Shown: positions 1-64,000 of the stretch, one piece after another
Position numbering within the stretch: position 1 is the first letter of the stretch
Layout: each line of letters opens with the position of its first letter
NCBI GenBank assembly: GCA_965228975.1
Contig: OZ245851.1
Coordinates: forward strand, 53,940 to 117,939
From: Alphaproteobacteria bacterium
Lineage (GTDB): Bacteria > Pseudomonadota > Alphaproteobacteria > UBA8366
DNA length: 64,000 bases
Direction of reading: 5' to 3'
Notes under the pieces: model-generated
What the model saw: only the letters and a program-made list of their open reading frames with translations
The model's database searches: none
What the model was told of the DNA's origin: nothing
Program-made: the position numbers and the translations under genes

Positions 1-1
1 C

Positions 2-115
2 GTCGGCCTGCAGATCATCGGACCGTATCTCGGCGACCGGACCTGCATCGAGTTCGCACGATTGATCGAGGACGAATTTGGCGGGTTCCGGCCGCCGCCG
101 GATTTTGAGGGCTAA
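2..115 (+). CDS. 3' end of an amidase-family gene (5' part lies outside the window)
   Basis: Frame 2 is open from the window edge to TAA at 113-115 and reads VGLQIIGPYLGDRTCIEFARLIEDEFGGFRPPPDFEG. A GLQ(I/L)(I/V)GP C-terminal pattern is typical of amidase-signature enzymes. It is absent from the ORF track because it has no start codon in the window. Confidence 0.45.
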   Translation, partial: VGLQIIGPYLGDRTCIEFARLIEDEFGGFRPPPDFEG

Positions 116-237
116 ACATCCTGCCCGTCGGTGCATATCGCGGGTTGGAATTTTTTCCTGCTCTGGTAGTGTCGCTGGAAATCACAGAAGGTTCGGGAGA
201 TTGACCCTCCGTCTCGTATTTCAGATTGGAGGATTGA

Positions 238-792
238 ATGAAAAGAACCACGTATTTCACGATCGGCTGTATTTGCAGCCTCGCCATGGCGGGAATTGTC
301 TTGTTGGACGCCATCCCCGCAAACGCCGTGAGCGCCGTACAGGGCGTCGAGACCTATAAGAATATCGAGGTCAAGTTCACCAAGAATGCGCGGAAATGCG
401 ATTTCCAGAGCCTTGGGCCGTTCGAACGTTATCTCACGAACAGCCTGAGGAAGGTCGGGCTGCGCAAGACACGGAGCAGCATCGTGACGGTATCGCTCGA
501 GATCGGCGGCATTCCCTTCGGCGCATTCGATACGCAGTGTGCGGTGGAGGCCAACCTTCATTTCCGGACGATGTTGCGGTCGGATAACATCGTGACCGAC
601 AGCCTCGCGGTTCGGGAGACCGTCAACCGCCTGCAGGTCTTCCCGATATCGCTGTATTCGGTCGGCGCGTTCGGTGTCGATACAACGCTGTACACCTACG
701 CGGATGGGCGGAACATCACCAAAGCGGAGAAGAAGGTCTTGGATATGATCGACCGGCTCGTGATGCGGTTCGATAGGGCGCGCGGTAACTAG
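238..792 (+). CDS. hypothetical exported protein
   Basis: 184-aa ORF with GGAGG shortly upstream of the ATG. It has an N-terminal hydrophobic signal-like segment (FTIGCICSLAMAGIVLLDAIPANA). No family recognised. GC looks lower than in the neighbours. Confidence 0.6.
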   Translation: MKRTTYFTIGCICSLAMAGIVLLDAIPANAVSAVQGVETYKNIEVKFTKNARKCDFQSLGPFERYLTNSLRKVGLRKTRSSIVTVSLEIGGIPFGAFDTQCAVEANLHFRTMLRSDNIVTDSLAVRETVNRLQVFPISLYSVGAFGVDTTLYTYADGRNITKAEKKVLDMIDRLVMRFDRARGN

Positions 793-800
793 AGGATGGT

Positions 801-2627
801 TTAGCGACGCACTGAGTAGATCCGGAAGCCGCTCGTCGCTTCCCCGTCGGTCGGCACCGGCGTGAGCCAGTCCGGCGGATTGTCCGCCAGCAATCTGTTG
901 TAGAGCCGGCCGGGTTCGTCATCGTCGAGATAAAAGCGGCGTTCCGCGACCGATGGGCAGATCACGATGATACCGATGTCGCGGCGTTGCACGATCTCTT
1001 GGCTTTCCGCGTCGTCGGTGGCTGCGAGCAGCCTGTAGCTGTCCCAAATGCCGTCGCCGTTGCGGTGATAGGGCGCGCCGACCACCGAATGCGATGTGCG
1101 GTACAGGATTTCGGGACCGTGGTCGAGCAATCCGCCCACCACCGCCGGTTTTGCACCGAGGCCACTCCCGTCATTCAAGAGGTCTGCGATATTCGCGACC
1201 TCGCATTCCGGGTGTTTCTCGTCGATCGCCTTATCCGGTGTGACCGCCAGGACGAAGGTCCCGGACATCAGCGCGCCGAGGATGATGAAAAAAGTCGCGC
1301 CGCATTTGACGGCGAATTGCCGCGCTCCGGTCAGGACATGTTCGCTCCACTTCATCAAGCGGCCGACCATCTCGGCGAGCGCCCACACGCTGGCGATCTC
1401 GGTAAAGGGAGCGAAGCGCAGATGTTTCAGCGACAGGATGAAATAGACGCCTAGGACAAGTGTCAGAAATGCCCAGCGAAGCGATGCCGGATGGGTGCGC
1501 TCGCGCCACAGGATGAACCCTAAGAAGATGAGACAGGGCAGCCCGGCGCCGATGAAGAACAGGAAGCGGCCAAGTGACTTCATGTCCGTCGGCACCAGGG
1601 GCCTTAGCTCGGCGACCTGATCGTGCCAGATCGGCAGGATACGAGGGTCGACCGACGCGAACGGACCGGCGAAGAAATCCGGGAAGAAGAGTCCGAAGAC
1701 ACCGAGGCTGGCGATTCCCGCGAGTCCGGCGACCGACATGCGCGTCCGGAGCATTGTGTCCGCGCGGTTGTGGCCATTCTGGTAGAGCGCAAGCCAGAAT
1801 CCGGCCACGATGGCTGCAAGTGCTACATGCACGATCGAAAGCCGGTCATACTCAATATCGAACCAGCTGGTGACCGGTCGTTCGATGATCAAGGCTACGA
1901 GGACGGTCGCCAGAAATGTGCCGGCCACGATGAGCTGGTTTCGGGTGAACGCGCGGTCGCGCCACAACCAAACGGTTGCAAGTGTTGCCTGGCACAGCCC
2001 GACCAACAACAGCAGTTCGATGCTGACCCAGAGGGCAACGCCATAAATGGCACCGGCAGCGATCGCGGTCCGGACCGACTGCCGGTCGGCCAGAAGCCGC
2101 AATGTCGCGCCGATGCATAGGATGAATGCGACGAACTGCAGACTGTGATGATCGGCACGGCCGAGCATCGTGTAGCTGAGAACACCTGGTTGCAGCAGGA
2201 AGATTAATGCCGCCAGGATGGCGCGGTCGCGCCCGAGGACGGGCCGCGCGGCCCATGCCACCGCGATGCACGCGAAGAAGGCGACGATCGGCGACGTCAC
2301 CGCCCCGGCGAAGAACAGGGCTTGTGTATCGTCGGTAAACGGCGATGCCAATGCGGCGACCGTCAGGATGATCATGTCCATCGGGCGGGTCCAGTGCAGC
2401 GCGTCGCCGTAGGGTGCGTTGCTGCGTGCGATCAGCGACTCATGCCAACCGGTGCCGCCCAGCAGTTCCCCGATCCGCACCAGCCGCATGTAGCCGTCCG
2501 GTCCCAGCAGGTGGCCGTCGAAAACCGGCGCCGCCACGGTCTTTCCCAACATGGCATGCAGAGCCGCCCATAAGCCGAAAATGATCAGCCATGGTATAAG
2601 TGTCTTGGATTTGCCCAATGCGGCCAT
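801..2627 (-). CDS. polytopic membrane protein, GT-C-type glycosyltransferase candidate (STT3/PglB/ArnT-like)
   Basis: The ORF is open to 2678; I start it at ATG 2627 (MAALGKSKTLIPWLIIFGLW). There are many hydrophobic segments followed by a soluble C-terminus of about 130 aa. The first-loop motif GPDGYMRLVR...NAPYGDALHWTRP resembles the DGY/acidic loop of oligosaccharyltransferase-like GT-C enzymes. No WWDYG motif was seen. Confidence 0.7.
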   Translation of the reverse strand: MAALGKSKTLIPWLIIFGLWAALHAMLGKTVAAPVFDGHLLGPDGYMRLVRIGELLGGTGWHESLIARSNAPYGDALHWTRPMDMIILTVAALASPFTDDTQALFFAGAVTSPIVAFFACIAVAWAARPVLGRDRAILAALIFLLQPGVLSYTMLGRADHHSLQFVAFILCIGATLRLLADRQSVRTAIAAGAIYGVALWVSIELLLLVGLCQATLATVWLWRDRAFTRNQLIVAGTFLATVLVALIIERPVTSWFDIEYDRLSIVHVALAAIVAGFWLALYQNGHNRADTMLRTRMSVAGLAGIASLGVFGLFFPDFFAGPFASVDPRILPIWHDQVAELRPLVPTDMKSLGRFLFFIGAGLPCLIFLGFILWRERTHPASLRWAFLTLVLGVYFILSLKHLRFAPFTEIASVWALAEMVGRLMKWSEHVLTGARQFAVKCGATFFIILGALMSGTFVLAVTPDKAIDEKHPECEVANIADLLNDGSGLGAKPAVVGGLLDHGPEILYRTSHSVVGAPYHRNGDGIWDSYRLLAATDDAESQEIVQRRDIGIIVICPSVAERRFYLDDDEPGRLYNRLLADNPPDWLTPVPTDGEATSGFRIYSVRR

Positions 2628-2748
2628 GGGTGCGCGGTCCGTTGTGGATTGGGGCCCGCCGCAAGTCTTAATTAACAATGGTTACCAAAAGGTTGCCTGC
2701 GGCCCGACATAGAGTCCGCCGGCCCGCATAAAAGAAGGAGTGCGAAGA

Positions 2749-3801
2749 ATGCCGACAGTACCTGCCGACCGATTGGAGAAGATTGCCGCCACGCTGCTAA
2801 AGGGTGCGGGCGCCAGCGAGGAAGAGGCCTCGATTACCGCGCGGCATAGCATCGGGGCAAATTTGGCCGGTCACGATTCGCACGGGATCATCCAAATTCC
2901 GGTCTATATCGACCGGGTGAACAAGGAGCATATCGTTCCTGGGGCGCCCTTCGACATTATCCGGGAGAAGCCTACCACGACCGTGATCGACGGCAATTGG
3001 GGCTTCGGCTACGTGGTGTCCGAAAAGGCCATGGAAATCACCATCGACAAGGCCAAGAAGAACGGCGTCGCCGCGACCACGGTGTTCCGGCAAAGTCATG
3101 TCGGCCGTGTTGCCGATTATCCGATCATGGCGGCCAAGGAAGGTCTGATCGGCATGATGACCGCCGATTCGGGCCGCTCGCCGAAATCCGTCGTGCCGTT
3201 CGGCGGACGGGAACCCCGCCTCGGCACGAACCCGATCAGCATCGCCATGCCCTCGAACCTGGACGGCCCCTTCCATATCGACATGGCGACCTCGGCGGCG
3301 GCGGCCGGTAAGCTCAAGGTCGCGCAATCCCGCGGAACCGCGATCCCCGAGGGCTGGGTGCTCGACAAGGACGGCAACCCGTCGACCGATCCCTTCGCGT
3401 TGACCAAGGGCGGCGCGGTGCTGCCGCTCGGCGGACCGGAGGGACACAAGGGATATGGCCTTTCCGCGATGATCGAGGTGTTTTCCGGTATCCTGACCGG
3501 GCTCGGATTCGGGGTCGAACCCAGCGGTCGGCATAACGACGGCGTCTTCATGGCGGCGTTTGACGTCGATGCCTTCAAGAATTTGGAAGAATTCAAGCAA
3601 GAGGTCACGGAGTTCGCCGCCTATCTCAAGGATACGCCGAAGGCTGCGGGCTTCGACGAGATCTTCTATCCCGGCGAGTTGGAATATCTGCGGACCCAAA
3701 AGGGGTTGGCCGAGGGCATCACCGTCGAGGACGCGACCTGGGAGAAGCTGGTCGGGCTCGCCAAGGAATACGGCGTCGCCGATGAATTGGAGATGAGCTG
3801 A
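2749..3801 (+). CDS. Ldh_2 family dehydrogenase (malate/L-lactate/ureidoglycolate dehydrogenase family)
   Basis: The translation (AGHDSHGI...GTNPISIAMP...AAGK) fits the Ldh_2 family. AAGAAGGAG sits 8 nt upstream of ATG 2749, so the track start at 2740 is probably too early. Confidence 0.85.
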   Translation: MPTVPADRLEKIAATLLKGAGASEEEASITARHSIGANLAGHDSHGIIQIPVYIDRVNKEHIVPGAPFDIIREKPTTTVIDGNWGFGYVVSEKAMEITIDKAKKNGVAATTVFRQSHVGRVADYPIMAAKEGLIGMMTADSGRSPKSVVPFGGREPRLGTNPISIAMPSNLDGPFHIDMATSAAAAGKLKVAQSRGTAIPEGWVLDKDGNPSTDPFALTKGGAVLPLGGPEGHKGYGLSAMIEVFSGILTGLGFGVEPSGRHNDGVFMAAFDVDAFKNLEEFKQEVTEFAAYLKDTPKAAGFDEIFYPGELEYLRTQKGLAEGITVEDATWEKLVGLAKEYGVADELEMS

Positions 3802-3828
3802 CGCACCGAAGAAACGGGAGAGTTTCGT

Positions 3829-4164
3829 ATGGCGGAAAATGAGAGCCGGTATGTCTTCCGCGCGAGTGCCGCGCCGCTTACGGAGGCCGGTCCCACGCTG
3901 AAGATCAAGGAGGCGCACATGCTCGACGGCATGGTGCTGCGCTATCAGGAGCGCAGTTCCGGCGGTCCGCCGGACGACTCGTGGTGCGAGACTGGGCACA
4001 GCGCCTATATCCTGTCCGGGAGACTGCGCTACGAGTTCCCGGATCACACGGTCGAGATCGGCCCGGGGGACATGGTGCACATTCCCGCCGGATACGAACA
4101 CCGCCACCGTCCCAGCGCGATCGGTGACGAGCCGGTGCGGTATTTTATCACCGAGTTCGAGTGA
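3829..4164 (+). CDS. cupin domain protein
   Basis: 111 aa with the cupin motif region GDMVHIPAGYEHRH. GGGAGAG RBS before the ATG. Confidence 0.7.
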   Translation: MAENESRYVFRASAAPLTEAGPTLKIKEAHMLDGMVLRYQERSSGGPPDDSWCETGHSAYILSGRLRYEFPDHTVEIGPGDMVHIPAGYEHRHRPSAIGDEPVRYFITEFE

Positions 4165-4251
4165 GTTAGGCCGCGAGCCGCTACCCGGCGTTACAATTGA
4201 AACAAAGCCGGGCCGATTCTGACATCGGGCCGAAAAGCCGATCATCTAGAA

Positions 4252-4282
4252 CCCGGCGCTATGGAAACACCATGGCGCCGGG
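4252..4282 (+). terminator. stem-loop downstream of the cupin gene (possible terminator)
   Basis: CCCGGCGCTATGG-AAACA-CCATGGCGCCGGG forms a 13-bp stem with one mismatch. It is followed by ATTGTCTTGCC, which is only a weak T-tract. Confidence 0.4.
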
Positions 4283-4356
4283 ATTGTCTTGCCTCTTCCC
4301 GACGCCGCCATGGCGCATTGTCCTCGCAGTGATATTTGGGAACAGGAACTTTCACC

Positions 4357-5373
4357 ATGAAATCCGTCATTTTCGGCGCAACCGTCTTGATAACGGCCCT
4401 GGCGAGCGCCGCGGAAGCGCGCGACCATCTGCACATCGTCAGCTCGCCCGGCGACTTCGTCTACACGTCGAAGGTCGCGGAGAGTTTTTCCCGCGAGTAT
4501 CGCCAGCCTGTACCGGTCGTCCGGAGCACCGGATCGCGAACGACGGTTCGAACATTCTGCGCCGGTATCGGCGTCGACCATCCCGACATCGTCAGCCTGC
4601 CGCGGCCCATGCAGCCCGCGGAGATCGACGAATGCCAGCGGAACGGGGTCAAGCGCATCACGCAGATCAAGGTCGGCTACGAAGCCGTCGTCCTCGCCCG
4701 CCAGCGCGGTGCGTTTCGCTTCGATGTGAACAAGGTGCATCTCTTCAAGGCCCTCGCCAAGGAAGTGCCCGTCCATGGTCGCATCGTGCCGAACCCGTAT
4801 AGGAAATGGAGCGAAATCGATCCGTTCCTGCCGCCGATCCCCATTCGCGTCATCGGCCCGCGAGACGGGACGGAAATCCGCCGGGCGTTCCTGAAGCTGG
4901 TCATGGACGAGGCTTGCCGGACCATGCCGGCGTTGACGGCCCTCGATGCGCCGCGCCGCGACAGGATTTGCACCACCTTTCGCAACGACGGCGCGTTTCG
5001 GGCGGTGTCGCGCGGCTATCAGGAAACCGTGCGGCTATTGGAGCGCGACTCCTCGCGGATCGCGATCATGCCGTTTTCCGTGTATCGGGAATGGGATGAA
5101 TCGCTGACGACCGTGCAGGTCGACAGCGTCCCGCCCAACCCGGTGACGGTTGCACAGAGCGAATATCCGATCATTTGCCCGGTTTTCCTCTACGTGAAGA
5201 CGCAGCATTTCAATCGGGTGCCGGGATTGTTGGAATTCGTCGTGGAATATACCAGCGATCACGCTTGGGGCCCGGACGGGTACCTGATCGAGGACGGTCT
5301 GATCCCGATGACCGAGCGGGATCGCCGGTGGCAGCGCGCCAACGCGATCGGCTTCACGCCGATGCGGCGTTAG
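4357..5373 (+). CDS. PstS-like (PBP type 2) periplasmic substrate-binding protein, orphan
   Basis: Signal peptide MKSVIFGATVLITALASAAEA. The overall pattern matches phosphate-binding-protein-like SBPs. No cognate permease or ATPase is adjacent. Confidence 0.65.
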   Translation: MKSVIFGATVLITALASAAEARDHLHIVSSPGDFVYTSKVAESFSREYRQPVPVVRSTGSRTTVRTFCAGIGVDHPDIVSLPRPMQPAEIDECQRNGVKRITQIKVGYEAVVLARQRGAFRFDVNKVHLFKALAKEVPVHGRIVPNPYRKWSEIDPFLPPIPIRVIGPRDGTEIRRAFLKLVMDEACRTMPALTALDAPRRDRICTTFRNDGAFRAVSRGYQETVRLLERDSSRIAIMPFSVYREWDESLTTVQVDSVPPNPVTVAQSEYPIICPVFLYVKTQHFNRVPGLLEFVVEYTSDHAWGPDGYLIEDGLIPMTERDRRWQRANAIGFTPMRR

Positions 5374-5444
5374 GGCGCGATTGTCTTGCGGCAGAAACGA
5401 CAGAGCCGGAATCCCGGGACGTGCCTGGGAATTCCGACTCTCCG

Positions 5445-6584
5445 TTAAACCTCCTTTCGGTCGCGCGGCTTGATCCGCACGAGGTCGTCGAGCACGCCGT
5501 CCATGCCGTTGCCGACAATGACGTTCCCGACCTTTTCGGACACCTTCTCAAGCGCCTCCAACTCCTTCAGCCGCAGGAGGATCGGGTTGTCCTCCATCAG
5601 CTTCGCGGTGTTCAGGAGGGATCGCGTCGCCGCCGTCTCCTCCCGGCGCTTGATCACGTTCGCCTGCGCGGTCTTTTCCGCCTCGATGACGCGGTTCATC
5701 AGTTCCCGCACGTCGCCGGGCAGGACGATGTCCTTGACCCCGGTCGCGGTTACCACAAGACCGTTCGCCTCGAGCTGCGGCACCAACCGCTCGGCGATCG
5801 CCGCGTTGATCCCCTGCTTGTCGCCCAGCACCTCTTCGAGGGTCCGGGTTCCGACCACCTGACGCAGAGCGAATTGAAGCTCCTTGTACAGGTAGTCCCG
5901 CAGGTCGGCCGTGACGGTCACCGCCGCCATCGGGTCGGCGATGCGGTAGACCGCGGTCACGTTGGCGCGGACGCCGATGCGGTCCTTGGTCAGCACGTCC
6001 TGACCCGTGACCTCGAGGGTCTGCAGACGCAGGTCGAGGGTCACCGCATCGACACGCTTGGCCGCCCGGATGAAGGCGTAGCGCCCCGGCGTCATCTGCC
6101 GGTCGAGCACGCCGTCCACGTACAACAGGGCGACATGTCCGGTCGGCACGTCGACGACCTGGATCAGGTCGGCGGCGTTGAGCCGGGCCAGCGGCGCCAC
6201 GAGCGCCTGCGGCAGATCGATCTCCGCCTCGACGTCCAGGGACCGGATCTCGATCTCCTGCAGCGTCTTGGCGTAGAACGCCCGCTTCCCCGGGCCAACC
6301 ACGTCGACCAGCTTGCCGCCGGCGAACACGAGGCCGAGCGCGTTGTCGGCCATGTCGGCGACGGCGAAGTGCTCGTCCACGACCTCCGGCCGCGTCAGGT
6401 ACAACGCGTCCAGTGCCGCGTCGCGGACCGGCATCTGCCGCAGGTCCAGCTTGCGAACCTCCGTGCGGCCGGACATCTGCCGCATCCGGCGGTAGGTTCC
6501 GGGTCCCAGAACCTTCTGGAAGACCCGGTCGCGGTACAGGAGCCCCAGCTCCGTCTCCGCGATCATATCCGTACGAAAAACCAT
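5445..6584 (-). CDS. SPFH/band-7 (slipin-like) domain protein
   Basis: 379 aa. Band-7 core (VLTKDRIGVRANVTAVYRI...) followed by a coiled region (IEAEKTAQANVIKRREETAA). AAGGAG RBS before the ATG. Confidence 0.85.
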   Translation of the reverse strand: MVFRTDMIAETELGLLYRDRVFQKVLGPGTYRRMRQMSGRTEVRKLDLRQMPVRDAALDALYLTRPEVVDEHFAVADMADNALGLVFAGGKLVDVVGPGKRAFYAKTLQEIEIRSLDVEAEIDLPQALVAPLARLNAADLIQVVDVPTGHVALLYVDGVLDRQMTPGRYAFIRAAKRVDAVTLDLRLQTLEVTGQDVLTKDRIGVRANVTAVYRIADPMAAVTVTADLRDYLYKELQFALRQVVGTRTLEEVLGDKQGINAAIAERLVPQLEANGLVVTATGVKDIVLPGDVRELMNRVIEAEKTAQANVIKRREETAATRSLLNTAKLMEDNPILLRLKELEALEKVSEKVGNVIVGNGMDGVLDDLVRIKPRDRKEV

Positions 6585-6941
6585 CGGTCTTCTCCTTTAC
6601 TTCTTTCGCACTCGGTGGAACGGAAAAGTTCCTAATGAATGAATAATCGAGGCAACCGGACGGAAACCGGCGGTCGGCCGTGGACCGTACGATCGCGGGG
6701 CCGTCTTCCGGCGGCGCGCGGGCGGGGGTTCCGGCCAAACCTGAAACCCGATGGGTCTCAGGCCGGTCCGGCGTGCCCGCCCGCGGTCCGCAGGGATCGG
6801 GACGCGCGAGCAGCGCGGTTCGAGGCGGCGTCGTGCCTGGCCTCGGCGCGGCGGGACAAACGTCCCGCCGATCCGAAACCTGGCTTCCGTCCGGCACCCC
6901 AGAAATCAATTTGGCTATAGATTCTGCTTTAAAGGCAGTTT

Positions 6942-7014
6942 CTGGATGGGAGGAATCGAACCTCCGACAGCTGAATCCTAAGTTCAGTGCTCTATCCAAC
7001 TGAGCTACATCATG
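6942..7014 (-). tRNA. tRNA-like gene with a class-I body and anticodon UAG; acceptor stem imperfect, so possibly a pseudo-tRNA
   Basis: Hand fold: D arm GCTC-AGTTGGATA-GAGC. Anticodon arm CTGAA-CTTAGGA-TTCAG. 5-nt variable loop CTGTC. T arm GGAGG-TTCGATT-CCTCC. Acceptor CATGATG/CATCCAG has 2 mismatches, no CCA is encoded, and the 5' end overlaps the CCA of the upstream tRNA. Confidence 0.45.
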
Positions 7015-7087
7015 GAGCCGATGACGGGACTCGAACCCGCGTCCTGCGGATTATGATCCGCTGCTCTACCAGCTGAGCTACATCGGC
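7013..7087 (-). tRNA. tRNA-Met-like gene (anticodon CAU) with encoded CCA; the anticodon loop appears 1 nt short
   Basis: Hand fold: acceptor GCCGATG/CATCGGC. D arm GCTC-AGCTGGTA-GAGC. Anticodon arm GCGGA-TCATAA-TCCGC. Variable loop AGGAC. T arm GCGGG-TTCGAGT-CCCGT. Ends TCCA. Total 75 nt. Confidence 0.6.
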
Positions 7088-7491
7088 GGGCTATCCGTCG
7101 TCGCGACACACGCGGGGCGCATTACGGGCGCCGGGCGCGCCGGCCGGGCATATGGAACCCGGACCATAGGACGCGGATGATCCTGCTAAAGGACCTAACG
7201 AATAACGCCTGACAGCCTAAACTCTGGGTGCCGGCTTTCGCCTATGTGGAAAAGTTAATCATTTGTCTTGCCCTTTTCTGTGTTTGCGCGTCGAGGAGGG
7301 CAAGACGCGTCTGGCAACGGCGCGTCAGGCCCTTGATCGGCCTCGTAAATTTGGTCTGAGTTCGTTCACGGATGGACTGGCCATCATGACTTCCTTACCT
7401 GATCTTCGTTACCAAGACGTTGCCCGAAGGCGAATGGAGGGCGCTTTTACGGTGATCCACGGTTGTAGGCAACCCCAATTCGATAGAGCGG

Positions 7492-7533
7492 ATAAAAAAG
7501 AAAAAACCGGTCGCGGCGGGCGCCGGACCGGTT
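7492..7533 (-). terminator. rho-independent terminator of the crotonase gene (potentially bidirectional)
   Basis: Stem AACCGGTC...GACCGGTT with an inner CGGC/GCCG pairing. On the minus strand it is followed by TTTTTTCTTTTTTATC. It lies about 35 nt after the TAA at 7571-7573. Confidence 0.8.
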
Positions 7534-7570
7534 CGTTTCTTGCCGGAATTCGGCCTGCCGGGTCAGTTCA

Positions 7571-8344
7571 TTACCGGCCCTTGCGTTTGATGAAATCGGG
7601 GAAGGCGTCCTCGGCCTTGGCGCCCGGCAGGACGTGCTTGGCGTAGTCCTTCTCCAAGGTCCATTGGTCGATCAGGCTGCGGCCCTTCTGTTGCAGCAAC
7701 AGGGACTTCACGCCCATGACCGATTTGCGGTCGTTGCCGGCGATCTGTTTCGCCAATTCCATGGTCTTGTCGCGCAGCTCGGCGCTCGGCACCAGATGGT
7801 TCAGCAGGCCGATGCGGTAGGCTTCCTCGGCCTTGACCACGCGGGCGCTGAACAGCAGTTCCTTGGCCATCGGCCAGCCGACCTGGTTCGGCAGGGTCCA
7901 GGTGCTGTTGATTCGGCCGTAGGCGGCGGCCAGGAAGCGGAATTCGGTGCGCTCGCAGCCGATCCGCATGTCGACCGACGACGCCAGAACCGCGCCGCCG
8001 CCATAGGCGAGCCCGTTCATCATGCCGATGGTCGGCTTCAGACAGGCGCTGACCTCGTAGCCGCTGAGCGTGCGCACGGCCGCGCTGCGGTCGAGCTTGC
8101 CTTCGGCTTCCAGCCGGTCGTTCTCACGCTGCTCGTGGATGTCGCCGCCGGCGGTGAAGGCGCGCTCGCCGGAGCCGGTGATGACGATGCAGCCGACCTC
8201 GTCGTCCTCTTCCGCGCGCAGCACCGCCGTCTGCAGTTCGGCGGTGAGCTTGTTGTTCATCGCATTCAGGACTTTCGGGCGATTCAGCGTCACGATTGCC
8301 ACGCCGTCCTCTTTTTCCACCAGGATATGCTCGTAGTCGCTCAT
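7571..8344 (-). CDS. enoyl-CoA hydratase/isomerase (crotonase) family protein
   Basis: 257 aa with crotonase hallmarks: VAIVTLNRPKVLNAM, FTAGGDI, GLAYGGG. Confidence 0.9.
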   Translation of the reverse strand: MSDYEHILVEKEDGVAIVTLNRPKVLNAMNNKLTAELQTAVLRAEEDDEVGCIVITGSGERAFTAGGDIHEQRENDRLEAEGKLDRSAAVRTLSGYEVSACLKPTIGMMNGLAYGGGAVLASSVDMRIGCERTEFRFLAAAYGRINSTWTLPNQVGWPMAKELLFSARVVKAEEAYRIGLLNHLVPSAELRDKTMELAKQIAGNDRKSVMGVKSLLLQQKGRSLIDQWTLEKDYAKHVLPGAKAEDAFPDFIKRKGR

Positions 8345-8459
8345 CGGCGGCGCTTCCTTTCGTTCTGATCAGATGGCCCGGCAGGCGCGGGCGGTTTTTC
8401 CAATCTTACCGTAGAGGAGCGCAAGAGCGCGATTCGGTCACGGCGCGGTGTGCGGCGGG

Positions 8460-9326
8460 TCAGACCTCGAAACGATAGACCTTGCCGTCGCGGCGGATAT
8501 GCCCGGCGGTCGGCGTGGCGAAATGGGTACCGATGACCAGCACCGGCGTGTCCGCATACCGGTCGAGCAGTTTCTCCCGAGTCGCGCGCGCGGCGTTCGA
8601 ATCCACGTCGGCGCTGCTGACCCAGTCCGGCCGCGCCATCTGGCAGGGGTGATGCATCACGTCGCCGGTGATCAGCGCTTCCTCGCCCTTCGACGCGATG
8701 CGGACGCTGACATGCCCCGGTGTGTGACCGGGCGTCGGTTCCAGCCGAACCTCGTCGCAAATCACCTCGTCCGACGCGACGAAGTCGACAAGGCCCGCAT
8801 CGAACACCGGTTTGACCGAGTCCGAAAAGCAATCGTCTCCGCGTCCGTTGGGGCCGCTGTGGGCATGCCAGTGGTCCCATTCGGCCCGCCCGATCAAATA
8901 GCGCGCGTTCGGGAAGGTGGGCACCCATTTGCCGTCGACCAGCATGGTGTTCCAGCCCACGTGATCCACGTGCAGATGGGTGCACAGGACCGTATCGATC
9001 GACTCGCGCGGATAGCCCGCTTCGGCGATGTCGTCGAGGAATGGGCCGGTGCGCATGTGCCAGCCGGGAATGGCCCGCTGCTTGTCGTTGCCAAGGCACG
9101 TGTCGATCATGATCCGCCGGGTGCCCGTATCGACGATCAGCGCGTGGATGCTCATGATCAGCCGCCCGTCCGGGTCCATGAAATGCGGCTTCAGCCAGTC
9201 GATGTCCACCACGTTCTCCCGCGTTGCGTCGGGCAGGATGAACTTGGTGCCGCCGGTCACCTGAATCTCGATGACCCGGGTCACTTTGACGTCGCCGATC
9301 CGCCACGGCTCCATGATACGTTCCAT
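8460..9326 (-). CDS. MBL-fold metallo-hydrolase
   Basis: HxHxDH motif (CTHLHVDHVGW). I start it at ATG 9326 (MERIMEPWRIGD), which has an upstream GGA-type RBS. This avoids overlap with the upstream gene; the track start at 9425 is rejected. Confidence 0.85.
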   Translation of the reverse strand: MERIMEPWRIGDVKVTRVIEIQVTGGTKFILPDATRENVVDIDWLKPHFMDPDGRLIMSIHALIVDTGTRRIMIDTCLGNDKQRAIPGWHMRTGPFLDDIAEAGYPRESIDTVLCTHLHVDHVGWNTMLVDGKWVPTFPNARYLIGRAEWDHWHAHSGPNGRGDDCFSDSVKPVFDAGLVDFVASDEVICDEVRLEPTPGHTPGHVSVRIASKGEEALITGDVMHHPCQMARPDWVSSADVDSNAARATREKLLDRYADTPVLVIGTHFATPTAGHIRRDGKVYRFEV

Positions 9327-9349
9327 TTTCGGTCGTCCTTTTCTGTGGC

Positions 9350-10897
9350 TCAGGCGCGATACGGGAAAGAAGTCGGGCCGAGCAGGCCGGGTAGCAGCGG
9401 CTGTGTCCATTCGATCCAGCGGCACAGCATCGGACGGGTTTCGCGCGGGTCGATTAGGTCGTGCATCGAGAAGGACTCGGCGCGCGCGGCGGGTGACTGC
9501 TTACGGGCGAGCATTTCCTCCAGTTCCTGCCGCCGGGCCTCCGGGTCGGGGGCGGCGGCGATCTCGCGTCCGTAGGCGACCGCGACGCCGCCTTCGACCG
9601 GCAAGGCGCCCATTTCCGCCGACGGCCAGGCCAGGACATAGGCGTCGGGGCCGTAATGCGCCGCCTGCGCCACGCCGAATGATTTCCGCACCACCACCGA
9701 GGCCCAGGGCACCGAACAGTCGGCAACCGCAAGCACGGCGGCGGTGCCGTAACGGATCGTGCCTGCGCGTTCGGATTCGCTGCCGATCATGAAGCCCGGT
9801 TCGTCGACGAAGCTGACGATCGGCAAATGGAAGGTTTCGCAAATCTCGACGAAACGGCGCACCTTCATCGCGCCGTTCGCGCTCATCGCACCGGCGTAGT
9901 ACCGGCAGTCGTTGCCGATGACGCCGACGGGTTGGCCGTTCAGCCGGGCGAAGCCGGTGATCTGGCCGCGTCCGAAGGCGCGCGTCATCTCGAAGAAGCT
10001 GTCCCGGTCCACGATATGGGCAATGGTCTTGCGCATGTCGAAGACCTTGCGCCGGTCGCGCGGCACGATCCCGGCCAGTTCCTCGTCCTTTCGGTTCGGA
10101 TCGTCGTCCGGGGCGGCGACGGGCGGCAGTTCCCAGACGTTGGATGGCAGGTAGCTCAGAAAACGGCGGATTTGATCGAAGGCGTCCGCGTCGTCCTTGG
10201 CGACGTTGTCGGCCACGCTGTTGCGGCCATGGACCTGTGCGCCGCCCAGTTCCTCCTTGGTGACCTTCTCCCGCAGGGCGCGTTCGACAACCGCCGGTCC
10301 GGCGATGAGGATCTGTGCCGTTTCCTTGGTCATGACGGAAAAATGCGCCGCGACGAAACGCGAGGCGGGCAGCCCCGCGACCGGGCCGAGCGCGGCGGTC
10401 ACGACTGGCACGCTGGCCAGTGCGCGCGCCACGGAGCGAAACCGCGGCGGGGAATAGGGCGGCGTGCCGACCGTCTTGGACCCGGTCCCGGCGACGCTGC
10501 CGCCGCCGCCTTCGTGTAACCGGATCAGCGGCACCTTGTACTGACAGGCCAGTTCTTCGGCGTAGATGCTCTTGCGCAGACCGGCCTCGTTGGGCGATCC
10601 GCCACGCAAGGTGAAGTCCTCGCCGCCGATGATACAGCGGCGGCCATCGACCATGCCGAAGCCGAGCACGAAGTTCGCGGGAGAGAAGGAGTCGAGCGAG
10701 CCGTCGTCGTTCCTCTCGGCGGCCCCGGACGCGCCGCCCAGTTCGTCGAAACTGTCAGTGTCCAGCAGTCCATCGATCCGCTCGCGAACCGTCTGGCGGC
10801 CTTGCGCATGCTGCCGGGCCACGCCTTCCTCGCCGCCCAACTCCTTGGCGAGCGACCGCTTACGCTCGATGTCCTCGATTTCCTTGTCCCAACTCAT
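9350..10897 (-). CDS. acyl-CoA carboxylase carboxyltransferase (beta) subunit
   Basis: Carboxyl-transferase family pattern throughout (GGEDFTLRGGS..., GQPVGVIGNDCRYYAGA...). Start taken at ATG 10897 (MSWDKEIEDIE). Confidence 0.85.
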   Translation of the reverse strand: MSWDKEIEDIERKRSLAKELGGEEGVARQHAQGRQTVRERIDGLLDTDSFDELGGASGAAERNDDGSLDSFSPANFVLGFGMVDGRRCIIGGEDFTLRGGSPNEAGLRKSIYAEELACQYKVPLIRLHEGGGGSVAGTGSKTVGTPPYSPPRFRSVARALASVPVVTAALGPVAGLPASRFVAAHFSVMTKETAQILIAGPAVVERALREKVTKEELGGAQVHGRNSVADNVAKDDADAFDQIRRFLSYLPSNVWELPPVAAPDDDPNRKDEELAGIVPRDRRKVFDMRKTIAHIVDRDSFFEMTRAFGRGQITGFARLNGQPVGVIGNDCRYYAGAMSANGAMKVRRFVEICETFHLPIVSFVDEPGFMIGSESERAGTIRYGTAAVLAVADCSVPWASVVVRKSFGVAQAAHYGPDAYVLAWPSAEMGALPVEGGVAVAYGREIAAAPDPEARRQELEEMLARKQSPAARAESFSMHDLIDPRETRPMLCRWIEWTQPLLPGLLGPTSFPYRA

Positions 10898-11175
10898 ACG
10901 CGCTTCCTTAAGTCGAAAAATGACGCTTCCAAATGGCAATCCGGATTCTGCGCCCTAGTTATTTTGATCAGGGGATGAGTATCACGGTCGCGGCGACTTT
11001 CCGAATGTCCGGATTTTAGGCTGTTCGTTTGATCGATTACACGGACGAACCGGCGTGAGCGCAAGTTTGTCAGTAATCGACGCGATTGCCGAAGCGGCGC
11101 TTTGTGGCTGTCGCCACTGCTGTTATAGAGTCCCCCAATTGCCTTGCGGACGATCGACGAGGGAGAGTACCGACA

Positions 11176-12033
11176 ATGTTTAAACGATTTTTTGCTGCGC
11201 TGATCCTGGTGTTCGGGTTTGGGTCGGCGGTTGCGGCGGAGACGTTCGTCTTTACCGCCATACCCGATCAGGACGAGAGTCGCTTGAAAGAGCGTTTCGG
11301 AAAAATCGCGGACTATCTGTCCAAGGAATTGAACACGACCGTGAAATACGTGCCGGTGAAGAGCTATGCCGCCGCGGTTACGGCCTTCAAGAACAACCAG
11401 GTTCAGCTCGCGTGGTTCGGCGGCCTGTCGGGCGTGCGCGCAAGGGCTTCGGTGCCGGGGTCGGTGGCGATCGCGCAAGGATACGAGGACCAATTCTTCG
11501 AGACCTATTTCATCGCGAACGAGAAGGCCGGATTGGCGCTGTCCAAGGAATTCCCGAAAGAGATCGCTGGCAAGACCTTCACCTTCGGGTCCAAGGGGTC
11601 CACGTCGGGCCGCCTGATGCCCGAGTTCCATATCCGCCGGAACTTCGGCAAGGCACCCGAAAAGGTGTTCGAACGGGTGGGTTTCAGCGGCGATCACTCC
11701 CGGACGATCGCATTGGTGCAGTCCGGCGCGTATCAGGTCGGCGCGGTGAACTACAAGGTCTGGAAGAAGGAACTGGACGCCGGCAAGATCGATCCCAAGA
11801 AGGTCTCGATCATCTGGCGGACGCCGCCTTACCCCGACTATCAGTGGAGCATCCGCGGCGACGTGGATAAGAAATTCGGCGCGGGCTTCCAGAAGAAGGT
11901 GACGGGGGCTTTGCTGGGGATGAAGGATCCAGCGCTGCTCGAGTCCTTTCCGCGCAGCAAGTTCATTCCGGCGACCAACGACGACTACAAGATGATCGTG
12001 GATACCGGAAAGGAAATCGGTCTTATCGACTGA
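11176..12033 (+). CDS. PhnD-type ABC substrate-binding protein; putative selenium oxyanion (selenate/selenite) binding protein by selD linkage
   Basis: Signal peptide MFKRFFAALILVFGFGSAVAA. PhnD-like pattern (TFVFTAIPDQDESRL..., AWFGGLSG). GGGAGAG RBS before ATG 11176. It is the first gene of an operon that ends in the SelD fusion. Confidence 0.8.
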   Translation: MFKRFFAALILVFGFGSAVAAETFVFTAIPDQDESRLKERFGKIADYLSKELNTTVKYVPVKSYAAAVTAFKNNQVQLAWFGGLSGVRARASVPGSVAIAQGYEDQFFETYFIANEKAGLALSKEFPKEIAGKTFTFGSKGSTSGRLMPEFHIRRNFGKAPEKVFERVGFSGDHSRTIALVQSGAYQVGAVNYKVWKKELDAGKIDPKKVSIIWRTPPYPDYQWSIRGDVDKKFGAGFQKKVTGALLGMKDPALLESFPRSKFIPATNDDYKMIVDTGKEIGLID

Positions 12034-12689
12034 TGGCGCTTGTCGACCTCTCTCTCGCGACCGCGGGCTACAACGGCGCGAACGTCCTGCACGACGTGTC
12101 GTTGTCGATCGAGCGGGGCGAGAAGGTCGCATTGGTCGGCCGGAGCGGGGCGGGCAAGTCCACCCTGCTTCGGCTGATATACGAGCGTATCGATGGCGAG
12201 GCCGCGATGGTTCCGCAGGAACTCGGCCTCGTCCGCGCGCTCACCGTGTTCCACAACATCTACATGGGTCAGCTCAATCGCCACAGCACCTGGCGCAATG
12301 TGGTGAACTTGGTGCGGCCCATGCAGCAGGAAGTCGAGAATATCGGCGGCATCGTGAAGACGCTTGGCCTGGAGGACGAGTTGTTCTCCGCCGTCGGTGC
12401 GTTGTCCGGCGGCCAGCAGCAGCGGACGGCCGTGGGCCGGGCCTTGTATCAGCGGACCGACATTCTGCTCGGCGACGAACCGGTATCGGCGGTGGACGAG
12501 CATCAGTCCCGGGCGATCCTGGAAAGCATCGCCGACGCGAAGCCCACGGTGATCCTGGCGATGCATGATATCGATCTCGCGCTCGCCTATTCCGATCGGG
12601 TTATCGGGTTGGACGCCGGTCGCATCGTCATGGACGAGTCGACCGACGGTATGAAAGCCACCGACCTCGACTTCCTCTATCGAGGCTGA
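12033..12689 (+). CDS. ABC transporter ATP-binding protein (PhnC-like)
   Basis: Walker A GRSGAGKST, signature LSGGQQQR, Walker B ILLGDEP. TGATG overlap with the SBP gene. Confidence 0.9.
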   Translation: MALVDLSLATAGYNGANVLHDVSLSIERGEKVALVGRSGAGKSTLLRLIYERIDGEAAMVPQELGLVRALTVFHNIYMGQLNRHSTWRNVVNLVRPMQQEVENIGGIVKTLGLEDELFSAVGALSGGQQQRTAVGRALYQRTDILLGDEPVSAVDEHQSRAILESIADAKPTVILAMHDIDLALAYSDRVIGLDAGRIVMDESTDGMKATDLDFLYRG

Positions 12690-12694
12690 TCGGC

Positions 12695-14191
12695 ATGCAG
12701 GCGGTTTGGCGCTATTCTCCGGCGGTTCGGACCAGTCTGACTTTCGTCGGCATCGCTTTCCTGTGTTTGGTTTTCGCCGATATCTCGATCTCGACGGTAA
12801 ACCCGTGGACCGAGATGGGGCGTTTGCTGTTCGGCATCGTGACCCCGGATTTCCTGGCCACCGAAAGCCTGGTCAACGCCCTCGTGCAGACGATCGCCTT
12901 CGCAATCCTGGGCGTCGTCGTCGGGAATATCGCCGGGTTTTTCCTCGCGCTGATTTTTCACTATCGCGCCGTGCGCGTCGGTTGCGCATTCGTGCGCGCG
13001 ATCCATGAGCTGTTTTGGGCGCTGATCTTTCTGCAGGTTTTCGGCCTATCGCCGATCACCGGCATACTGGCCATCGGCATCCCCTATGCAGGGATCATCG
13101 CGAAGGTCTACGCCGAGATCATGGAAGAGGCCGACACCACGCCGCTCAAATCGGTGCCGCCGAACACGACCGCTACATCCGTTTTCATCTTTGTGCGCTT
13201 GCCGGACGTATGGGCGCATTTCAAGACCTACTCGCTCTACCGTCTCGAGTGCGGATTGCGGTCGAGCGCGGTGCTCGGCTTCGTCGGCCTGCCGACGTTG
13301 GGCTATTACCTCGAAACGGCGTTCCGCCAAGGGCATTATTCGGAAGTTTCCGCCCTGTTGATCATGTTCTACATCGTGATCGCGACCATGCGGGTATGGA
13401 TGCGCCGTAACTTGCTGCCGCTATACATCCTGGCCGCAATCCTGCTGCTGCCTTGGGGCGGCAACGAAATCTACGCCGACAACATCGTCCGGTTCTTCAC
13501 CCAGGACATCGTCCCGCAGCCGCTGCGCGACGGCGTGTTCGCCACGGGTGCGCTAACCGGGTTCGGCGAGTGGCTGTCGACGCTGTTCTTCGATCAGGCG
13601 CTGCCCGGCGCGATCGATACGCTGCAATTGACGATGATCGCACTGGTTGCGACCGGTGTCTTGTCGCTGATCTTTTTCCCGTTGTTGTCGCCGCTGTTCT
13701 TCGGCCGCGGCGGCCGGTTGGGCGGGCATGTGTTCCTGGTCGTCGTCCGGTCCACGCCGGAATACATTCTGGCGTATGTCTGCCTGCAGCTTTGGGGGCC
13801 GTCGATGCTGCCCGCGATCATCGCCTTGTCGCTGCATAACGGCGCGATCATTGCGCATCTGATCGGCCGCTATACGGAACACATGAAAGTTCGGGTCGAC
13901 GCGCCGCGCGGGCTCAATCTCTATTTCTACGAATCGGTGCCGCGCGTCTACGGGCAGCTCTTGGCGTTCCTGTTCTATCGCTGGGAAGTGATTTTACGTG
14001 AGACCGCAATTCTAGGCATGCTGGGTATCGCGACGCTCGGCTTCTATGTGGACAGCGCCTTTGCGGATATCCGGCTGGACCGCGCGTTGGTGCTGATATT
14101 GTTCACGGCCGGCCTGAATATTTGCGTCGATGCGTTGTCGCGGCACATCCGCGCGCGGCTGCGTCTCAAGACGACCATCGAACATGGGTGA
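12695..14191 (+). CDS. ABC transporter permease (PhnE-like, duplicated/fused)
   Basis: 498 aa, hydrophobic throughout, with two PhnE-like halves. Starts 5 nt after the ATPase gene. Confidence 0.85.
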   Translation: MQAVWRYSPAVRTSLTFVGIAFLCLVFADISISTVNPWTEMGRLLFGIVTPDFLATESLVNALVQTIAFAILGVVVGNIAGFFLALIFHYRAVRVGCAFVRAIHELFWALIFLQVFGLSPITGILAIGIPYAGIIAKVYAEIMEEADTTPLKSVPPNTTATSVFIFVRLPDVWAHFKTYSLYRLECGLRSSAVLGFVGLPTLGYYLETAFRQGHYSEVSALLIMFYIVIATMRVWMRRNLLPLYILAAILLLPWGGNEIYADNIVRFFTQDIVPQPLRDGVFATGALTGFGEWLSTLFFDQALPGAIDTLQLTMIALVATGVLSLIFFPLLSPLFFGRGGRLGGHVFLVVVRSTPEYILAYVCLQLWGPSMLPAIIALSLHNGAIIAHLIGRYTEHMKVRVDAPRGLNLYFYESVPRVYGQLLAFLFYRWEVILRETAILGMLGIATLGFYVDSAFADIRLDRALVLILFTAGLNICVDALSRHIRARLRLKTTIEHG

Positions 14192-14196
14192 TCCTC

Positions 14197-16461
14197 GTGC
14201 AATCGACCACACCGATCCTTAAAGACCTCGTTCTCGTCGGCGGCGGCCACAGTCATGTCGGCGTGCTCCGGTCCTTCGGCATGAAGCCGATACCGGGCGT
14301 GCGCCTGACGGTCCTTTGCCGCGACGTGGACACGCCCTATTCGGGGATGTTACCGGGGCTGGTGGCGGGGCATTACACTTTCGAGGAAACCCATATCGAT
14401 CTCGGTCCGCTGGCCCGCTTCGCCAATGCGCGTTTCTACAACGACGACGTGATCGGGATCGACCCGCGTCAGCGGTTGGTGTTGTGCAAGAACCGCCCGC
14501 CGGTGTCCTACGACTTGCTGTCCATCAACATCGGGTCCGCCCCGGCGACCTGGGAAACGCCGGGCGCCGAGGGCAATGTGGTGCCGGTCAAGCCGATCAA
14601 CCGGTTCGTCGCGCATTGGGAACGCCTGCGTGAACGCATCCTGCTGCGCGAGGACCCGGTGCGGATCGGCATCGTCGGCGGCGGCGCGGGCGGGGTGGAA
14701 TTGCTGCTCGCCATCCAATACCGGCTGAAGACCCTGTTGGCCGGCCAAGGGCGGACCGACGCGCATCTGGATTATCATCTGATCAGCGAAGAGTCGGATA
14801 TCCTGACCACGCATAACCCGCTGGTCCGGTCCAAGTTCCGGCGTATCTTCAATGAGCGCGGCATCAACTTTCACGCGGATACGCGCGTCGCGTCGGTCGC
14901 GCCCGGCAAGGTAATAGCCGCCGACGGCGAGAGCATCGCGTTGGATGAAATCCTCTGGGTGACCCGGGCCGGCGCCGCATCGTGGATCAAGGAGTCCGGA
15001 TTGGCGGTCGACGAGCACGGCTTCATGCAAGTCGGCGACACCCTGCAGTCGACGTCGCACCCCGAAATCTTCGGCGCGGGCGATATCGCGGCGATGGTCA
15101 ATCATCCGCGCCCGAAGGCGGGCGTCTTTGCCGTGCGTCAGGGCCCGCCGTTGACGCGAAACCTGCGGCGCATGCTGGTCGGCAAGTCCGCGCGACCGTT
15201 CAGGCCGCAGCGCGAGTTCCTCAGCCTGATCAGCACGGGGGACAAATATGCGGTTGCCTCGCGTTCCAAATGGTCGGTAGAGGGCAAGCTGGTCTGGCGT
15301 TGGAAGGACTGGATCGACCGGCGTTTCATGCGCAAGTTCAGCGAGCTCCCGGAAATGGACACGGAGGAGAAGTCCGATCTGCCGCGTGGTCTGGCGGGCG
15401 AGGAGGTGATCAAGGAAATCTCCGCGGTCGCCATGCGCTGCGGCGGCTGTGGCGCCAAAGTCGGTGCGACGGTGTTGCAGCGGGCCTTGTCGCAGTTGGA
15501 GCCGGTGACGCGCGATGACGTTTTGATCGGATTACACGAACCGGACGATGCTGCGGTGGTCGAAGTGCCGCCGGGCAAGGTGATGGTGCATACGGTCGAT
15601 TCGTTCCGCGCCATTGTCGACGACCCGTATCTTTTCGGCCGCATCGCCGCCAATCACAGCCTCGGCGATATCTACGCGATGGGCGCCGATCCGCAGACCG
15701 CGCTGGCAATCGCCACAGTGCCCTACGGGCTGGAGGAGAAGGTCGAGGACGTATTGTCCCAAATGCTGACCGGCGCAATGGAGGTCTTGCGGGAATCGAA
15801 CACGTCGCTGGTCGGTGGCCACACCAGCGAAGGCGCGGAGCTATCGCTTGGTTTTTCCGTTAACGGCCTGATCGACCGCGAGAAGGTGTTGCGCAAGGGC
15901 GGCATGCAGCCGGGCGACCGGCTGGTGCTGACGAAGGCGATCGGAACCGGCACATTGTTCGCTGCCGACATGCGCCTGAAAGCGAAAGGGCAGTGGATCA
16001 AGGACGCCCTCGCCTCGATGGTGCTGTCGAACTACAAGGGCGCGCAATGCCTGTCCGACCACGGCGCGAATGCGTGCACCGACGTCACCGGCTTCGGGTT
16101 GTTGGGACATTTGGTAGAGATGACCAAACCGTCGGGCGTCGACGTGGAATTGGACCTCGGCGCCATCCCGTATCTCGATGGCGCGCAGGAAACAGTGGCG
16201 GCCGGCATTACCAGCACCTTGCAGCCGCAGAACCTGCGGCTCCGACGTGCCATATCCAATATTGCCGCGGTCGGCGAGGATCCGCGCTTTCCGTTGATCT
16301 TCGATCCGCAGACCGCCGGCGGTTTGCTGGCCAGCGTGCCGCAGGAGCGGGCCGAGGATTGCGTCGGCGCATTGCGTGATTTGGGATATGACCGGACGGC
16401 GATCATCGGCACCGTATTGCCCGAGGGGAACCAACTCGAACCGATTACGGTGCGTGCGTAA
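14197..16461 (+). CDS. senC: bifunctional FAD/NAD(P)-binding pyridine-nucleotide-disulfide oxidoreductase-like domain fused to selenide, water dikinase (SelD; SenC-like)
   Basis: The N-terminal part has two Rossmann motifs (LVLVGGGHSHVG; IGIVGGGAGGVE). From about 15400 it is SelD: AMRCGGCGAKVG (Cys-type active site), DDPYLFGRIAANHSLGDIYAMGA, DVTGFGLLGHL, FDPQTAGGLL. Start is GTG 14197 or 14188, directly after the permease stop; the upstream part of the track ORF overlaps the permease and is rejected. Confidence 0.85.
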   Translation: MQSTTPILKDLVLVGGGHSHVGVLRSFGMKPIPGVRLTVLCRDVDTPYSGMLPGLVAGHYTFEETHIDLGPLARFANARFYNDDVIGIDPRQRLVLCKNRPPVSYDLLSINIGSAPATWETPGAEGNVVPVKPINRFVAHWERLRERILLREDPVRIGIVGGGAGGVELLLAIQYRLKTLLAGQGRTDAHLDYHLISEESDILTTHNPLVRSKFRRIFNERGINFHADTRVASVAPGKVIAADGESIALDEILWVTRAGAASWIKESGLAVDEHGFMQVGDTLQSTSHPEIFGAGDIAAMVNHPRPKAGVFAVRQGPPLTRNLRRMLVGKSARPFRPQREFLSLISTGDKYAVASRSKWSVEGKLVWRWKDWIDRRFMRKFSELPEMDTEEKSDLPRGLAGEEVIKEISAVAMRCGGCGAKVGATVLQRALSQLEPVTRDDVLIGLHEPDDAAVVEVPPGKVMVHTVDSFRAIVDDPYLFGRIAANHSLGDIYAMGADPQTALAIATVPYGLEEKVEDVLSQMLTGAMEVLRESNTSLVGGHTSEGAELSLGFSVNGLIDREKVLRKGGMQPGDRLVLTKAIGTGTLFAADMRLKAKGQWIKDALASMVLSNYKGAQCLSDHGANACTDVTGFGLLGHLVEMTKPSGVDVELDLGAIPYLDGAQETVAAGITSTLQPQNLRLRRAISNIAAVGEDPRFPLIFDPQTAGGLLASVPQERAEDCVGALRDLGYDRTAIIGTVLPEGNQLEPITVRA

Positions 16462-16465
16462 TGTT

Positions 16466-17431
16466 CTATGTGAGCGCGGCGAGGAGCGACCGCCATGCGG
16501 CTTCTTCGTGCTGCGGCTTGAACAGGTGGGCGCGTTCGCGGCATTGGCGCGTCAACGTCTTTAGATAATCGCGGTCGTGCTCGATCCGGTCCAGGCAGGC
16601 CGCAAGCGCAGCCGTGTCGCCGACCGGGAAGTAACCGGCATAATCTTCGCCCAACAGTCCGATCGATCCCGATATGTCCGACGCGATCACCGGGACGTCG
16701 GCGGCAACCGCTTCCGAAACCACATTTGCGCCGCCTTCCATGATCGAACTCAGCACCATCGCGTGGGACGAATCGAAAAGCCGACGCACCTGCCATCCCG
16801 GCGCCTCGCCGCGCCAGTCGTATCTTGGGTTGGTGCTCATCTCACGGCGCGCGCGCTCGGCCCAGCTTTCGTCATGGGCTTTGCCCAGATGCACGATGCG
16901 GATACGGGAATCGTCCGGCAGCAACCGCGCGGCTTCGGCGGCGCGTAGGGGGTCCTTCTCCTCGCGCAGGTGGCCGATGACACAGATGTCCACAGTGCGC
17001 CGCGACGGGCGGCGCGTCCGGTTGAGCGGCAAGGCGGATTGGTGGATGACATGCAATTTGCCATGGAACCGGTCCGGGATGTCCCGATGCACCAATCCGT
17101 GCAGACACACCAGCGCGTCGGCGATGTCCATCGAGTGATAGGTCTCGTCCGGATGGCTCTGCTGGAACTTGTTGATATCGGTTCCCGCCAGCAAGACGAT
17201 CAACGGGCGGTCCGGATACCGTTCGCGGAAGCGGAGGATCGACTTCGCGCTGCGCCAGGCATGCACGGCGATCATCGCGTCGACCGGCTCGTTCTCATAC
17301 TCCGTCGCGATGATGGCCTCATGACCGAGGCGGCGCAGGATGTCCTGCCATCGCACCGCCGTCGTTCGGTTGCCGTTGCGCGATTGTTTGCCTGCGGGCG
17401 TGATAAGGCTAATCTTCAAGCCGTTTCGCAT
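16466..17431 (-). CDS. senB: SenB-like selenosugar synthase (selD-associated glycosyltransferase family)
   Basis: Starts MRNGLKISLITPAGKQSRNGNRTTAVRWQDILRRLGH and contains ...EGGANVVSEAVAADVPVIAS, matching my memory of the selD-linked GT family later named SenB. Start taken at ATG 17431. Confidence 0.7.
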   Translation of the reverse strand: MRNGLKISLITPAGKQSRNGNRTTAVRWQDILRRLGHEAIIATEYENEPVDAMIAVHAWRSAKSILRFRERYPDRPLIVLLAGTDINKFQQSHPDETYHSMDIADALVCLHGLVHRDIPDRFHGKLHVIHQSALPLNRTRRPSRRTVDICVIGHLREEKDPLRAAEAARLLPDDSRIRIVHLGKAHDESWAERARREMSTNPRYDWRGEAPGWQVRRLFDSSHAMVLSSIMEGGANVVSEAVAADVPVIASDISGSIGLLGEDYAGYFPVGDTAALAACLDRIEHDRDYLKTLTRQCRERAHLFKPQHEEAAWRSLLAALT

Positions 17432-17445
17432 TAGATGGTTTGCCC

Positions 17446-18759
17446 ATGACTGAACCCGTCCCCACGTCCCGCTTGATCGACATGATGACAAGCGCGCGGC
17501 GTCGCACGTTGGAAATGGTCCAAGGGTTGACCCCCGACCAGCTCGTTGGCCCCAAGCTGCCGACGTTGAATCCGTTGATTTGGGAAATCGGTCATGTCGG
17601 CTGGTTCTATGAAAACTTCATCCTGCGCCGATTGTACAATCAAGAACCGATGCTCGCGACAGGAGATGCACTTTATGACTCCATCGCGATCGCGCATGAA
17701 ACGCGGTGGGATTTGCCGGTCCTGCCGCTGAACGAAATCCTCGCCTACATGCAGGATGTGCAGGATGCGTTGGTCGACCGTCTCGGCGGCAAGGAGATGG
17801 CGGACGAACGGCACAGCTATCTGTACCAGTTCACAGTCTTTCACGAAGACATGCACACAGAGGCTTTTACCTGGGCGCGGCAGACATTGGCATACCCGAC
17901 GCCGGTCTTCGAGGGCGGTCCGGTTGGTCGGCGGGCACCGGAGACCGGGCCGCTGTCCGGCGACGTGGTGATCATGGGCGGTACGTACCGGATGGGCGCT
18001 GAAAAAAATGCACCCTTTCTATTCGACAATGAAAAATGGGCGCGCCCGGTGACCGTTGCGCCGTTCAAGATGGCGCGGGCGGCGGTCACGAATGGCGAAT
18101 TCGCCGAATTCGTCGCGGACGGCGGATATCAGACGGAATCGCATTGGGACGCGGACGGCTGGGCCTGGCGGCAAGAAGCCGCTGCCGAACACCCGGTCTA
18201 TTGGGTTCCGGACGAGAATGGCGGGTGGGGCGTCCGGCGGTTCGATCGCGTGTTCGAACTGCCGCTCCATCAGCCGGTCATCCACGTCTGCTGGCACGAG
18301 GCCAACGCCTACTGCCGTTGGGCCGGCCGGCGATTGCCGACCGAGGCGGAATGGGAGTTGGCGGCGACGACGGTACCGGAAACGACCGACGGCGTTTTGC
18401 AGAAGCGCCGGTACCCTTGGGGCGACGAGGAGCCGACGCCGGACCACGCAAACCTCGACGGCTTTGCATTGGGTTGTGTCGATGTCGCGGCGCATCCGGC
18501 GGGTGACAGCGCCTATGGTTGCCGGCAGATGATCGGCAATGTCTGGGAGTGGACGCAGGACGTCTTCAAGCCGTTTCCCGGGTTCGCGCCGGACGACTAC
18601 AAGGAATACTCGCAGCCGCTGTTCGATTCGACGCGCGTGCTACGGGGCGGCGCGTGGACCACGCGGGGGCGAATGATCACGTCGCTGTACCGCAATTATT
18701 TCGGTCCGGACCGGCGCGATGTGTTCGCCGGGTTCCGGACCTGTGCCTTGTCCGCCTAA
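17446..18759 (+). CDS. senA: SenA-like C-Se bond-forming non-heme iron enzyme (DinB_2 + FGE-sulfatase fold, EgtB/OvoA superfamily)
   Basis: NPLIWEIGHVGWFYENF and FHEDMHTEAF supply the DinB-type His ligands. The FGE-sulfatase-like C-terminal half contains GGTYRMG, HVCWHEANAYCRWAGRRLPTEAEWE and RVLRGGAW. Adjacent to the SenB-like and SelD genes. Confidence 0.75.
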   Translation: MTEPVPTSRLIDMMTSARRRTLEMVQGLTPDQLVGPKLPTLNPLIWEIGHVGWFYENFILRRLYNQEPMLATGDALYDSIAIAHETRWDLPVLPLNEILAYMQDVQDALVDRLGGKEMADERHSYLYQFTVFHEDMHTEAFTWARQTLAYPTPVFEGGPVGRRAPETGPLSGDVVIMGGTYRMGAEKNAPFLFDNEKWARPVTVAPFKMARAAVTNGEFAEFVADGGYQTESHWDADGWAWRQEAAAEHPVYWVPDENGGWGVRRFDRVFELPLHQPVIHVCWHEANAYCRWAGRRLPTEAEWELAATTVPETTDGVLQKRRYPWGDEEPTPDHANLDGFALGCVDVAAHPAGDSAYGCRQMIGNVWEWTQDVFKPFPGFAPDDYKEYSQPLFDSTRVLRGGAWTTRGRMITSLYRNYFGPDRRDVFAGFRTCALSA

Positions 18760-20921
18760 CCCGCGTCGCGTTTCACGATCAGGGCGTCGACGATCGACAC
18801 GCCTTCGCCGGCCGGGTGGACGAGCACCGGATTCAGGTCGATCTCCGCGATGATGTCCGCGTGATCGGCGGCGAGTTGCGAAAGTTTCACGATCAGGTCG
18901 AGCAGTGCGTCGAGGTCGGCGGGGGCGCCGCCGCGCACCCCATCCAGGATCTTCCGGCCTTTCAGCCGGTCCAATACCTGTGCCGCCGCGTCGGTGGTCA
19001 ACGGCACCGGAGAGAAGGCGACGTCGCGCAGCACTTCGACATGGATGCCGCCGAGCCCGACCATCAGCATCGGGCCGAAGGCGTCATCACGATTGATCCC
19101 GAGGATGATTTCCTGACCGCGCTTCGCCATCGGCTGTACCAGCACACCGTGAATGTCCGGATTGCCGCTACCGGTTTTCTTGTGATAGGCGGTGGCGTTC
19201 TTGGTAAGGGTTGAGAAAGCTTCTTGGACGGTCGCCGCATCGTCCAAGCCGAGCGCGACCGCACCGGCATCGGTTTTGTGCAATACGTCCGGCGATTGGA
19301 CCTTGAGGGCGACCGGACCGCCGATTTCGTCGAGCGCTTCCAGGGCTTCGTCCGGCGTTTTCGCCAAACGGCCGTCCGGCACGGAAATGCCGTAGGCGGC
19401 GAGAACGGGCATGGCCTGATACTCGCACAGGACGGGACCTGCATCGGCAAGCAGGGGAACGGCCGTTTCCTTGATCTTTGCAGACGTGGTCGTGATCTCC
19501 GGCGTCTTCAGGAATCGGTCGCGGAACGCACGGTAATCGGCCATCGTCGCCATCGTGCGGGCGCAGTTCCGCATGTTGGTGTAGAGCGGGTAGCCCGCGC
19601 GGTTCAGCAGCTCCATCGCCGTGCCGCGGTTCAGTGTGTAGCTGCAGAACAGGATCGGCTTCTCGCACTCTTCGGCGACCTTTCGCAGGTTTTCCTCTTC
19701 CCGCTCGTAGCCGGCGGCGTTGCGAGCCGACGTCACCACGATCACCGAATCCACTTCAGGGGATTGCGCGACCATTCCCGCGAAGTTGCCGTAGCCGACC
19801 ACGCGGATTGCCTGTGCGGTGCCGTCCACCGGATTCTGCGACGTGCCGTAGGGCGGCAGGTATTCGTCGATGACCGCGCGGGTTGCGGCGTCCAACGGCG
19901 GCACCACGAGGCCGGCCGCTTCGCAGCTGTCGGCCATCCATCCGCCGCCGCCGCCCGATCCGGTGGCGATTCCGACCCGCTTGCCCAGCGGCAGTTTGTT
20001 GCGGTAGCGCGAGAACCCGGCGGCGACGTCGACGATATCCTCGATATCGTAGCCTTCGATCACGCCGTACCGGTCGAACATCGCCTTATAGGCCGTGTAG
20101 GCGCCGGTCATGGCCGCCGTGTGCGAGGCGGCGGCGCGTTGCCCGGCTTCCGACCGGCCGATCTTGGTCAGGATGATCGGCTTACCGGCGCGCAGCGCCT
20201 TCTCGGCGATGGGGGCGAAGCGTTCCGGATTCTTGATGTCCTCCATGAACATCAGGATCACCTCGGTCTTGCCGTCGTCGAGCATGTAGTCGACGAAATC
20301 CAGTCCCGAGAGGCAGGCTTCGTTGCCGGTGGTCATCACGTAGCTGAACGGCAATTCCTTCGGCCGGCCCCGGTCGTAAAAGGAGAAACCGATGCCGCCG
20401 CTTTGCGCCGTAACGCCGATATATCCGTCGGACCGGTGCGGCGGCACGAGCGGCAGGTCGGGATTATCCACCGTCGCGCTGAACGTGGCGCAGAGCGGGG
20501 CCAGCATGTTGGCGAAGCCTTCGGAATTGGGGCCGCCGACCGCGAGGTCGTATTTCTCGGCGATTGCCCGAATTTCGTCCTGCAGAACGTCGCCCGCTTC
20601 GCCGGCTTCTTCCGCGAACCCGGAACTGATGATCATTGCGGCGCGCACGCCGGCTTCGCCGCAGTCGGTCAATGCCTCCGCGACATTCTCCGCCGGGATC
20701 ACAAGCACCGCGAGATCGACGCGTTCGGGGATGTCGGCGATCGTCCGGTAGGCCTTCAGGCCGTTGATCTCGTCGTTGCTGCGGCTGACGGGATAAATAT
20801 TGCCGGGGAATTCGTGACAGCCGAGGACATGCATGATGCGGCCGCGAATGATGTGCGCGTTCGGCGAGGCGCCGATGACCGCTACGGATTTCGGGGACAG
20901 AAGCGCGGAGATGTCGGGCAT
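18756..20921 (-). CDS. ADP-forming acyl-CoA synthetase (acetate--CoA ligase family); order is CoA-binding then ATP-grasp
   Basis: N-terminal SVAVIGASPN CoA-binding Rossmann fold. C-terminal ATP-grasp (GPVALKVQSPDVLHKTDAGAVALGL). Start at ATG 20921. Confidence 0.85.
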   Translation of the reverse strand: MPDISALLSPKSVAVIGASPNAHIIRGRIMHVLGCHEFPGNIYPVSRSNDEINGLKAYRTIADIPERVDLAVLVIPAENVAEALTDCGEAGVRAAMIISSGFAEEAGEAGDVLQDEIRAIAEKYDLAVGGPNSEGFANMLAPLCATFSATVDNPDLPLVPPHRSDGYIGVTAQSGGIGFSFYDRGRPKELPFSYVMTTGNEACLSGLDFVDYMLDDGKTEVILMFMEDIKNPERFAPIAEKALRAGKPIILTKIGRSEAGQRAAASHTAAMTGAYTAYKAMFDRYGVIEGYDIEDIVDVAAGFSRYRNKLPLGKRVGIATGSGGGGGWMADSCEAAGLVVPPLDAATRAVIDEYLPPYGTSQNPVDGTAQAIRVVGYGNFAGMVAQSPEVDSVIVVTSARNAAGYEREEENLRKVAEECEKPILFCSYTLNRGTAMELLNRAGYPLYTNMRNCARTMATMADYRAFRDRFLKTPEITTTSAKIKETAVPLLADAGPVLCEYQAMPVLAAYGISVPDGRLAKTPDEALEALDEIGGPVALKVQSPDVLHKTDAGAVALGLDDAATVQEAFSTLTKNATAYHKKTGSGNPDIHGVLVQPMAKRGQEIILGINRDDAFGPMLMVGLGGIHVEVLRDVAFSPVPLTTDAAAQVLDRLKGRKILDGVRGGAPADLDALLDLIVKLSQLAADHADIIAEIDLNPVLVHPAGEGVSIVDALIVKRDAG

Positions 20922-20982
20922 GATGTCGGGTGTCCTGTCTGGACCTCTTGTTGTTCGGACGATAGCGGCCGGTGCTAGTGAA

Positions 20983-22143
20983 TCAGCGCAGCCCCAGGCC
21001 ACGGGCGATGATGCCGCGCAGGATTTCCCGCGTGCCGCCCTGTATGGTGAGTTTGGGTGCGATCAGTGTCGCGAAGCGCATCAGCTCGTCGAAATCAGCA
21101 CGGTTGCTGGGATCGGATTGTGCAAATGCCGACAGCTCGCGTGCCTTCGCCGGCAGCGTTTGTTCCCAGTTCGTGCCGAGATCCTTGACAACCGACCCTT
21201 CGAGCACCGGCTCCTTCCCCGCCGCGAGCATGCCGTTCACCGAAATCGACATGCGGCGCAATGTATGAAGCTGCGCGACCAGGCGGCCGATGCCTTCGGC
21301 CCCGCGCACGTCCGGTTCCTTTCCGAGCACGTTGACCAGTTCCGGCAGGATGTAAATCGTCTCGAGGAATCGTTCCGGCCCGCTCCGTTCGTAGGCGAGT
21401 TCGCTGGTCGCCTGTTTCCAGGCGGAGTCGATCTCCCCCAGAACCGCGTTTTCCGGCAGTATCGCATCCTCGAAGATGACTTCGTTGAATTCGTGGTTGC
21501 CGGTCAAGTGCAGGAGCGGACGCACCGTGATGCCCGGCGTGCTCATATCCACCAGGAACTGCGTCAGGCCGTGCCGGCGGTTGTCCTCGGTCGCCGGCGA
21601 TGTGCGGAACAGGCCGATCATGTAGTGCGAGCGATGCGCGTTGCTGGTCCAGACCTTGCGGCCGTTGATGCGCCAGCCGTCGGCGGTCTTCTCCGCCTTC
21701 GTCTTGGCGGCGAACAGGTCGGAGCCGGAATCCGGCTCGCTCATGCCGATGCAGAAATAGCATTCGCCGCGGGTGATGCGCGGCACGATGTCCTGCTTGA
21801 CCTCTTCCGGCGCGTATTTCAGCAGCATCGGGCCGCTTTGCCGGTCGGCGGTGAAATGCGCCCGGGTCGGCGCGCCGGCGACCCGGAATTCTTCGGTCAC
21901 CACGTAGCGTTCCAGGAAGCTGCGCTCGTGGCCGCCATACTCCTTGGGCCACGTCAGGCCGATCCATCCGCGTTCGCCGACTTTCCGGCTGAATTCGGGA
22001 TTGAATCCTTTGCCGAGATGCGCGGTTTGCGGATCGAAGGTGCCGGCGGCGATTTCATCCTTGAGAAAGGCGCGGACTTCCTTGCGAAGCGCCTCGGCTT
22101 CGGGCGGGAGGCGGATCGGGTCGAATTCGATTGTGCTCGACAT
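20983..22143 (-). CDS. acyl-CoA dehydrogenase
   Basis: ACAD pattern (GWIGLTWPKEYGG, CIGMSEPDSGSDL, GGTREILRGIIAR). Start at ATG 22143 (MSSTIEFDP). Confidence 0.9.
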   Translation of the reverse strand: MSSTIEFDPIRLPPEAEALRKEVRAFLKDEIAAGTFDPQTAHLGKGFNPEFSRKVGERGWIGLTWPKEYGGHERSFLERYVVTEEFRVAGAPTRAHFTADRQSGPMLLKYAPEEVKQDIVPRITRGECYFCIGMSEPDSGSDLFAAKTKAEKTADGWRINGRKVWTSNAHRSHYMIGLFRTSPATEDNRRHGLTQFLVDMSTPGITVRPLLHLTGNHEFNEVIFEDAILPENAVLGEIDSAWKQATSELAYERSGPERFLETIYILPELVNVLGKEPDVRGAEGIGRLVAQLHTLRRMSISVNGMLAAGKEPVLEGSVVKDLGTNWEQTLPAKARELSAFAQSDPSNRADFDELMRFATLIAPKLTIQGGTREILRGIIARGLGLR

Positions 22144-22319
22144 GGCGGCGCGCGTCTCCGTTGGCTCGATCGGCCCGGCGTCATTTGCAGGCATGGCGCC
22201 GAAGGCGGTAAGTGTAGATCAAGAAAGTGTCGATCCGCTGCTCGCGGGATCGCCTCGAATAATATCCGTAGCCCGGCAGTTTTGTCACATTGGCCGTGAT
22301 TCCAAAGGACTAGGAACAT

Positions 22320-23384
22320 ATGAGCGATACGGACACCATCATCGTCGACACCACGACGAAGATCTTCCAGGACCTGTGTGATCCGCAGACCGTGAACAAC
22401 GCGGAAGACGAGTCCTGGCGCCAGCCGCTCTGGACGGCGCTGCAGGAGTCGGGGCTGACGCTGACCTGGGTGCCGGACACGCTGGGCGGCGCCGGCGCGG
22501 AATTGCAAGACGGGTTCGATGTCCTTCGCGTCGCCGGATCTTACGCGGTGCCGGTCCCCTTGGCGGAAACGTTGCTGGCCGGATGGCTGTTGTCGCGGGC
22601 CGGTCTCGAATCGCCGATGGAGGCGATGACCATAGCGCCGGTTCGCAAGGGCGACGAACTGACGATCGCGAATGACGGTACGCTGTCGGGGACGGCGCAT
22701 CAGGTGCCTTTCGCCCGCGACGCGGCGCATGTCGCCGTCGTCGCGCGGCAAGGCGATGCGGTCAAGGTCGCGCTGGTCGAACGGGCGCAGGGGACCGTCA
22801 CGGAAGGGCGCAGTCTCGCGGACGAGCCGAAGGACGACATCACCTTCGACGGCGCGACGCCCGCCGCGGTCACCGACGCGCCGAACGGTTTCGACGAAGA
22901 TGCGTTGTTCCTGATGGGTGCGGCGGTGCGGTCGATGCAGATGGCCGGGGCGTTGCAGGCGATCCTCGATGTGTCGGTGGAGTATTCCAAGGACCGGACC
23001 GCATTCGGGCGGGCGATCTCCAAATTTCAGGCGGTACAGCACAACCTTGCCCGGCTCGCCGGCGAGGTCTCGGCCGCGGTCGCCGTTTCCGCGTCGGCCG
23101 CGGATGCGATCCGACGCAGTGACGGGTTCGATGAGCATGTGGTGCTTGAGGTGGCATCCGCGAAGATTCGCGTCGGGGAAGCGGCCGGAGAGGGCGCGGC
23201 CATCGGCCATCAGGTGCATGGCGCGATCGGCTTCACGATCGAACATATTCTGCACCGCTATTCGCGCCGGCTGTGGTCGTGGCGCGACGACTTCGGCAGC
23301 GAAAGCGAATGGGCCGTCCGTCTCGGCACGATGATCGCGGCCAAAGGCGGCGACGAGTTGTGGCCGACGCTGACGGCGGGCTAA
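22320..23384 (+). CDS. acyl-CoA dehydrogenase family protein (shorter paralog)
   Basis: 354 aa. The C-terminal ACAD helical domain is recognisable (VEYSKDRTAFGRAISKFQAVQHNLA). Divergent from the ACAD at 20983-22143. Confidence 0.75.
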   Translation: MSDTDTIIVDTTTKIFQDLCDPQTVNNAEDESWRQPLWTALQESGLTLTWVPDTLGGAGAELQDGFDVLRVAGSYAVPVPLAETLLAGWLLSRAGLESPMEAMTIAPVRKGDELTIANDGTLSGTAHQVPFARDAAHVAVVARQGDAVKVALVERAQGTVTEGRSLADEPKDDITFDGATPAAVTDAPNGFDEDALFLMGAAVRSMQMAGALQAILDVSVEYSKDRTAFGRAISKFQAVQHNLARLAGEVSAAVAVSASAADAIRRSDGFDEHVVLEVASAKIRVGEAAGEGAAIGHQVHGAIGFTIEHILHRYSRRLWSWRDDFGSESEWAVRLGTMIAAKGGDELWPTLTAG

Positions 23385-23694
23385 CCGACAGGGCCTTCCC
23401 CCCGGTCAATCAAGATTGAAATATTTAAATGCGTGTTCGAAGAGCGTGGCCTTGCGCACCTCTTTGCTGCCGGCCCGGCCCGATGGGATGGCTGTGACGG
23501 CGGCAAGCCGTCGGACAGGAAATTCCCAATTCGGTACGCGTTGATAGAACCTTGCGCCTCGGTGCGTAATGCTTTGAAATGCATTCGCGGTCGAAAAGGT
23601 TCCGCATGGGGGCTGGACGCATCGTCCGAAAACAACAAACACGGCGATGCCCTTAAATTTATCTGAGACAAATCTCGGACAGGGAGATCAAGTC

Positions 23695-25242
23695 ATGAAA
23701 TCAAGAACTCTTCGGCGTATGGCCATGGGAATGGCGGGTGCTGCCGTGTTGGCGCTTGCCGGATCGCCGGCCATCGCGGGCAAGGCGGACGATTCGTTGG
23801 TCTGGGCAACCGACCGCGAGGTCAACGTACCGCTGCCCTTCTACGAGAACGTGCGTGAGATGGTCGTGATGTCGCGGCTGGTATGGGACACTCTTCTGTA
23901 TCGCGACCCCAAGACCTTCGAATACAAACCGCAGCTGGCGACGGATTATAAGTGGGTCGACAACCTCACCATCGAGATGAACCTGCGCAAGGGCGTAAAA
24001 TTCCACAATGGACAGGACTTCAGCGCGGATGACGTTGTCGAGACGTTCAACCATGTATCCGGACCGGACAGCGGTGTCCTGACGCGGCGTAACGTGAGCT
24101 GGATCAAGAATGCCGAGAAGCTCGGCGACTACAAGGTCCGCATCAATCTGGCGAAGCCGTTCCCGGCCGCTCTCGAATTCCTGTCGGGACCGATGGCGAT
24201 CATGCCGAAAGGAATCTGGGCCAAGGCCAAGACCGACGCCAAGGGGAAGAAGGATTACGGCACCGTCCCGCCGATCGGCACCGGCCCGTACAAGATCACG
24301 AAGGTGGTGACCGGCGAGCGGATCGAGATGGAGATCAACAAGGGCTATTGGGACGGCCCGAAGGGTAAGCCGTCGATCGGCAAAGTGGTGTTCCGCACCG
24401 TTCCCGACCCGGAAACGCAAGTCGCCGAATTGTTGACCGGATCGCTCGACTGGATCTGGGACGTGGCGAAGGACAAGGCCGAGGACCTGGGTAAGACCGG
24501 TCAGGTCACGGTGAAGAACGTGCCGACGATGCGTGTCAGCTACATCACCATGGACCGCGCCGGCCGGTCGGCCAAGGACAGCCCGTTCACCAAGCTCAAG
24601 GTCCGTCAGGCGGTGGCGCATTCCATCGACCGCGCGGCCATTGCGAAGAATCTGGTCGGCGGTGCCTCGAGTGTCATCCATTCGGCATGCTTCCCGACGC
24701 AGTTCGGCTGCACCCAGGATGTGCCGCAGTACAAGTACGATCCGGCGAAGGCCAAGAAGCTGCTGGCCGAAGCGGGTTATCCGAATGGGTTCACCTCGGA
24801 TATCTTCGCCTATCGTCAGCGCGAGTACACCGAGGCGGTGATGGGTTACCTCGCCAAGGTCGGCATCAAGACGAACCTGAAATACATGCAGTACAAGGCG
24901 CTGCGCGGGATCGTCTGGGAAGGGAAAGCCCCGTTCCATCAAATGACCTGGGGCTCCTATTCGATGAATGACGTGTCGGCGATCACCAGCCATTTCTTCA
25001 AGCACTCCCGGGATGACTACTGCCGCGATCCCGATGTGAAAACGTGGCTGGAAACCGGCGATACGAGCACCGATCCGGAAGTGCGTAAGGACGCCTATAA
25101 GAAGGCGCTGAGCCGCATTCAGGAAAACCTGTGCTGGTTGCCGATGTTCACCTACGCGAAATACTACGCGTGGTCGAAGGACCTGGATTTCACCCCGACG
25201 CCGGATGAGATCCCCCGTTTCTTCACCGCGAAGTGGAAATAG
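23695..25242 (+). CDS. ABC transporter substrate-binding protein, family 5 (peptide/nickel, DppA/OppA-like)
   Basis: Signal peptide MKSRTLRRMAMGMAGAAVLALAGSPAIAG. Family-5 SBP pattern (GVKFHNGQDFSADDV, GTGPYKI). AGGGAGA RBS before ATG 23695. Confidence 0.9.
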   Translation: MKSRTLRRMAMGMAGAAVLALAGSPAIAGKADDSLVWATDREVNVPLPFYENVREMVVMSRLVWDTLLYRDPKTFEYKPQLATDYKWVDNLTIEMNLRKGVKFHNGQDFSADDVVETFNHVSGPDSGVLTRRNVSWIKNAEKLGDYKVRINLAKPFPAALEFLSGPMAIMPKGIWAKAKTDAKGKKDYGTVPPIGTGPYKITKVVTGERIEMEINKGYWDGPKGKPSIGKVVFRTVPDPETQVAELLTGSLDWIWDVAKDKAEDLGKTGQVTVKNVPTMRVSYITMDRAGRSAKDSPFTKLKVRQAVAHSIDRAAIAKNLVGGASSVIHSACFPTQFGCTQDVPQYKYDPAKAKKLLAEAGYPNGFTSDIFAYRQREYTEAVMGYLAKVGIKTNLKYMQYKALRGIVWEGKAPFHQMTWGSYSMNDVSAITSHFFKHSRDDYCRDPDVKTWLETGDTSTDPEVRKDAYKKALSRIQENLCWLPMFTYAKYYAWSKDLDFTPTPDEIPRFFTAKWK

Positions 25243-25301
25243 CCTAGGCAACAGGGGCGCGGCTCGATCGAAGCCGCGCCCTCTACCTTTGTGCGGCGGA
25301 T

Positions 25302-26222
25302 ATGCTGATTTACTCCTTGAAGCGGTTGGGCATCGCGGTGCTCGTGGCGATCGCGGTATCGCTGATCACGTTCTCCCTGTTGCGCCTGTCGGGCGATCCG
25401 GCGGCCGCGTTGGCCGGTGAGTCGGCAACCCAGGAAGATATCGAATACGTTCGAAAGCAATACGGTCTCGACCGGTCGCTGCCGGTTCAGTATCTCGATT
25501 GGGCCGGGAAGGCGCTGCAGGGTGATCTCGGTGTTTCGATCTACCTCAAGCAGCCCGTGGTCGAGGTCATCAAGGAACGCGCGCCGGTCACCATGAAACT
25601 GGGAGCCATCGCGTTGACATTCGCGCTTCTGTTGTCAGTGCCCCTCGGGGTCCTGGCGGCGATGCGGCCGAACACCATCATCGACCGGGCCGCCCTGACG
25701 CTCGCCGTGATGGGACAGGCGCTGCCCAGTTTCTTCTTTGCGCTGATCATGATCGTGATCTTCGGAATCCAGCTACGCTGGCTGCCGATCACGGGTAATG
25801 CATCCTGGCAGAATTTCATCATGCCGGCGATTGCGCTGGGGTATTACGCGACCCCGGCGATCATGCGGTTGACGCGCGCCGGTATGATGGACGTGCTCGC
25901 CTCCGACTATGTGCGGACTGCACGTGCCAAGGGCTTGCGGCCCAAGGTCGTGTTGTTCAAGCACGCGCTGCGGAACGCGGTGATACCCGTGGTGTCCGTC
26001 TCGGCGGTGCAACTCGGGTTCATGTTGGGCGGCTCGGTCGTGATCGAGACGATCTTCGCGATCAACGGGTTGGGCCGTTTCGCGTGGCAATCGATCCAAC
26101 GGTCGGATTTCCAGGCGATGCAGGCGATCGTCCTGACGCTGGCGATCTTCTATGTCCTGGTCACCTATTTTGCGGATTTGCTGAACGCGTTTCTCGATCC
26201 GCGCATCCGCGTGACGGGTTGA
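25302..26222 (+). CDS. ABC transporter permease (DppB-like)
   Basis: 306 aa. N-terminal MLIYSLKRLGIAVLVAI and an ...YVRTARAKGL motif, both typical of DppB/OppB permeases. Confidence 0.9.
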   Translation: MLIYSLKRLGIAVLVAIAVSLITFSLLRLSGDPAAALAGESATQEDIEYVRKQYGLDRSLPVQYLDWAGKALQGDLGVSIYLKQPVVEVIKERAPVTMKLGAIALTFALLLSVPLGVLAAMRPNTIIDRAALTLAVMGQALPSFFFALIMIVIFGIQLRWLPITGNASWQNFIMPAIALGYYATPAIMRLTRAGMMDVLASDYVRTARAKGLRPKVVLFKHALRNAVIPVVSVSAVQLGFMLGGSVVIETIFAINGLGRFAWQSIQRSDFQAMQAIVLTLAIFYVLVTYFADLLNAFLDPRIRVTG

Positions 26223-26237
26223 GGAGGGATCGGACCA

Positions 26238-27149
26238 ATGGCCGTTGCAGACTCCGCTAGCAAGCTTCCCAGCGCCGAATCCATCCTGGAACCGTCGCCG
26301 GCAGCCCTATTGCGCAAGCGTATGTTCGGGCATGCCGGCCTTACGATCGGGGGCGGGTTTCTATTGTTCATTTTCCTGGTAGCCATCTTCGCGCCGGTGT
26401 TGTCGCCGCATGATCCGCTGGCTCAGGATCTCACCAATCGGTACGTTCCGCCGTTCTGGGACGCGAAGGGGTCGTGGGAGCATCCGCTGGGCACCGACAA
26501 GTTCGGCCGCGACTACCTTTCGCGCATCATGTATGGCGCGCGCATCTCGCTGCTCATCGGATTCGCGGCGATGGCGATTTCCGGTGTCATCGGTACGGCG
26601 ATGGGCGTGGCGGCGGGCTATTTCGGTGGACGCGTCGATCTGATCATCACCTTCCTGATAACCACGCGGCTCGCCATGCCGGTGGTGCTGATTGCGTTGG
26701 CGGTGATCGCGATCATCGGCAGTTCGCTGACCATCGTCATTACCGTGCTGGGCCTGCTGATCTGGGATCGTTTCGCCGTGGTGATGCGAAGTACCACCCA
26801 ACAAGTGCGGAACCTGGATTATGTCGCGGCGGCGGAAGCGGCCGGCTGTTCGACGCTGCGAATTCTGATGACCGAGATCATGCCCAATGTGGCGAACGCG
26901 CTGATCGTGGTCGCGACGCTGGAGGTCGCCCACGCGATCCTGCTCGAAGCGGCGCTGTCCTTCCTGGGCCTCGGCGTGCAGCCGCCTGACCCGTCCTGGG
27001 GCTTGATGGTTTCCGAAGGGAAGGGCGACATGTATTTCAAACCCTGGGTCATCGCCATTCCCGGGACCGCCTTGTTCCTGCTCGTGCTCAGCATCAATCT
27101 GTTGGGCGACGGCATTCGCGACGTCACCGCCCCGGAGAATCGCAATTGA
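26238..27149 (+). CDS. ABC transporter permease (DppC-like)
   Basis: 303 aa with the HPLGTDKFGRDYLSRIMYGARISL motif typical of DppC/OppC. Confidence 0.9.
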   Translation: MAVADSASKLPSAESILEPSPAALLRKRMFGHAGLTIGGGFLLFIFLVAIFAPVLSPHDPLAQDLTNRYVPPFWDAKGSWEHPLGTDKFGRDYLSRIMYGARISLLIGFAAMAISGVIGTAMGVAAGYFGGRVDLIITFLITTRLAMPVVLIALAVIAIIGSSLTIVITVLGLLIWDRFAVVMRSTTQQVRNLDYVAAAEAAGCSTLRILMTEIMPNVANALIVVATLEVAHAILLEAALSFLGLGVQPPDPSWGLMVSEGKGDMYFKPWVIAIPGTALFLLVLSINLLGDGIRDVTAPENRN

Positions 27150-28174
27150 GCGCGTTGCTGGAAGTCGACAACCTCGCCATTGATATCCCGCTTGCCGGCG
27201 GCATGTTGCATCCGGTCCGCGGCATCAGTTTCGACGTCAACCGTGGCGAGACGCTTTGTATCGTGGGTGAGTCCGGTTGCGGCAAGTCGCTGACCTCGCT
27301 TGCGATCATGGGGCTGTTGCCGTCCACCGCGGACCGCAAGGCCGGCAAGCTGCAGCTTCTCGACTACGATCTGCAGGCGTTGTCGGAAACGGAGATGTCC
27401 GACATTCGCGGCGACCGGATGGCGATGATCTTCCAGGACCCGATGACCTGCCTGAACCCGTCCTACACCATCGGCAACCAGCTCGAGGAGGCGTTGCTGC
27501 GGCATCGTAACGTGCCGCGTAAGGAGGCGCGCGACCGGGCGGTTTACCTATTGGAAAAGGTCGGCATCACCGCGGCGGACAGCCGGTTGCGGCAGTATCC
27601 GCATCAACTGTCCGGCGGGTTGCGCCAGCGCGTGATGATCGCCATGGCGTTGATGTGCGAACCCGATCTGCTGATCGCGGACGAGCCGACCACCGCCTTG
27701 GACGTGACCATCCAGGCGCAGATCCTGTTGCTGATCCGGCAAATCCAGAAAGAGTTCAACATCGGCGTCATCCTCATCACGCATGATCTGGGCGTCGTCG
27801 CGCGGGTGGCCGACCGCGTTGCCGTCATGTATGCGGGGCAGATCGTCGAGGAAGGCACGGCCCAGGAAGTCTTCAAGAAGCCGCTTCATCCCTATACGCA
27901 GGGGCTGCTCGACTGTATCCCGATACCAGGCAAGACGGCGGCGGGCGAAGATCTGGGCTCGATCCCGGGCATCGTGCCGACCCTGCTGGGCGAGCTGAGC
28001 GGCTGCACCTTCCGCGAGCGGTGCCGCTACGCTCATGACGGATGCAGCGCCGACATCGCATTACGCGAACTCAGCGCCGCGCGCGGTTTCCGCTGCAACC
28101 TGTCGGTCGAAACCGCCGCCGCCAATCAGCCGGTGGCGGTGCGCACGTCCGACAATAGTGTCGAGGTGGCGTGA
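27146..28174 (+). CDS. ABC transporter ATP-binding protein (DppD-like)
   Basis: Walker A GESGCGKS, signature LSGGLRQR, Walker [13 protein letters not shown]. 4-nt overlap with the upstream permease gene. Confidence 0.9.
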
Positions 28175-29151
28175 TGGAACCGCCGGTCCTGCAGGCCCAA
28201 GACGTCAGCAAGATCTTTACCGTCAAGACCGGCGTGTTCGCACCGAAGCAGCCGTTGCGTGCGGTCAACGCGGTGTCGCTGTCGGTCGAACGCGGATCCG
28301 TGCTCGGGCTGGTCGGCGAGTCGGGTTGTGGCAAGACGACCATGGCCCGCATGTTGCTGGGTCTCGAAAAGCCGACGATGGGCGACATCCTGGTCGATGG
28401 TGAACCGCTATCCGGCCTCGACCGTATCGCAGTGGCCCGGCGCGTTCAGCCGATCTTTCAGGACCCGTATTCGTCGCTCAACCCGCGGAAGTCGATCGGC
28501 TCGATCATCACCTTGCCGCTGCGCGTGCATAAGGTCGGCGATTCGACCGAATGGAAGCGCAAGGGCGAGGAGATCATGGAACTGGTCGGCCTGCCGCGCA
28601 AATTGTTCAACAACTACCCAAACCAGCTTTCCGGCGGTCAGCGTCAGCGCGTGGCGATCGCCCGCGCGCTTATCATGAAGCCCGAAGTGATCATTTGCGA
28701 CGAACCGACCTCGGCGCTCGACGTATCGGTTCAGGCGCAAATCCTCAACCTGCTGCAGCAGCTTCGCAGGGAGCTGGGCCTCACCTACATCGTCATCAGC
28801 CACAATCTGGCGGTGGTCGAACATATCGCGACCCGGGTTGCGGTCATGTATCTCGGCCGCATTGTCGAGGAAGCCGATACGAAAACGCTCTTCCGTGCGC
28901 CGAAACATCCGTATACAAAAGCGCTTCTGGGATCGGTTTTGACGCCGGATCCCGATCTCGACGTGCCGGATACGCATCTTGGTGCTACCTTCCCTAATCC
29001 GGTGGACCCTCCGCCGGGCTGTGCTTTTCATCCCCGGTGTGTCGACGCCATGCCGACATGCAGCAAGACCCAGCCGGAGCCGCTCGAAATAGACGGCGCC
29101 TGCGTTGAATGTCACCTGTTTTCCGATGCTGCGTTGAAGCAGGCGTCCTGA
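28171..29151 (+). CDS. ABC transporter ATP-binding protein (DppF-like)
   Basis: Walker A GESGCGKTT, signature LSGGQRQR, Walker B VIICDEPTSALD. 4-nt overlap with the upstream gene. Confidence 0.9.
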   Translation: MMEPPVLQAQDVSKIFTVKTGVFAPKQPLRAVNAVSLSVERGSVLGLVGESGCGKTTMARMLLGLEKPTMGDILVDGEPLSGLDRIAVARRVQPIFQDPYSSLNPRKSIGSIITLPLRVHKVGDSTEWKRKGEEIMELVGLPRKLFNNYPNQLSGGQRQRVAIARALIMKPEVIICDEPTSALDVSVQAQILNLLQQLRRELGLTYIVISHNLAVVEHIATRVAVMYLGRIVEEADTKTLFRAPKHPYTKALLGSVLTPDPDLDVPDTHLGATFPNPVDPPPGCAFHPRCVDAMPTCSKTQPEPLEIDGACVECHLFSDAALKQAS

Positions 29152-29194
29152 CGCGCCAAAATCCGTTTTGTCGGTCGAACAATCAGCAGGAGCG

Positions 29195-30622
29195 ATGACG
29201 ATGGACGTCACCAAAATTCTGGGCGAATGGGCTGCGGAATCACCGGAAACCACGTCAGAGATCGCACGGCAGCGTGCCCGGGACGCAATTCTCGATGTGG
29301 TTGCCTGCATGGTGGCCGGCGCCGGCGACGAAGGATCGGCGCGGGTGCGTGCGACGATCGCGCCGTATGGCGGCGGGCGTTGCACGGTGTTTGGTTCGAG
29401 CGCGAAGGCGGCGGCGCCGTGGGCGGCGCTGGCCAACGGCATGGCGGCGCATGCGCTGGATTTCGACGATAACTACCTGCCGGGGCTGACCCATGCGAGC
29501 GCGGTGCTCATTCCGGCCCTGCTGCCGCTGGCGGAAGAGATCGACGCAACCGGCAAGCAATTGATCGACGCTTACATCGTCGGCCTGGAAATGCACGCCG
29601 CCATCGGGCGCGGCGTCAACCGGGCGCATTACGACATGGGCTGGCACGGCACCTCGACGGTCGGCTGTATCGGCACCGCCGCGGCCTGCGGCCGTCTCCT
29701 CGGGCTGGGCCGGGACGCGATGGTCAACGCGATCAGCCTGGGCGTCAGCATGGCGTCGGGGCCGAAGGTCCAGTTCGGCACGATGGGCAAACCGTATCAC
29801 GCGGGCATGGCGGCCAAAAACGCGGTGCTGGCGGCGCAACTCGCGGCGAACGGATTCCAGGCCCGCGAGGTGGCGCTCGAAGGCAAGCTCGGGTTCCGCG
29901 ATTTGTATGCCGGGGCGGATGAGAACGCCTGGGAGCATTTGAAGAAGCCGCTCGGCGACCCGCTGGCCATCGAGGAATTCGGTTTGGCGCCGAAACTCTA
30001 TCCGTGTTGCGGATCGACGCACCGGGTGCTCGATGTCGTCCTGGCGCTCCGCGACGAGCATGGCTTCGGCGCCGACGAGGTGGCGAAGGTCGATACCCTG
30101 GTCGGTTTCGGCAACAAGCGAAACCTGATGTACGACAATCCGCAGCAGGAGATGGAGGCGCGCTTCTCCATGAACTACTGCATCGCGCTGGCCTTGAAGT
30201 TCGGCCGCCTGTCGCTGTCCGACTTTACGCCGGATGCGGTGCAGCGGCCCGAGGTGCGCGAGTTGATGCCGCTGGTCACGATGGATGCCTACGACAAGGA
30301 TGCCGAAGGCGACGATCCGACCTTCCGGCTGCCGCATGTCGTCAAGATCGAACTCAAGGACGGCCGGGTGGTCGAGCAAGAGTCGAAATGGGCGCGCGGC
30401 ACGATCCACAATCCGTTCGACGAGGCCGATCTTTCGGCGAAGTTCCGCGATTGCTGCGAAGGGTTCCTTGCGCCGGACGACTACGACGCGGCGGAACGTA
30501 TCCTGCTCGATCTGGACTCGTTGGGTTCGGCGCGCGGGTTGACCCAGCATTTGATCTTCGAGGCGGGATCGGATCACGGCGAACGGTTCGCCGACCGGTA
30601 TGACACGATGGCGGCCGAGTAG
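29195..30622 (+). CDS. MmgE/PrpD family protein
   Basis: PrpD-family pattern (AILDVVACMVAGA..., GWHGTSTVGCIGTAAA...). AGCAGGAG RBS before ATG 29195. Confidence 0.85.
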   Translation: MTMDVTKILGEWAAESPETTSEIARQRARDAILDVVACMVAGAGDEGSARVRATIAPYGGGRCTVFGSSAKAAAPWAALANGMAAHALDFDDNYLPGLTHASAVLIPALLPLAEEIDATGKQLIDAYIVGLEMHAAIGRGVNRAHYDMGWHGTSTVGCIGTAAACGRLLGLGRDAMVNAISLGVSMASGPKVQFGTMGKPYHAGMAAKNAVLAAQLAANGFQAREVALEGKLGFRDLYAGADENAWEHLKKPLGDPLAIEEFGLAPKLYPCCGSTHRVLDVVLALRDEHGFGADEVAKVDTLVGFGNKRNLMYDNPQQEMEARFSMNYCIALALKFGRLSLSDFTPDAVQRPEVRELMPLVTMDAYDKDAEGDDPTFRLPHVVKIELKDGRVVEQESKWARGTIHNPFDEADLSAKFRDCCEGFLAPDDYDAAERILLDLDSLGSARGLTQHLIFEAGSDHGERFADRYDTMAAE

Positions 30623-30646
30623 CGCCGCACAGGGGAGTAGACGACG

Positions 30647-32047
30647 ATGACGCGTGAAGCCGCCGTTGAAACGGCGCTGACGTATTACGACGACGGCAAG
30701 TATTTCGAGGAGCTTCGCCGCCGGGTGGCGATTCCGACCGAATGTCAGGATCCGAAACAGGTCCCCGAACTCTATCGGTATCTTCGGGACGAGATGCAGC
30801 CCGCCTTCGAGGCGATGGGCTACAACTGCCGCATCTTCGATAACCCGATCCCGGGGCAAGGCCCGTTTTTCCTGGCGCATCGCTTCGAGAGTGAAAGCTT
30901 GCCGACGATCCTCGGCTACGGTCATGGCGATGTGGTTTTGGGGCAGGAAGGTCAATGGCTCGACGGATTGTCCCCCTGGGTGATGACCGAGCGGGGCGAC
31001 AAGATTTATGGTCGCGGTATCGCCGACAACAAGGGCCAGCACACGCTGCACATGAACGCACTGGAAGCGATCATCGAGACGCGGGGCAAGCTCGGCTTCA
31101 ATCACAAATTCCTGGTCGAGACCGGCGAGGAGAACGGGTCGAAAGGGCTCGACGAGTTCGTCGCGGCGAACAAGGAAGCGTTGGCGGCGGATGTGTTTCT
31201 TGCGTCCGACGGACCGCGCGTCGATATGGACAGCCCGAACCTGGTCCTCGGCAACCGCGGCATCTTCGGCTTCGAACTGTCCTGCGAGTTGCGCGAGGGC
31301 GGGCATCACTCGGGCAACTGGGGCGGGCTGCTGGCCAACCCGGCGATCATCCTGTCCCATGCGATTGCCAGCCTGATTAACGCCAAGGGCAAGATTCTCG
31401 CGCCGGACCTGCTGCCTGCGCCGATCCCCAATTCGGTGCGGGTCGCGCTCAGGGACGTCAAACGCAACGGCGGCGGCGAAGCGCCGGAGATCGATGAAGA
31501 CTGGGGCGAACCGGGGCTGACCACGCCGGAACAGGTCTATGGTTGGAACAGCTTGGATATCCTGGCGATGAAGACGGGTAATCCGGACAACCCGGTCAAC
31601 GCCATTCCGCCGAAGGCCTGGGCGCTGTGCCAGATTCGCTATGTGGTCGGGTCCAAGGACGACGAGTTTATGGACGCCATCCGCAAGCATCTCGACGCGA
31701 ACGGGTTCGACATGGTCGAGATCCGAAAGCCGTCGGGCAGCAATACGCCCGAATTCAAGGCGGCACGGACCGACCCGGACAATCCCTGGGCGCGCTGGGC
31801 GGCGCAGGCGTTGGAGAAGGGTTGGGGCAGCAAGGTCGCCGTCCTACCGAATTCCGGCGGGTCGATCTGCAATCACACCTTCCAGAGTCATCTCGGCACG
31901 CCGACGATTTGGATACCGCTGTCCTACTCGGCCTGCTCGCAGCACGCGCCGAACGAACACATCCTCAAGAGTCTGACTCGGCAGGGCATGGAACTGGTGA
32001 CCAGTGTGTATTGGGATCTCGGCGAGAATGCGCCCGCCAAATCCTAA
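30647..32047 (+). CDS. M20 family dipeptidase (CNDP/PepV-like)
   Basis: YGHGDV, YGRGIADNKGQ, EENGS and HHSGNWGG motifs. Confidence 0.85.
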   Translation: MTREAAVETALTYYDDGKYFEELRRRVAIPTECQDPKQVPELYRYLRDEMQPAFEAMGYNCRIFDNPIPGQGPFFLAHRFESESLPTILGYGHGDVVLGQEGQWLDGLSPWVMTERGDKIYGRGIADNKGQHTLHMNALEAIIETRGKLGFNHKFLVETGEENGSKGLDEFVAANKEALAADVFLASDGPRVDMDSPNLVLGNRGIFGFELSCELREGGHHSGNWGGLLANPAIILSHAIASLINAKGKILAPDLLPAPIPNSVRVALRDVKRNGGGEAPEIDEDWGEPGLTTPEQVYGWNSLDILAMKTGNPDNPVNAIPPKAWALCQIRYVVGSKDDEFMDAIRKHLDANGFDMVEIRKPSGSNTPEFKAARTDPDNPWARWAAQALEKGWGSKVAVLPNSGGSICNHTFQSHLGTPTIWIPLSYSACSQHAPNEHILKSLTRQGMELVTSVYWDLGENAPAKS

Positions 32048-32089
32048 GTCGCGTGACGTTACCAACATCGACCGACAAGCGAGAGTGCA

Positions 32090-33493
32090 ATGAACAGGGA
32101 AGATGCCGTCGCCGCGGCGACCGCCTATTTCGACCAGGGTGACTTCGAGGCCGAACTGGGCCGGCGCGTGGCGATCAAGTCGGAAAGCCAAAACCCGGAC
32201 GCCGGGGAGGAGATCGACCGCTACCTCTCCGCCGAAATGGAACCGTCGCTGAAAGCGTTGGGATTCACCTGCCAAATTCTGCAAAACCCCATGGAGGGCG
32301 GCTGGCCGATGCTGGTGGCCGAACGGATCGAGGACCCGTCGTTGCCGACGCTGCTGACTTACGGTCATGGCGACGTCGTGTTGGGGCTGCCGGAGGAATG
32401 GCGTGAAGGTCTCGACCCTTGGGAGTTGAAACGCGAGGGCGACCGCCTCTACGGGCGCGGCACCGCCGACAATAAGGGTCAGCACACGATCAATATGGCG
32501 GCGTTGCGGGCGGTGTTGGAGACGCGCGGCAAACTGGGGTTCAATTGCCGTTATCTGATCGAGATGGGCGAGGAAACCGGATCGCCCGGCCTCGGCGAGT
32601 TCTGCCAAAAGCACAAGGAACTGCTGGAGGCCGATGTGTTGATCGCGTCGGACGGTCCGCGATCCAGCTTCGAGCGGCCGACGCTGTTCCTAGGGGCGCG
32701 CGGCGGCTTCAACTTCAACATGGACGTGGACCTGCGCGAGGGCGGCCATCATTCCGGGAACTGGGGCGGCTTGCTGGCCAACCCGGCCGTGATCCTGTTG
32801 AACGCGATCGCGACGATCACGACGGCGAAGGGAAAGATCCTGATTCCCGATCTGCTGCCGCCCGGCATTCCGGACTCGGTGAAACGCGCCCTTGAGGATA
32901 TCGAGCATGACGGCGGCGACGACGCGCCGGAGATCGATCCCGACTGGGGCGAACCCGGCCTGAGCACGGCGGAACAGGTGCATGCCTGGAACAGCTTCGA
33001 GGTGTTGGCGTTCACAACCGGCAACCCCGACCGTCCGGTCAACGCGGTGCCGCCGAAAGCGCGGGCGACCTGCCAGATTCGCTTTACCGTCGGCGTCGAT
33101 CCCGCGACCTTCCTGGACACTCTGCGCAAACATCTGGACGACAACGGGTTCCCGATGATCGAACTCAGCATGGCGCGGAAGAACTACGCCAACGCGACCC
33201 GGCTCGACCCCGACCATCCGTGGGTGCGGTTCTGCGAATCGTCGTTGACGCGCACGACCAACAAGAAGACCGCGGTGCTGCCGAGCCTCGGCGGCACCTT
33301 ACCGAACGACGTCTTCGCCGATGGATTGGAACTGCCCACGGTCTGGGTGCCGCATTCCTATACCGGTTGCTGCCAGCATGCACCCGACGAGCATTTGCTG
33401 GTGCCGGTGGCGCGCGAGGCGCTGCGCCTGATGGCCGGGTTGTTCTGGGACCTGGGCGACCCTGACATCACCGACAAACCACAGAAGGCGTAA
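32090..33493 (+). CDS. M20 family dipeptidase, tandem paralog
   Basis: Colinear with the previous gene (YGHGDVVLG, YGRGTADNKGQ, EETGS, HHSGNWGG). I estimate roughly 55-60% identity by eye. Confidence 0.85.
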   Translation: MNREDAVAAATAYFDQGDFEAELGRRVAIKSESQNPDAGEEIDRYLSAEMEPSLKALGFTCQILQNPMEGGWPMLVAERIEDPSLPTLLTYGHGDVVLGLPEEWREGLDPWELKREGDRLYGRGTADNKGQHTINMAALRAVLETRGKLGFNCRYLIEMGEETGSPGLGEFCQKHKELLEADVLIASDGPRSSFERPTLFLGARGGFNFNMDVDLREGGHHSGNWGGLLANPAVILLNAIATITTAKGKILIPDLLPPGIPDSVKRALEDIEHDGGDDAPEIDPDWGEPGLSTAEQVHAWNSFEVLAFTTGNPDRPVNAVPPKARATCQIRFTVGVDPATFLDTLRKHLDDNGFPMIELSMARKNYANATRLDPDHPWVRFCESSLTRTTNKKTAVLPSLGGTLPNDVFADGLELPTVWVPHSYTGCCQHAPDEHLLVPVAREALRLMAGLFWDLGDPDITDKPQKA

Positions 33494-33497
33494 CGCC

Positions 33498-35000
33498 ATG
33501 GCGCGGATCGCGGTCGGTGGGATGCAGCATGAGACCAACACCTTCATGCCGACGCCGACCGACTACGCGTATTTCTGTCTGCATCGCGACCGGCCGCCGC
33601 TCGTGCGCGGGGCCGACGTGATGAAATGGCTCGACGGCGGCAGTTTCGGGCTGTCTGGCTTTCTGACTGAAATGGCGGGCCGGCACGATCTGGTGCCGCT
33701 GGTGTGGGCCGGCGGAGGCGCCGGCGGCATGGTCACCGAGGACGCCTTCGAACGGATCAGCGGCGAGTTGATCGCCGCCCTGTCGCAGTCATTGCCGGTC
33801 GATGCGGTGTACCTGGATCAGCATGGCGCGATGGTGACCGCCGGATACCAGGACGCGGACGGCGAGTTGTTGCGGCGCGTGCGCGCGTGCGTCGGCCCCG
33901 ATGTGCCGATCGTCGCCAGCCTCGATTACCACGCCAATATCTCACCCGAGATGGTGGCGCACGCGGATGCGCTGGTCGCCTACCGGACCTATCCGCATGT
34001 GGATCGGCGAGAGACTGGGGCGCGCGCCGCGGCGGCCATCGAGTTGATGCTGGACCGAGGCCGCCCCGCCGGGCGGGCCTTTCGCAGCTTAGGGTTCGTC
34101 GTGCCGTCGCATCAGCAGCCGACCGCGATGGAGCCGACCAAGAGCTTCGTCGACGCGTGCATCGCCGGGGAAACCGGCGACGTCTTCAACCTGTCCTATC
34201 TCGGCGGGTTCCGCTTGTCCGACATCCATCATTGCGGCGTATCGGTGGTTGCCAGCGCGTGGACACAGGCGGCGGCGGATGCTGCGGTGGATGTCGTCGC
34301 CGAGGAGATTGTCCGGCGCGAGGCCGAATTCGACGAACCGATGCTGGAACCGGACGACTGCGCGCAACACGCCATGGCGATCGCCGCGGCGGCATCAAAG
34401 CCGGTGTTGATCTGCGACCCGCAGGATAATCCCGGCGGCGGCGGCAGCGGCGACACGACGGGCATGTTGGCGGCCTTGGTCCGGAACGGGGCGAAGGACG
34501 CGGTCGTCGGCACGCTGCATGACGCGGAGGCGGCGCACGCGGCGCACGCGGCCGGCATCGGCGCGGTGCTCGCCATAGATCTGGGAGGCAAGGCGGATTT
34601 GCCGGACAACGATCCTTTTCGCGGCGAGTTCACCGTGCTGGCGCTCGGCGACGGCAGGATGCGGACGACCGGGCCGGTGGTCGGCGGACGGGACATCGAT
34701 ATCGGTGCGACGGCCTTGCTGGGTATCGGCGGCGTGAAGGTACTGGTGACGGAGAAACGGGTGCAGGCCTATGATCAATCCTTGTTCCGGCATGTCGGCG
34801 TCGAGCCCAAGGATCAGAAAATCCTGGGATTGAAGAGCGCGGTGCATTTTCGCGGCGATTTCGGACCGCTTGCCGAAAAGGTCCTGGTGATAAAGGCGCC
34901 TGGCGGTTGCCCGGCCGATCCACGCGACCTTCCCTACAAGAACCTGAAACGGGGCACCCGGCTCGGCCCGAAGGGGCCGCCGTTTCTACCGAACCGGTAA
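33498..35000 (+). CDS. M81 family metallopeptidase (MlrC-like)
   Basis: The N-terminus MARIAVGGMQHETNTF is characteristic of MlrC/DUF1485 proteins. 500 aa. Confidence 0.8.
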   Translation: MARIAVGGMQHETNTFMPTPTDYAYFCLHRDRPPLVRGADVMKWLDGGSFGLSGFLTEMAGRHDLVPLVWAGGGAGGMVTEDAFERISGELIAALSQSLPVDAVYLDQHGAMVTAGYQDADGELLRRVRACVGPDVPIVASLDYHANISPEMVAHADALVAYRTYPHVDRRETGARAAAAIELMLDRGRPAGRAFRSLGFVVPSHQQPTAMEPTKSFVDACIAGETGDVFNLSYLGGFRLSDIHHCGVSVVASAWTQAAADAAVDVVAEEIVRREAEFDEPMLEPDDCAQHAMAIAAAASKPVLICDPQDNPGGGGSGDTTGMLAALVRNGAKDAVVGTLHDAEAAHAAHAAGIGAVLAIDLGGKADLPDNDPFRGEFTVLALGDGRMRTTGPVVGGRDIDIGATALLGIGGVKVLVTEKRVQAYDQSLFRHVGVEPKDQKILGLKSAVHFRGDFGPLAEKVLVIKAPGGCPADPRDLPYKNLKRGTRLGPKGPPFLPNR

Positions 35001-35142
35001 CGCGCGAATTTGACGCACCGGGGATTGGCAAAACCGTCCAAGGATTGCCATATTCTCTGCATATAGGGGCACTACCATTGAACTCGCCCATCGTTGATCC
35101 GGCGATGAACAGTCGGACGGGGTTTGGCGGAGTGGAGGTATT

Positions 35143-36633
35143 ATGAAATACGACCGCAGGCATTTTTTGGCCGGCGCCATGGCGAGCACGGCTCTAATCG
35201 GATTATCCGCATGCACGACCGTCAATCAGGCCACCGGCCGGTCCAGCTTTACGGGACTGTATTCCGTCGAGGACGACATCAAGCTCGGCCGCCAGGAACA
35301 CCCGAAACTCGTCGAACAATTTGGCGGTGAATACGAGAATCCGCGGCTTCAGCGCTATGTCGCCGATACCGGCAAGAAGCTGGCGCGCGGCACCGAGTAC
35401 CAGCAATTTCCCTACCAGTTCACCTTGCTCAACACGCCGATCGTGAATGCATTCGCCTTGCCGGGCGGGTATGTCTACGTGTCGCGCGGATTGTTGGCGC
35501 TTGCCAGCAACGAGGCGGAAATGGCCGGCGTCCTGGCGCATGAACTGGGCCATGTGAATGCGCGGCATTCCGCGGAACGGATCAGCGCGGCGCAGATGGC
35601 GCAACTCGGCGTGTTGTTGGGCGCGGTCGGCGGGTCGGCGCTTGGTCTCGACCCGGGCATCGCACAGATCGGCCAACAGATCGCGATGCTGTCGATTCAG
35701 AGCTATTCCCGCAAACAGGAATTCGAGGCCGACACGCTGGGCGTACGCTACTTGAGCCGGGCCGGATACGAGCCGGATGCGATGGTGACCTTTCTTAGCA
35801 CCTTGCGGGAACAAAGCATCGTCGACGCCAAGATGCGCGGCCTGCCACCGGGAAGCGTGGACCAATTCAACATGATGTCGACGCATCCCCGCACCAAGGA
35901 TCGCGTCGAGCAGGCGATCAAGGCCGCCGCCGTTGCCCGGCCCAAAAACCCGCGTATCGGCCGCGATACCTATCTCGCCAAGATCGACGGCATGTTGTTC
36001 GGCGACGATCCGAGTCAGGGTTACGTCAAAGGCCGTTTGTTCCAGCATCCTGAACTGCGGTTTCAGTTCCAGGTGCCGGAAGGCTTCCGCCTGATGAACG
36101 GCCGCGACCAGGTCGTTGCGCAGAACCAAAGCGGGGCGGCGATCATTTTCGACACCGGCAGGATCCAGCGCAGCCGGGATATGGCTTCGTATCTGCAGAA
36201 CGAGTGGACGCCGAAAACGCCGCTCAGGGATGTCGAGCGCATCACCATCAACGGTCAGGAGGCCGCGACCGGCTGGGTGCGCGGGCAGGACAAGCGGGGC
36301 GGCATGGTCGACCTGCGCGGCGTCGCCATCCGGCGCAACGCCCAGTCGGTGTATCGCATGCTGTTCGTTAACCCGGCGAAAGATTCGGCCCGTTTGGCGC
36401 AAGGATACAAGGAGACGACGTACAGTTTCCGGCGGTTGAGCCAGGCGGAAGCGAGCAAGATCAAGCCGCTTCGTCTGCTGCTGATACCCGCGAACAAGTC
36501 GGATTCGATCGGCGGGCTGTCGAAGACCTTGCCTTACGGCAAGTACAACGAAAGCTGGTTCCGCCTGCTCAACGATTTGAGGCCGAACGACGCGCTGCCG
36601 CGCAATCGCCGCTTGAAGGTGGTCGCGGCCTGA
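35143..36633 (+). CDS. M48 family metalloprotease, lipoprotein
   Basis: HEXXH motif (LAHELGHV). Lipobox LIGLSAC. GGAGG RBS. Confidence 0.85.
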   Translation: MKYDRRHFLAGAMASTALIGLSACTTVNQATGRSSFTGLYSVEDDIKLGRQEHPKLVEQFGGEYENPRLQRYVADTGKKLARGTEYQQFPYQFTLLNTPIVNAFALPGGYVYVSRGLLALASNEAEMAGVLAHELGHVNARHSAERISAAQMAQLGVLLGAVGGSALGLDPGIAQIGQQIAMLSIQSYSRKQEFEADTLGVRYLSRAGYEPDAMVTFLSTLREQSIVDAKMRGLPPGSVDQFNMMSTHPRTKDRVEQAIKAAAVARPKNPRIGRDTYLAKIDGMLFGDDPSQGYVKGRLFQHPELRFQFQVPEGFRLMNGRDQVVAQNQSGAAIIFDTGRIQRSRDMASYLQNEWTPKTPLRDVERITINGQEAATGWVRGQDKRGGMVDLRGVAIRRNAQSVYRMLFVNPAKDSARLAQGYKETTYSFRRLSQAEASKIKPLRLLLIPANKSDSIGGLSKTLPYGKYNESWFRLLNDLRPNDALPRNRRLKVVAA

Positions 36634-36648
36634 CCGGGCGTGATCCGT

Positions 36649-37353
36649 TCAGTCGTAGGTCAGCCAGTCGCGCATCAGGGCGGTGACGGCCTCGGGCTGT
36701 TCGATCGTCGATAGATGGCCGCAATCCTCCACCACGCAGAGCCGTGCGTTGGGGATCATCTCCGCCATTTCCTCGCTGACCTCCAGCGGCGTGCCCTGGT
36801 CCTGCCGGCCGCAGATCACCGTCGTCGGCGTATCGATATCGGCGAGGATGGGCCGGCTGTCGCGCCGGTTCATGATCGCGGTCATCTGCTGGATGAACAC
36901 TTTAGCGCCGATCCGGTCGGCCATGCCGTAGGCGATGTCGACGTAGGTAGGATCGTCCACGCGGTCTGGGTGTAGCAGGATCGGCAGCGAGTTCTTTTTG
37001 ACGGTGTCGTAGTCGCCCGCTTCGGCGAGCGCGATCATTTCCTTGCGGACCGCGGTGCGTTCCGGCGGATCGTCGCGCGCCGACGTGTCGAGCAGCGCCA
37101 ATTTGGTGACGCGTTCCGGCGCCAGCCGCATCATCTCGAAGGCCATGTATCCGCCCATCGACAACCCGGCATAGGCGAATGCCGGCGGCGCCGCGTCCAG
37201 CATGCGCTTCGCCATGTCGACCAGCGAGTCGTCTTGGGTCGTGTCCACCATCGTCATATCGGCGATGTCGGCGAGGTGGGCGAATTGATGTTCCCAGAGC
37301 CTTTTGTCGTTCATGAGGCCGGGGCCAAGGACGAGAGGGATGCGGTCGGGCAT
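36649..37353 (-). CDS. alpha/beta hydrolase
   Basis: 234 aa with the nucleophile elbow GLSMGG and a C-terminal ...DCGHLS motif. Confidence 0.8.
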   Translation of the reverse strand: MPDRIPLVLGPGLMNDKRLWEHQFAHLADIADMTMVDTTQDDSLVDMAKRMLDAAPPAFAYAGLSMGGYMAFEMMRLAPERVTKLALLDTSARDDPPERTAVRKEMIALAEAGDYDTVKKNSLPILLHPDRVDDPTYVDIAYGMADRIGAKVFIQQMTAIMNRRDSRPILADIDTPTTVICGRQDQGTPLEVSEEMAEMIPNARLCVVEDCGHLSTIEQPEAVTALMRDWLTYD

Positions 37354-37447
37354 GGGGGTTTCCGCCTAAGGGGTTGCAGTTGCCGTTAGTGTACCTTGTG
37401 TGCGAATACACGAGTCAAATGAGCACCGAACGAAGAGGCGATGATCG

Positions 37448-38284
37448 ATGAGCAGTTTGAAGGAACTGGTGGCGGGACGCTACGGGGTCGAGCTGGATTG
37501 CGGCGCGGACATGGCGGCGGAAGGCGCCTTGGCGGGAATCTTGAGCCGGGGCTCGCAGCGGCACTACACCGACGAGCCGGTTACCGACGACTTATTGCAG
37601 GTCCTGCTCGCCTGCGCGCAGTCGGCGCCGACGAAATCCGACCTGCAGCAGTATTCGATCATCGTGGTCAAGGACGCGGACCTGCGCCAGAAGTTGAGCG
37701 ATCAGGGTGGCGGCATGGATTGGCCGCCGAAGGCCCCGGTCTTCCTGGTTTTCTGCGCCGATATCCACCGGATCCGCAAACTCGCGGGCATTCGCGGCCA
37801 CGATCACCAGAACGACAATGTCGATACCTTCATGAACGGCATTATCGACGCCGCCGTAGCGATGCAGTGCTTCATCAACGCGGCGGAGGCGGCGGGTCTT
37901 GGCACCTGTCCGATCAGTCAAATCCGCAACAAGATCGACGAGACCTGCGACCTGCTGGGCCTGCCCGAAGGGGTCTTCCCGATCGCCGGATTGGCCGTCG
38001 GCTGGCCAAAATTCCCCACGCCGCGCATTTCGCTGCGCCTGCCGCAGTCGGTCGTCGTCCATACCGACCGGTACGACGAAAGCAATATGCCGGCGGACGT
38101 GGAATCCTACGATCAACGGCGGCATGCGCATACGCCGCTTCCGGAAGCCAAGCAGCGTCACGTGGACAGATACGGCGCGCTCGACTACTGCCCCTGGTCG
38201 GAGAATGTGACTCGTCAACTTTCCCTGCCGGAGCGGCCCGGATTCCGGGAATTCCTCAACAAACACGGGTTCAAGCTGGGCTAG
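37448..38284 (+). CDS. nitroreductase family protein
   Basis: 278 aa. RGSQRHYT...AQSAPTKSDLQQYS matches the nitroreductase fold pattern. Confidence 0.8.
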   Translation: MSSLKELVAGRYGVELDCGADMAAEGALAGILSRGSQRHYTDEPVTDDLLQVLLACAQSAPTKSDLQQYSIIVVKDADLRQKLSDQGGGMDWPPKAPVFLVFCADIHRIRKLAGIRGHDHQNDNVDTFMNGIIDAAVAMQCFINAAEAAGLGTCPISQIRNKIDETCDLLGLPEGVFPIAGLAVGWPKFPTPRISLRLPQSVVVHTDRYDESNMPADVESYDQRRHAHTPLPEAKQRHVDRYGALDYCPWSENVTRQLSLPERPGFREFLNKHGFKLG

Positions 38285-38360
38285 GTCCGCTGGACCTGAC
38301 GGCGGGAGACCGGTAAAAATCGTGCCGACGAACGACACCAAAGCGCGGGAGTAAGAAGAC

Positions 38361-39146
38361 GTGACGGATAAAATGCTGGCGGAGAAATCACCGCCGGTCG
38401 CCACCATGACCTTCAACAACCCGGCCCGGCACAACGCGGTCTCGAGTGATATGTGGGCGGCCGCTGCCGAGATCATGACCGATTTCGTTGCCGACGATGC
38501 GATCCGCGCCATCGTCGTGACCGGCGCGGGCGGCAAGGCCTTCGTCTCCGGGGCCGACATCTCGAAATTCGAGGACGAGCGCGCGAATGCCGAGGCGGAG
38601 GAGCTGTATCACGCCCGCACGACGGAAGCGCGGAAGAAGCTGATCGAAGCGCCGAAGCCGACGATCGCTAAAATCCGCGGTTATTGCATTGGTGGCGGCG
38701 TTGCGACTGCGTTGGCTTGCGATATCCGAATCTGCTCGGACAATTCCCGCTTCGCCATTCCGGCCGCCAAGCTGGGGTTGGGATACGATTACTCGGGCAT
38801 CCGGAAGCTGGTCGACGTGGTCGGTCCGTCCTTCGCGAAGGAGATCTTCTATACCGCGCGGCAATTTTCGGCCGGCGAGGCCCGCGACATGGGATTGGTC
38901 GACCAGGTGGTGCCGGTGGACGACCTCGACGCCTATGTCCAGGATTACGCGGAAACCATTGCCGGCAACGCCCCGATGACGATGCATGCGTTGAAGACGA
39001 GCGTCGCCGAAATATTGCGGGATCCCGCCGACCGCGATCTGGATCTCTGCGACGAATTGGTCGATGCCGCCAATCACAGCCAGGACTATGAGGAAGGCCG
39101 CGCCGCCTTCATGGAGAAGCGCAAGCCCAATTTCGTCGGGCGTTAG
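38361..39146 (+). CDS. enoyl-CoA hydratase/isomerase family protein
   Basis: Crotonase pattern (FNNPARHNA, FVSGADI, GYCIGGG). Start is GTG 38361 or ATG 38373. Confidence 0.9.
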   Translation: MTDKMLAEKSPPVATMTFNNPARHNAVSSDMWAAAAEIMTDFVADDAIRAIVVTGAGGKAFVSGADISKFEDERANAEAEELYHARTTEARKKLIEAPKPTIAKIRGYCIGGGVATALACDIRICSDNSRFAIPAAKLGLGYDYSGIRKLVDVVGPSFAKEIFYTARQFSAGEARDMGLVDQVVPVDDLDAYVQDYAETIAGNAPMTMHALKTSVAEILRDPADRDLDLCDELVDAANHSQDYEEGRAAFMEKRKPNFVGR

Positions 39147-39296
39147 ACATCGCCGTCGAGATTCGCCCTGTCATGGGGCAATGTGTATTATCCCGCCCGG
39201 CACCGGCCAACCGTTTAGGTGCCGTCCCGCCAGCGGGCGGCCCGTGCATTGGGCACGCCTCGGCATCCAACAACCCCACAGTTAGAAGAAGAAAGA

Positions 39297-41462
39297 ATGG
39301 ACGCCAGATCGATCATTGCGGATGCCCGGCGCGACGGCCGCCAAGCGCTGGACGAGGAAACCGGAAAACAGCTGTTGGCCGGGTGTGGGATTGCGGTACC
39401 GCAGTCAATCGTGGTCGCCGATGGGGCGGCCGCCGCGGAAGTCGACGGCTTGTCCTATCCGGTGGTCGCCAAGGTCATGTCCGAGGAAATCCTGCACAAG
39501 AGCGATGCCGGCGGCGTCCAGATCAACCTTCAGTCTCCCGACGAGGTTCGGGCGGCGATCGACACGATGGCCGCGGCGCCGGGAATTAAAGGCCGCAAGA
39601 TCGACGGTTATTTGGTCGAGGAAATGGCGCCCAAGGGCCAGGAAGTGGTCGTCGGCGCGGTGCGTGACCCGCAATTCGGCCCGATGATCATGGTAGGCCT
39701 CGGCGGTATCTTCGTCGAAGTCCTGGCGGATGTCGCGTTCCGGCTTTGCCCGATCACTGAACAAGACGCCGTCTCGATGCTGGACGAGCTGCGCGGCGGC
39801 GCCTTGCTCGACGGCGTGCGCGGTCGGGCGGCGGTGTCCCGTCAGGCCATCGTCGACGTATTGCTCAAACTCGGCGGCGCGGGCGGCCTGTTGATGGAAC
39901 TGCGCGACGACCTGGCCGAAGTGGACGTGAACCCGTTGATCGTCTCGGCCGACGGGGCGGTCGCGGTCGATGCGCGGTTCATCCTCCGCGAAAAAGGCGA
40001 CGAGACATCACAGGACGGCGACCCCGTCGAAGCCGGCGATTTCGAGAAGTTGTTCGCGCCGGATGCGATCGCCGTGGTCGGCGCGTCGAGCACCGGCGTT
40101 ACCATCGCCAACACCTTCATCCAGCGCATGCATAACTTCGGCTTCGATAAGCCGATCTATCCGATCCATCCGAAGGCGGACGAGGTCGAGGGCCTGAAGG
40201 CCTATCCGTCCTTCGCCGACATGCCGACGCCCGCGGACTATTGCTATATCGCCGTGGGCGCGGCGAACGTGCCGCCCGTGTTGGCGAGCATGGAGAACCG
40301 GGTACGCTTCGCGCAGGTGATCTCGAGCGGATTCGCCGAGGTGTCTCATGGCGTGGACCTGGAAGCGGATTTGGTGGCATCGGCCCGCAAGGGCGGCGTC
40401 CGGGTTCTGGGACCGAACTGTCTCGGCATGTACTCGCCGCGCGGCAAGGTGACCTTTCCGGTGGCGCCGCCGAAGGAGCTGGGCACGGTCGGTGTGATCT
40501 CGCAAAGCGGCGGGCTCGGCACCGATATCATCACCCGTGGCGATCGCCGCGGTATCCGCTTCAGCGGCCTCGTCACGGTCGGTAACAGCGCGGACCTGGG
40601 GCCCAATGACCTGCTCGAATTCTATCTCGCCGATTCCGAGACCAAGGTCGTCGGCATGTATGTCGAAGGCATTCGCGACGGCCGCCGCCTGTTCGACGTA
40701 TTGCGGAAGAACAACGCCGAGAAGCCGGTCGTGATCCTGAAAGGCGGCCGCACGCAGAAGGGCCTCGCGGCGGCGGCGTCGCATACCGGCTCGCTCGCGG
40801 GCGACGACCGGGTCTGGGTTGCGCTGTCGCAGCAGACCGGCTGCGTGCTGGCGGAAACGCTGGACGAGTTCCTCGATATCCTGCTGGCGTTCCAGACGCT
40901 GACGCCGCGCCGCGACAAGGCGACATCGCAGGTGGCCTTGTTCGGCAACGGCGGCGGCACCAGCGTGCTGGCGACCGACTTCTTCTATCGCCATGGTCTC
41001 GACATCGACCCGTTCGGCGACGCGGCCTATAAGGGGCTGGAAGCCCTGGACCTGCCGCCCGGCACCAGCATCGCCAATCCGGTCGACGCGCCGGTCGGCA
41101 CCATGCAGCAGGAAGAAGGTCGGATCGCTGAGAAGATCCTCGACGTGATCTACGCCAACGCCAGTCCCGAGGCGTTGGTGATGCATTTGAACCTCGCCGC
41201 CTTCGTCGGGCGCGGACCGATCGACCCACTCGACAACCTGATCACCGCGGCGGAACGGGTGCAGGAGAAATATCCCGGCCAAGCGCATTTCGCGCTGGTC
41301 CTGCGGTCCAGCGGCGCGCCGGACATCGAGGAAAGCAAACAGAAATACCGTCAGCGCGCCCTCGACGTGGGCATTCCAGTCTATGACGAATTGAGCAATA
41401 CGGCTTTTGCGCTGTCCGCGGTCAGCCGCTATGAAGCCTTCGTCGCCGCGCGCAATACATGA
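39297..41462 (+). CDS. ADP-forming acyl-CoA synthetase (acetate--CoA ligase family); order is ATP-grasp then CoA-binding
   Basis: N-terminal ATP-grasp (YPVVAKVMSEEILHKSDAGGVQINL). This is followed by the CoA-binding segment IAVVGASSTG. Start at ATG 39297, so the track start is too early. Confidence 0.85.
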   Translation: MDARSIIADARRDGRQALDEETGKQLLAGCGIAVPQSIVVADGAAAAEVDGLSYPVVAKVMSEEILHKSDAGGVQINLQSPDEVRAAIDTMAAAPGIKGRKIDGYLVEEMAPKGQEVVVGAVRDPQFGPMIMVGLGGIFVEVLADVAFRLCPITEQDAVSMLDELRGGALLDGVRGRAAVSRQAIVDVLLKLGGAGGLLMELRDDLAEVDVNPLIVSADGAVAVDARFILREKGDETSQDGDPVEAGDFEKLFAPDAIAVVGASSTGVTIANTFIQRMHNFGFDKPIYPIHPKADEVEGLKAYPSFADMPTPADYCYIAVGAANVPPVLASMENRVRFAQVISSGFAEVSHGVDLEADLVASARKGGVRVLGPNCLGMYSPRGKVTFPVAPPKELGTVGVISQSGGLGTDIITRGDRRGIRFSGLVTVGNSADLGPNDLLEFYLADSETKVVGMYVEGIRDGRRLFDVLRKNNAEKPVVILKGGRTQKGLAAAASHTGSLAGDDRVWVALSQQTGCVLAETLDEFLDILLAFQTLTPRRDKATSQVALFGNGGGTSVLATDFFYRHGLDIDPFGDAAYKGLEALDLPPGTSIANPVDAPVGTMQQEEGRIAEKILDVIYANASPEALVMHLNLAAFVGRGPIDPLDNLITAAERVQEKYPGQAHFALVLRSSGAPDIEESKQKYRQRALDVGIPVYDELSNTAFALSAVSRYEAFVAARNT

Positions 41463-41504
41463 CGAAATGCCGTCGTCCCGTCGGCGTCAGCGGGCTTATT
41501 GGCC

Positions 41505-42296
41505 TTACTTGAGCTTATCCGGAATGGGGCCGTCATTCGTCGTCGGACTGTTGACGAAGACCATCAGGGTTTCCACCGCCGGAAGGTCCGCCGCCTCGAC
41601 GCCGTCCACTTCGAAGGAGTGATACCCCCGGCCCATGCCGTAGGCCTGTGAGATGAACAGGCGGCACCGCTTATCGTAGGCGCCGATCTTCACCTTCCAA
41701 TGCTTGTTTGCGATGGTTTTCCGGCCGAACAGCCGTTTTTCCGTTCGGAACCAATGGGGAGTCCATTTGAAACCGTTCGCGTCGATCGGGGCGATATAGC
41801 GCCCGCGGGACTGCTGTTTGAGGCGTTCCCGCGCTTCCCAGCAAACGACGCGGGCCGCCTCGTCTCTGTGCTCGCGTTCTTCGAGGGTCTCAAGACGGCT
41901 TTGATAGTGGTTGCGGTAGAGCATCTCCAACCGGCCCAAATGCTCCTTGCGCGGTATGACCTCGATGATCGTGAAGTCGCCATATTCGTCGATCAATGGT
42001 TCGCCGTTTTCGGTTAGGTAGGTATTCACGCGGCCACCAAAATAGTCGCCGATCGAGGCCGATTTGATGATTGCCTGCAGCTTCGCTTTTCGCCTGTTCC
42101 GCTCCTTTCTGGGGAAGGAGGAAAATGTGCGCGGACGCGGATTCGTCTTGCGCCGGGGTTGTCGGATCGGGCCGCCCTGACTGGGGTCGTCGGCGACCCA
42201 TTCCATGCCCGACCCGTTGCACATGACGCAAGTTCCGGCGCCGGTGACTGCGTCCCGGCCGGACCCCGAACAGTAGCTGCAGATGACCTGTTTCAC
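41505..42296 (-). CDS. hypothetical protein with an N-terminal DnaJ-type zinc finger (2x CxxCxGxG)
   Basis: GTG start with AAGGAAGG 5 nt upstream. CSYCSGSG and CVMCNGSG motifs, a basic linker (PRRKTNPRPR...RKERNRRKAK), then about 190 aa with no family recognised. GC looks lower than in the neighbours. Confidence 0.65.
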   Translation of the reverse strand: MKQVICSYCSGSGRDAVTGAGTCVMCNGSGMEWVADDPSQGGPIRQPRRKTNPRPRTFSSFPRKERNRRKAKLQAIIKSASIGDYFGGRVNTYLTENGEPLIDEYGDFTIIEVIPRKEHLGRLEMLYRNHYQSRLETLEEREHRDEAARVVCWEARERLKQQSRGRYIAPIDANGFKWTPHWFRTEKRLFGRKTIANKHWKVKIGAYDKRCRLFISQAYGMGRGYHSFEVDGVEAADLPAVETLMVFVNSPTTNDGPIPDKLK

Positions 42297-42323
42297 GAGG
42301 CCTTCCTTTTCGGGCCAAGCGGT

Positions 42324-43706
42324 CTAGTCGGCGGCCGCGGGCCGGGCGGCGAGCGAACTCGACGCCGAGAAATCGATATCCTCCGGGTAGCCGGCGACCG
42401 CACGTTTCAAGGCGTTTTCCAGGCGGCCCACCACGTCGTCGATCTCCGCCTCGGTGATGATCAGCGGCGGCGCGACCCGCATGTAGTTCTTCACGCAGAT
42501 CGTGATCACGCCTTCCATCGCCGCGTTGTAGCGGAACCGCTCGGCCATGGCGTAGTCGGGCGTCTTGCTCTGCTTGTCGGTGACGATGTCGAGCATCTGG
42601 TAAAGGCCCTTGCCCCGGATGTCGCCGATGCACTCGTAGCGTTCCTTCAGGCCGTCGAGCTTCCCGCGCAGGATCGCGCCCAGTTTCTCGGCTCGCCCGG
42701 CCAGGTCGTCGCGCAATATGATCTGCAGGCTCTTCAGCGCCACCGCCGACGGCAGCGGGTCTGCCGAATAGGTGCCGGCCCAGGGCAGCCCCGCGTCGCC
42801 CTCCACCGCCTCGGCGATTTCCGGCGTCGTCACGGTGCCGCAGATCGCGAGGCCGACCGACATGCCCTTGGCGAAGGTTACGATGTCGGGCATCACGTCG
42901 TTGTGCTCGAAGGCCCAGAGCTTGCCCGTCCGAGCGGGGGCCAGCTGTGCTTCGTCCAGGATCAATAGCGACCCCCAATCGTCCGCCAGCTTCCGCATGC
43001 GCGGCAGCCATTCCGCCGGCGGCACGATCATGCCGCCCGGCACCAGGATCGATTCGGCGATAATCCCCGCGACCGACTTGCTGGTCATATGCTCCATCAT
43101 GTCTTCGCTGAGCTTTAGGCAGTCGATGTCGCAGGACGGGTATTCCAGGTTCACCGGGCACCGGAAGCAGAAGGGGGCGAGGATCGCGTTCGACCGCGCG
43201 GGCATCATCAACGGGCCGAGGCCGCCCTTGCGTTCGCCGCCGACGCTGGTCACCGACTCGACCGCGAGCGACCCGCCGTGCAGGCCGCGCAGCACCGATA
43301 CGATGTCGTGCTTGCCGGTCTTGGCGATCGCCATGCGCATGGCGATCTCGTTCGCCTCGGACCCGGTGACCGCGAAATTCACGACCTTCAGGTTGCCGGG
43401 CAGGGTGCTGGTGATCAGCTCCGCGAACTCGACCGCCCAGGGGTTCGAGTACCAGGACGATTCGTGCACCAGCTTGCCCGCCTGTTCGCGGATCGTCTCG
43501 GTCAGTTCCGGGTGCGAATGGCCCAGCACCATGCACATCATGCCGGCGGTCAGATCGTAATAGTCGTTGCCGTCCACGTCGGTGACGAAGACGCCCTTGC
43601 CGCTCTCCAGGATGATGCGCGGTTCGTAGCGCCAGCCGAACACGGTCTCGGCATCGCGCTCCATCAGGTCGATATGCCGGTTGGAAAACGAGAAGTCTTT
43701 GGTCAT
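42324..43706 (-). CDS. class-III (omega) aminotransferase
   Basis: 460 aa. The pattern (DYYDLTAGMMCMVLGHSHPE, FAVTGSEANE, LLILDEAQ, TFAKG) is typical of the aspartate aminotransferase family, class III. Confidence 0.9.
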   Translation of the reverse strand: MTKDFSFSNRHIDLMERDAETVFGWRYEPRIILESGKGVFVTDVDGNDYYDLTAGMMCMVLGHSHPELTETIREQAGKLVHESSWYSNPWAVEFAELITSTLPGNLKVVNFAVTGSEANEIAMRMAIAKTGKHDIVSVLRGLHGGSLAVESVTSVGGERKGGLGPLMMPARSNAILAPFCFRCPVNLEYPSCDIDCLKLSEDMMEHMTSKSVAGIIAESILVPGGMIVPPAEWLPRMRKLADDWGSLLILDEAQLAPARTGKLWAFEHNDVMPDIVTFAKGMSVGLAICGTVTTPEIAEAVEGDAGLPWAGTYSADPLPSAVALKSLQIILRDDLAGRAEKLGAILRGKLDGLKERYECIGDIRGKGLYQMLDIVTDKQSKTPDYAMAERFRYNAAMEGVITICVKNYMRVAPPLIITEAEIDDVVGRLENALKRAVAGYPEDIDFSASSSLAARPAAAD

Positions 43707-43755
43707 TGCCGTACCCTTTCCGAATACCCTTCGGGTATTGGAACGCGGATCGGCG

Positions 43756-45246
43756 CTATCTGTCCAGCGGGAAGAGGCCGGCGCGCGCGTTTCGGTAGGG
43801 CAGGGTCGTCAGGTCGGCGGGTCCCCAGTCGGGCGTGTCGACGACGACGATCTCCTCGGCGATGTCCTCGTAAACCGCGCGGAAATGCGTCTTCGACCGC
43901 AGCAGGACGATGTCGAAGTCGTCAATGTCGTAGCCGAACTGGGAGAACGGGTCGAGGTCGATGGCGAACACGTAGCGCGAAACGATCGAGACGACGACGT
44001 TGCCGGTGTCGATCACCGCGGTCGGACCGAGGCGGATTTCGTAGCCGTTCCACATCTTGCCCGTGCCGCGATAGGACTTGTCCCCGGCATAGACGACGCG
44101 GCCCTTCAGCGTCACTGGCGGTCCCGCGCGGTCCGATGACCAGCCGCCGACCGTCAGCGTGACCTCCGCCCCTTCGCCCGCCGCGATGGCCTTTTCCGCC
44201 GCTGCCGCGTCCCACAGGTAGGGCACCATGACGCGGGGGCCGGGATGTTTCATCAGTTCGTCCAGGATGTGGGTCGAATCGTTCATCCGGTCGGCATGTT
44301 CCAACAGGACCACCGGCCGTTTAGCGCTTCGGGACAGGTCGACCGCACGGCGGACGCCGTCCTGCAGGCCCGATACCATGTCCTCGTGCAGCAAGGATTC
44401 GCGGGCCTGCCAAATCCGGTCCGCGAGCGCATCGGCGGCCCGGTCGGCCAGAGCCTGGTCGCCGTCCGCTACCACGACCACGCTGAACCCGACCTGCGGC
44501 ACGTCTGCATAGGCGAAACCACAGAAGATCGAGACGTCGACGATGGCGTCGTGGTCGTGTTCCCAGGCGAACCCCTCGGCGACGATGTCGGACAGGGGCG
44601 GGATCGACGTGGCGGTGAAGATGCTGGGCAGCATCACGTCGGGCTTGCGGATCGCCATGACGGGCGCGATGTCGCCGCGCAGCATCCGCACCAGCGCGCG
44701 GGCGGCGCGGCGGCCCGTTTCGTCCATATCGGTATGCGGGGAGTAGTGGTAGCCGAACAGCCCGTCCGCCAAATCGCCGAAGCGCGCGTCGATATTGCCG
44801 TGCAGGTCCGACGCCACCATGACCGGCAGTTCGGGGCCGAGGGCGTACCGCACCGCGTGCATGAATTCCTGTTCGGGATCGGTGCGGGTGGGCGTCGTCA
44901 TCGCGCCATGTAGGAACAGCAACACGCCGTCGACCTGGTCGCGGACGTCTGCCAATCCGGTACAGATTTCATCGCGGTAGTGGACGAAGGCGTCGTCCGA
45001 CGCATTGCCGCCCGCGCCGAGGTCGGCATAGGTGAGCGGCACGATCTCGACCCCCTCGGCGTCGAGCACGTCGATGAATCCGCCGCCCGGCGACTGCGAG
45101 CCGCGCAGCCCCTCGGTCAGCGCTTCGCCGCGATATGTGACCGCCTCGAAGTCGGCGATGCTTGCCGCGCCCGGCAGGAAAGAAACGGATTCGAGCGCGA
45201 ACCCGGCGACGGCGACGCGCAGGCGTTTATGGGTTTGGGAGGACAT
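43756..45246 (-). CDS. M81 family metallopeptidase (MlrC-like), second copy
   Basis: N-terminal LRVAVAGFALESVSF. Length and overall pattern are colinear with the 33498-35000 product. Confidence 0.8.
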   Translation of the reverse strand: MSSQTHKRLRVAVAGFALESVSFLPGAASIADFEAVTYRGEALTEGLRGSQSPGGGFIDVLDAEGVEIVPLTYADLGAGGNASDDAFVHYRDEICTGLADVRDQVDGVLLFLHGAMTTPTRTDPEQEFMHAVRYALGPELPVMVASDLHGNIDARFGDLADGLFGYHYSPHTDMDETGRRAARALVRMLRGDIAPVMAIRKPDVMLPSIFTATSIPPLSDIVAEGFAWEHDHDAIVDVSIFCGFAYADVPQVGFSVVVVADGDQALADRAADALADRIWQARESLLHEDMVSGLQDGVRRAVDLSRSAKRPVVLLEHADRMNDSTHILDELMKHPGPRVMVPYLWDAAAAEKAIAAGEGAEVTLTVGGWSSDRAGPPVTLKGRVVYAGDKSYRGTGKMWNGYEIRLGPTAVIDTGNVVVSIVSRYVFAIDLDPFSQFGYDIDDFDIVLLRSKTHFRAVYEDIAEEIVVVDTPDWGPADLTTLPYRNARAGLFPLDR

Positions 45247-45332
45247 GGTGGCGCGGCTCCGGGTGGCAGGAATGCCCGATCATACCGCCACGGGTCATCG
45301 CCGCCAGTAGTTCATTGCTGAACCCTGTGACG

Positions 45333-45398
45333 GTCATCCCCGCGAAAGCGGGGATCCACCTGGACCGGTTTTTGGATTCCCGTTTTCGCGGGAATGAC
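45333..45398. repeat. inverted pair of REP-like palindromic hairpin units
   Basis: GTCATCCCCGCGAAAGCGGGGATCCA (45333-45358) faces TGGATTCCCGTTTTCGCGGGAATGAC (45373-45398). Each unit is itself a hairpin. The intergenic ORF translation reads ...IPAKAGIH...FRGND, which I recognise as the signature of a widespread proteobacterial repeat family. Confidence 0.7.
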
Positions 45399-45424
45399 AC
45401 GGAGTCGGGTATCTCCGTGCTGCC

Positions 45425-46621
45425 TTAAGCCGTCAACGCGCGCGCCAAATCCTCCTTGAGGTCCTCGACATCCTCCAGCCCGACCGACAGGCGCAGTAAG
45501 CCCTCGGAAATGCCCAGGCGTTCGCGTTCCTCTTCCGGCAGGCGTTGGTGGGTCGTTGTCGCCGGATGGGTGACGATGCTTTTCGTATCGCCGAGGTTGT
45601 TGGAGATGTCGATGATCTCGAGCGTGTTTTGGATTCGGTAGGCACGCTCCTTGCCGCCCTCGATCTCGAAGGCGAGCACGGAGCCGGGCTTCTTCATCTG
45701 CCATTTCGCCAGCGTGTATTGCGGATGGCTTTCCAGGCCCGGGTACAAAACGCGCTGCACGCCGGGTTGCGTCTCCAGGAATTCGGCGACCTCCTGCGCG
45801 TTTTGGCAATGCCGTTCCACCCGCAGGTCCAGCGTCTCCAACCCTTTGAGCAACAGCCAGGCGTTGAACGGGCTGCAGGCAGGGCCGGTGTGGCGGATGA
45901 GCGGTTGCAGGTTGTCTTCGTAGTAGCTCTGCGGACCCAGGATCGCACCGCCGAGCGCGCGGCCTTGCCCGTCGATATGCTTGGTCGCGGAGTAGACGAT
46001 GATGTCCGCGCCGAAATCCAATGGATGCTGCAGTACCGGCGTCGCCAGTACGTTGTCGACCACCAGCTTGCCGCCCGCCGCGTGGGTCAACTCGGCGATC
46101 TTGCCGAGGTCGATGATCTCCAGCGTCGGGTTGGACGGGGTTTCGAGGAAGACGCAGTCGGCCGGCTTGGAAAGTGCTTTCTCCCACTGGTCCATGTCCG
46201 TGCCGTCGACGAATTCCGTTTCCACGCCGTAGCGTGGCAGCAACTCGGCGATGATGTAGTGGCAGGAGCCGAACAAGGCCCGCGAGGCGACGACCCGGTC
46301 GCCCGCCTTCAATAGGGCGATCAGCGATGTGAACACCGCCGACATGCCGCTTGCCGTGGCGGTGCAGAACTCCGCGCCCTCCAGCAGGCGCAGCCGTTCT
46401 TCGAAGGCCGCGACCGTCGGGTTGCCGTAGCGGGAGTAGATGAACCGGTCGGTCTCGCCCTTGAAGGCGGCCTCGGCGTCCTCCGCCCGGTCGTAGACGA
46501 AGCCCGAGGTCAGGAACAGCGCCTCCGCCGTCTCCCGGTGCGGGGATCGATCTAGCCCGCCGCGCACGAGATTTGTTTGCGGCCGGTAGGTCCGTTTGGA
46601 TGACTGCTGCGATCCGTCCAT
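45425..46621 (-). CDS. metZ: O-succinylhomoserine sulfhydrylase (Cys/Met-metabolism PLP enzyme)
   Basis: YRPQTNLVRGG...FIYSRYGNPTV...SATKHIDGQG (PLP-binding Lys). Start at ATG 46621 with an AGGAGGA RBS. Confidence 0.8.
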   Translation of the reverse strand: MDGSQQSSKRTYRPQTNLVRGGLDRSPHRETAEALFLTSGFVYDRAEDAEAAFKGETDRFIYSRYGNPTVAAFEERLRLLEGAEFCTATASGMSAVFTSLIALLKAGDRVVASRALFGSCHYIIAELLPRYGVETEFVDGTDMDQWEKALSKPADCVFLETPSNPTLEIIDLGKIAELTHAAGGKLVVDNVLATPVLQHPLDFGADIIVYSATKHIDGQGRALGGAILGPQSYYEDNLQPLIRHTGPACSPFNAWLLLKGLETLDLRVERHCQNAQEVAEFLETQPGVQRVLYPGLESHPQYTLAKWQMKKPGSVLAFEIEGGKERAYRIQNTLEIIDISNNLGDTKSIVTHPATTTHQRLPEEERERLGISEGLLRLSVGLEDVEDLKEDLARALTA

Positions 46622-46652
46622 TGCGTCCTCCTGCGCCGCATCCGGCGCCATG

Positions 46653-46684
46653 AAAAAAACCCCGACCGGTCAAACAGGTCAGGG
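46653..46684 (-). terminator. leader terminator/attenuator hairpin upstream of metZ
   Basis: On the minus strand, CCCTGACC...GGTCGGGG is followed by TTTTTTT. It lies between the conserved-looking leader and the metZ RBS. Confidence 0.55.
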
Positions 46685-46699
46685 CTCCCAACGGACGCT

Positions 46700-46760
46700 C
46701 CGACCTTTTAGCTGGGTTGTTTTCCGTGGCCGCAAGCCGGTCGGGCCAAATCACCACGTC
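46700..46760 (-). promoter_or_regulatory. structured metZ leader; candidate SAM-II-like riboswitch aptamer
   Basis: The minus strand reads CGUGG-UGAUUUGGCCCGACCGGCUUGCGG-CCACG-GAAAACAACCCAGCUAAAAGG. It has a P1 stem plus GAUUU, GCUU and AGCUAAAA elements reminiscent of SAM-II, but I could not confirm the pseudoknot pairing by hand. Confidence 0.35.
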
Positions 46761-46861
46761 CCGGGACTTTGGGCGGATGGCGGGAAAATGTCAACAGAAT
46801 CTTCCATCGGCGGCCAAGCCGGGTAAACTCGCTGGCATGGCGGCAGTTCGAGGAGGATGTG

Positions 46862-47908
46862 ATGAAACGGATAGGCATTTTGGCGGCGGCGGTTCTATTG
46901 ATGGGCGCGTCGCTGGTGCAGGACGTCAACGACGCACCGTTGACCGAGAAATGGGCCCCGGGCGAATGGGGCGCGGGCGACATGATCGGTGCCGTTAACC
47001 GCACCACGCCGGAACTGGTCCTGAAGGCGGTCGGGCTGGTCAAGCAAGGCAAGGTCGCGACGCTCGGCAAGGTCTATTCCCAGGACGCGCCGGCCTTCGG
47101 ATCGCGCGGCTGGAAGCTGACTATTCCGGGCCTGCCCACGGGCGGCCCGTTCGGCGGGCAGAAGCTGGTCTATAACGACGAATACGTGTCCACGGAACTC
47201 GGACAGATCGGCACGCAGTTCGACGGTCCCGGCCATATCGGCGTGCGGACGTCCAAGGGCCACTATTTCTACAACGGGCGGTTCTTGGAGGATTCGGGCG
47301 TCGGCACCTACGGGCTCGGACCGCTCGGCGTGGAGCATGTGGCGCAGAAGGGCTTCGTCTGCCGCGGCGTGCTGCTGGATGCCGTGGCGCTGCGGGGCGG
47401 CACCCTACCAGTGCCGGCGAAGGTCGGCCGCGACGACCCCGGCATCGTCACCGACGATGACGTCAAGGCGATGGTCGAGCGCCAGGGCATCGCGCCGATC
47501 GGCGAAGGCGATTGCGTTTTTCTCTATACCGGGCATGGCGACCTGTGGCATCCGAAGGATTGGGACACATTCGACGCGGCGGAAAAGAAGAAGCGCGTCG
47601 CCGCCTTCAACCGGGGCGAGCCAGGTTTCGGTATCTCCGCCTGCGAGTATCTGGCGGAGCGTAAGGTGATCCTGACGGGCGCGGATAACTGGGGTACCGA
47701 AGCCGTCGGCCCCGGCTTCGCCGGTGAGCGCAAGCAACCTTTCGAGTGTCACATCGCGTTGCAGACCAAGCGCGGCATTTGGAACATCGAGAACTTGGAC
47801 CTATCCCAGCTCGTTGCGGACAAAGCCTACGAGTTCCTTTTCGTCTGGTCGCCGCTGAAGGCGAAGGGGGCGACCGGCTCGCCGGGCAATCCCGTGGCGT
47901 TGTATTAG
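46862..47908 (+). CDS. cyclase family protein (kynurenine formamidase-like fold), exported
   Basis: Signal peptide MKRIGILAAAVLLMGASL. GTQFDGPGHIG motif. GAGGAGGA RBS before ATG 46862. Confidence 0.75.
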   Translation: MKRIGILAAAVLLMGASLVQDVNDAPLTEKWAPGEWGAGDMIGAVNRTTPELVLKAVGLVKQGKVATLGKVYSQDAPAFGSRGWKLTIPGLPTGGPFGGQKLVYNDEYVSTELGQIGTQFDGPGHIGVRTSKGHYFYNGRFLEDSGVGTYGLGPLGVEHVAQKGFVCRGVLLDAVALRGGTLPVPAKVGRDDPGIVTDDDVKAMVERQGIAPIGEGDCVFLYTGHGDLWHPKDWDTFDAAEKKKRVAAFNRGEPGFGISACEYLAERKVILTGADNWGTEAVGPGFAGERKQPFECHIALQTKRGIWNIENLDLSQLVADKAYEFLFVWSPLKAKGATGSPGNPVALY

Positions 47909-47915
47909 GCGCGTC

Positions 47916-48302
47916 ATGCCGGAAACGCCCAAGGTGCTGAACGCCGCCACTATCGTGCCGGTGCGCGATGTGGCGGCGACCCTCCGATTCTACGAAGACG
48001 TGCTTGGCTTCGAGCGTAAACTGTTGGCGGAGGATGGCAGTTTCGGGGCCGCCGAACGCGGCGGCGCTGCGGTCGAGTTCATCGCGACGGACGACGCCCG
48101 TGCGCTCAAGGCCACGGCGACCAATATCGCACTGTCGATCCGGGTGTGCGGCCTCGATGCGCTCTATATGGCGCTGAAGCCACAACTCGATACTCTGCCC
48201 GAGGGAAGGGTACGGCCGCCCTTCGATCAGCCCTACGGCGTCCGTGAGTTCCATGTGAAGGATCCGGACGGTTGCTTGCTTTTCTTCGCGGAACGGGAAT
48301 AG
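47916..48302 (+). CDS. VOC (glyoxalase/bleomycin-resistance) family protein
   Basis: 128 aa. IVPVRDVAATLRFYEDVLGF and ...GVREFHVKDPDGCLLFF are typical VOC patterns. Confidence 0.75.
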   Translation: MPETPKVLNAATIVPVRDVAATLRFYEDVLGFERKLLAEDGSFGAAERGGAAVEFIATDDARALKATATNIALSIRVCGLDALYMALKPQLDTLPEGRVRPPFDQPYGVREFHVKDPDGCLLFFAERE

Positions 48303-48320
48303 CGCAGTCGAGGCTGCCGT

Positions 48321-49649
48321 TTGCGCCCCGGCGGGGCAAATGATGTAGACTCGACGGGTTGGAGCGCCGGTCGCGACGTCCCGTCGGCCGCGCAAACGCA
48401 CCCGTCGAGGCATCCCATCGCCATAGCACCGCTCGCGCCGTTCAAGATACGCAGTTTCCGATTCCAATGGCCGGCCGACCTGCTGACGGCATGGGCTTTC
48501 GAGATGGAGACCCTCATTCTCGGCTGGTACATCCTGGTCGAGACGGACTCGGTGCTGCTGCTCACGATCTTCGGATCGCTGCAGTATTTCGGCACGTTGG
48601 TCGCCCCCATGCTGGGTGCATTTGCCGACCGGTTGGGACGGCGCACCCTATTGTGCCTGATGCGGGGCTTCTATGCGGTGATGGCGACGGTCGTCATGGC
48701 GCTCGGCCTGACCGACCAACTCAACCCCGTCTATGTCTTCATCACGGCTGCCTGTATGGGAATGGTGCGTCCCTCGGATCTGGTGATGCGGAATACGCTG
48801 GTGGCGGACACCATGCCGCCGGACCGGCTGGCCAACGCGATGGGACTATCGCGCGCGACACAGGATTCCGCGCGGATCGCCGGTGCGTTGGCCGGGGCCG
48901 GATTGTTCTCCGCGCTCGGGATCGGCTTTGCCTACATCTTCGTCGCCGCGTTCTATCTCTTGAGCTTGTCATTGACCTTCGGCGTCTCGCGTGTCCGGCC
49001 CGGCCGCGAGGATTCGGGCGACGCCGCCGCCGCACCGCCGCGGCGATTTCCGATCTGGCGCGAACTGCGGGAGGGCCTTGCCTATATTTGGGCCACGCCG
49101 CGCGTGCTGGCCGTCATGTGCCTCGCCTTCATGGTCAATCTGACCGCCTATCCGATTTCACACGGTTTGCTGCCCTTCGTCGCGCGCGAGGTCTATGCCC
49201 TGGATGAAAACGGGCTCGCCCATCTCGTCGCCGGGTTCGGCGCCGGCGCGTTGACCGCGTCGATGCTGATGGCCTTTGTCGGCAGCTCGCGCCGTCCGGT
49301 GCGGCTGATGCTGGTCTGCATCATCTTGTGGTATTCGACGCTGCTGCTATTCGGGCAGGCGACCGACCGGGCCTTCGGTTTGCCGATACTGTTCCTGGTC
49401 GGGGTCACGCAAGGAATTGCGATGCTGTCGATGTCCGTGGCGTTGCTCAGCACGGTGACCCCGTCGTTGCGCGGCCGGGTCATGGGCGTGCGGTCGATGG
49501 CGATCTACGGCCTGCCGATCGGGCTGGTCGGCTCGGGCGCGATGATCGAATGGATAGGATACACCGCCACGATCAACACCTACTGTGCCGTGGGGCTGTT
49601 CTTCACCGTACTGGTCGGCGTCAAATGGCGCGACGCGATCTGGCGTTGA
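48321..49649 (+). CDS. MFS transporter
   Basis: About 12 hydrophobic segments. FRFQWPADLL near the N-terminus and a GAFADRLGRR loop motif. The only in-frame start I found is TTG 48321, so the start is uncertain. Confidence 0.8.
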   Translation: MRPGGANDVDSTGWSAGRDVPSAAQTHPSRHPIAIAPLAPFKIRSFRFQWPADLLTAWAFEMETLILGWYILVETDSVLLLTIFGSLQYFGTLVAPMLGAFADRLGRRTLLCLMRGFYAVMATVVMALGLTDQLNPVYVFITAACMGMVRPSDLVMRNTLVADTMPPDRLANAMGLSRATQDSARIAGALAGAGLFSALGIGFAYIFVAAFYLLSLSLTFGVSRVRPGREDSGDAAAAPPRRFPIWRELREGLAYIWATPRVLAVMCLAFMVNLTAYPISHGLLPFVAREVYALDENGLAHLVAGFGAGALTASMLMAFVGSSRRPVRLMLVCIILWYSTLLLFGQATDRAFGLPILFLVGVTQGIAMLSMSVALLSTVTPSLRGRVMGVRSMAIYGLPIGLVGSGAMIEWIGYTATINTYCAVGLFFTVLVGVKWRDAIWR

Positions 49650-49667
49650 ACGCCGCCCTTTTGGCGG

Positions 49668-50450
49668 CTACGCGCCGGCGCCAGGCTTGCGGTCCTGATA
49701 CGCATCCGGATTGCGCTTTGCGAGCAGGCTGGGATCGGACCCCGGCCGGTCGCTGGGCAGACCGAATTGCAGGCAGAGGACTTCCGCGCCGTCGGGCCCG
49801 GCGTTCATTCGCAAGACATCTTCGCCGCGATCGACCCGGATAACCGAGTCCGCCGGCAATTCCTTGCCGTCCTGGATCAGCGCCCCGCCGCAGACGAGAT
49901 AATATTGACCGCCCTTTTCGGTTGGCAGGCCATCGGATACGGCGTTGCTGCCCAAACGGAACCCGACCGCGTCGACGCCATCGTCCTGCGATTCCATCAG
50001 GTCCTCGCGTTCCATTTCGCCCGCCGCGATGGGGCGGCCAAGATCGAAGGTGCCTGCAATGTTGCGGCCCGCGCGGCACGGCATGTTGTGTTTGTTGCCG
50101 GGCATCGACCAATGACCGCCGCTGGCAGCGTTCCGGAGGGTAAAGAAAGAGAACCCGTTTTCGCGCCCCACGATCGGTCCATAAGGCGTGTAGGCGTCCG
50201 CATATTGGAAGGTAATCGGGCGGATTTCCTTCTTGCCGATGCGGCCGTCCCCAGCCACGACGACCTGAAACTGATCGACATCATGAAAATGCGGGTCGAC
50301 GCGTGCGCCGGCATAGGGCCGTACCACCAGAAAGGCCTGCGGATCGGCGTTAATCGTGCCGGGAGACCCGATGTAATCGTGCCGGGCGCCGGTTCCGCCT
50401 TTTCGTTCAATGACTTTGACGTTTGCCTCACTGGTAGCGACTGCCTGCAT
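49668..50450 (-). CDS. cupin/bicupin-like hypothetical protein
   Basis: 260 aa. HFHDVDQFQVVVAGDG is a cupin metal motif, and there is a second beta-rich half. AAGGAAGG RBS. Confidence 0.6.
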   Translation of the reverse strand: MQAVATSEANVKVIERKGGTGARHDYIGSPGTINADPQAFLVVRPYAGARVDPHFHDVDQFQVVVAGDGRIGKKEIRPITFQYADAYTPYGPIVGRENGFSFFTLRNAASGGHWSMPGNKHNMPCRAGRNIAGTFDLGRPIAAGEMEREDLMESQDDGVDAVGFRLGSNAVSDGLPTEKGGQYYLVCGGALIQDGKELPADSVIRVDRGEDVLRMNAGPDGAEVLCLQFGLPSDRPGSDPSLLAKRNPDAYQDRKPGAGA

Positions 50451-50491
50451 GATGCGACCCTTCCTTTGAATCGTTCCTTGGTGGAAGATAG

Positions 50492-50773
50492 TATTTTACT
50501 ACGAATCCGAATTTTTGTCTTCTCACCGCCGGACTGACCCGGTTGACCTGGTGGCAGTTCCTCTGGACCACCGGCGTCGGAATCCTGCCGCTTACCTTTC
50601 TCATGGTGGTCGTGGGCGACAATATCGAAAGCCTCGGCTGGGCATCGTGGCTGATACTGTTTGCAGGGGGCATTGCCCTTTGGCTCGTCGTGCGCCGCAA
50701 GCTTCAGCCGCCGCCGGATGATGACGCGATAGACGCTGCGTCCATGGACGAAAAGCCGCCCGCGGGTGTCTAG
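50492..50773 (+). pseudogene. 5'-truncated remnant of a TVP38/TMEM64 (DedA/SNARE-associated) family membrane protein
   Basis: The frame opens right after TAG at 50489 and reads ...LLTAGLTRLTWWQFLWTTGVGILPLTFLMVVVG..., which corresponds to the last two TM segments of a family of about 230 aa. Upstream is an AT-rich junction and there is no N-terminal part. Confidence 0.5.
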
Positions 50774-50774
50774 C

Positions 50775-51713
50775 CTAACCGGCGATCGACTTCCGCAGTT
50801 TCGCCATGGTTTCCAGATTGCGCTCGTGATCGCCGGCGAATCGCAGCACCAGGTGTTGTGCGCCGGCGTCCACATAGCCTTTCAGCCACTCGACCGCCCC
50901 TTCCGCCGAGCCACCGAAACACGCCTGGCGCTTCTTCAGGAGGTCCGGCCGTTGGCCGTAATACTGTTGCAGGAAGTCGTCGATGCGGGCGTCTGCCTTG
51001 GTGGCATCGTCGTCGATCGCAAGCGTCAGATAGATCGCCGGCGTGATGTCGGATGGATTGCGCCCGGCGTCACGCGCATAACCCTGTACCTCGGCCCATT
51101 GTTCCGACCAGCGGGTCGCGTCGGGGCCGGTCGGGAACCAGCCTTCGAAATACCGCCCGGCACGCTTCAGCGCACCGGGGACCGAACCGCCGCCCCAGAT
51201 CGGCGGTCCGCCCTTGCGATGCGGGACCGGCCCGAGGGTGCCGTCGGTCACCTTCCAACGGCCATCCCAATTCACCGGCTCGCCGCTCCACAACGCGCGG
51301 CAGAGGCGTAGTTGTTCGAGCATGCGGCCGACGCGCTTTTCGAAGGGGACGCCGGCGGACTCGAACTCGGCCCGGATGTTGGGCACATCGCTCGCGATCC
51401 CGACGCCGAGGATAACCCGGCCTTCGCTGATCTGGTCCAGCGTGGCAACCTGATGCGCCAGCAGGACCGGATTGCGCAAGGTCGGCAGCAGAACGGCGGT
51501 TCCCAGCTCGACGGTTTTGGTGCGGCCCGCCACACCGGCCAGCAACGTGATCGGCTCGTGTCGCGGCCGGGCGAGCAGGGAATCGCCGACCCAGACCGAA
51601 TCGTATCCCAGGTCTTCGGCGCGTTCCGCCAGAGCCAGGAGCGGCGCGGCCTCGGGCCGGCCCTCCATAATCTGTTCGCGGGTGGGCAGCAGGTATCCGA
51701 TCTTCGGCGCCAT
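50775..51713 (-). CDS. LLM-class flavin/F420-dependent oxidoreductase
   Basis: 312 aa. Luciferase-like pattern: GYDSVWVGDSLL, LGTAVLLPTLRNPVLLAHQVATLDQISEGR. Confidence 0.85.
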   Translation of the reverse strand: MAPKIGYLLPTREQIMEGRPEAAPLLALAERAEDLGYDSVWVGDSLLARPRHEPITLLAGVAGRTKTVELGTAVLLPTLRNPVLLAHQVATLDQISEGRVILGVGIASDVPNIRAEFESAGVPFEKRVGRMLEQLRLCRALWSGEPVNWDGRWKVTDGTLGPVPHRKGGPPIWGGGSVPGALKRAGRYFEGWFPTGPDATRWSEQWAEVQGYARDAGRNPSDITPAIYLTLAIDDDATKADARIDDFLQQYYGQRPDLLKKRQACFGGSAEGAVEWLKGYVDAGAQHLVLRFAGDHERNLETMAKLRKSIAG

Positions 51714-51754
51714 AGCCGGTCTCCTTCAGCGTTTCGTTCTTATTTTCGCTCGGA

Positions 51755-52138
51755 TTATCGTTCGACGAGTTGATACAGCACGCCGTGGCTGTCGCGCGGG
51801 TGGACGAAGACCATGTTGTCGGCCTCGATCAGGTTTGCACCCTTGGCTTTCATCTCTTTCGCCGCCGCCGCGAGATCGTCGACCGCGAGAGCGACCAAAT
51901 GAAGCCCTTCGCCATGGCGTTCGAGGGATCTACCGATCGCGCCGCCGTCGCCCAGTGGCTCGGCGAGTTCGATAAAGCTGCCGTCGGGCCCGATCGGGAA
52001 TACCGCCCGTTTCATGCCGAGATGCGGCAGGTCTTCGGGACCCTTGCTTGCGGTCATGCCGAGTTTGTCCTGATAGTCCTTCATCCCTTGGTCCAGATCC
52101 TTGACCCGAACCACCATGTGATCGATGCGCTTGAACAT
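51755..52138 (-). CDS. VOC family protein (methylmalonyl-CoA epimerase-like)
   Basis: 127 aa. MFKRIDHMVVRVKDLD...GEGLHLVALAVDDL...FVHPRDSHGVLYQLVE. Confidence 0.75.
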   Translation of the reverse strand: MFKRIDHMVVRVKDLDQGMKDYQDKLGMTASKGPEDLPHLGMKRAVFPIGPDGSFIELAEPLGDGGAIGRSLERHGEGLHLVALAVDDLAAAAKEMKAKGANLIEADNMVFVHPRDSHGVLYQLVER

Positions 52139-52266
52139 TGGTCGGTTCCCTCTTCTTGCGTGCCACGGTGCGACGCGATGTCGTTGCCCGACACTGTAGC
52201 GCCGAAACTCCAGGAGGCAAAAACTTGCCCGTCACGCGATAATCTTTCGTGGCGCTCGCGGATGCC

Positions 52267-53445
52267 CTACGCGGTCGCGCGCGTGGCTTTCTCCGGGCAC
52301 AGCCAACGTAGGACCGAATACCCCACGAGGGCGGATATCAGCGACCCGGTCAGCACACCGTATCGGACTTGCGCCATCATCTCCGGACCCGCATAGGCCA
52401 AGGTGCCGATGAACAGGCTCATGGTGAAGCCGATTCCGGCAAGGCAGGACAATCCATAGATCTGCATCCAGCTGACGCCCTCAGGGCGGCGGGCGATGCC
52501 GAATTTTACGGCGAGCAGCACGCTGCCGAAGACGCCGATCTGCTTACCGACCACAAGCCCGGCGGCAATTCCGAACGGCAACGGCGCCATGAGCGAGGCA
52601 ATCGAGAACCCTTGCAGTGAGACACCGGCATTGGCGAAGGCAAATGCGGGGAGTACGCCATAGGCGACGTATGGGTGCAGGCTATGCTCCACCGCGCGCA
52701 GCGGCGACTTCTGGTCGCCGGCGCGCAACGGGATGGCCAAGGCGAGGACGACCCCCGCGAGCGTGGCATGCACGCCGGACTTGAGCACGAAGACCCATAA
52801 CACGACGCCGACCATGATGTAGGGCGCCACCCTGAGCACGCCGGCCCTGTTCAGGGCGATCAATCCCGTGATGGCAATGGCTGCCCCGGCCAATGACGGG
52901 AAGGATAGGTCCGCCGTGTAGAAGGCTGCGATGATTATGATCGCGCCGAGATCGTCGAAAATCGCAATGGCCAGGAGCAGGGTCTTGATCGAGGTCGGGA
53001 TGCGGTTCCCCAAGAGGGCCAATACGCCGAGCGCAAAGGCGATATCGGTTGCTGCCGGAATCGCCCAACCGTTCGCGAGGTCGGAGTCGATACCGGTAAC
53101 CGACAGAAATATGACTGCGGGTATTGCCATGCCGCCTAAGGCGCCGATGGCCGGTAAGGTGACCTGCTCCCTGCTGGACAATTGTCCTTCGATCACTTCG
53201 CGTTTGATCTCCAATCCGACAAGAAAGAAGAAAACGGCCATGAGACCGTCGTTGATCCACAGCAGTAGCGGTTTATCGATGGACAAGGCGCCGACGTTGA
53301 CGGAGACGGGAAGTGTCAGGAGTTGGTCGTAGATATACGCTAAGGCGGAGTTTTCGAAGATCAGTGCCAATGCGGCGGTCGCCATCAGGATCAGGCCACC
53401 GGTGGCTTCGCTGTCGATGAATCTCTTAAGCGCCCGTACAGGCAT
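52267..53445 (-). CDS. nhaA: Na+/H+ antiporter NhaA
   Basis: 392 aa. WINDGLMAVFFFLVGLEIKRE and IPAATDIAFALGVL are the hallmark NhaA motifs. Confidence 0.9.
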   Translation of the reverse strand: MPVRALKRFIDSEATGGLILMATAALALIFENSALAYIYDQLLTLPVSVNVGALSIDKPLLLWINDGLMAVFFFLVGLEIKREVIEGQLSSREQVTLPAIGALGGMAIPAVIFLSVTGIDSDLANGWAIPAATDIAFALGVLALLGNRIPTSIKTLLLAIAIFDDLGAIIIIAAFYTADLSFPSLAGAAIAITGLIALNRAGVLRVAPYIMVGVVLWVFVLKSGVHATLAGVVLALAIPLRAGDQKSPLRAVEHSLHPYVAYGVLPAFAFANAGVSLQGFSIASLMAPLPFGIAAGLVVGKQIGVFGSVLLAVKFGIARRPEGVSWMQIYGLSCLAGIGFTMSLFIGTLAYAGPEMMAQVRYGVLTGSLISALVGYSVLRWLCPEKATRATA

Positions 53446-53584
53446 GTCTTCTCCTCCCTTGCCAACCCGGAAGCTAGGTTGGGCGGGAGTGCTTGATTTT
53501 CAATAGTTAGACGGGGTTCGCGGCCGAATTCGAGTGCAGTTTCCCGTGCTGGTAGAGAAAGAGGGAATTGTGTCGCGCCGCGTG

Positions 53585-55126
53585 TCAGGCTTCCGCGGCT
53601 CGGCGCGGCCGCACGGCCCAGGCACAGACCAACGTCAGGACGGCCAGGAACGCGGTCGCAGCCGCATAATTGAAGTATGCCGCCGCGATCAACGCCGCCG
53701 CGCTGGCCCAAAAGATCGATGAGAGCGCCTCCGCCAGGGTGGCCAACCGCGACGACGTTTGCCGCCGGCGGAAATCGCTGCGTTTGGCTTGGGCGCGGAA
53801 CCATATCTGGATCATGGTCGCCGAGCAGGCCGAGACGACGATGCCCGCGGCCGTTATCGCGGCGAGTTTCACCGAAGCCAGCGCGAGCGCCGCCAGCAAC
53901 GGCATTACGACGACCAGGACCGACCCGAGCACCGCCTCGATCTTGGCGCCCATGATCATGGGTGCGGAAACCGGGGCCGACGTCATCAGGTCCGGTGCGT
54001 CCTCGCCGGAGACCGCCAGCCAGGCGAGCCCGCCGGCCAATTGTCCCGACGCCATTACCAGAACCGGGGTCAGGATGACCAAGGGGCCGACGCTGTCGCC
54101 GAAATTGCGCCACAGCAAAAGCGCCGGCGGGAACAGGTAGAGGATCTGCATCAAGGTCTGCGACATCAGCCACGGGTCGCGCCGTAGTAATGTCCATTCC
54201 TTACGCCGCAGCGTGCGTTTTACCGACGCTTGCCGGAAGGACGACAGGCGCGGACGGCCCGCGGACGATTCGAAGGCCACGCCGGACGCTGCGACAACGT
54301 GGTCGCCGAAATTCTTGGCGCAGAGCAGGATCGTCAAGGCCAGAGCCGCCAGACCGGCCCCGATCAGGCCGATCAGTATCTGCTTGTCGCCGGCGGCCGC
54401 ATAGGCGGGCCACCAGACCCAGCTGGTCAGTGGCGGTACCGCGTCGACGATCCGTTCGGAACCAAGGAAGGAAAAGCGCGATAGACTGCCGGTCGAAAGG
54501 ATGGCGGCGGCCTGAATGCCGATCACGAAGGCGGCGCCAATGACGGCGGAGACGACCTGCGAAATCAGCCGGGTGCGTTTCGGCCCCAAGGATCGAAACA
54601 GTCCCACGGTCAACAACACGGCAAAGGCGGTGCAGAGGCCGGCCAGGCCGAAGATGACGCCGTACCCGGCCAACCACCGCGGTCCGTCGATATAGGCGAA
54701 GGCGTTGATGAAAGGCCCGGCCAGCACGGTGGTCAGCAGGACCGTGGCGACGGCGATGGCGAGGATGCGGACGGTGAAGATGCGCCGCGCCGAGATCGGC
54801 GACGACAGGATCAGGTCCAGGTCGGAGCGCGCGTAAAAGGCGCGGGTCACCGATTCCATCGCCTGCGAAATCATCATCGTGCAGTAGAGAAATACGCTGG
54901 CGGACACGAAGATCATCGTCGTCTTGTCGAGAACCACGCCCCCTTCGGCCAACGGCGAGATGAGGTAATGCGCCAGCAGATGGATGAAGATCAAGAAGGC
55001 GATCGCCATCAGGCCGATCAGCGACTCGCGATTGCGTTTGCCGGCGGTGAGCATGGCGACCCAATCCCGCCAGAACAGCCGGATTTCATGCCGCGCGAAC
55101 CAGGATAGGGTGGCGGGCTGGCTCAT
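53585..55126 (-). CDS. ABC exporter membrane component (multi-pass permease)
   Basis: ATGA overlap with the upstream ATPase stop; start at ATG 55126 (MSQPATLSWFARHEIRLFWRDW). About 12 hydrophobic segments. The track's N-terminal extension to 55474 overlaps the ATPase gene and is rejected. Confidence 0.7.
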   Translation of the reverse strand: MSQPATLSWFARHEIRLFWRDWVAMLTAGKRNRESLIGLMAIAFLIFIHLLAHYLISPLAEGGVVLDKTTMIFVSASVFLYCTMMISQAMESVTRAFYARSDLDLILSSPISARRIFTVRILAIAVATVLLTTVLAGPFINAFAYIDGPRWLAGYGVIFGLAGLCTAFAVLLTVGLFRSLGPKRTRLISQVVSAVIGAAFVIGIQAAAILSTGSLSRFSFLGSERIVDAVPPLTSWVWWPAYAAAGDKQILIGLIGAGLAALALTILLCAKNFGDHVVAASGVAFESSAGRPRLSSFRQASVKRTLRRKEWTLLRRDPWLMSQTLMQILYLFPPALLLWRNFGDSVGPLVILTPVLVMASGQLAGGLAWLAVSGEDAPDLMTSAPVSAPMIMGAKIEAVLGSVLVVVMPLLAALALASVKLAAITAAGIVVSACSATMIQIWFRAQAKRSDFRRRQTSSRLATLAEALSSIFWASAAALIAAAYFNYAAATAFLAVLTLVCAWAVRPRRAAEA

Positions 55127-55884
55127 GCGGCGGCGCTCTGCTCCGCGACCAAATCGAGGAAGACGTCTTCCAGGCTGGTCGCCGTTTGCCCGGTCTGGTG
55201 GCGCAGTTCGTCCAGCGTACCTTCGGCGATCAACCGGCCGGCGTCGATGACGCCGATGCGTTCCGCCATGCGCTCGGCGACCTCCAGGATATGGGTGGTC
55301 ATGATCACGGTGACGCCCTCGCGGACCCGTTCGGCGAGCACCGTTTTCACCTGGCGCGAGGAGCCCGCGTCGAGACCGGTCAGCGGCTCGTCCAGGATCA
55401 GCAGCCGCGGCGAATGAACCAACGCGCCGGCGAGCGCCACCTTCTGGCGCATGCCCTTGGAAAAGCCACTGCACCGTTCATGGGCATGCGGGCCTAGACC
55501 CAGGATGTCGATGATCTCGGTGGCGTGCGCCTGCGCGGTCGCCGCATCGATGTCCCAGAGCCCGGCGACGAATTCCAGATACTCGAACGGCGTCAGTTTC
55601 TCGTAGATCAGCGGCTCGTCAGGCACCCAGGCGATCAGCCGTTTCGCCGCGATGGGATCTTCCAGCGCGTCGACGCCGAAGACCGAGACCGAACCGGCGT
55701 CCGGCCGCAGCAGTCCGGCGACGATCCGCAGCGTGGTCGTTTTGCCGGCGCCGTTGGGGCCGAGCAGGGCATAGAACTCGCCGCCGCGGACGGTCAGGTC
55801 CAAACGGTCGACCGCCGGTTTGTCGAAATGCTTTTCCAATCCTTTGAGAACGAGGGCCGGAGTATCCGAATACCTTTGTGACAC
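55123..55884 (-). CDS. ABC transporter ATP-binding protein
   Basis: Walker A GPNGAGKTT, signature FSKGMRQK, Walker B LLILDEP. Confidence 0.9.
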   Translation of the reverse strand: MSQRYSDTPALVLKGLEKHFDKPAVDRLDLTVRGGEFYALLGPNGAGKTTTLRIVAGLLRPDAGSVSVFGVDALEDPIAAKRLIAWVPDEPLIYEKLTPFEYLEFVAGLWDIDAATAQAHATEIIDILGLGPHAHERCSGFSKGMRQKVALAGALVHSPRLLILDEPLTGLDAGSSRQVKTVLAERVREGVTVIMTTHILEVAERMAERIGVIDAGRLIAEGTLDELRHQTGQTATSLEDVFLDLVAEQSAAA

Positions 55885-56162
55885 GGCGCAGACTCTCCCT
55901 TTGCACGCACCCTTTTTCTATAGGCCGGAGAAGGTTGCCGAAATCTAAACGCGGACCCGGAACGGCCCGGTTTTCCCCGATATTCGTTCCCGGCCCCGCC
56001 TGGCATGGTTAACGGCGGCATCCGATCGCCGGCGCCCAACAAAAGCGTCGGTTTTACCGAAAAATTACCTTTCGACCGCCAAGGTATCGTCATTCCGGCT
56101 CGTCTACCTAAGGGTCCTGGCCGCCGAAACGGCCGGGCAACAGGAAACTTCGGAGAGAATCA

Positions 56163-56573
56163 ATGAACCCCATGCGTTTGAAGTCCGCCACGGCCGTGAT
56201 GGCCCTGGCCCTTGCGTCCTTCACCTTCGCGGCGGTGCCCGCCGATACGGCATCGGCGCGGTCGGCGTCCCTCGGCGGCGCGCAACAGGTCGTCGTGAAC
56301 GTCAATTTCCAGACCCAGCTTCCGATCGAGGACCTGAGCGACGAGGCCATCGTCAAGTCGCAGGAGTCGGCTCGGGCCTTGCTGTACAAGCTGGCCAACA
56401 AGGAATGCGGATTGCTGATGGATACGATCGCAAAAACATGCCGGCTGAGCGGGCTCAGCATCAACGTCAACATGCAGAACCGCAACCGCAGCAACCAGGC
56501 GCTGACTTACCTCTACGTCAAGAGCAACGCCCGCTATTCCATCACCCTGAAGGATGCGCCGGAAAAACGATGA
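56163..56573 (+). CDS. hypothetical exported protein
   Basis: Signal peptide (ATAVMALALASFTFAAVPA). GGAGAG RBS. No family recognised. Confidence 0.55.
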   Translation: MNPMRLKSATAVMALALASFTFAAVPADTASARSASLGGAQQVVVNVNFQTQLPIEDLSDEAIVKSQESARALLYKLANKECGLLMDTIAKTCRLSGLSINVNMQNRNRSNQALTYLYVKSNARYSITLKDAPEKR

Positions 56574-56887
56574 GCTGTTTTCGACAACGGGCAGGGTGTG
56601 CCTCTAACGATGACATCCTGCCCGATGACGCCGACGCCATGGTGACACTGGCGACGTGCGCTTCGAAACGGGGCGAGGCCGCGATTTCGGAGAAATATCT
56701 TCGAGCCGCGCTAAAACGCTCGGAGAACGCCAAGCTGCTCTTCGCTCTTGGAACGACGCTGCTGGACCAGGGAAAGTTCGGCGAGGCGCTGTGCTATTTC
56801 AAGCGCGTTCCGCCGTCGGACGAGGAGGTCTACCCGCTTGCACAGCGGAATTTGGAACGCTGCCACGCGATGCGGCGCGACCGCTAA
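56570..56887 (+). CDS. small TPR-like hypothetical protein
   Basis: ATGA overlap with the previous gene. 105 aa. EKYLRAALKRSENAKLLFALGTTLLDQGKFGEALCYFKRV looks like a TPR repeat. Confidence 0.5.
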   Translation: MSCFRQRAGCASNDDILPDDADAMVTLATCASKRGEAAISEKYLRAALKRSENAKLLFALGTTLLDQGKFGEALCYFKRVPPSDEEVYPLAQRNLERCHAMRRDR

Positions 56888-57801
56888 CCCTTCATCCGCG
56901 CTTCGCGCTGGCGGATCGCGGTGTCCTGGTCGAGCAGTTGCTGCGCCCGGAAGACGACCGGGTAGTCGATCATCTTGCCGTCGATTTCCAGCGAGGCGCG
57001 GCCTTCGGCGACCGCGGCCTCGAAGCCCTGGATCATGCGCTGTGCTTCCGCGACTTCCGCTTCGCTCGGGCGGAACTCCTCGTTCAGGATCGGCACGATG
57101 CTCGGGTGGATGCAGGACGCGCCCTCGAACCCGAAGCGCCGCGAGTTGCGGATGATCGTGCGCATCCCGTCGATATCGCCGTAATCCGCGACCGTGCCGA
57201 TGATGCCGAGCGGCATGATCCCGGCGGCGCGGGACGCGATGATCGATTGTTGTTTCGGATAGAGCATGACATCCGGGTCCGGCACCATTCCGACGCTGGT
57301 AGCGAAATCCTCGCCGCCGAGGCCCAGCGCCGCGACGCGCGGATGCGCCTTGGCGATCTCGCCCAGCCGGAAGAAGGCGTCCGCCGTCTCGACCAAGGTG
57401 TAAAAAAGGGTGTGGCCCGGCGTCATGCCGCGCTCCGCCTCCAACTCGTCGACGATCTCGGCCAGCAGCCGTACATGGCTGGCGCTGTCCACCTTGGTCA
57501 GCGTGATCGCCTGCACCCGCGGGGAAATCGTTTCCTCCAGATCGCGGACCGCCATGCGCAGCGGCTGGTTGATCCGGACCACCACGTCGGCGCCGGCCTG
57601 CGATACGGTTTCGGCGGCTTCCTGCACCAACTTGCGCGCGTTCGCCTTCTCGCTCACCGGCACGCTGTCCTCCAGGTCGAGCTGGACGGCATCGGCACCC
57701 CGCGTATGCGCCTTGGCCACGTATTTTTCGACATTGACCGGCACATACAGCAGCGAGCGCCAGACCGGGCGCGAAGGCGTGGTATCGGGTGCGGTGGTCA
57801 T
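56884..57801 (-). CDS. HpcH/HpaI aldolase / citrate-lyase beta (CitE-like) acyl-CoA lyase
   Basis: RSLLYVPVNVEKYVAKA...ADAVQLDLEDSV is the CitE/malyl-CoA-lyase family N-terminal signature. Confidence 0.85.
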   Translation of the reverse strand: MTTAPDTTPSRPVWRSLLYVPVNVEKYVAKAHTRGADAVQLDLEDSVPVSEKANARKLVQEAAETVSQAGADVVVRINQPLRMAVRDLEETISPRVQAITLTKVDSASHVRLLAEIVDELEAERGMTPGHTLFYTLVETADAFFRLGEIAKAHPRVAALGLGGEDFATSVGMVPDPDVMLYPKQQSIIASRAAGIMPLGIIGTVADYGDIDGMRTIIRNSRRFGFEGASCIHPSIVPILNEEFRPSEAEVAEAQRMIQGFEAAVAEGRASLEIDGKMIDYPVVFRAQQLLDQDTAIRQREARMKG

Positions 57802-57819
57802 GGTCCGGTCCTCCGGTTG

Positions 57820-59052
57820 CTATTTCTTGGATTTGTCGTCGCGCGCCCAGACGGCGCCGCTGGCGAGCAGGCCGGTCAGGTCGTCGCTGTGGATGCCGAT
57901 CTGGCCGAGCAATTCGGCATTGTGCTCGCCGACCCGGGGGGCCGGATTGCGGAAGGTGCCGGGCGTGCCCGACAGCCGCGGCGTGACGTTGTGCATCGCC
58001 ACCTTGCCGAGTTCGCGGTCTTCCACGTCGACGAAGATTTCGCGTTCGATGAAATGCGGGTCGGTGACGATCTGGCTGATGTCGTAGATCGGCGCGGCGG
58101 TGATGTTTTCCTGCTCGAAGAAGGCGAGCGCGTCTTTCTGGCTGCGTTGGCGAATCCAGCCGCCGACCACGGCGTCGACTTCCTCGCGGTGCCGCACGCG
58201 CGCCGCGTTCGTCGCATAGCGCGGATCGTCCAGCATTTCCCCGGCGCCGATGGCGCGCAGCAATCGTTCGGCCATCACCTGCATCGACGCGGAGATCGCG
58301 ATAAAGCGGTCGTCGCTGGTGATATAGACGTTGCGCGGGGACGCCGTGTTCGAACCGTTGCCGACCCGTTCCTTGACCTCGCCGGTGAGCTGATAGGTGC
58401 CCGCCTCGGGTCCCAGAACGGAGAAGATCGGTTCCAGCAGCGAAAGGTCCATGACCTGTCCCTTGCCGCCCTTCAGGTCGCGGTTGTAGAAGGCGACCAT
58501 CATCGCCATCGCGCCCGACAGGCCGGCGATCATGTCGGCCAGCGCCAAGGGCGGCAGCAGCGGTGGCCGGTCCGGAAAGCCGTTGCGCGAGGCGAAGCCG
58601 GACATGCCTTCGACCAGTGTGCCGAAGCCTGGCTTCTCGCGGTACGGTCCGGTCTGGCCGAAGCCGGAGACGCGGGCGATCACCAGGCGGGGGTTGCGCT
58701 CCAGTAAAACATCCGGCCCCAGGCCCATCCGCTCCAGCGTGCCGGGCCGGAAGTTCTCGATCATGCCGTCGGCGGTGTCGATTAGCCGCAGCAGGATTTC
58801 CTTCGCGGCGTCCTCGCGCAAGTTCAGGCCGATGCTCTTCTTATTGCGGCAGTAGACCTTCCAGTGCACTTCGACGTTATCGGCCGCCCAGTCGCGCAAG
58901 GGGTCGCCGCGCGGCGGGGTCTCGACCTTGATGACCTCCGCCCCGAAATCGGCGAGTTGCAGCGAGAGCATGTTGCCGGCGACGAGGCGCGACAGGTCGA
59001 GGATTCGGAGGCCGTCCAATGGGCCTTTGTTGTTCGGGTCGAATTTCCGCAT
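57820..59052 (-). CDS. family III CoA-transferase (CaiB/BaiF)
   Basis: Start at ATG 59052 (MRKFDPNNKGPLDGLRILDLSRLVAGNMLSLQLADFGAEVIKVE). The track extension to 60048 runs antisense through rfbB and is rejected. Confidence 0.85.
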   Translation of the reverse strand: MRKFDPNNKGPLDGLRILDLSRLVAGNMLSLQLADFGAEVIKVETPPRGDPLRDWAADNVEVHWKVYCRNKKSIGLNLREDAAKEILLRLIDTADGMIENFRPGTLERMGLGPDVLLERNPRLVIARVSGFGQTGPYREKPGFGTLVEGMSGFASRNGFPDRPPLLPPLALADMIAGLSGAMAMMVAFYNRDLKGGKGQVMDLSLLEPIFSVLGPEAGTYQLTGEVKERVGNGSNTASPRNVYITSDDRFIAISASMQVMAERLLRAIGAGEMLDDPRYATNAARVRHREEVDAVVGGWIRQRSQKDALAFFEQENITAAPIYDISQIVTDPHFIEREIFVDVEDRELGKVAMHNVTPRLSGTPGTFRNPAPRVGEHNAELLGQIGIHSDDLTGLLASGAVWARDDKSKK

Positions 59053-59208
59053 GGTCCCCGTTAATGTGCTGATGGTCGCGCCGTAGCGGCCGACCGTATG
59101 ATATATAGGGACGGTGCTGTCGGCGAATCGCTGGCCGGATGGTGCCTCCCGGATGGGACAATGGCAAGGCGCTCCCAGCAAACCTGCTGTAATGAGGATT
59201 GTTAAAGC

Positions 59209-60264
59209 ATGAAAGTTCTCGTCACCGGCGGTGCTGGGTTTATCGGGTCCGCCGTGGTGCGCCATCTGGTGGGCGAGGCCGGATGCGCTGTCGTGAATCT
59301 GGATGCCCTGACCTATGCCGGGCGCAAGGAGTCGGTGGCACCGGTCGCGGATGACCCGTCCTATGCGTTCGAGCATGCGGATATCCGCGATGCTATCGCA
59401 CTTGCCCGTATCTTCAAGGATCATGCGCCCGATGCGGTGATGCATCTTGCGGCCGAATCCCATGTGGACCGGTCGATCGACGATCCCGCCGCGTTCATCG
59501 ATACAAATGTCCTCGGCACCTATACGCTGCTCGAGGCGACGTTGGGCTATCACAAGACACTGCCTGCGGCGAAAAGGGATGAATTCCGGTTTCTTCACGT
59601 CTCGACCGACGAAGTATATGGCGATCTGGCCGACGGACCGCCGGCGGACGAGATCGCACCCTACCGGCCGAGTTCGCCTTACGCGGCGAGCAAGGCCGGA
59701 TCGGATCATCTGGTCCGCGCCTGGCACCGGACCTACGGTTTGCCGGTGATCCTCACGAATTGCTGCAACAATTACGGCCCGTATCAGTTCCCCGAAAAAC
59801 TGATTCCCACGATGATCCTGGCAGGACTGTCGGGCGGATCGTTGCCGGTCTATGGCGGCGGCGAGAATGTGCGCGATTGGTTGCATGTGGAAGACCATGC
59901 CCAGGCGTTGCTGCACGTCTTGCGCAAGGGCCGGCCGGGGGAAACCTACAACCTCACCGGTGCGGCGGAGCGCCGGAACATCGACGTGGTGAAGGGCATC
60001 TGCACGGCGTTGGATGCGTTCCTGCCGGATTCGCCGCATCGGCCGCATGAGTCACTGATCGAGTATGTCGACGACCGGCCGGGGCATGACTTCCGCTATG
60101 CGCTGGATGGGCAAAAGGTATCTCGCGATCTGGGGTGGGTTCCCACGCGGCGGTTCGAGGACGGGCTCCGCGACACGGTGGCTTGGTATCTCGAGAATAA
60201 GGCGTGGTGGGAGCCGATCCGCCGCGATGTGTATCAAGGACAGCGACAGGGGCAGGCATCATGA
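59209..60264 (+). CDS. rfbB: dTDP-glucose 4,6-dehydratase
   Basis: [36 protein letters not shown] and [11 protein letters not shown] motifs. Confidence 0.9.
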
Positions 60265-60644
60265 GGATCGAACGGATCGACCATTTCGTGTTGAAGGTCA
60301 ACGATATCGAGGAAAGCTGCGACTTCTACAAACGCGTCCTCGGGATGGAGCCGTTCAGCTTCGGCGAAGGCCGCTGGGCGCTGCGGTTCGGGCAGCACAA
60401 GATCAACCTGCATCCGAAAGATAGGGGGCCGGGCCTTGTCGCGGCGGCGCCGTCGATCGGCGGCGGGGATTTCTGCCTGATCACCGAGACGCCGATGGAC
60501 GACGTGGTGAAACACCTGGAAGCGGAAGGCGTCGAGATCATCAACGGGCCGGATACGCGCTCCGGCGCGTTGGGACCGATCACCTCGGTCTATTTCCGCG
60601 ATCCGGACGGTAACCTTGTCGAGGTGTCGAACTATCCGGATTAG
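60261..60644 (+). CDS. VOC family protein
   Basis: ATGA overlap with rfb[30 protein letters not shown]...[12 protein letters not shown]. Confidence 0.75.
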
Positions 60645-60652
60645 GAAGGAAG

Positions 60653-61102
60653 ATGCCGGAACTCTCGATACGAGCGATGACGTCGGACGATCTGCCGTCG
60701 CTCGAACCGTTGTTGGTGCAATTGGGGTATGACATCGCACCGGACGAGGTTGCACGCCGCTACATCACTGTCACGGCGGCGACGGGGCATAGCCTCGACG
60801 TCGCAGAACGGGACGGACGGGTCGTGGGGTTCATCCATTTCTATGCCCGTGCCGCCATCGAAAAACCGCCCGAGGTCATCGTGCAGGCGCTGGTCGTCGA
60901 TGACGGACTGCGGGGCGGTGGTATCGGCCGCAGGCTGATGCGGCGGGCGGAAGACTGGGCCGCAGCGCATGGCTATGGGTCGGTGGCGTTGGGTACGCAG
61001 ACGCGCCGCGATGACGCGCACGCGTTTTACGAGCGCCTCGGCTATCGCGTCGCCGCGACCTCGCATCTCATGCGGAAGGATATCGGCCTCGTGGAGGACT
61101 AG
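60653..61102 (+). CDS. GNAT family N-acetyltransferase
   Basis: 149 aa. VVDDGLRGGGIGRRLM matches the acetyl-CoA binding motif Q/RxxGxG/A. Confidence 0.85.
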   Translation: MPELSIRAMTSDDLPSLEPLLVQLGYDIAPDEVARRYITVTAATGHSLDVAERDGRVVGFIHFYARAAIEKPPEVIVQALVVDDGLRGGGIGRRLMRRAEDWAAAHGYGSVALGTQTRRDDAHAFYERLGYRVAATSHLMRKDIGLVED

Positions 61103-61162
61103 TTCAACGCCTGAATCCGCTAGCCGACTTTGCTGATCGAGCCGCTGGAATTCCGATGTAAA

Positions 61163-61708
61163 TCAGGCATGTGCGTCACGGAACGCATTGAGGCGGTCGA
61201 CAAGTTCGTTGCCCTGCATTCCTATGGCCGAAACAAGATATTGGCGGACAACGCCAGTCCCCGCGATCGCGGATGTATTTCCGAATTGGGCCCAGCTTTC
61301 TTCAGGCAGCCGGAGCGTCAACCGGGCAAAGTAGGTGTTCAGCCTCTGCTCGACGTCGATATTTATGACATCGGACCAGGGAACGAAGACCACCTGGTGC
61401 GCTCGGGCAACGAGATACAATCCGTTACGCGTGGCGGCGAGATTAATCCATACGCGCCAGTCGTTCGGACGCCCAATGACAAGAACGGAAATGCAGATAG
61501 CGACGACGACTAAACCGCCAAACACGAGAATAAGACCATGGTCTGCCCCGATGCCTTTTACGGCGACAGTGCCGCCGATGAAGGTGCCGATGACCAACAT
61601 GACTGTCGCAAAACCGCGCAGCCAGGCGGGCGCGGCGTAAATGAACCGCGGTTCGGAAAGCATCGCCAGATCCTGCTGCGAACGAATGATTTGCGTTTCA
61701 GAAGTCAA
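61163..61708 (-). CDS. hypothetical membrane protein (two TM segments plus a PH-like C-terminal domain)
   Basis: TTG start with GAGGA upstream. Two hydrophobic segments (FATVMLVIGTFIGGTVAV; LILVFGGLVVVAICISVLVIG). No family recognised. GC looks lower than in the neighbours. Confidence 0.55.
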   Translation of the reverse strand: MTSETQIIRSQQDLAMLSEPRFIYAAPAWLRGFATVMLVIGTFIGGTVAVKGIGADHGLILVFGGLVVVAICISVLVIGRPNDWRVWINLAATRNGLYLVARAHQVVFVPWSDVINIDVEQRLNTYFARLTLRLPEESWAQFGNTSAIAGTGVVRQYLVSAIGMQGNELVDRLNAFRDAHA

Positions 61709-61886
61709 AAAAATCCTCGTGGCCGTCGAGCTAGGGGGCCCTCAATACCCAGTTACCGTTCCGAATTCAGCGGTTGCAGAGGCGGCATCGCGGACCGGCC
61801 GGGCCATAGCCGGTCGTGACTAAACCGTGCACGGGATATTACCGGTCGAAGGTCTAAAAACTGGTAAAGCGACAGGGCTCGGCGGG

Positions 61887-63062
61887 CTAGCCGAGTGCCT
61901 GATCCAAGTCGTCGATCAGATCGTCGATGTCCTCGATCCCGACCGATAGGCGCACCAGGCCGTCATCGACGCCGAGCGCGGCGCGGATATCCGCCGGAAT
62001 GCTGGCATGGGTCATGATCGCGGGGTGCTCGATCAGGCTTTCGACGCCGCCCAGGCTTTCGGCGAGCGCGAATAGCGTGCAGCGTTCGAGGAAGCGTTTC
62101 GTCGGGTCGAGCCCGCCTTTCACGACGGCCGAGACCATGCCGCCAAAGCCGGACATCTGCCGCTTGGCCAGATCATGCTGCGGATGGCTGGCGAGGCCCG
62201 GATAATAGACGGTCTCGATTCCCGGGTGACCTTCGAGCCACTCGGCGACGCGCATCGCGCTGCTGCAATGCCGCTCCATGCGCAGTGCCAGGGTCTTCAC
62301 GCCGCGCATCGCCATATAGGCATCGAATGGGCCGGCGACGCCGCCGACCGCGTTCTGCAGGAAGGTCAATTCCTCGGCCAGGGCCGGGTTGTCGCCGACT
62401 ACGACGACCCCCGCGACCACGTCGGAATGTCCATTCAGGTATTTGGTGACGGAGTGCAGCACGATGTCGATGCCCATATCGAGCGGCCGCTGAATCCAGG
62501 GCGTGGCGAAAGTATTGTCGGCGACCGTCAGAATGCCGCGTGATTTGGCCACGCTCGCCACCATCTCCAGGTCGATCAGCTTAAGCAGCGGATTGGATGG
62601 CGTCTCGACCCAGATCATCTTGGTCTCGGGCGTGATCGCCGCTTCCAGCGCCGCCCTGTCGGCCATGTCGATGAAGCTGAAGGTCAGGCCGGCGCTGCGC
62701 TTGCGGACATTCTCGAACAACCGGTAGGTGCCGCCATACAGGTCGTCGCTGGCGATGATATGCCCGCCGGCGTCCAGACATTCCAGGACCGTCGACGAGG
62801 CCGCCATGCCCGATGCGAAGGCGAAGCCCGCCGTGCCGTTTTCCAATGCGGCGATATTGCGTTCGAAGGCGAGCCGCGTCGGATTGTGGCTGCGGCTGTA
62901 TTCATAGCCCTTGTGGACGCCGGGGCTTTCCTGAATGAAGGTCGAGGCGGTGTAGATCGGGGTCCAGACCGCGCCCGTGGTCGGGTCCGGCGACTGGCCG
63001 GCGTGCACCGCCTTGGTGGAAAAGCCCGGTTCCGGGGCGTTGGGACGTTTCGACTCGGTCAT
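61887..63062 (-). CDS. cystathionine gamma-lyase/gamma-synthase family PLP enzyme
   Basis: YEYSRSHNPTR, HSVTKYLNGHSD (PLP-binding Lys) and SLGGVESL motifs. ATGA overlap with the upstream CBS gene. Confidence 0.85.
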   Translation of the reverse strand: MTESKRPNAPEPGFSTKAVHAGQSPDPTTGAVWTPIYTASTFIQESPGVHKGYEYSRSHNPTRLAFERNIAALENGTAGFAFASGMAASSTVLECLDAGGHIIASDDLYGGTYRLFENVRKRSAGLTFSFIDMADRAALEAAITPETKMIWVETPSNPLLKLIDLEMVASVAKSRGILTVADNTFATPWIQRPLDMGIDIVLHSVTKYLNGHSDVVAGVVVVGDNPALAEELTFLQNAVGGVAGPFDAYMAMRGVKTLALRMERHCSSAMRVAEWLEGHPGIETVYYPGLASHPQHDLAKRQMSGFGGMVSAVVKGGLDPTKRFLERCTLFALAESLGGVESLIEHPAIMTHASIPADIRAALGVDDGLVRLSVGIEDIDDLIDDLDQALG

Positions 63063-64000
63063 GCCGCACTCCGGCGCAGATAGTTCAGTAGGTCGATGCG
63101 GGTGATCAGGCCGCTGAAGGTGTCGCCGTCCTTCACGATGGCCACGTGGCCATGATCGAAGATCGGCATCAGGTCCTGAATGTTGGCCGAGGCGTCGACG
63201 GTTTCCAGCCCCTTCGTCATTGCCGTCGAGGCCGGTTCGCCGAATTTCCCCTGGTCCTCGTAGACCGCCAGCAGGATATCGGACTCATGAATGATGCCGA
63301 CGATCTGGTCGTCTTCCATCACCGGCAGTTGCGACACATCGTTCAGTTTCATGCGCGAATAGACCGTCATCAACGTGTCGTTGGGACGCGCGGTGACGGT
63401 GCCGCCCTCCTCGAAAGGCCGCGATATCAAATCGCGCAGGTCACCATAGGTCTTTCGCTTCAGCAGGCCCTGGTCGAACATCCAGTAGTCGTTGAACGCC
63501 TTGGATAGATATTTATTGCCGCTGTCGCATACGAAGGTGACGACCCGTTTCGGCTCGGTCTGGTCGCGGCAGTAGCGGATGGCGGCGGCGATTAGGGTGC
63601 CGGAGGACGTCCCGGCGAGTATGCCGGTCTTCTCCAACACCTCGCGCGCGGTCTGGAAGCTTTCGGCGTCGTCCACGGTTATCGCGCGCTCGACCCGCGA
63701 CAGGTCGCAGACCGGCGGCACGAAGTCTTCGCCGATGCCTTCGACAAGCCAGCTTCCGACCTCGGTCTTGAGTTCGCCGGTGTCGACATAGTCGGCGAGG
63801 ATCGATCCCTTGGGGTCGGCCAGGATCATCTCGGTGTTCGGATTGACCTTCTCGAAGAAGCGACTGAGCCCGGTGATCGTTCCGCCCGATCCGACGCCGC
63901 AGATCACGGCGTCCACGTCGTGCTCCATCTGGGCCCAGATTTCCGGGCCTGTGCCGGTTTCATGCGCCAACGGGTTGGCCGGGTTCTCGAACTGGTTGAT
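63059..64000 (-). CDS. cystathionine beta-synthase (PLP domain plus CBS pair); N-terminus lies outside the window
   Basis: The frame stays open to the window edge (INQFENPANPLAHETGTGPEIW...GVGSGGTITG). The C-terminal CBS-domain pair is present (VSQLPVMEDDQIVGIIHESDIL). The track's start at 63970 is an internal TTG codon. Confidence 0.85.
   Translation of the reverse strand: MNQFENPANPLAHETGTGPEIWAQMEHDVDAVICGVGSGGTITGLSRFFEKVNPNTEMILADPKGSILADYVDTGELKTEVGSWLVEGIGEDFVPPVCDLSRVERAITVDDAESFQTAREVLEKTGILAGTSSGTLIAAAIRYCRDQTEPKRVVTFVCDSGNKYLSKAFNDYWMFDQGLLKRKTYGDLRDLISRPFEEGGTVTARPNDTLMTVYSRMKLNDVSQLPVMEDDQIVGIIHESDILLAVYEDQGKFGEPASTAMTKGLETVDASANIQDLMPIFDHGHVAIVKDGDTFSGLITRIDLLNYLRRSAA

Follow-up and report, generated by a model that had tools for sequence, protein, structure and literature searches.

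Two tandem tRNA-like genes overlap each other on the minus strand of a 64-kb stretch of alphaproteobacterial DNA (64,000 nucleotides, hereafter the window), and since both deviate from the canonical cloverleaf the question arises whether they are working tRNAs, decaying ones, or RNAs of another kind that are shaped like tRNA. The initial annotation had offered decaying tRNA genes at an old integration hot spot, a recoding or regulatory tRNA-like RNA, and single-base assembly errors as possible explanations. Among these, the regulatory tRNA-like RNA pointed in the right direction, namely to non-decoding mimics, a recoding role became unlikely, and decay and assembly error were both abandoned on the comparative data given below. 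The best explanation as a whole, to which we assign a probability of about 0.8, is that the two genes encode non-decoding tRNA mimics of the b7a-tRNA type located immediately upstream of a slipin-family SPFH/Band-7 gene.

The b7a-tRNA is a strongly tRNA-like non-coding RNA found beside a Band-7 protein and RtcB, which may be functionally redundant with YrlA and was presented without experimental validation (bioRxiv 10.1101/312249); according to Wang et al. in the same preprint, it was first described by Burroughs & Aravind 2016 (NAR 44:8525). As far as the searchable literature shows, b7a-tRNAs have never been validated since their prediction in 2016. There is no Rfam family for b7a-tRNA, and therefore annotators call such RNAs odd tRNAs or "tRNA-???", as happened in the window. 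PaFlo8 of P. aeruginosa sits within the rtc locus (PMC13086221). [quoted passage not shown] The window pair is thus of a kind already described computationally as b7a-tRNA, of which it is a minimal stand-alone alphaproteobacterial member; the A/B tandem, the evolution of the anticodon loops at a pace above that of silent sites, the structured leader, and the vault-like protein partner are observations added here, which may or may not be new.

Anatomy of the tandem pair and the block that carries it

ARAGORN and Infernal agree with the initial annotation on the presence of two tandem, overlapping tRNA-like genes on the minus strand, and on their coordinates and anatomy. The upstream gene, tRNA-A (7013-7087, minus strand; the A-type copy), was called by ARAGORN as "tRNA-???" with a 2-nt anticodon "at", i.e. 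a 6-nt anticodon loop, and scored 63.2 bits against the Rfam tRNA model over 7016-7087 with a one-base deletion in the anticodon loop, in agreement with the 6-nt loop first counted by hand. Its anticodon arm in the Rfam alignment is GCGGA-UCAUAA-UCCGC, the 7-bp acceptor stem is intact, the discriminator base is U, and CCA is encoded. Pair 31-39 shows covariation among family members (GC 26, AU 25, UA 8, CG 5), which favours 5 bp and a loop of 6 nt for this arm over 4 bp and a loop of 8 nt. The downstream gene, tRNA-B (6941-7014, minus strand; the B-type or slipin-proximal copy), was called tRNA-Leu(UAG) by ARAGORN and scored 56.3 bits against the Rfam tRNA model. Its description as a class I molecule with anticodon UAG, a 5-nt variable loop, two acceptor mismatches (pairs 2-71 and 3-70, flagged as non-standard by the Rfam model), and no CCA was upheld by both programs, and its anticodon loop is a 7-nt CUUAGGA. 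The two calls overlap by 2 nt within the CCA of tRNA-A. Scoring with ARAGORN and Infernal had been suggested as the check on the hand fold; tRNA-A kept a loop other than 7 nt and no normal fold was recovered for it, and the tRNA-B loop has 7 nt. A covariance model of the family, R1 (described below), scored tRNA-A at 81.6 bits and tRNA-B at 74.0 bits. These two are the only tRNA-like genes found in the window by ARAGORN and R1, and with R1 at E values up to 1 they remained the only two matches, with no third copy in the conserved region upstream of the pair.

The tandem pair lies in a block of about 2.2 kb (5379-7556), recognized by comparison of congeners, that comprises the upstream region, tRNA-A, tRNA-B, a leader, and the slipin gene. 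The block is flanked by ordinary chromosomal genes, namely an enoyl-CoA hydratase gene on its upstream side (7571-8344, minus strand) and a convergent PBP_like_2 gene. Four congeners (L004-L007) were reached via hydratase homologues of 92-96% identity, an exact copy of the window hydratase being absent from the records. L004 and L005, together with a further relative, L008, carry the block, and L004 and L005 show the same layout and the same tandem pair; in L006 and L007 (hydratase 92-93% identical) the hydratase gene abuts PBP_like_2 and there is no tRNA. The tandem pair belongs to an accessory block and stands alone in the window, and because the block is variably present the two congeners that lack it are natural knock-outs. 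Neither an integrase nor clear flanking repeats were found at the block, and a search for a phage or plasmid origin gave no phage match and no viral contig for the module. Plasmid blastn matches to the window pair were rejected as generic tRNA similarity only. A pattern scan of genome contigs for the 6-nt-loop anticodon arm returned 3 irrelevant matches (two by chance and one in a truncated tRNA fragment of an Aerophobetes MAG), and showed this exact arm to be lineage-specific.

When the window, L004, and L005 were aligned, approximately 160 nt upstream of tRNA-A and approximately 350 nt downstream of tRNA-B were nearly invariant, and the differences were concentrated in the anticodon loops. 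The loop of tRNA-A is UCAUAA in the window and in L004 and a 5-nt UCACU in L005; the 6-nt UCAUAA is also present in L008, which like L004 is an independent assembly. The loop of tRNA-B is CUUAGGA in the window, CUUUUAA in L004, and UUUAGGA in L005, so that its "anticodon" reads UAG in the window and L005 and UUU in L004, and in L008 it reads AUU. In L004 the change in the tRNA-B loop is accompanied by a compensatory change from A-U to G-C in the anticodon stem.

The slipin gene and the non-coding regions around the pair

The gene downstream of the pair (5445-6584, minus strand) encodes a slipin-family SPFH/Band-7 protein of 379 aa (Pfam Band_7, 9.1e-28), and tRNA-B ends 356 nt upstream of it on the same strand. 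This SPFH/Band-7 gene, the decisive context, had been absent from the initial annotation. The AlphaFold (AF2) model (pLDDT 79) begins with beta-repeats at the N terminus (about residues 1-145), continues with an SPFH domain, and ends in a long helix, and inspection of the sequence by eye found no obvious hydrophobic membrane anchor. Sequence matches in the PDB were PH stomatin (5e-22), human stomatin, and QmcA; HflK alone among the NCBIfam models gave a match, far below its threshold, and none of the PADLOC defence-system models matched the slipin. The best Foldseek matches of the model are ring- or cage-forming proteins (stomatin, HflK/C, prohibitin, erlin, and QmcA), and the longest Foldseek alignments (410-468 columns, TMq 0.32-0.38) are to the Major Vault Protein, because it also carries beta-repeats before an SPFH-like shoulder. 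Homologues with 65-82% identity occur in Kiloniellales, Pelagibius, and Rhodospirillaceae, and the closest ones bear the name "Kiloniellales bacterium". Taken with a SAM-alpha riboswitch identified elsewhere in the window, at 46688-46767, these names place the window in a Kiloniellales-like alphaproteobacterium. Enterobacterial homologues (about 41% identity) were found by tblastn of the slipin against plasmid records, and in alignments that cover 95% or more of its length the window slipin shows 39-41% identity to those of Citrobacter and E. coli.

The interval from tRNA-B to the slipin start codon (6585-6940, minus strand) is a conserved and structured non-coding leader, as determined by RNAalifold and pair counts. 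It is organized by a long-range helix of 17 pairs between 6882-6900 and 6649-6668, which encloses about 270 nt, and an invariant GGGCACGCCGG lies within this span at 6768-6778; a hairpin at 6617-6632 is located near the ribosome-binding site. The leader structure is 91.9% paired compared with 32-58% when slid, and its covariation score is 0.328 compared with 0.06-0.14, the structure having been derived from the same alignment. An nhmmer profile of the leader matches 30 loci, all in the clade with 64-100% identity, and the clade with about 40% identity has an analogous long-range helix of different sequence. No conserved ORF, sought by analogy with alr0739, was found in the 356-nt leader. No terminator-like site was found between the tRNA pair and the slipin gene either, which makes a single transcript plausible.

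On the other side of the pair, a conserved non-coding region (7088-7330, minus strand; alignments A1 and A7) extends upstream of tRNA-A, where 170-240 nt are both conserved and rich in hairpins. Two hairpins, CCGGG-UUCCAUAUG-CCCGG and GGCGC-CCGUAAU-GCGCC, and an inverted repeat (GUCUUGCCC...GGGCAAGAC) were noted in it. A scan of this region found no sigma-70 consensus promoter, a GGCAC in it has no sigma-54 spacing as judged by eye, and there is no Rfam match in the region. Positions 7088-7330 presumably hold a promoter or a regulatory or structured RNA.

Selection on the cloverleaf and change in the anticodon loop

An alignment of slipin homologues (A3) was used to fetch 80 metagenomic loci with 39-97% protein identity. 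In almost all loci with enough flanking sequence, ARAGORN called either a single tRNA-like gene or two of them on the slipin strand, upstream of that gene, with diverse "anticodons" and many 2-nt or 4-nt calls. The covariance model R1, built from 71 elements (alignment A4), recovered the second copy wherever ARAGORN had missed it. Upstream DNA of 620 nt or more was available for 64 loci, and 63 of these have the element on the same strand as the slipin gene, 250-990 nt (mostly 330-450 nt) from the slipin start. A single element is found in the clade of about 40% identity, whereas loci of the alphaproteobacterial-type clade usually carry the tandem pair. In this specialised A/B arrangement most of the aberrant loops belong to A-type copies, the majority of which encode CCA or CC, and the B-type copies keep a 7-nt anticodon loop.

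Throughout this family the cloverleaf is maintained. In alignment A4, 94.9% of cells are paired in the cloverleaf compared with 39-49% with slid partners, and the covariation score is 0.632 compared with 0.19 in shuffles. Fifteen of the 21 cloverleaf pairs show changes on both sides, and compensatory changes were seen in every pair of the anticodon stem (five) and of the acceptor stem (seven). The outer pairs of the acceptor stem are frequently disrupted, as in tRNA-B; pair 1-72, for example, does not form in 26 of the 67 sequences. Across the family the D and T arms are near-invariant whatever the "anticodon", and these elements are therefore one RNA family and not a set of isoacceptors. The cloverleaves are shown to be under strong purifying selection, which covers all four stems and the elbow-forming D and T loops.

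The anticodon loop follows a different rule. The 84 distinct elements comprise 62 loops of 7 nt, 12 of 6 nt, 5 of 8 nt, 4 of 5 nt, and one of 4 nt, so that 22 of them (26%) are not 7 nt long (range 4-8 nt). In phylogenetically independent close pairs, divergence reaches 64-65% in the loops and 14% elsewhere in the RNA (p about 1e-14). Four-fold-degenerate sites of the slipin gene, which in a GC-rich genome serve as a near-neutral and not a strictly neutral yardstick, differ by 7-10% among the window, L004, L005, and L008 and by 7% between L009 and L010; the B loops of the first four differ at 1-5 of 7 positions, and the loops of L009 and L010 at 3 of 8 and 4 of 7 positions. Counted by parsimony, 6 or more substitutions across the 7 sites are required to relate the four B loops, with about 1 expected at the four-fold rate, an excess that would correspond to a Poisson p of about 0.002. 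The anticodon loops change faster than silent sites, beyond mere lack of constraint, which points to diversifying selection, to hypermutation, or to recombination in patches; gene conversion, too, could be the source of the rapid change.

These patterns bear on four other readings of the pair. The one that fares best, though we consider it unlikely, is that the tRNA shapes serve only as processing or stability signals, with RNase P and RNase Z making the 5' end of the slipin mRNA, the released RNAs being functionless, and the loop being unconstrained. It would explain why the elements lie on the same strand at a fixed distance with no terminator-like site before the slipin gene, and why a long stretch of conserved non-coding sequence surrounds the pair. 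The main requirement of RNase P and RNase Z, however, is the acceptor/T minihelix, whereas this family strictly maintains the D arm and the anticodon stem as well, with compensatory changes; the loops outpace four-fold sites instead of changing at a neutral rate, and the weakened acceptor stem of tRNA-B would be a poor design for such a signal.

A good deal less probable still is that the two genes are functional decoders of a small accessory set, e.g. a class-I Leu(UAG) tRNA together with one whose 6-nt loop would serve frameshifting or recoding. Both genes do score high with tRNA models, tRNA-A has an intact acceptor stem and CCA, and some related loci lie beside large tRNA arrays, which can function under translational stress (PMC10272220). 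A decoder would nevertheless be expected to keep its anticodon, but that of tRNA-B passes through UAG, UUU, and AUU across near-identical genomes, at a divergence of only 7-10% at four-fold sites of the adjacent gene; 26% of the family loops have 4, 5, 6, or 8 nt; and one D/T-arm sequence serves all members regardless of the anticodon. tRNA-B, moreover, combines two acceptor mismatches with the lack of CCA and of the long variable arm expected of a bacterial tRNA-Leu, and the pair is wholly absent from the two congeners without the block, L006 and L007, which also makes the recoding role once suggested for it unlikely.

We give very little credence to a T-box-like cis-regulation in which the variable loop pairs with a co-varying "specifier" in the leader and controls slipin expression. 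The adjacency of a tRNA-shaped RNA to a large structured leader invites this idea, but the Rfam scan gave no T-box match, and in a test that counted contiguous Watson-Crick matches only, the longest loop-leader complement was no longer in cognate than in non-cognate combinations (4.63 and 4.63 nt for A, 4.11 and 4.21 nt for B), the 200 nt upstream behaving similarly. The reading as decaying tRNA pseudogenes at an old integration hot spot or as sequencing or assembly error, for which the variable presence of the block between congeners and the single-base size of the deviations might speak, is effectively refuted by the comparative data: the stems covary, the D and T arms are near-invariant, the element is kept in 63 of 64 loci even where protein identity falls to 39%, independent assemblies share aberrant loops that are alike or, in one case, identical, and there is no integrase and no flanking repeat.

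Proposed function and likeness to known systems

For the non-decoding mimics of the b7a-tRNA type that we favour, the most likely role lies in a response to tRNA damage, in which they would serve an SPFH cage as RNA cofactor, decoy, or bait. We propose that the tandem pair, the structured leader, and the SPFH gene would form one transcription unit, from which the tRNA-like RNAs would be cut out. The processed RNAs may then be bound by, or enclosed in, a soluble SPFH ring or cage, predicted to consist of a stomatin-like core with N-terminal beta-repeats like those of the Major Vault Protein. Such a ribonucleoprotein would act when anticodon nucleases or other ribotoxins attack the cellular tRNAs, with the RNAs serving as competitive decoys, as baits that are sensed once damaged, or as a scaffold on which tRNAs are repaired, a set of roles that would parallel the proposal of YrlA as an anticodon-nuclease inhibitor (PMC7790460). 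Fast-changing and often non-canonical loops would be the expected product of an arms race with nucleases specific for the anticodon loop. The full version of this proposal, in which the loop is under diversifying selection because the mimics are decoys or baits for ribotoxins specific for the anticodon loop, and in which the mimics and a previously undescribed leader RNA of about 300 nt assemble with a soluble vault-like SPFH cage into a bacterial ribonucleoprotein guarding the pool of tRNAs, is put forward tentatively and we consider it more likely wrong than right in at least some part. If true, it would make this module a prokaryotic counterpart of the vault and Ro-Y RNA systems, with an arms-race interface readable from loop sequences that would report which tRNAs are attacked in a given lineage.

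The features that define the published b7a-tRNA are largely present. The window pair has the tRNA-like fold, adjoins a Band-7 gene, and shares its Band-7 family with rtc loci; the b7a-tRNA described by Wang et al. is likewise a tRNA-like non-coding RNA beside a Band-7 gene, and homologues of the window protein occur near RtcB and rtcR. In Citrobacter, a slipin and nucleotidyltransferase operon is transcribed divergently from rtcR, whose product activates RNA repair through the RtcB operon, and RtcB adjoins the slipin module in 4 of about 80 related loci (L058, L076, L079, and L087), two of which (L079 and L087) encode slipin homologues 41-42% identical to that of the window. An HNH endonuclease recurs in 10 loci. 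Adjacency to RtcB, an RNA ligase, or a repair gene is thus seen in a minority of the related loci and is missing from the window, where tblastn with E. coli and Citrobacter queries gave no match to RtcA, RtcB, RtcR, or the nucleotidyltransferase in 64 kb; the link to RNA repair is therefore made by module homology and not by local context. Compared with the b7a-tRNA as outlined in that preprint, the window differs in having no RtcB, RtcA, or RtcR within 64 kb, in carrying a tandem A/B pair (A with CCA and an aberrant loop, B with a 7-nt loop and a weakened acceptor), and in the structured leader of about 350 nt that follows the pair.

The other systems to which the module may be compared are alike in part. 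YrlA/Y RNA with Rsr (Ro60), in the arrangement rsr-yrlBA-rtcBA, also combines a tRNA-mimicking non-coding RNA with a scaffold protein in RtcR/RtcB contexts, but YrlA is a permuted tRNA-like module on a Ro-binding stem, whereas the window RNAs are complete cloverleaves. The YrlA model RF02553 gave 38.3 bits on the window pair, below its gathering score of 69, and the match spans just the T arm of A, the junction, and the D arm of B. The eukaryotic vault likewise joins a cage protein with beta-repeats, an SPFH-like shoulder, and a long helix to small structured non-coding RNAs; at 379 aa and with about 3 repeats the slipin is, however, far smaller, it has no known TEP1/TROVE or PARP partner, and the resemblance is best regarded as structural and architectural, an analogy rather than membership.

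The Anabaena trn array resembles the window pair as a set of non-housekeeping and often non-canonical tRNA genes linked to translational stress (PMC10272220). By the yardstick of about 10 or more tRNA genes for an accessory array, the window, with its two slipin-proximal mimics, has none. In several distant loci the module homologues do sit at the 3' end of arrays, which consist of 6-18 tRNA genes; with R1 most array tRNAs scored 30-57 bits compared with 55-86 bits for the slipin-proximal elements. A further likeness is to phage tRNAs, whose anticodon loop is selected owing to tRNA-targeting nucleases, as is proposed here for the mimics. Van den Berg and co-workers are said to have found in 2023 that phage tRNAs carry anticodon-loop changes by which they evade host anticodon nucleases (cited in PMC11090510). 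Phage tRNAs are functional decoders carried on phages, whereas the loops of the window family are often incompatible with decoding.

The protein does not seem to depend strictly on a tRNA-like RNA, since the E. coli and Citrobacter slipin loci have no full tRNA-like gene detectable by ARAGORN, Rfam, or R1. A T-arm-like hairpin was seen by eye at these enterobacterial loci. With two RNAs, a leader, one protein, and natural knock-outs at hand, the window module offers a clean system for the question of how an SPFH cage and a tRNA mimic work together.

Presence and architecture of the slipin module

The module comprising the tandem tRNA-like RNAs and the slipin gene occupies about 2.2 kb (window ~5379-7556) and is carried by the window and by three close relatives (L004, L005, and L008); in two other relatives, L006 and L007, it is cleanly missing at the same syntenic site (4775-4815). 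The module site showed neither an integrase nor any obvious target-site duplication. In the encoded slipin (window 5445-6584, minus strand), residues 1-175 contain three SPFH-type beta segments, recognizable as the repeats LGLLY...GPG, LGLVF...GPG, and VALLY...PG, and no membrane anchor was evident by eye. With its three N-terminal beta segments the protein is a mini version of an architecture like that of the Major Vault Protein.

Leader and upstream region

The 356-nt leader between tRNA-B (6941-7014, minus strand) and the slipin start codon (window 6585-6940, minus strand) is conserved and apparently a structured RNA. Its sequence is present in 30 related loci, GGGCACGCCGG at 6768-6778 is invariant, and a long-range helix of 17 pairs is predicted between 6882-6900 and 6649-6668; distant loci have an analogous leader helix of different sequence. 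The leader had no match in Rfam. The region 5' of tRNA-A (7013-7087, minus strand), i.e. window 7088-7330 on the same strand, is also kept across the clade and contains many hairpins, among them CCGGG...CCCGG, for which compensatory variants were seen in the clade, and GGCGC-CCGUAAU-GCGCC, as well as the inverted repeat GUCUUGCCC/GGGCAAGAC. No promoter consensus was recognized in this region.

Variants and distant contexts

Among the distant slipin homologues (~40% identity), the slipin/tRNA-mimic module is located at the 3' end of tRNA gene arrays with 6-18 members, many of which have atypical lengths (e.g. a 70-nt Trp and a 78-nt Leu tRNA). In 10 loci the module is preceded by a gene for an HNH endonuclease. 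The tRNA array or HNH context was recorded 0.1-2.5 kb upstream in L044, L046, L048, L049, L052, L053, L070, L071, and L078. These arrays and HNH genes echo the Anabaena TrcR regulon (PMC10272220). Copy number and loop size also vary: L034 carries three tandem tRNA-like copies (1171-1386), L036 an upstream-type copy with a 4-nt loop (1064-1209), and L073 and L077 pairs with 5-nt loops located 550-990 nt from the slipin gene.

In Citrobacter freundii NZ_CP151862.1 (L089), a slipin and nucleotidyltransferase operon is divergent from rtcR, and the 450-nt rtcR-slipin gap (5535-5982) contains a sigma-54-like site, TGGCAC-N5-TGGCA. ARAGORN, Rfam, and the family covariance model detected no full tRNA-like gene in this locus or in E. 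coli CP061233.1 (L088); the only tRNA likeness in the L089 gap is a T-arm-like hairpin, UGGG-UUCGAUU-CCCA, which possibly sits inside an acceptor/T minihelix.

Other RNA elements

A SAM-alpha riboswitch (RF00521, 58.6 bits) is located at window 46688-46767 (minus strand) and serves as a taxonomic marker for Alphaproteobacteria. In a Candidatus Aerophobetes MAG (L002 5088-5135, minus strand), a truncated tRNA 5' half with the same GGAUCAUAAUCC 6-nt-loop arm as tRNA-A heads a Val-Asp-Phe-Thr tRNA cluster, and probably represents an unrelated remnant.

What the first reader, a model, noticed from the sequence alone, without database searches (positions are those of the whole stretch)
11176..18759. 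Selenoneine-type selenium small-molecule cluster: ABC importer, SelD fusion, SenB-like GT and SenA-like C-Se synthase
Six contiguous genes form a selenium-dedicated unit. A PhnD/C/E-type ABC importer (11176-14191) is followed within 5 nt by a SelD-containing fusion (14197-16461). Next come a glycosyltransferase of the selD-linked family (16466-17431, minus strand) and an EgtB/OvoA-fold enzyme (17446-18759). The trio of SelD homolog (SenC), selenosugar synthase (SenB) and selenoneine synthase (SenA) is the pathway described in 2022 for selenoneine. In that pathway selenophosphate is converted to a selenosugar, and the C-Se bond is then formed on a histidine-derived acceptor. No selA, selB, ybbB or SECIS-like context is visible in this window. 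The SelD here therefore appears dedicated to small-molecule selenium chemistry rather than to selenoproteins or tRNA modification.
Basis: partly seen in the sequence, partly recalled or inferred. Interest (0 to 1): 0.85.

Follow-up and report, generated by a model that had tools for sequence, protein, structure and literature searches.

The report
Selenoneine (sen) gene cluster with importer

Summary
Four exceed NCBI's curated family cut-offs. These are the putative selenate ABC substrate-binding protein (TIGR04553), the flavoprotein-SelD fusion (TIGR03169 plus TIGR00476), the selenosugar synthase SenB (TIGR04348) and the selenoneine synthase SenA (NF041186).

One point needed resolving. Overall, the SenA-like protein resembles the ovoselenol enzyme OvsA (38% identity) more than the characterised Variovorax SenA (33%). 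Its published 17-position active-site motif is nevertheless the SenA (hercynine, C2) type, not the OvsA or EgtB type. A bootstrapped tree also places it among SenA-motif proteins, away from OvsA.

The same layout recurs in related genomes. The importer, the CxxC flavoprotein-SelD fusion and the inverted senB are all found there, and the closest relative has the identical six-gene layout.

The window holds no selA, selB, selU, tRNA-Sec, egtD or ovsM. However, 64 kb cannot show that this SelD is dedicated to small molecules, or where hercynine comes from.

Verdict: observation confirmed and interpretation supported. This is a new member of a well-described kind, of low to moderate interest. The only uncharacterised parts are the importer's substrate and the role of the flavoprotein domain.

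The parts
11176..12033 (+). Periplasmic substrate-binding protein of a PhnD-like ABC importer (putative selenate/selenium-oxyanion binding), 285 aa with a signal peptide
   Evidence: TIGR04553 scores 382 bits against a cut-off of 250. Pfam Phosphonate-bd has E 2.6e-61. A Shine-Dalgarno-like GGGAGAG lies before the ATG. The closest relative has the same 285-aa gene.
12033..12689 (+). ABC transporter ATPase (PhnC-like), 218 aa
   Evidence: Pfam ABC_tran has E 4e-23. The best NCBIfam hit is PhnC at 164 bits, below its cut-off. The gene overlaps the SBP stop by 1 nt.
12695..14191 (+). ABC permease, a fused double PhnE-like protein, 498 aa
   Evidence: NCBIfam PhnE scores 200 bits in two stretches, just below its cut-off of 216.7. 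Pfam gives no hit. The gene is conserved next to the SBP in L001, L004, L022, L027, L077 and L081.
14197..15339 (+). N-terminal NDH-2-like FAD/NAD(P)H flavoprotein domain of the SelD fusion. The start may instead be the GTG at 14188.
   Evidence: TIGR03169 'Nterm_to_SelD' scores 503 bits against a cut-off of 310. Pfam Pyr_redox_2 also hits. The nearest solved relatives are type II NADH dehydrogenases. No cysteine is conserved across 19 homologues.
15433..16461 (+). C-terminal selenophosphate synthetase (SelD/SenC) domain with a CxxC motif (RCGGCGAK)
   Evidence: TIGR00476 scores 306 bits against a cut-off of 125. Pfam AIRS and AIRS_C hit. Alignment to E. coli SelD 3u0o shows Cys17, Lys20, Asp51, Asp68, Asn87, Asp91 and Asp227 all kept. 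The CxxC motif is present in all 17 fused homologues examined.
16466..17431 (-). senB, selenosugar synthase (Se-glycosyltransferase), 321 aa
   Evidence: TIGR04348 scores 414 bits against a cut-off of 300. The protein is 39% identical to V. paradoxus SenB (8jjn, 8fbx). N20, T23, H58, R61, T85, D86, Q131, R155, K158, E231 and E239 are kept.
17432..17445 (.). 14-bp spacer between the divergent start codons of senB and senA
   Evidence: Read directly from the sequence. The closest relative L081 has the same spacing, and the spacer is 15-40 bp in 14 other divergent loci.
17446..18759 (+). senA, non-haem-iron selenoxide synthase (selenoneine synthase), 437 aa. It is the 'long' form that keeps residues 313-363, which V. 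paradoxus SenA lacks.
   Evidence: NF041186 scores 483 bits against a cut-off of 420, versus 336 bits for EgtB. The composite motif NEH/HR/HMH/YY/NYF/R is the SenA class. Tree and bootstraps support the placement.

Best explanation
This is a chromosomal selenoneine (sen) biosynthetic cluster of an uncultured alphaproteobacterium, preceded by its own selenium uptake and activation operon.

Proposed flow:
1. The PhnD/C/E-like ABC importer takes up a selenium oxyanion. This step is inferred, and the substrate has never been shown.
2. The flavoprotein-SelD fusion converts reduced selenium plus ATP into selenophosphate. The SelD chemistry was shown for homologues. The role of the flavoprotein domain is inferred. 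Most likely it uses NAD(P)H and FAD to reduce selenium held on the SelD CxxC loop.
3. SenB transfers GlcNAc from a UDP-sugar to selenophosphate and cleaves the Se-P bond, giving the selenosugar SeGlcNAc. This was shown for V. paradoxus SenB, and the catalytic residues are conserved here.
4. SenA uses Fe(II) and O2 to join the selenosugar to C2 of hercynine as a selenoxide. The selenoxide eliminates the sugar to give selenoneine. This was shown for V. paradoxus SenA and is inferred here from the motif.
5. Hercynine must come from an EgtD encoded outside this window.
For: - Four proteins exceed curated equivalog or hypothetical-equivalog cut-offs: TIGR04553, TIGR03169 with TIGR00476, TIGR04348 (SenB) and NF041186 (SenA).
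- The solved-structure relatives are SenB, SelD, and OvsA, EgtB and SenA.
- The SenA active-site motif is xNEH--HRHMHYYNYFR. This matches the published SenA rule xNEH--HRHxHYYN(F/Y)(F/Y)R. It does not match OvsA (..YMQAYR) or EgtB-I (xSDH--RRHQHYYNWDR) (PMC11030361).
- The EgtB thiol-binding pair Arg87/Asp416 is replaced by His and Phe. The 2022 paper states this holds for all SenA proteins.
- In the NJ tree, EgtB-I separates from SenA plus OvsA in 100 of 100 bootstraps. The query's clade is supported 100 of 100. It is sister to OvsA in only 1 of 100.
- SenB keeps K158, N20, T23 and E231.
- SelD keeps Cys17 and Lys20 and the Asp and Asn ligands.
- Synteny: 66 of 81 loci with a SenA relative have senB adjacent. 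Of these loci, 17 have the fused flavoprotein-SelD and 8 have the SBP. L081, whose SenA is 89% identical, has the identical six-gene layout and the same flanks.
- NCBI names proteins 63-69% identical to this one 'selenoneine synthase SenA'.
- Kayrouz et al. 2022 already reported a putative selenate transporter next to many sen clusters.
Against: - No egtD lies in the window or within 10 kb in the closest relative. The acceptor supply is therefore unverified.
- SenA is only 33% identical to the one biochemically characterised SenA. By raw score it is closer to OvsA at 38%.
- The importer's substrate and the function of the flavoprotein domain have no experimental support in the papers searched.
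- All functional claims rest on homology. No product can be demonstrated here.
Confidence: 0.82

Rival explanations
1. This is an ovoselenol (ovs) cluster. The NHISS enzyme would be an OvsA that selenylates C5 of free histidine, with a later N-pi methylation.
For: The best solved-structure match is OvsA from Halomonas utahensis: 303 and 294 bits, against 211 bits for V. paradoxus SenA, with 38% versus 33% identity. No egtD is in the window, and lack of egtD is typical of ovs organisms.
Against: - The three specificity-determining positions read Y388, N417, Y418. This is the SenA type (Y/N/F or Y), not the OvsA type (M/Q/A).
- The query scores higher against the OvsA-YNF mutant, which was engineered to behave as SenA, than against wild-type OvsA.
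- The tree puts OvsA in a separate clade supported 100 of 100. The query is its sister in 1 of 100 bootstraps.
- No methyltransferase gene of any kind was found in the window.
- OvsA is reported almost exclusively from aquatic gammaproteobacteria. This window carries an alphaproteobacterial SAM riboswitch.
Confidence: 0.03
2. The EgtB-fold enzyme is an ordinary sulfur-specific EgtB-I for ergothioneine that merely sits next to selenium genes.
For: The NCBIfam EgtB model still scores 336 bits, just under its cut-off of 360. The protein is 37% identical to M. thermoresistibile EgtB. JGI pipelines name close homologues 'ergothioneine biosynthesis protein EgtB'.
Against: - The EgtB-I motif residues S/D, R87, Q137, W415 and D416 are replaced by N/E, H, M, Y and F.
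- The EgtB-I clade is separated in 100 of 100 bootstraps.
- The SenA model scores 147 bits higher.
- No egtA, egtC, egtD or egtE is nearby.
- senB is adjacent in 66 of 81 related loci.
Confidence: 0.02
3. The cluster makes a different end product. This could be the selenosugar itself or a selenoimidazole on another acceptor. The reasons would be that the organism lacks hercynine, or that this divergent long-form SenA and this SenB have different specificities.
For: There is no egtD in 64 kb. SenA is only 33% identical to the characterised enzyme. SenB differs from V. paradoxus SenB at sugar-pocket positions V157E and H235N.
Against: - The hercynine-binding motif is intact.
- E157 (37 of 64) and N235 (63 of 64) are the majority states among SenBs adjacent to SenA homologues. 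V. paradoxus is the outlier, not this protein.
- The long form is found in 23 of 41 SenA-motif representatives.
- Most sen clusters lack a co-localised egtD and draw on the egt pathway.
Confidence: 0.08
4. The SelD fusion is the cell's general selenophosphate synthetase. It would also feed selenocysteine and/or 2-selenouridine synthesis, and would not be dedicated to the sen pathway.
For: Mariotti et al. 2015 found selenoproteins and Sec machinery in all genomes carrying extended SelD genes. NADH-dehydrogenase-SelD fusions made up about 40% of Cys-type SelDs in ocean metagenomes, well before sen was known. In L001 the flavoprotein stands alone in the cluster, with no SelD domain there. SelD can therefore be supplied from elsewhere.
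Against: No selA, selB, selU or tRNA-Sec lies in the window. The fusion is tightly embedded in the cluster, 5 nt after the importer genes and 4 nt from senB. This reading is compatible with the best explanation. It contradicts only the word 'dedicated'.
Confidence: 0.3

Closest known systems
sen (selenoneine) biosynthetic gene cluster senABC of Variovorax paradoxus DSM 30034 (Kayrouz et al. 2022, bioRxiv 10.1101/2022.04.13.486033; structures 8k5i, 8fbx, 8jjn)
   Same: It has the same three enzyme families: SelD/SenC, the TIGR04348 glycosyltransferase SenB, and the EgtB-fold NHISS SenA. It has the same SenA composite motif class and the same SenB catalytic Lys and sugar-binding triad. A putative selenate transporter lies nearby, as that paper reported for many sen clusters.
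   Different: The sequences are distant: SenA is 33% identical and SenB 39%. This SenA is the long form, keeping a roughly 50-residue segment that V. paradoxus SenA lacks. senB is inverted between selD and senA, with 4-bp and 14-bp spacers. SelD is fused to an NDH-2-like flavoprotein. I could not establish whether V. paradoxus SenC also has that domain.
ovs (ovoselenol) cluster: OvsA, OvsM, SenB and SenC of Halomonas utahensis and Marinobacter (Kayrouz et al. 2024, PMC11030361; structures 8u41, 8u42, 8ux5)
   Same: It uses the same selenosugar cassette (SenB plus SelD). OvsA is the most similar solved NHISS overall (38% identity) and shares the long-form architecture.
   Different: The specificity residues here are Y/N/Y, where OvsA has M/Q/A. 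There is no OvsM methyltransferase. The protein sits on a separate branch of the tree. The host is an alphaproteobacterium.
NADH-dehydrogenase-like/SelD fusion proteins with a CxxC motif (Zhang et al. 2008, PMC2398784; Mariotti et al. 2015, PMC4561486; NCBIfam TIGR03169)
   Same: The flavoprotein domain is N-terminal, SelD is the Cys type, and the CxxC motif sits in the N-terminal glycine-rich loop (RCGGCGAK).
   Different: Nothing differs structurally. In this locus the fusion is set between a putative selenium importer and senB/senA, which suggests its physiological client. Its flavoprotein chemistry remains uncharacterised.
EgtB type I sulfoxide synthase of ergothioneine biosynthesis (M. 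thermoresistibile, 4x8d)
   Same: It has the same DinB plus FGE-like fold, the three-His iron site, the catalytic Tyr and the hercynine-binding Asn-aromatic pair.
   Different: The thiol-binding residues (Arg87, Asp416, Ser/Asp) are replaced. It lies in a different clade. The genomic partners are selenium genes, not egtA, egtC, egtD or egtE.

Membership tests
sen biosynthetic gene cluster (Kayrouz 2022) | Co-localised selD homologue, TIGR04348 glycosyltransferase and egtB homologue | tested here: met
   All three lie within 14197-18759, with spacers of 4 bp and 14 bp.
SenA (selenoneine synthase, NHISS subfamily) | Score at or above the curated cut-off of NCBIfam equivalog NF041186, and above the EgtB and OvoA models | tested here: met
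   SenA scores 483 bits against a cut-off of 420. EgtB scores 336 bits and the OvoA N-terminal model 161 bits.
SenA (selenoneine synthase, NHISS subfamily) | Composite active-site motif xNEH--HRHxHYYN(F/Y)(F/Y)R (PMC11030361). It comprises the three-His iron triad, the catalytic Tyr, the hercynine-binding Y/N/aromatic residues, and His and Phe/Tyr in place of EgtB Arg87 and Asp416. | tested here: met
   The residues are N42, E47, H50, H84, R87, H133, M136, H137, Y385, Y388, N417, Y418, F419 and R423. The first motif position is unconstrained in the rule (x) and the two gap positions hold no residue, so none of the three was read.
SenA (selenoneine synthase, NHISS subfamily) | Phylogenetic placement with SenA-motif proteins, outside EgtB-I and outside OvsA | tested here: met
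   The NJ tree used 58 sequences and 370 columns. The EgtB-I split is supported 100 of 100, OvsA monophyly 100 of 100, and the query is sister to OvsA in 1 of 100. This was a distance method only. Maximum likelihood was not run.
SenA (selenoneine synthase, NHISS subfamily) | Catalyses C2 selenylation of hercynine with a selenosugar | not testable with these tools
   This needs an enzyme assay. It has been shown only for V. paradoxus SenA and for the OvsA-YNF mutant.
SenB (selenosugar synthase, TIGR04348) | Score at or above the curated cut-off of the equivalog model | tested here: met
   The score is 414 bits against a cut-off of 300. The next family scores 103 bits.
SenB (selenosugar synthase, TIGR04348) | Catalytic Lys158, the N20/T23/E231 sugar triad, the EGGAHV motif and the selenophosphate pocket (H58, R61, T83, T85, R155) (PMC10891094) | tested here: met
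   K159, N21, T24, E232, H57, R60, T84 and R156 are kept. The motif reads EGGANV, and N is found in 63 of 64 relatives. T83 is Ala and V157 is Glu, with Glu in 37 of 64 relatives.
SelD / SenC selenophosphate synthetase | SelD equivalog score, the catalytic Cys (or Sec) and Lys in the N-terminal Gly-rich loop, and the conserved Asp and Asn ATP/metal ligands | tested here: met
   TIGR00476 scores 306 bits against a cut-off of 125. The loop reads RCGGCGAK. The equivalents of D51, D68, N87, D91 and D227 are present in the alignment to E. coli SelD. The residue roles are taken from my own knowledge of the E. coli enzyme.
NADH-dehydrogenase-like/SelD fusion (TIGR03169 class) | N-terminal pyridine-nucleotide-disulfide-oxidoreductase-family domain fused to a Cys-type SelD with a CxxC motif | tested here: met
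   TIGR03169 scores 503 bits against a cut-off of 310. The CxxC motif is present here and in 17 of 17 fused homologues. The related 'fusion_not_SelD' model TIGR04369 is not met: 479 bits against a cut-off of 700.
Putative selenate ABC transporter (TIGR04553 system) | SBP above the curated cut-off, with its own ATPase and permease | tested here: met
   The SBP scores 382 bits against a cut-off of 250. The PhnC-like and double PhnE-like partners are translationally coupled to it. Substrate specificity cannot be tested here.
OvsA / ovs cluster (ovoselenol) | Composite motif ending YMQAYR (Met401, Gln430, Ala431), with an OvsM N-pi-methyltransferase co-occurring | tested here: not met
   The query has Y388, N417 and Y418. 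No methyltransferase was found in the window.
EgtB type I (ergothioneine) | Composite motif xSDH--RRHQHYYNWDR | tested here: not met
   Of the 14 motif residues read, 7 differ, including both thiol-binding residues.

The most novel reading that the evidence does not exclude
The importer, the NDH-2-like flavoprotein domain and the CxxC SelD may form a self-contained line. It would take a selenium oxyanion from outside the cell to selenophosphate without relying on general thiol chemistry. In this reading the flavin reduces selenium bound to the SelD CxxC loop, since the flavoprotein domain itself has no conserved cysteine. This would give a function to a fusion that has been unexplained since 2008, and a substrate to an uncharacterised transporter family. 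A more radical reading is less likely, at about 0.07. In it, this divergent long-form SenA and its SenB make a selenometabolite other than selenoneine.
Probability: 0.35. Interest if true: 0.5.

Novelty: new member of a known kind. Interest (0 to 1): 0.25.

Why it matters
The locus adds one more sen cluster from an uncultured alphaproteobacterium, with an unusually complete layout, to a family counted at 827 clusters in 2022 and 1,514 SenA sequences in 2024. Its practical value is as a compact 7.6-kb cassette running importer, reductase-like SelD, SenB and SenA. That cassette could be expressed together with egtD for selenoneine production. It could also be used to test what the flavoprotein domain and the transporter do. 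It does not change what is known about selenium metabolism.

Tried and rejected
- An exact-sequence look-up of SenA found no public contig.
- The scan of species-representative genomes found nothing closer than 63% identity, so the source organism could not be named. The alphaproteobacterial assignment rests on the SAM_alpha riboswitch and on the taxonomy of the nearest hits.
- One family scan failed because of bad coordinates.
- OvsA was considered seriously because it was the top structural-database hit. It was rejected on motif, tree and context.
- A disulfide-reductase or sulfide:quinone-reductase-like mechanism for the flavoprotein domain was considered. It was rejected because no cysteine is conserved among 19 homologues.
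- SenB pocket substitutions V157E and H235N were considered as a sign of altered sugar specificity. They were rejected because they are the majority states in the family.
- No sigma-70-like promoter, convincing terminator or Rfam element was found inside or upstream of the cluster.
- The SenC engineering paper (PMC11929427) gave no information on the domain architecture of V. paradoxus SenC.
- A full-text search found no paper characterising TIGR04553 or TIGR03169.

Full report
**1. Observation**

- SBP, 11176-12033 (+)
- ATPase, 12033-12689 (+)
- Permease, 12695-14191 (+)
- Flavoprotein-SelD fusion, 14197-16461 (+)
- Glycosyltransferase, 16466-17431 (-)
- EgtB-fold enzyme, 17446-18759 (+)

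The first four genes are coupled. The spacing is a 1-nt overlap, then a 5-nt gap, then either a 5-nt gap or a 4-nt overlap if the GTG at 14188 is used. A GGGAGAG precedes the SBP ATG. In this 63% G+C window the six ORFs have the high third-position G+C typical of real genes. The permease was missed by my filter but is confirmed by homology.

The flanking genes are unrelated.
- Upstream: acyl-CoA carboxyltransferase (9350-10939, -), a metallo-beta-lactamase-fold protein and an enoyl-CoA hydratase.
- Downstream: an ADP-forming acyl-CoA synthetase (18756-21002, -) and acyl-CoA dehydrogenases.

The unit is therefore bounded at about 11176-18759.

**2. Identity of the parts**

Against NCBIfam, four proteins pass curated cut-offs.
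- TIGR04553, putative selenate ABC substrate-binding protein: 382 bits, cut-off 250.
- TIGR03169, 'Nterm_to_SelD' oxidoreductase domain: 503 bits, cut-off 310.
- TIGR00476, SelD: 306 bits, cut-off 125.
- TIGR04348, SenB: 414 bits, cut-off 300.
- NF041186, SenA: 483 bits, cut-off 420.

The ATPase and the permease are PhnC-like and double PhnE-like, both just below their cut-offs. Pfam agrees.

*SenB.* It is 39% identical to the crystallised V. paradoxus enzyme. It keeps Lys158, whose mutation stops Se-P cleavage. It also keeps the N20/T23/E231 triad, E239, and the selenophosphate pocket residues H58, R61, T85 and R155 (PMC10891094; mapping). Its differences V157E and H235N are the majority states among 64 SenBs adjacent to SenA homologues. 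They are therefore not a sign of novelty.

*SelD domain.* It aligns to E. coli SelD with Cys17, Lys20 and the conserved Asp and Asn residues in place. The N-terminal loop reads RCGGCGAK. This is the CxxC motif that Zhang et al. 2008 reported in all NADH-dehydrogenase-SelD fusions (PMC2398784).

**3. The one real ambiguity: SenA, OvsA or EgtB?**

The best solved-structure hit of the EgtB-fold protein is not SenA but OvsA, the ovoselenol selenoxide synthase.
- OvsA: 303 and 294 bits.
- M. thermoresistibile EgtB: 256 bits.
- V. paradoxus SenA: 211 bits, in two pieces.

Pairwise identities are 38%, 37% and 33% respectively.

Kayrouz et al. 2024 (PMC11030361) classify this enzyme family by a 17-position composite motif.
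- SenA: xNEH--HRHxHYYN(F/Y)(F/Y)R
- OvsA: xNEH--HRHxHYMQAYR
- EgtB-I: xSDH--RRHQHYYNWDR

They showed that three substitutions, M401Y/Q430N/A431F, convert OvsA into a hercynine-using, C2-selective SenA.

Reading these positions from the HMMER alignments and from a MAFFT alignment of 99 sequences gives NEH / HR / HMH / YY / NYF / R for the query. That is the SenA class. Consistently, the query scores higher against the OvsA-YNF mutant (8ux5) than against wild-type OvsA (8u41).

I built an NJ tree from 58 full-length sequences. These were drawn from a search of 1.84 billion cluster representatives, close homologues and the three solved enzymes. The tree gives the following results.
- EgtB-I separates from SenA plus OvsA in 100 of 100 bootstraps.
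- OvsA is recovered as a monophyletic branch nested among SenA-motif proteins, as published.
- The query sits in a clade of SenA-motif proteins supported 100 of 100.
- That clade is sister to OvsA in only 1 of 100 replicates.

The low similarity to V. paradoxus SenA has a simple explanation. That enzyme lacks about 50 residues (query 313-363) that EgtB-I, OvsA and 23 of 41 SenA-motif representatives retain.

NCBI already names MAG proteins 63-69% identical to the query 'selenoneine synthase SenA'.

**4. Context in other genomes**

A scan of one genome per species found 574 relatives. The best is 63% identical, from Alphaproteobacteria and Rhodospirillaceae MAGs.

Of 81 loci examined by tblastn:
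- 66 have senB adjacent to the SenA homologue.
- 36 of those are in the same divergent orientation as here, and 28 are co-directional downstream.
- 17 carry the fused flavoprotein-SelD, all with the CxxC motif.
- 6 carry a stand-alone SelD.
- 8 carry the TIGR04553-like SBP.

The closest protein in the large collection is 89% identical. It lies on a 491-kb metagenome contig (L081) with the identical six genes and the same flanking genes. The locus is therefore a stable chromosomal feature of this lineage. An alphaproteobacterial SAM riboswitch elsewhere in the window supports the taxon.

**5. What the window does not contain**

None of the roughly 55 called genes gave a Pfam hit to SelA, SelB, SelU, EgtD or any methyltransferase. 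There is no tRNA-Sec.

Mariotti et al. 2015 found Sec machinery in genomes carrying such fusions. Kayrouz et al. 2022 state that hercynine is normally drawn from a separate egt pathway, with egtD co-localised only in a small subset of clusters.

**6. Mechanism**

Steps shown for homologues in the literature:
- SelD/SenC makes selenophosphate from selenide and ATP.
- SenB makes SeGlcNAc from selenophosphate and UDP-GlcNAc.
- SenA oxidatively couples SeGlcNAc to C2 of hercynine. The resulting selenoxide eliminates the sugar to give selenoneine.

Steps inferred for this locus:
- These reactions occur here. This rests on conserved catalytic residues, motif, models and synteny.
- The ABC system imports a selenium oxyanion. 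This rests on the family name and on its linkage to sen clusters, already noted in 2022.
- The NDH-2-like domain supplies reducing equivalents to make selenide at the SelD active site.

For the last point, three observations are relevant.
- The domain's closest solved relatives are type II NADH dehydrogenases.
- It has both dinucleotide-binding glycine motifs but no conserved cysteine.
- The CxxC motif on the SelD loop is invariant in the fused forms.

I therefore favour flavin-to-CxxC-bound-selenium reduction over a disulfide-reductase or SQR-type mechanism. This is a hypothesis only.

**7. Novelty and verdict**

Everything here is already described.
- The pathway: 2022, with 827 clusters counted.
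- The classification rules: 2024, with 1,514 SenA sequences.
- The neighbouring transporter: 2022.
- The fusion: 2008 and 2015.
- All of the above are captured by NCBI annotation models.

This exact sequence is not in the collections searched, and its nearest relative is about 90% identical. It is therefore a new member of a known kind. Interest is low to moderate at 0.25. The remaining open points are the transporter's substrate, the flavoprotein's role, and how senB and senA are transcribed across a 14-bp spacer. These points are generic to the family rather than special to this locus.

Noticed in passing
window 16459-16468 and 17429-17448: senB is inverted inside an otherwise co-directional unit. 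Its stop codon lies 4 bp from the selD-fusion stop, in convergent orientation. Its ATG lies 14 bp from the senA ATG, in divergent orientation. There is no room for promoters or terminators between the genes, and no good Shine-Dalgarno sequence for either gene. The divergent senB/senA arrangement recurs in 36 of 66 related loci, with spacers as short as 15-40 bp.
   Followed up: partly
L001 7133-8308: L001 is the closest species-representative genome and has the same importer, senB and senA layout. There the flavoprotein is a stand-alone 391-aa protein that ends where the linker to SelD begins in the window. No SelD domain is present at that locus.
   Followed up: partly
L081 8873-9020: The closest relative has about 148 extra bases between the selD-fusion stop and the senB stop. 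The window has only 4 bp at that junction. The insert contains inverted-repeat-like sequence (CCTGAGCTTGTCGAAG ... CTTCGACAGGCTCAG), so it may be a small repeat element or a terminator.
   Followed up: no
L020 526-1452, L053 559-1557, L072 12437-13408: Stand-alone SelD genes lie next to senA/senB in these loci (a Rubrobacter MAG, a Latescibacterota MAG and an unclassified bacterial MAG). Each has an in-frame TGA at the catalytic Cys position, so they are probably selenocysteine-containing SelDs serving a sen cluster.
   Followed up: no
window 6941-7087 (-): Two adjacent tRNA genes are both atypical. One has a CAU-type anticodon loop that is one base short, and ARAGORN could not assign it. The other is called Leu(UAG) but lacks the long variable arm of bacterial tRNA-Leu and has two mismatches in the acceptor stem. 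Both pass Rfam's tRNA threshold, at 63 and 56 bits.
   Followed up: partly
window 46688-46767 (-): An alphaproteobacterial SAM riboswitch (SAM_alpha, 58.6 bits) lies directly upstream of a Cys/Met-metabolism PLP enzyme gene (45425-46651, -). It is useful as a taxonomic marker for the window.
   Followed up: no
window 18756-21002 (-) and 39219-41462 (+): These are two paralogous ADP-forming acyl-CoA synthetase-like proteins with permuted domain order. One runs CoA-binding, ligase-flavodoxin, ATP-grasp. The other runs ATP-grasp, CoA-binding, ligase-flavodoxin. The window also has two M81/MlrC peptidase paralogues (33498-35000 and 43756-45246).
   Followed up: no
window 801-2678 (-), 53585-55474 (-), 41505-42296 (-), 49668-50450 (-): These four sizeable ORFs (625, 629, 263 and 260 aa) have coding-like third-position G+C but no Pfam match.
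   Followed up: no
window 61887-64000 (-): A cystathionine gamma-lyase/synthase-family gene is followed by a PALP plus CBS-domain gene that looks like cystathionine beta-synthase and is cut by the window end. This suggests a transsulfuration pair. No link to the selenium cluster is evident.
   Followed up: no

Follow-up and report, generated by a model that had tools for sequence, protein, structure and literature searches.

What does a phosphonate-type ABC importer carry when its genes run directly into selD? To use selenium, bacteria must acquire it from nanomolar concentrations amid a vast surplus of sulfate and phosphate, and to our knowledge no high-affinity importer of this type that is dedicated to selenium has been proven biochemically. 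The locus described here is a clean case, with neighboring genes for uptake, for reduction and activation, and for selenoneine synthesis. From comparative sequence analysis, we consider it probable that the three transporter genes encode an ABC importer for a selenium oxyanion, the best candidate being hydrogen selenite (HSeO3-), and not for phosphonate, phosphite or selenate.

The importer operon and the adjoining selenium genes

The window, that is, the whole 64-kb stretch of DNA that was analyzed, contains the following features in the region of the importer, including its substrate-binding protein (SBP).

10940..11175, + strand: leader, 236 nt of intergenic sequence between a divergent carboxyltransferase gene and the SBP gene
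11176..12033, + strand: periplasmic SBP, 285 aa, start ATG at 11176, stop TGA at 12031-12033
12033..12689, + strand: ABC ATPase, 218 aa (ABC_tran, E 4e-23)
12695..14191, + strand: fused double PhnE-like permease, 498 aa, two homologous halves
14197..16461, + strand: reductase-SelD fusion, 754 aa
16466..17432, - strand: SenB, selenosugar synthase (glycosyltransferase), start ATG at 17432
17446..18759, + strand: SenA, selenoneine synthase (EgtB-like), start ATG at 17446

Direct reading of the sequence places the SBP, the ATPase, the permease and the fusion of an NDH-2-like reductase with SelD in one contiguous four-gene unit and reproduces the TGATG overlap and subsequent 5-nt gaps reported in the first-pass annotation. 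The ATPase start codon (ATG, 12033-12035) overlaps the SBP stop codon by 1 nt, 5 nt separate the ATPase stop (TGA, 12687-12689) from the permease start (ATG, 12695), and another 5 nt separate the permease stop (TGA, 14189-14191) from the GTG start of the fusion gene (14197). Given this tight coupling, uptake and activation would be co-expressed. No promoter-like or terminator-like sites exceeding shuffle expectation were detected within the unit. The operon promoter presumably lies inside the leader, which contains no match to the sigma-70 consensus, no Rfam family at E<=1 (neither a riboswitch nor another known RNA), and only short repeats at chance level.

The SBP has a Sec-type signal peptide (MFKRFFAALILVFGFGSAVA followed by AE), contains the Pfam Phosphonate-bd domain (E 2.6e-61), and is a clear member of NCBIfam TIGR04553, scoring 382.1 bits over its full length against a cutoff of 250 (E 1.2e-114; residues 23-285 aligned with model positions 1-266). 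The ATPase displays the Walker A (GRSGAGKST), signature (LSGGQQQR), Walker B (ILLGDEP), and H-loop (MHD) motifs, and the permease is identified as a fused double permease because its halves align with each other (29% identity, E 9e-13). The earlier description of the locus as a PhnDCE-type SBP, ATPase, and fused double permease is thus borne out by the Pfam and NCBIfam matches and by the half-versus-half alignment. All three proteins fall outside PhnCDE at the equivalog level, with scores below the cutoffs for PhnD (127.9 versus 261.1 bits), PhnC (163.9 versus 266.1 bits, the best NCBIfam match of the ATPase), and PhnE (TIGR01097, aligned in two stretches, 200.4 versus 216.7 bits). The TIGR04553 model is of the hypoth_equivalog type and carries the curated name "putative selenate ABC transporter substrate-binding protein"; the genomic context that goes with the family is present here, with the ATPase, the permease, and a PNDR-SelD fusion adjoining the SBP. 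This kind of transporter is already predicted in databases and so is known; the function of the TIGR04553 family is a context-based hypothesis, and the word "selenate" in its name finds no backing in the chemistry of the pocket discussed below.

In the fusion protein, an N-terminal FAD/NAD(P)H pyridine-nucleotide-disulfide oxidoreductase of the NDH-2/SQR-like type (approximately 14197-15340), for which the closest solved structures are NDH-2 (9PXK, 4NWZ) and SQR (3HYV), precedes a C-terminal selenophosphate synthetase SelD (approximately 15430-16461). The protein scores 503 bits with TIGR03169 "Nterm_to_SelD" (cutoff 310) and 306.5 bits with TIGR00476 SelD (cutoff 125) but stays below the cutoff of the non-SelD family TIGR04369 "fusion_not_SelD" (478 versus 700). 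The catalytic Cys and Lys of SelD are present in the motif R-C-G-G-C-G-A-K (C-G-G-C-G-A-K at approximately 15439-15459). Fusions of NDH-like proteins with SelD are typical of marine bacteria and have been proposed to generate the SelD substrate.

Directly downstream, senB (TIGR04348, 413.5 bits, cutoff 300) is convergent with the fusion gene, with the stop codons 4 nt apart, and senA is divergent from senB, with the start codons 13 nt apart. SenA combines the Pfam domains DinB_2 and FGE-sulfatase and matches NF041186 with 483 bits (cutoff 420). The senA, senB, and selD homologues, which together make up a sen cluster, are all located within 14197-18759, and the fusion is the SenC equivalent of this cluster. 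Because SenB and SenA adjoin the unit of importer and fusion, the locus is a gene cluster for selenoneine that includes an importer of its own. The first-pass annotation had called the importer hard-wired to selD, which holds for the coupling to the fusion gene but overlooked SenB and SenA. A homologue of EgtD, which supplies hercynine, was not detected within the 64-kb window and may lie elsewhere in the genome. Neither tRNA-Sec nor selA/B nor selU was found in the window, so that the locus cannot be tied to selenocysteine or selenouridine use. Kayrouz et al. (2022) have already reported a "putative selenate transporter" beside many sen clusters, a subset of the total; the selenoneine producers in that study were fed selenite.

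Pfam and NCBIfam scans of the approximately 52 ORFs of the window revealed no C-P lyase, PhnX/W, PhnY/Z, or PtxD, consistent with the initial observation that phosphonate catabolic genes are absent, and also no 2-hydroxyacid-dehydrogenase gene and no dedicated selenate reductase. The only phosphorus-flavored gene of the window, a PstS-like orphan (4336-5373), was dropped as phosphorus context, with 43 bits against a cutoff of 206.

Selenium genes beside related importers

Among the 80 most similar genomic loci, a non-random sample in which gene order is partly inherited, 44 contain selD, selU, or senA/senB within 10 kb of the importer; for the loci with full 10-kb flanks, the count of those with a selenium gene is 29 of 49. 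The neighbors include the PNDR-SelD fusion (27 of the 80 loci), SenA or SenB (23/80), SelU/MnmH (13/80), and free SelD (10/80), and EgtD adjoins the importer in seven of the 80. The importer and the selenium genes occur in at least six gene orders across Alpha- and Gammaproteobacteria, such as selU-SBP-ATPase-permease-fusion in Zhongshania and selD-selU-SBP-ATPase-permease in Marinobacterium. In 69 of the 80 related loci, and also in Synechococcus, the next gene after those for the SBP and ATPase encodes a fused permease of 498-509 aa. The linkage to two independent selenium traits suggests that the importer serves selenium supply and not one pathway. With selenium genes this frequent near the closest relatives, the functional tie between importer and selD is strongly supported by comparative context, and this PhnDCE-like importer likely takes up a selenium oxyanion.

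Should the importer be a phosphorus transporter, either for phosphite or, as proposed for its picocyanobacterial relative PhnD1, for phosphate at medium affinity, the adjacency of selD would be unrelated to the substrate. By a rough estimate, chance would place a single-copy gene within 10 kb in well under 1% of loci, against the 55% in which selenium genes are observed, and the linkage extends to two different selenium pathways and many gene orders. No C-P lyase, phnX/W/Y/Z, ptxD, or pho-regulon gene is present in the window or recurs beside the 80 loci. The 36 loci with no selenium gene within 10 kb encode SBPs that are 66-93% identical to the selenium-linked ones, and the SBP ligand residues are all invariant in 81 of 81 sequences. 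The 124 nearest neighbors of these 36 loci include no recurrent phosphorus-utilization family and no C-P lyase, phnWXYZ, or ptxD.

The ligand pocket and picocyanobacterial PhnD1

The solved structures closest to the SBP by sequence are 7S6G (E 2e-68) and 5LQ5 (E 1e-57), and the top structural matches of its AlphaFold model (pLDDT 91, open conformation) are 7S6G, 5LQ8, and 5LQ5. These are the PhnD1 proteins of Synechococcus MITS9220 (7S6G) and Prochlorococcus MIT9301 (5LQ5 and 5LQ8), with 40-45% identity to the SBP and identical ligand contacts. They belong to the same NCBIfam family, the solved proteins scoring 297 and 334 bits with TIGR04553, past the cutoff of 250, and the Synechococcus CC9311 orthologue is named "putative selenate" by NCBI.

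In Pm_PhnD, the contacts are Y46, S126-T127-S128, H158, D205, and F90, with a capping Y206 held by D13 and N176. The equivalents in the window SBP, all invariant or nearly so, are Y64, S142-T143-S144, H174, D221, and F108, with Y222 as the cap and D31 and N192 holding it; S85 is likewise among the conserved ligand residues. Every ligand contact of PhnD1 is thus kept, and the SBP is of the PhnD1 type. The second shell differs: the proteobacterial clade has an invariant K140 and, mostly, R/K176 (R176 in the window SBP) where PhnD1 has E and A.

The Asp carboxylate of Pm_PhnD implies that, even at pH 8, the ligand binds as a protonated mono-anion, and the Tyr cap sterically requires a very small fourth substituent. 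Phosphate is bound approximately 3,500-fold more weakly than phosphite, affinity drops approximately 2000-fold when a methyl group forces the pocket to expand, and anomalous scattering has ruled out sulfate in the 7S6G site. Because selenous acid has a pKa2 of approximately 8.3, HSeO3- is plentiful at pH 7-8; this anion is pyramidal, with three oxygens, and carries a lone pair in the position of the phosphite hydrogen. Selenate, like sulfate, has four oxygens in a tetrahedral arrangement and is fully deprotonated. As D221 needs a protonated ligand oxygen and the Y222 cap disfavors a fourth oxygen, the conserved pocket, so far as it can be read from homologues, argues for HSeO3- over SeO4 2-. 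Given the cost of pocket expansion in Pm_PhnD and Se-O bonds approximately 0.2 Å longer than P-O bonds, selenite might fit poorly.

Import of selenate, as the NCBIfam name has it, with Se(VI) reduced to selenide by the fused reductase and cellular systems, has in its favor the whole of the genomic context that speaks for selenium, which applies equally to both oxyanions, and the curated name itself. Selenate is a major dissolved selenium species in oxic water, and the wider fold includes a binder of tetrahedral oxyanions, ArrX (arsenate or sulfate). We nevertheless regard this reading as quite improbable: selenate has no proton to offer D221 at physiological pH, PhnD1 prefers three-oxygen phosphite to tetrahedral phosphate by a factor of 10 to 3,500, sulfate was excluded crystallographically, and the window scans found no dedicated selenate reductase. 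The first-pass annotation had proposed a candidate selenate/selenite uptake system; its selenium oxyanion is supported by the context of 44 of the 80 loci, and the pocket favors hydrogen selenite over its selenate.

Another small anion, such as arsenite, tellurite, sulfite, or thiosulfate, or scavenging of oxyanions with broad specificity, appears very improbable. Binding proteins for arsenite (AioX) and arsenate (ArrX) also use the Phosphonate-bd fold, and K140 and R/K176 set the proteobacterial clade apart from PhnD1, but the related loci show no arsenic or sulfur-oxidation gene context and a repeated, specific linkage to SelD, SelU, and Sen. Furthermore, when PhnD1 was screened by differential scanning fluorimetry (DSF) against many S-, C-, and N-compounds, only phosphorus compounds produced shifts. 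Selenoneine and hercynine were rejected as substrates: the PhnD1-type pocket is small, buried, and anion-binding, and already excludes 2-aminoethylphosphonate.

Measured ligands of family members are limited to phosphite, phosphate, and methylphosphonate, and PhnD1 has been read in the literature as a phosphite or phosphate binder, with Kd values of 0.05-4 µM for phosphite, 7-180 µM for phosphate, and tens of µM or more for methylphosphonate. A phosphorus transporter would account for these affinities and for the retained PhnD1 contacts; it would also fit the picocyanobacterial operons, which lack selenium neighbors (none within 10 kb of PhnD1 in marine Synechococcus), and the constitutive phosphate role argued by Shah et al. 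Against this, picocyanobacteria that have PhnD1 alone fail to grow on phosphite, phosphorus starvation does not induce the operon, and the same cyanobacteria carry the NDH-like-SelD fusion together with ybbB/selU. Weighed along with the neighborhoods described above, phosphorus transport is in our judgment unlikely.

The statement in the first-pass annotation that biochemical proof is lacking stands for selenium: we found no binding or transport measurement with a selenium compound for any TIGR04553 member, no experimental paper in literature searches for TIGR04553, selenate ABC transporter, or phnD with selenite, no record of selenium oxyanions assayed on PhnD1, and no cross-citation between the selenium-genomics and PhnD1 literatures. 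It does not extend to the PhnD1 relatives, which have crystal structures and measured affinities; tight phosphite binding, one half of what was to count against selenium uptake, is already seen in these homologues.

The phosphite affinity of PhnD1 has puzzled the field, since the cells cannot use phosphite, and it might reflect molecular mimicry, in which HPO3H- resembles HSeO3-. We tentatively suggest, with rather more doubt than for the window importer, that the TIGR04553 family including PhnD1C1E1 consists of dedicated high-affinity hydrogen-selenite importers that feed SelD/SelU or selenoneine synthesis. PhnD1C1E1 is found in all 97 picocyanobacterial genomes of Cyanorak, including Prochlorococcus and marine Synechococcus; there it would supply the NDH-like-SelD fusion and SelU, which serve selenouridine in tRNA, whereas the window importer would feed selenoneine synthesis. 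This cyanobacterial link consists of family membership and published genome-level co-occurrence, not synteny.

Proposed pathway and comparison with known systems

The secreted SBP would capture the anion in a small, buried pocket, as homologous crystal structures suggest, and, judging by family membership, the fused double permease and an ATPase dimer would move it into the cytoplasm. Se(IV) would then be reduced to selenide by cellular thiols and the NDH-2-like flavoprotein domain, a role long proposed in the literature. From selenide and ATP, the SelD domain is predicted to make selenophosphate, the family-level reaction shown for Variovorax SenC. SenB would convert this to a selenosugar, which SenA would couple to hercynine, yielding selenoneine, as shown for the Variovorax orthologues. 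In other bacteria, the same importer would serve the selenouridine trait.

What is new here is the link between a "selenate transporter" predicted from context and PhnD1, a protein of solved structure from the most abundant phototrophs in the ocean. Should selenite prove to be the ligand, a major path by which marine organisms take up selenium would be identified, the constitutive PhnD1 present in every sequenced picocyanobacterium would be explained, the database name would be corrected, and an uptake module would become available for the engineering of selenoneine production. Purified PhnD1 proteins, crystallization conditions, and assays have already been published.

Other TIGR04553 members share the cassette of SBP, ATPase, and fused permease beside selD, with no structural difference from the window. 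The PhnD1C1E1 operon has the same architecture, with a fused permease of 509 aa in cyanobacteria, but adjoins genes for an aminotransferase and a GDSL lipase where the window operon adjoins selD. PtxABC (PtxB: 5O2J, 5JVB, 5LV1) has the same fold, the S-T-S motif, the His, the capping Tyr, and a small buried pocket; PtxB, however, is only 25-28% identical to the window SBP and has Tyr100 in place of F108 and Gln in place of D221. F108 and D221 are of the PhnD1 type, and the window lacks ptxD, the gene that accompanies PtxABC, so that the window importer does not belong with PtxABC. All three components of E. coli PhnCDE are distantly homologous to those of the window, but the pocket of E. coli PhnD is much larger and the window SBP falls below the PhnD cutoff; PhnCDE is found with C-P lyase, whereas the window lacks phnF-P and its permease is duplicated and fused. 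AioX and ArrX, which bind a non-phosphorus group-15 oxyanion in the same Phosphonate-bd fold, provide a precedent for re-targeting but are approximately 16% identical to the window SBP and act as sensors of two-component systems, not as transporter subunits. In senABC of Variovorax paradoxus, as in the window, the SenA and SenB equivalogs adjoin a SelD in the role of SenC; the window SelD differs in that it forms a fusion with an NDH-2-like reductase and shares its transcription with the transporter, not with senAB.

The transporter, the SelD fusion and the selenoneine genes

Reading of the sequence together with the ORF list confirmed four co-directional genes within 10800-16600, beside senB and senA:

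11176-12033, + strand: substrate-binding protein (SBP), ATG 11176 to TGA 12031-12033, Shine-Dalgarno-like motif GGGAGAG before the start
12033-12689, + strand: ATPase, ATG 12033 to TGA 12687-12689, one base common to the SBP stop and the ATPase start (TGATG)
12695-14191, + strand: permease, ATG 12695 to TGA 14189-14191, 5-nt gap after the ATPase
14197-16461, + strand: SelD fusion, start most plausibly GTG 14197, 5-nt gap after the permease
16466-17432, - strand: SenB
17446-18759, + strand: SenA

The first-pass annotation had described a TGATG overlap followed by 5-nt gaps into the SelD fusion, and the sequence agrees in every particular. Inside the four-gene unit, promoter- and terminator-like sites did not exceed the shuffle expectation, and the 236-nt leader before the SBP gene matched no Rfam family. 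The close spacing of these genes suggests that uptake and activation are expressed in step, which would limit free selenide.

The SBP (285 amino acids) has a Sec-type signal peptide, with residues 21-285 taken as the mature protein, and belongs to the Phosphonate-bd family of binding proteins in Pfam. Among NCBIfam models, it scores 382 bits (cutoff 250) on TIGR04553, 'putative selenate ABC transporter substrate-binding protein', and just 128 bits (cutoff 261) on the true PhnD equivalog. The second protein (218 amino acids), an ABC ATPase in which every canonical motif is present, is nearest to PhnC but scores under the PhnC cutoff (Pfam, NCBIfam). The third (498 amino acids) is predicted to be a fused double permease on account of its two PhnE-like stretches and of the alignment of one half with the other (E 9e-13). 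The fourth (754 amino acids) consists of an N-terminal pyridine-nucleotide-disulfide oxidoreductase (PNDR) domain followed by SelD (Pfam, NCBIfam). The N-terminal domain scores 503 bits on TIGR03169 ('Nterm_to_SelD') and is nearest, among solved structures, to type-II NADH dehydrogenases and sulfide:quinone reductase; for the SelD part, the TIGR00476 score is 306 bits. SelD's catalytic Cys and Lys are both present, in a glycine-rich loop with the sequence R-C-G-G-C-G-A-K, and the protein scores under the cutoff of the 'fusion_not_SelD' family. The original assignment of all four products is thereby upheld in full by Pfam, NCBIfam and the half-versus-half alignment. The ATPase is short: its stretch from Walker A to the Q-loop has about 24 residues fewer than the PhnC model (residues 56-217 aligned to model positions 80-243 in NCBIfam), and its Synechococcus counterparts have 246-253 amino acids.

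Directly downstream of the fusion come SenB (selenosugar synthase; TIGR04348, 413.5 bits, cutoff 300) and SenA (selenoneine synthase; NF041186, 483 bits, cutoff 420). If the SelD fusion is counted as SenC, the three are predicted from their sequences to form a full senABC cluster for selenoneine, by the definition of Kayrouz et al. (bioRxiv 10.1101/2022.04.13.486033). The senB gene converges on the SelD-fusion gene from the opposite strand, with 4 nt between the stop codons (16459-16468), and diverges from senA, with 13 nt between the start codons (17430-17448). Neither junction has space for canonical terminators or promoters, and overlapping or antisense transcription is therefore implied; close convergence of SelD and senB was found again in the related loci L012, L013, L015, L023, L027 and L036. 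Searches of the 64-kb window for egtD, selU, selA/B and tRNA-Sec found none of these. The earlier reading of an importer tied to selD was right in direction and incomplete, having overlooked SenB and SenA next door. Transporters of this kind have already been predicted, by a curated HMM library as well as in published work; the locus is a further case, set in a selenoneine cluster.

In the mechanism we propose, the SBP would capture HSeO3- in the periplasm, the fused permease would bring it in, driven by ATP, and the NDH-2-like flavoprotein domain, with help from thiols, would reduce the selenium to selenide, a putative role in line with the proposal of Zhang et al. 2008 (PMC2432076) for the reductase domain of SelD fusions. 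The SelD domain would make selenophosphate, from which SenB and SenA would lead to selenoneine by the chemistry demonstrated with the Variovorax enzymes (Kayrouz et al., bioRxiv 10.1101/2022.04.13.486033).

Other features of the window include two abutting tRNA genes, about 1 nt apart (6941-7087, - strand). The upstream one has anticodon CAT (an ARAGORN mis-parse gave '???'); the downstream one, of 74 nt with anticodon TAG (Leu), lacks the long variable arm usual in bacterial tRNA-Leu. At L001, a MAG locus of 88.7% identity, the first tRNA of the counterpart pair (5790-5934, - strand) is instead called as tRNA-Val(CAC). A PBP_like_2 (PstS-superfamily) binding protein (4336-5373, + strand) is an orphan, with no pstCAB genes adjacent, and matches the PstS family weakly (43 bits, cutoff 206). 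The domain order is permuted between two paralogous proteins that resemble ADP-forming acyl-CoA synthetases, CoA_binding, Succ_CoA_lig, ATP-grasp_5 versus ATP-grasp_5, CoA_binding, Succ_CoA_lig (18756-21002, - strand; 39219-41462, + strand). At 61887-63970 (- strand) lie a gene resembling cystathionine beta-synthase (PALP+CBS) and another Cys_Met_Meta_PP gene; the first such gene, encoding a Cys/Met-metabolism PLP enzyme (45425-46651, - strand), lies directly 3' of a riboswitch:

46688-46767, - strand: SAM_alpha riboswitch (alphaproteobacterial SAM riboswitch), 58.6 bits

Selenium genes around related transporters

A scan at one genome per species yielded the 80 loci with the SBPs most similar to that of the window (63-98% identity), chiefly from marine Alpha- and Gammaproteobacteria and in smaller part from Poribacteria, SAR324, Nitrospinaceae and Holophagae. 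Cultured carriers among them are Zhongshania antarctica DSM 25701, Marinobacterium litorale DSM 23545, Tamilnaduibacter salinus DSM 28688 and Marinobacter nauticus. All were searched with the window proteins, and all neighbouring ORFs were clustered and the recurrent clusters named. A selenium gene lies within 10 kb in 44 of the 80 loci, and in 29 of the 49 with full flanks, in a set that comprises the closest relatives rather than a random sample and in which some arrangements are inherited. The PNDR-SelD fusion is present in 27 loci (directly 3' of the permease in 18), free SelD in 10, SenA or SenB in 23 and EgtD in 7; 13 loci have the tRNA 2-selenouridine synthase (SelU/MnmH, 505 bits), each time directly 5' of the SBP. 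Several gene orders were found:

SBP-ATPase-permease-fusion, then convergent senB, then senA: same as the window
selU-SBP-ATPase-permease-fusion: Zhongshania, Oleiphilaceae
selD-selU-SBP-ATPase-permease: Marinobacterium and relatives
senB-SBP-ATPase-permease, preceded on the other strand by fusion, egtD and senA
fusion-SBP-ATPase-permease

That the transporter is linked to two independent selenium traits, in several arrangements, speaks for a general role in supplying selenium to SelD. A phosphorus role is the main rival explanation, being the sole one with measured ligands; it leaves unexplained both this synteny and the lack of genes for phosphite or phosphonate utilisation, which are absent from the window ORFs, where the initial claim that there is no phosphonate catabolic gene holds, and do not recur beside the related loci. 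Where no selenium gene was found nearby (36 loci), the 124 nearest neighbours include no recurrent phosphorus-utilisation family in Pfam, and the SBPs are 66-93% identical to the selenium-linked ones, with all ligand residues invariant.

Two molybdenum-type proteins, with similar cases in 5 loci, recur by the transporter or sen genes in a few Rhodospirillales MAGs. In the related locus L024, one of about 1000 amino acids (5971-8979) looks like a pyrogallol-hydroxytransferase-type molybdopterin oxidoreductase, judging by the Pfam hits among neighbouring ORFs (Molybdopterin in 3, AhtL-like in 2), and one of about 780 (17515-19848) resembles, by inspection, a molybdenum subunit of the xanthine-dehydrogenase family, to which the selenium-dependent molybdenum hydroxylases belong. 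This recurrence is probably inherited synteny.

The ligand pocket and the proposed selenium species

The closest solved structure to the window SBP is the 'PhnD1' of Synechococcus MITS9220 (7S6G/7ZCK, E 2e-68), followed by that of Prochlorococcus MIT9301 (5LQ5/5LQ8, E 1e-57), and a fold search with the AlphaFold model (pLDDT 91) ranks the same entries first. Both PhnD1 sequences score over the TIGR04553 cutoff (334 bits for Synechococcus, 297 for Prochlorococcus), and the Synechococcus CC9311 orthologue is named 'putative selenate ABC transporter substrate-binding protein' by NCBI; the family therefore has biochemistry, under another name. The Prochlorococcus protein, Pm_PhnD, binds phosphite with a Kd of 51 nM, phosphate with 182 µM and methylphosphonate with 109 µM (Bisson et al. 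2017, PMC5700983), and four Synechococcus proteins bind phosphite at 0.7-4 µM and phosphate at 7-88 µM (Shah et al. 2023, PMC10284923).

In 7S6G and 5LQ5, the ligand is contacted by a Tyr, a His, the S-T-S loop and an Asp that accepts a hydrogen bond, under a capping Tyr held by Asp and Asn (PMC10284923, PMC5700983). According to Bisson et al. (PMC5700983), the Asp of Pm_PhnD points to a mono-anionic, protonated ligand in the site even at pH 8, and the Tyr cap requires a very small fourth substituent, so that tetrahedral phosphate is bound orders of magnitude more weakly. Sulfate was ruled out of the site by anomalous scattering (Shah et al., PMC10284923). PhnD1 has Phe at the position where PtxB has Tyr. 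The window SBP keeps all these features (Y64, S142-T143-S144, H174, D221, Y222, D31, N192, F108), and the ligand contacts are invariant among 81 proteobacterial sequences.

Hydrogen selenite (pKa2 ~8.3) is abundant at pH 7-8 and is a pyramidal three-oxygen mono-anion with a lone pair in place of phosphite's H. Phosphite (pKa2 6.7) is chiefly di-anionic at pH 8, and selenate, like sulfate, has four oxygens in a tetrahedron and is fully deprotonated. Given the conserved contacts and the protonation and geometry of these oxyanions, we infer that the pocket would suit HSeO3- more than SeO4 2-, and the 'selenate' in the TIGR04553 name appears unlikely. The reading is tempered by Se-O bonds, which are longer than P-O bonds, and by two residues, K140 and R176, at which the proteobacterial clade departs from PhnD1. 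Selenate import is possible if this pocket reasoning is wrong; import of another oxyanion is a minor possibility, with a precedent in AioX and ArrX, which have the same fold.

Flanking the S-T-S and His motifs are K140 (~11593-11595), invariant in 81/81 sequences of the proteobacterial clade, and R176 (~11701-11703), R or K in 79/81, at selenium-linked and unlinked loci alike. Picocyanobacterial PhnD1 has instead Glu and Ala at these positions, a difference that may reflect specificity tuning.

The PhnD1 systems of picocyanobacteria

The physiology of PhnD1 is unsettled according to Bisson et al. (PMC5700983) and Shah et al. (PMC10284923), the latter calling it 'paradoxical', and a phosphorus role leaves it unexplained: phnD1C1E1 is present in 97/97 picocyanobacterial genomes examined, is not induced by P starvation and, as the sole system of a strain, does not allow growth on phosphite. 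The string 'selen' is absent from the main texts of both papers, the ligand lists searched from Shah et al. include no compound of selenium, arsenic or molybdenum, and our literature search found no paper connecting phnD with selenite.

Marine Synechococcus loci have the same cassette of SBP, ATPase and fused permease (509 amino acids), with an aminotransferase and a GDSL lipase as its neighbours, and SelD was not found within 10 kb of it. Prochlorococcus and Synechococcus genomes were reported to encode a SelD with an NADH-dehydrogenase-like N-terminal extension, as well as ybbB/selU (Romero et al. 2005, PMC1273633), and in surface-ocean metagenomes almost one in two Cys-type SelDs is a fusion of this kind (Zhang and Gladyshev 2008, PMC2398784). 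The trio of transporter, SelD fusion and selU found in picocyanobacterial genomes is physically clustered in Zhongshania. The added value of the locus lies in bringing out a hypothesis about PhnD1 that is cheap to test and potentially far-reaching.
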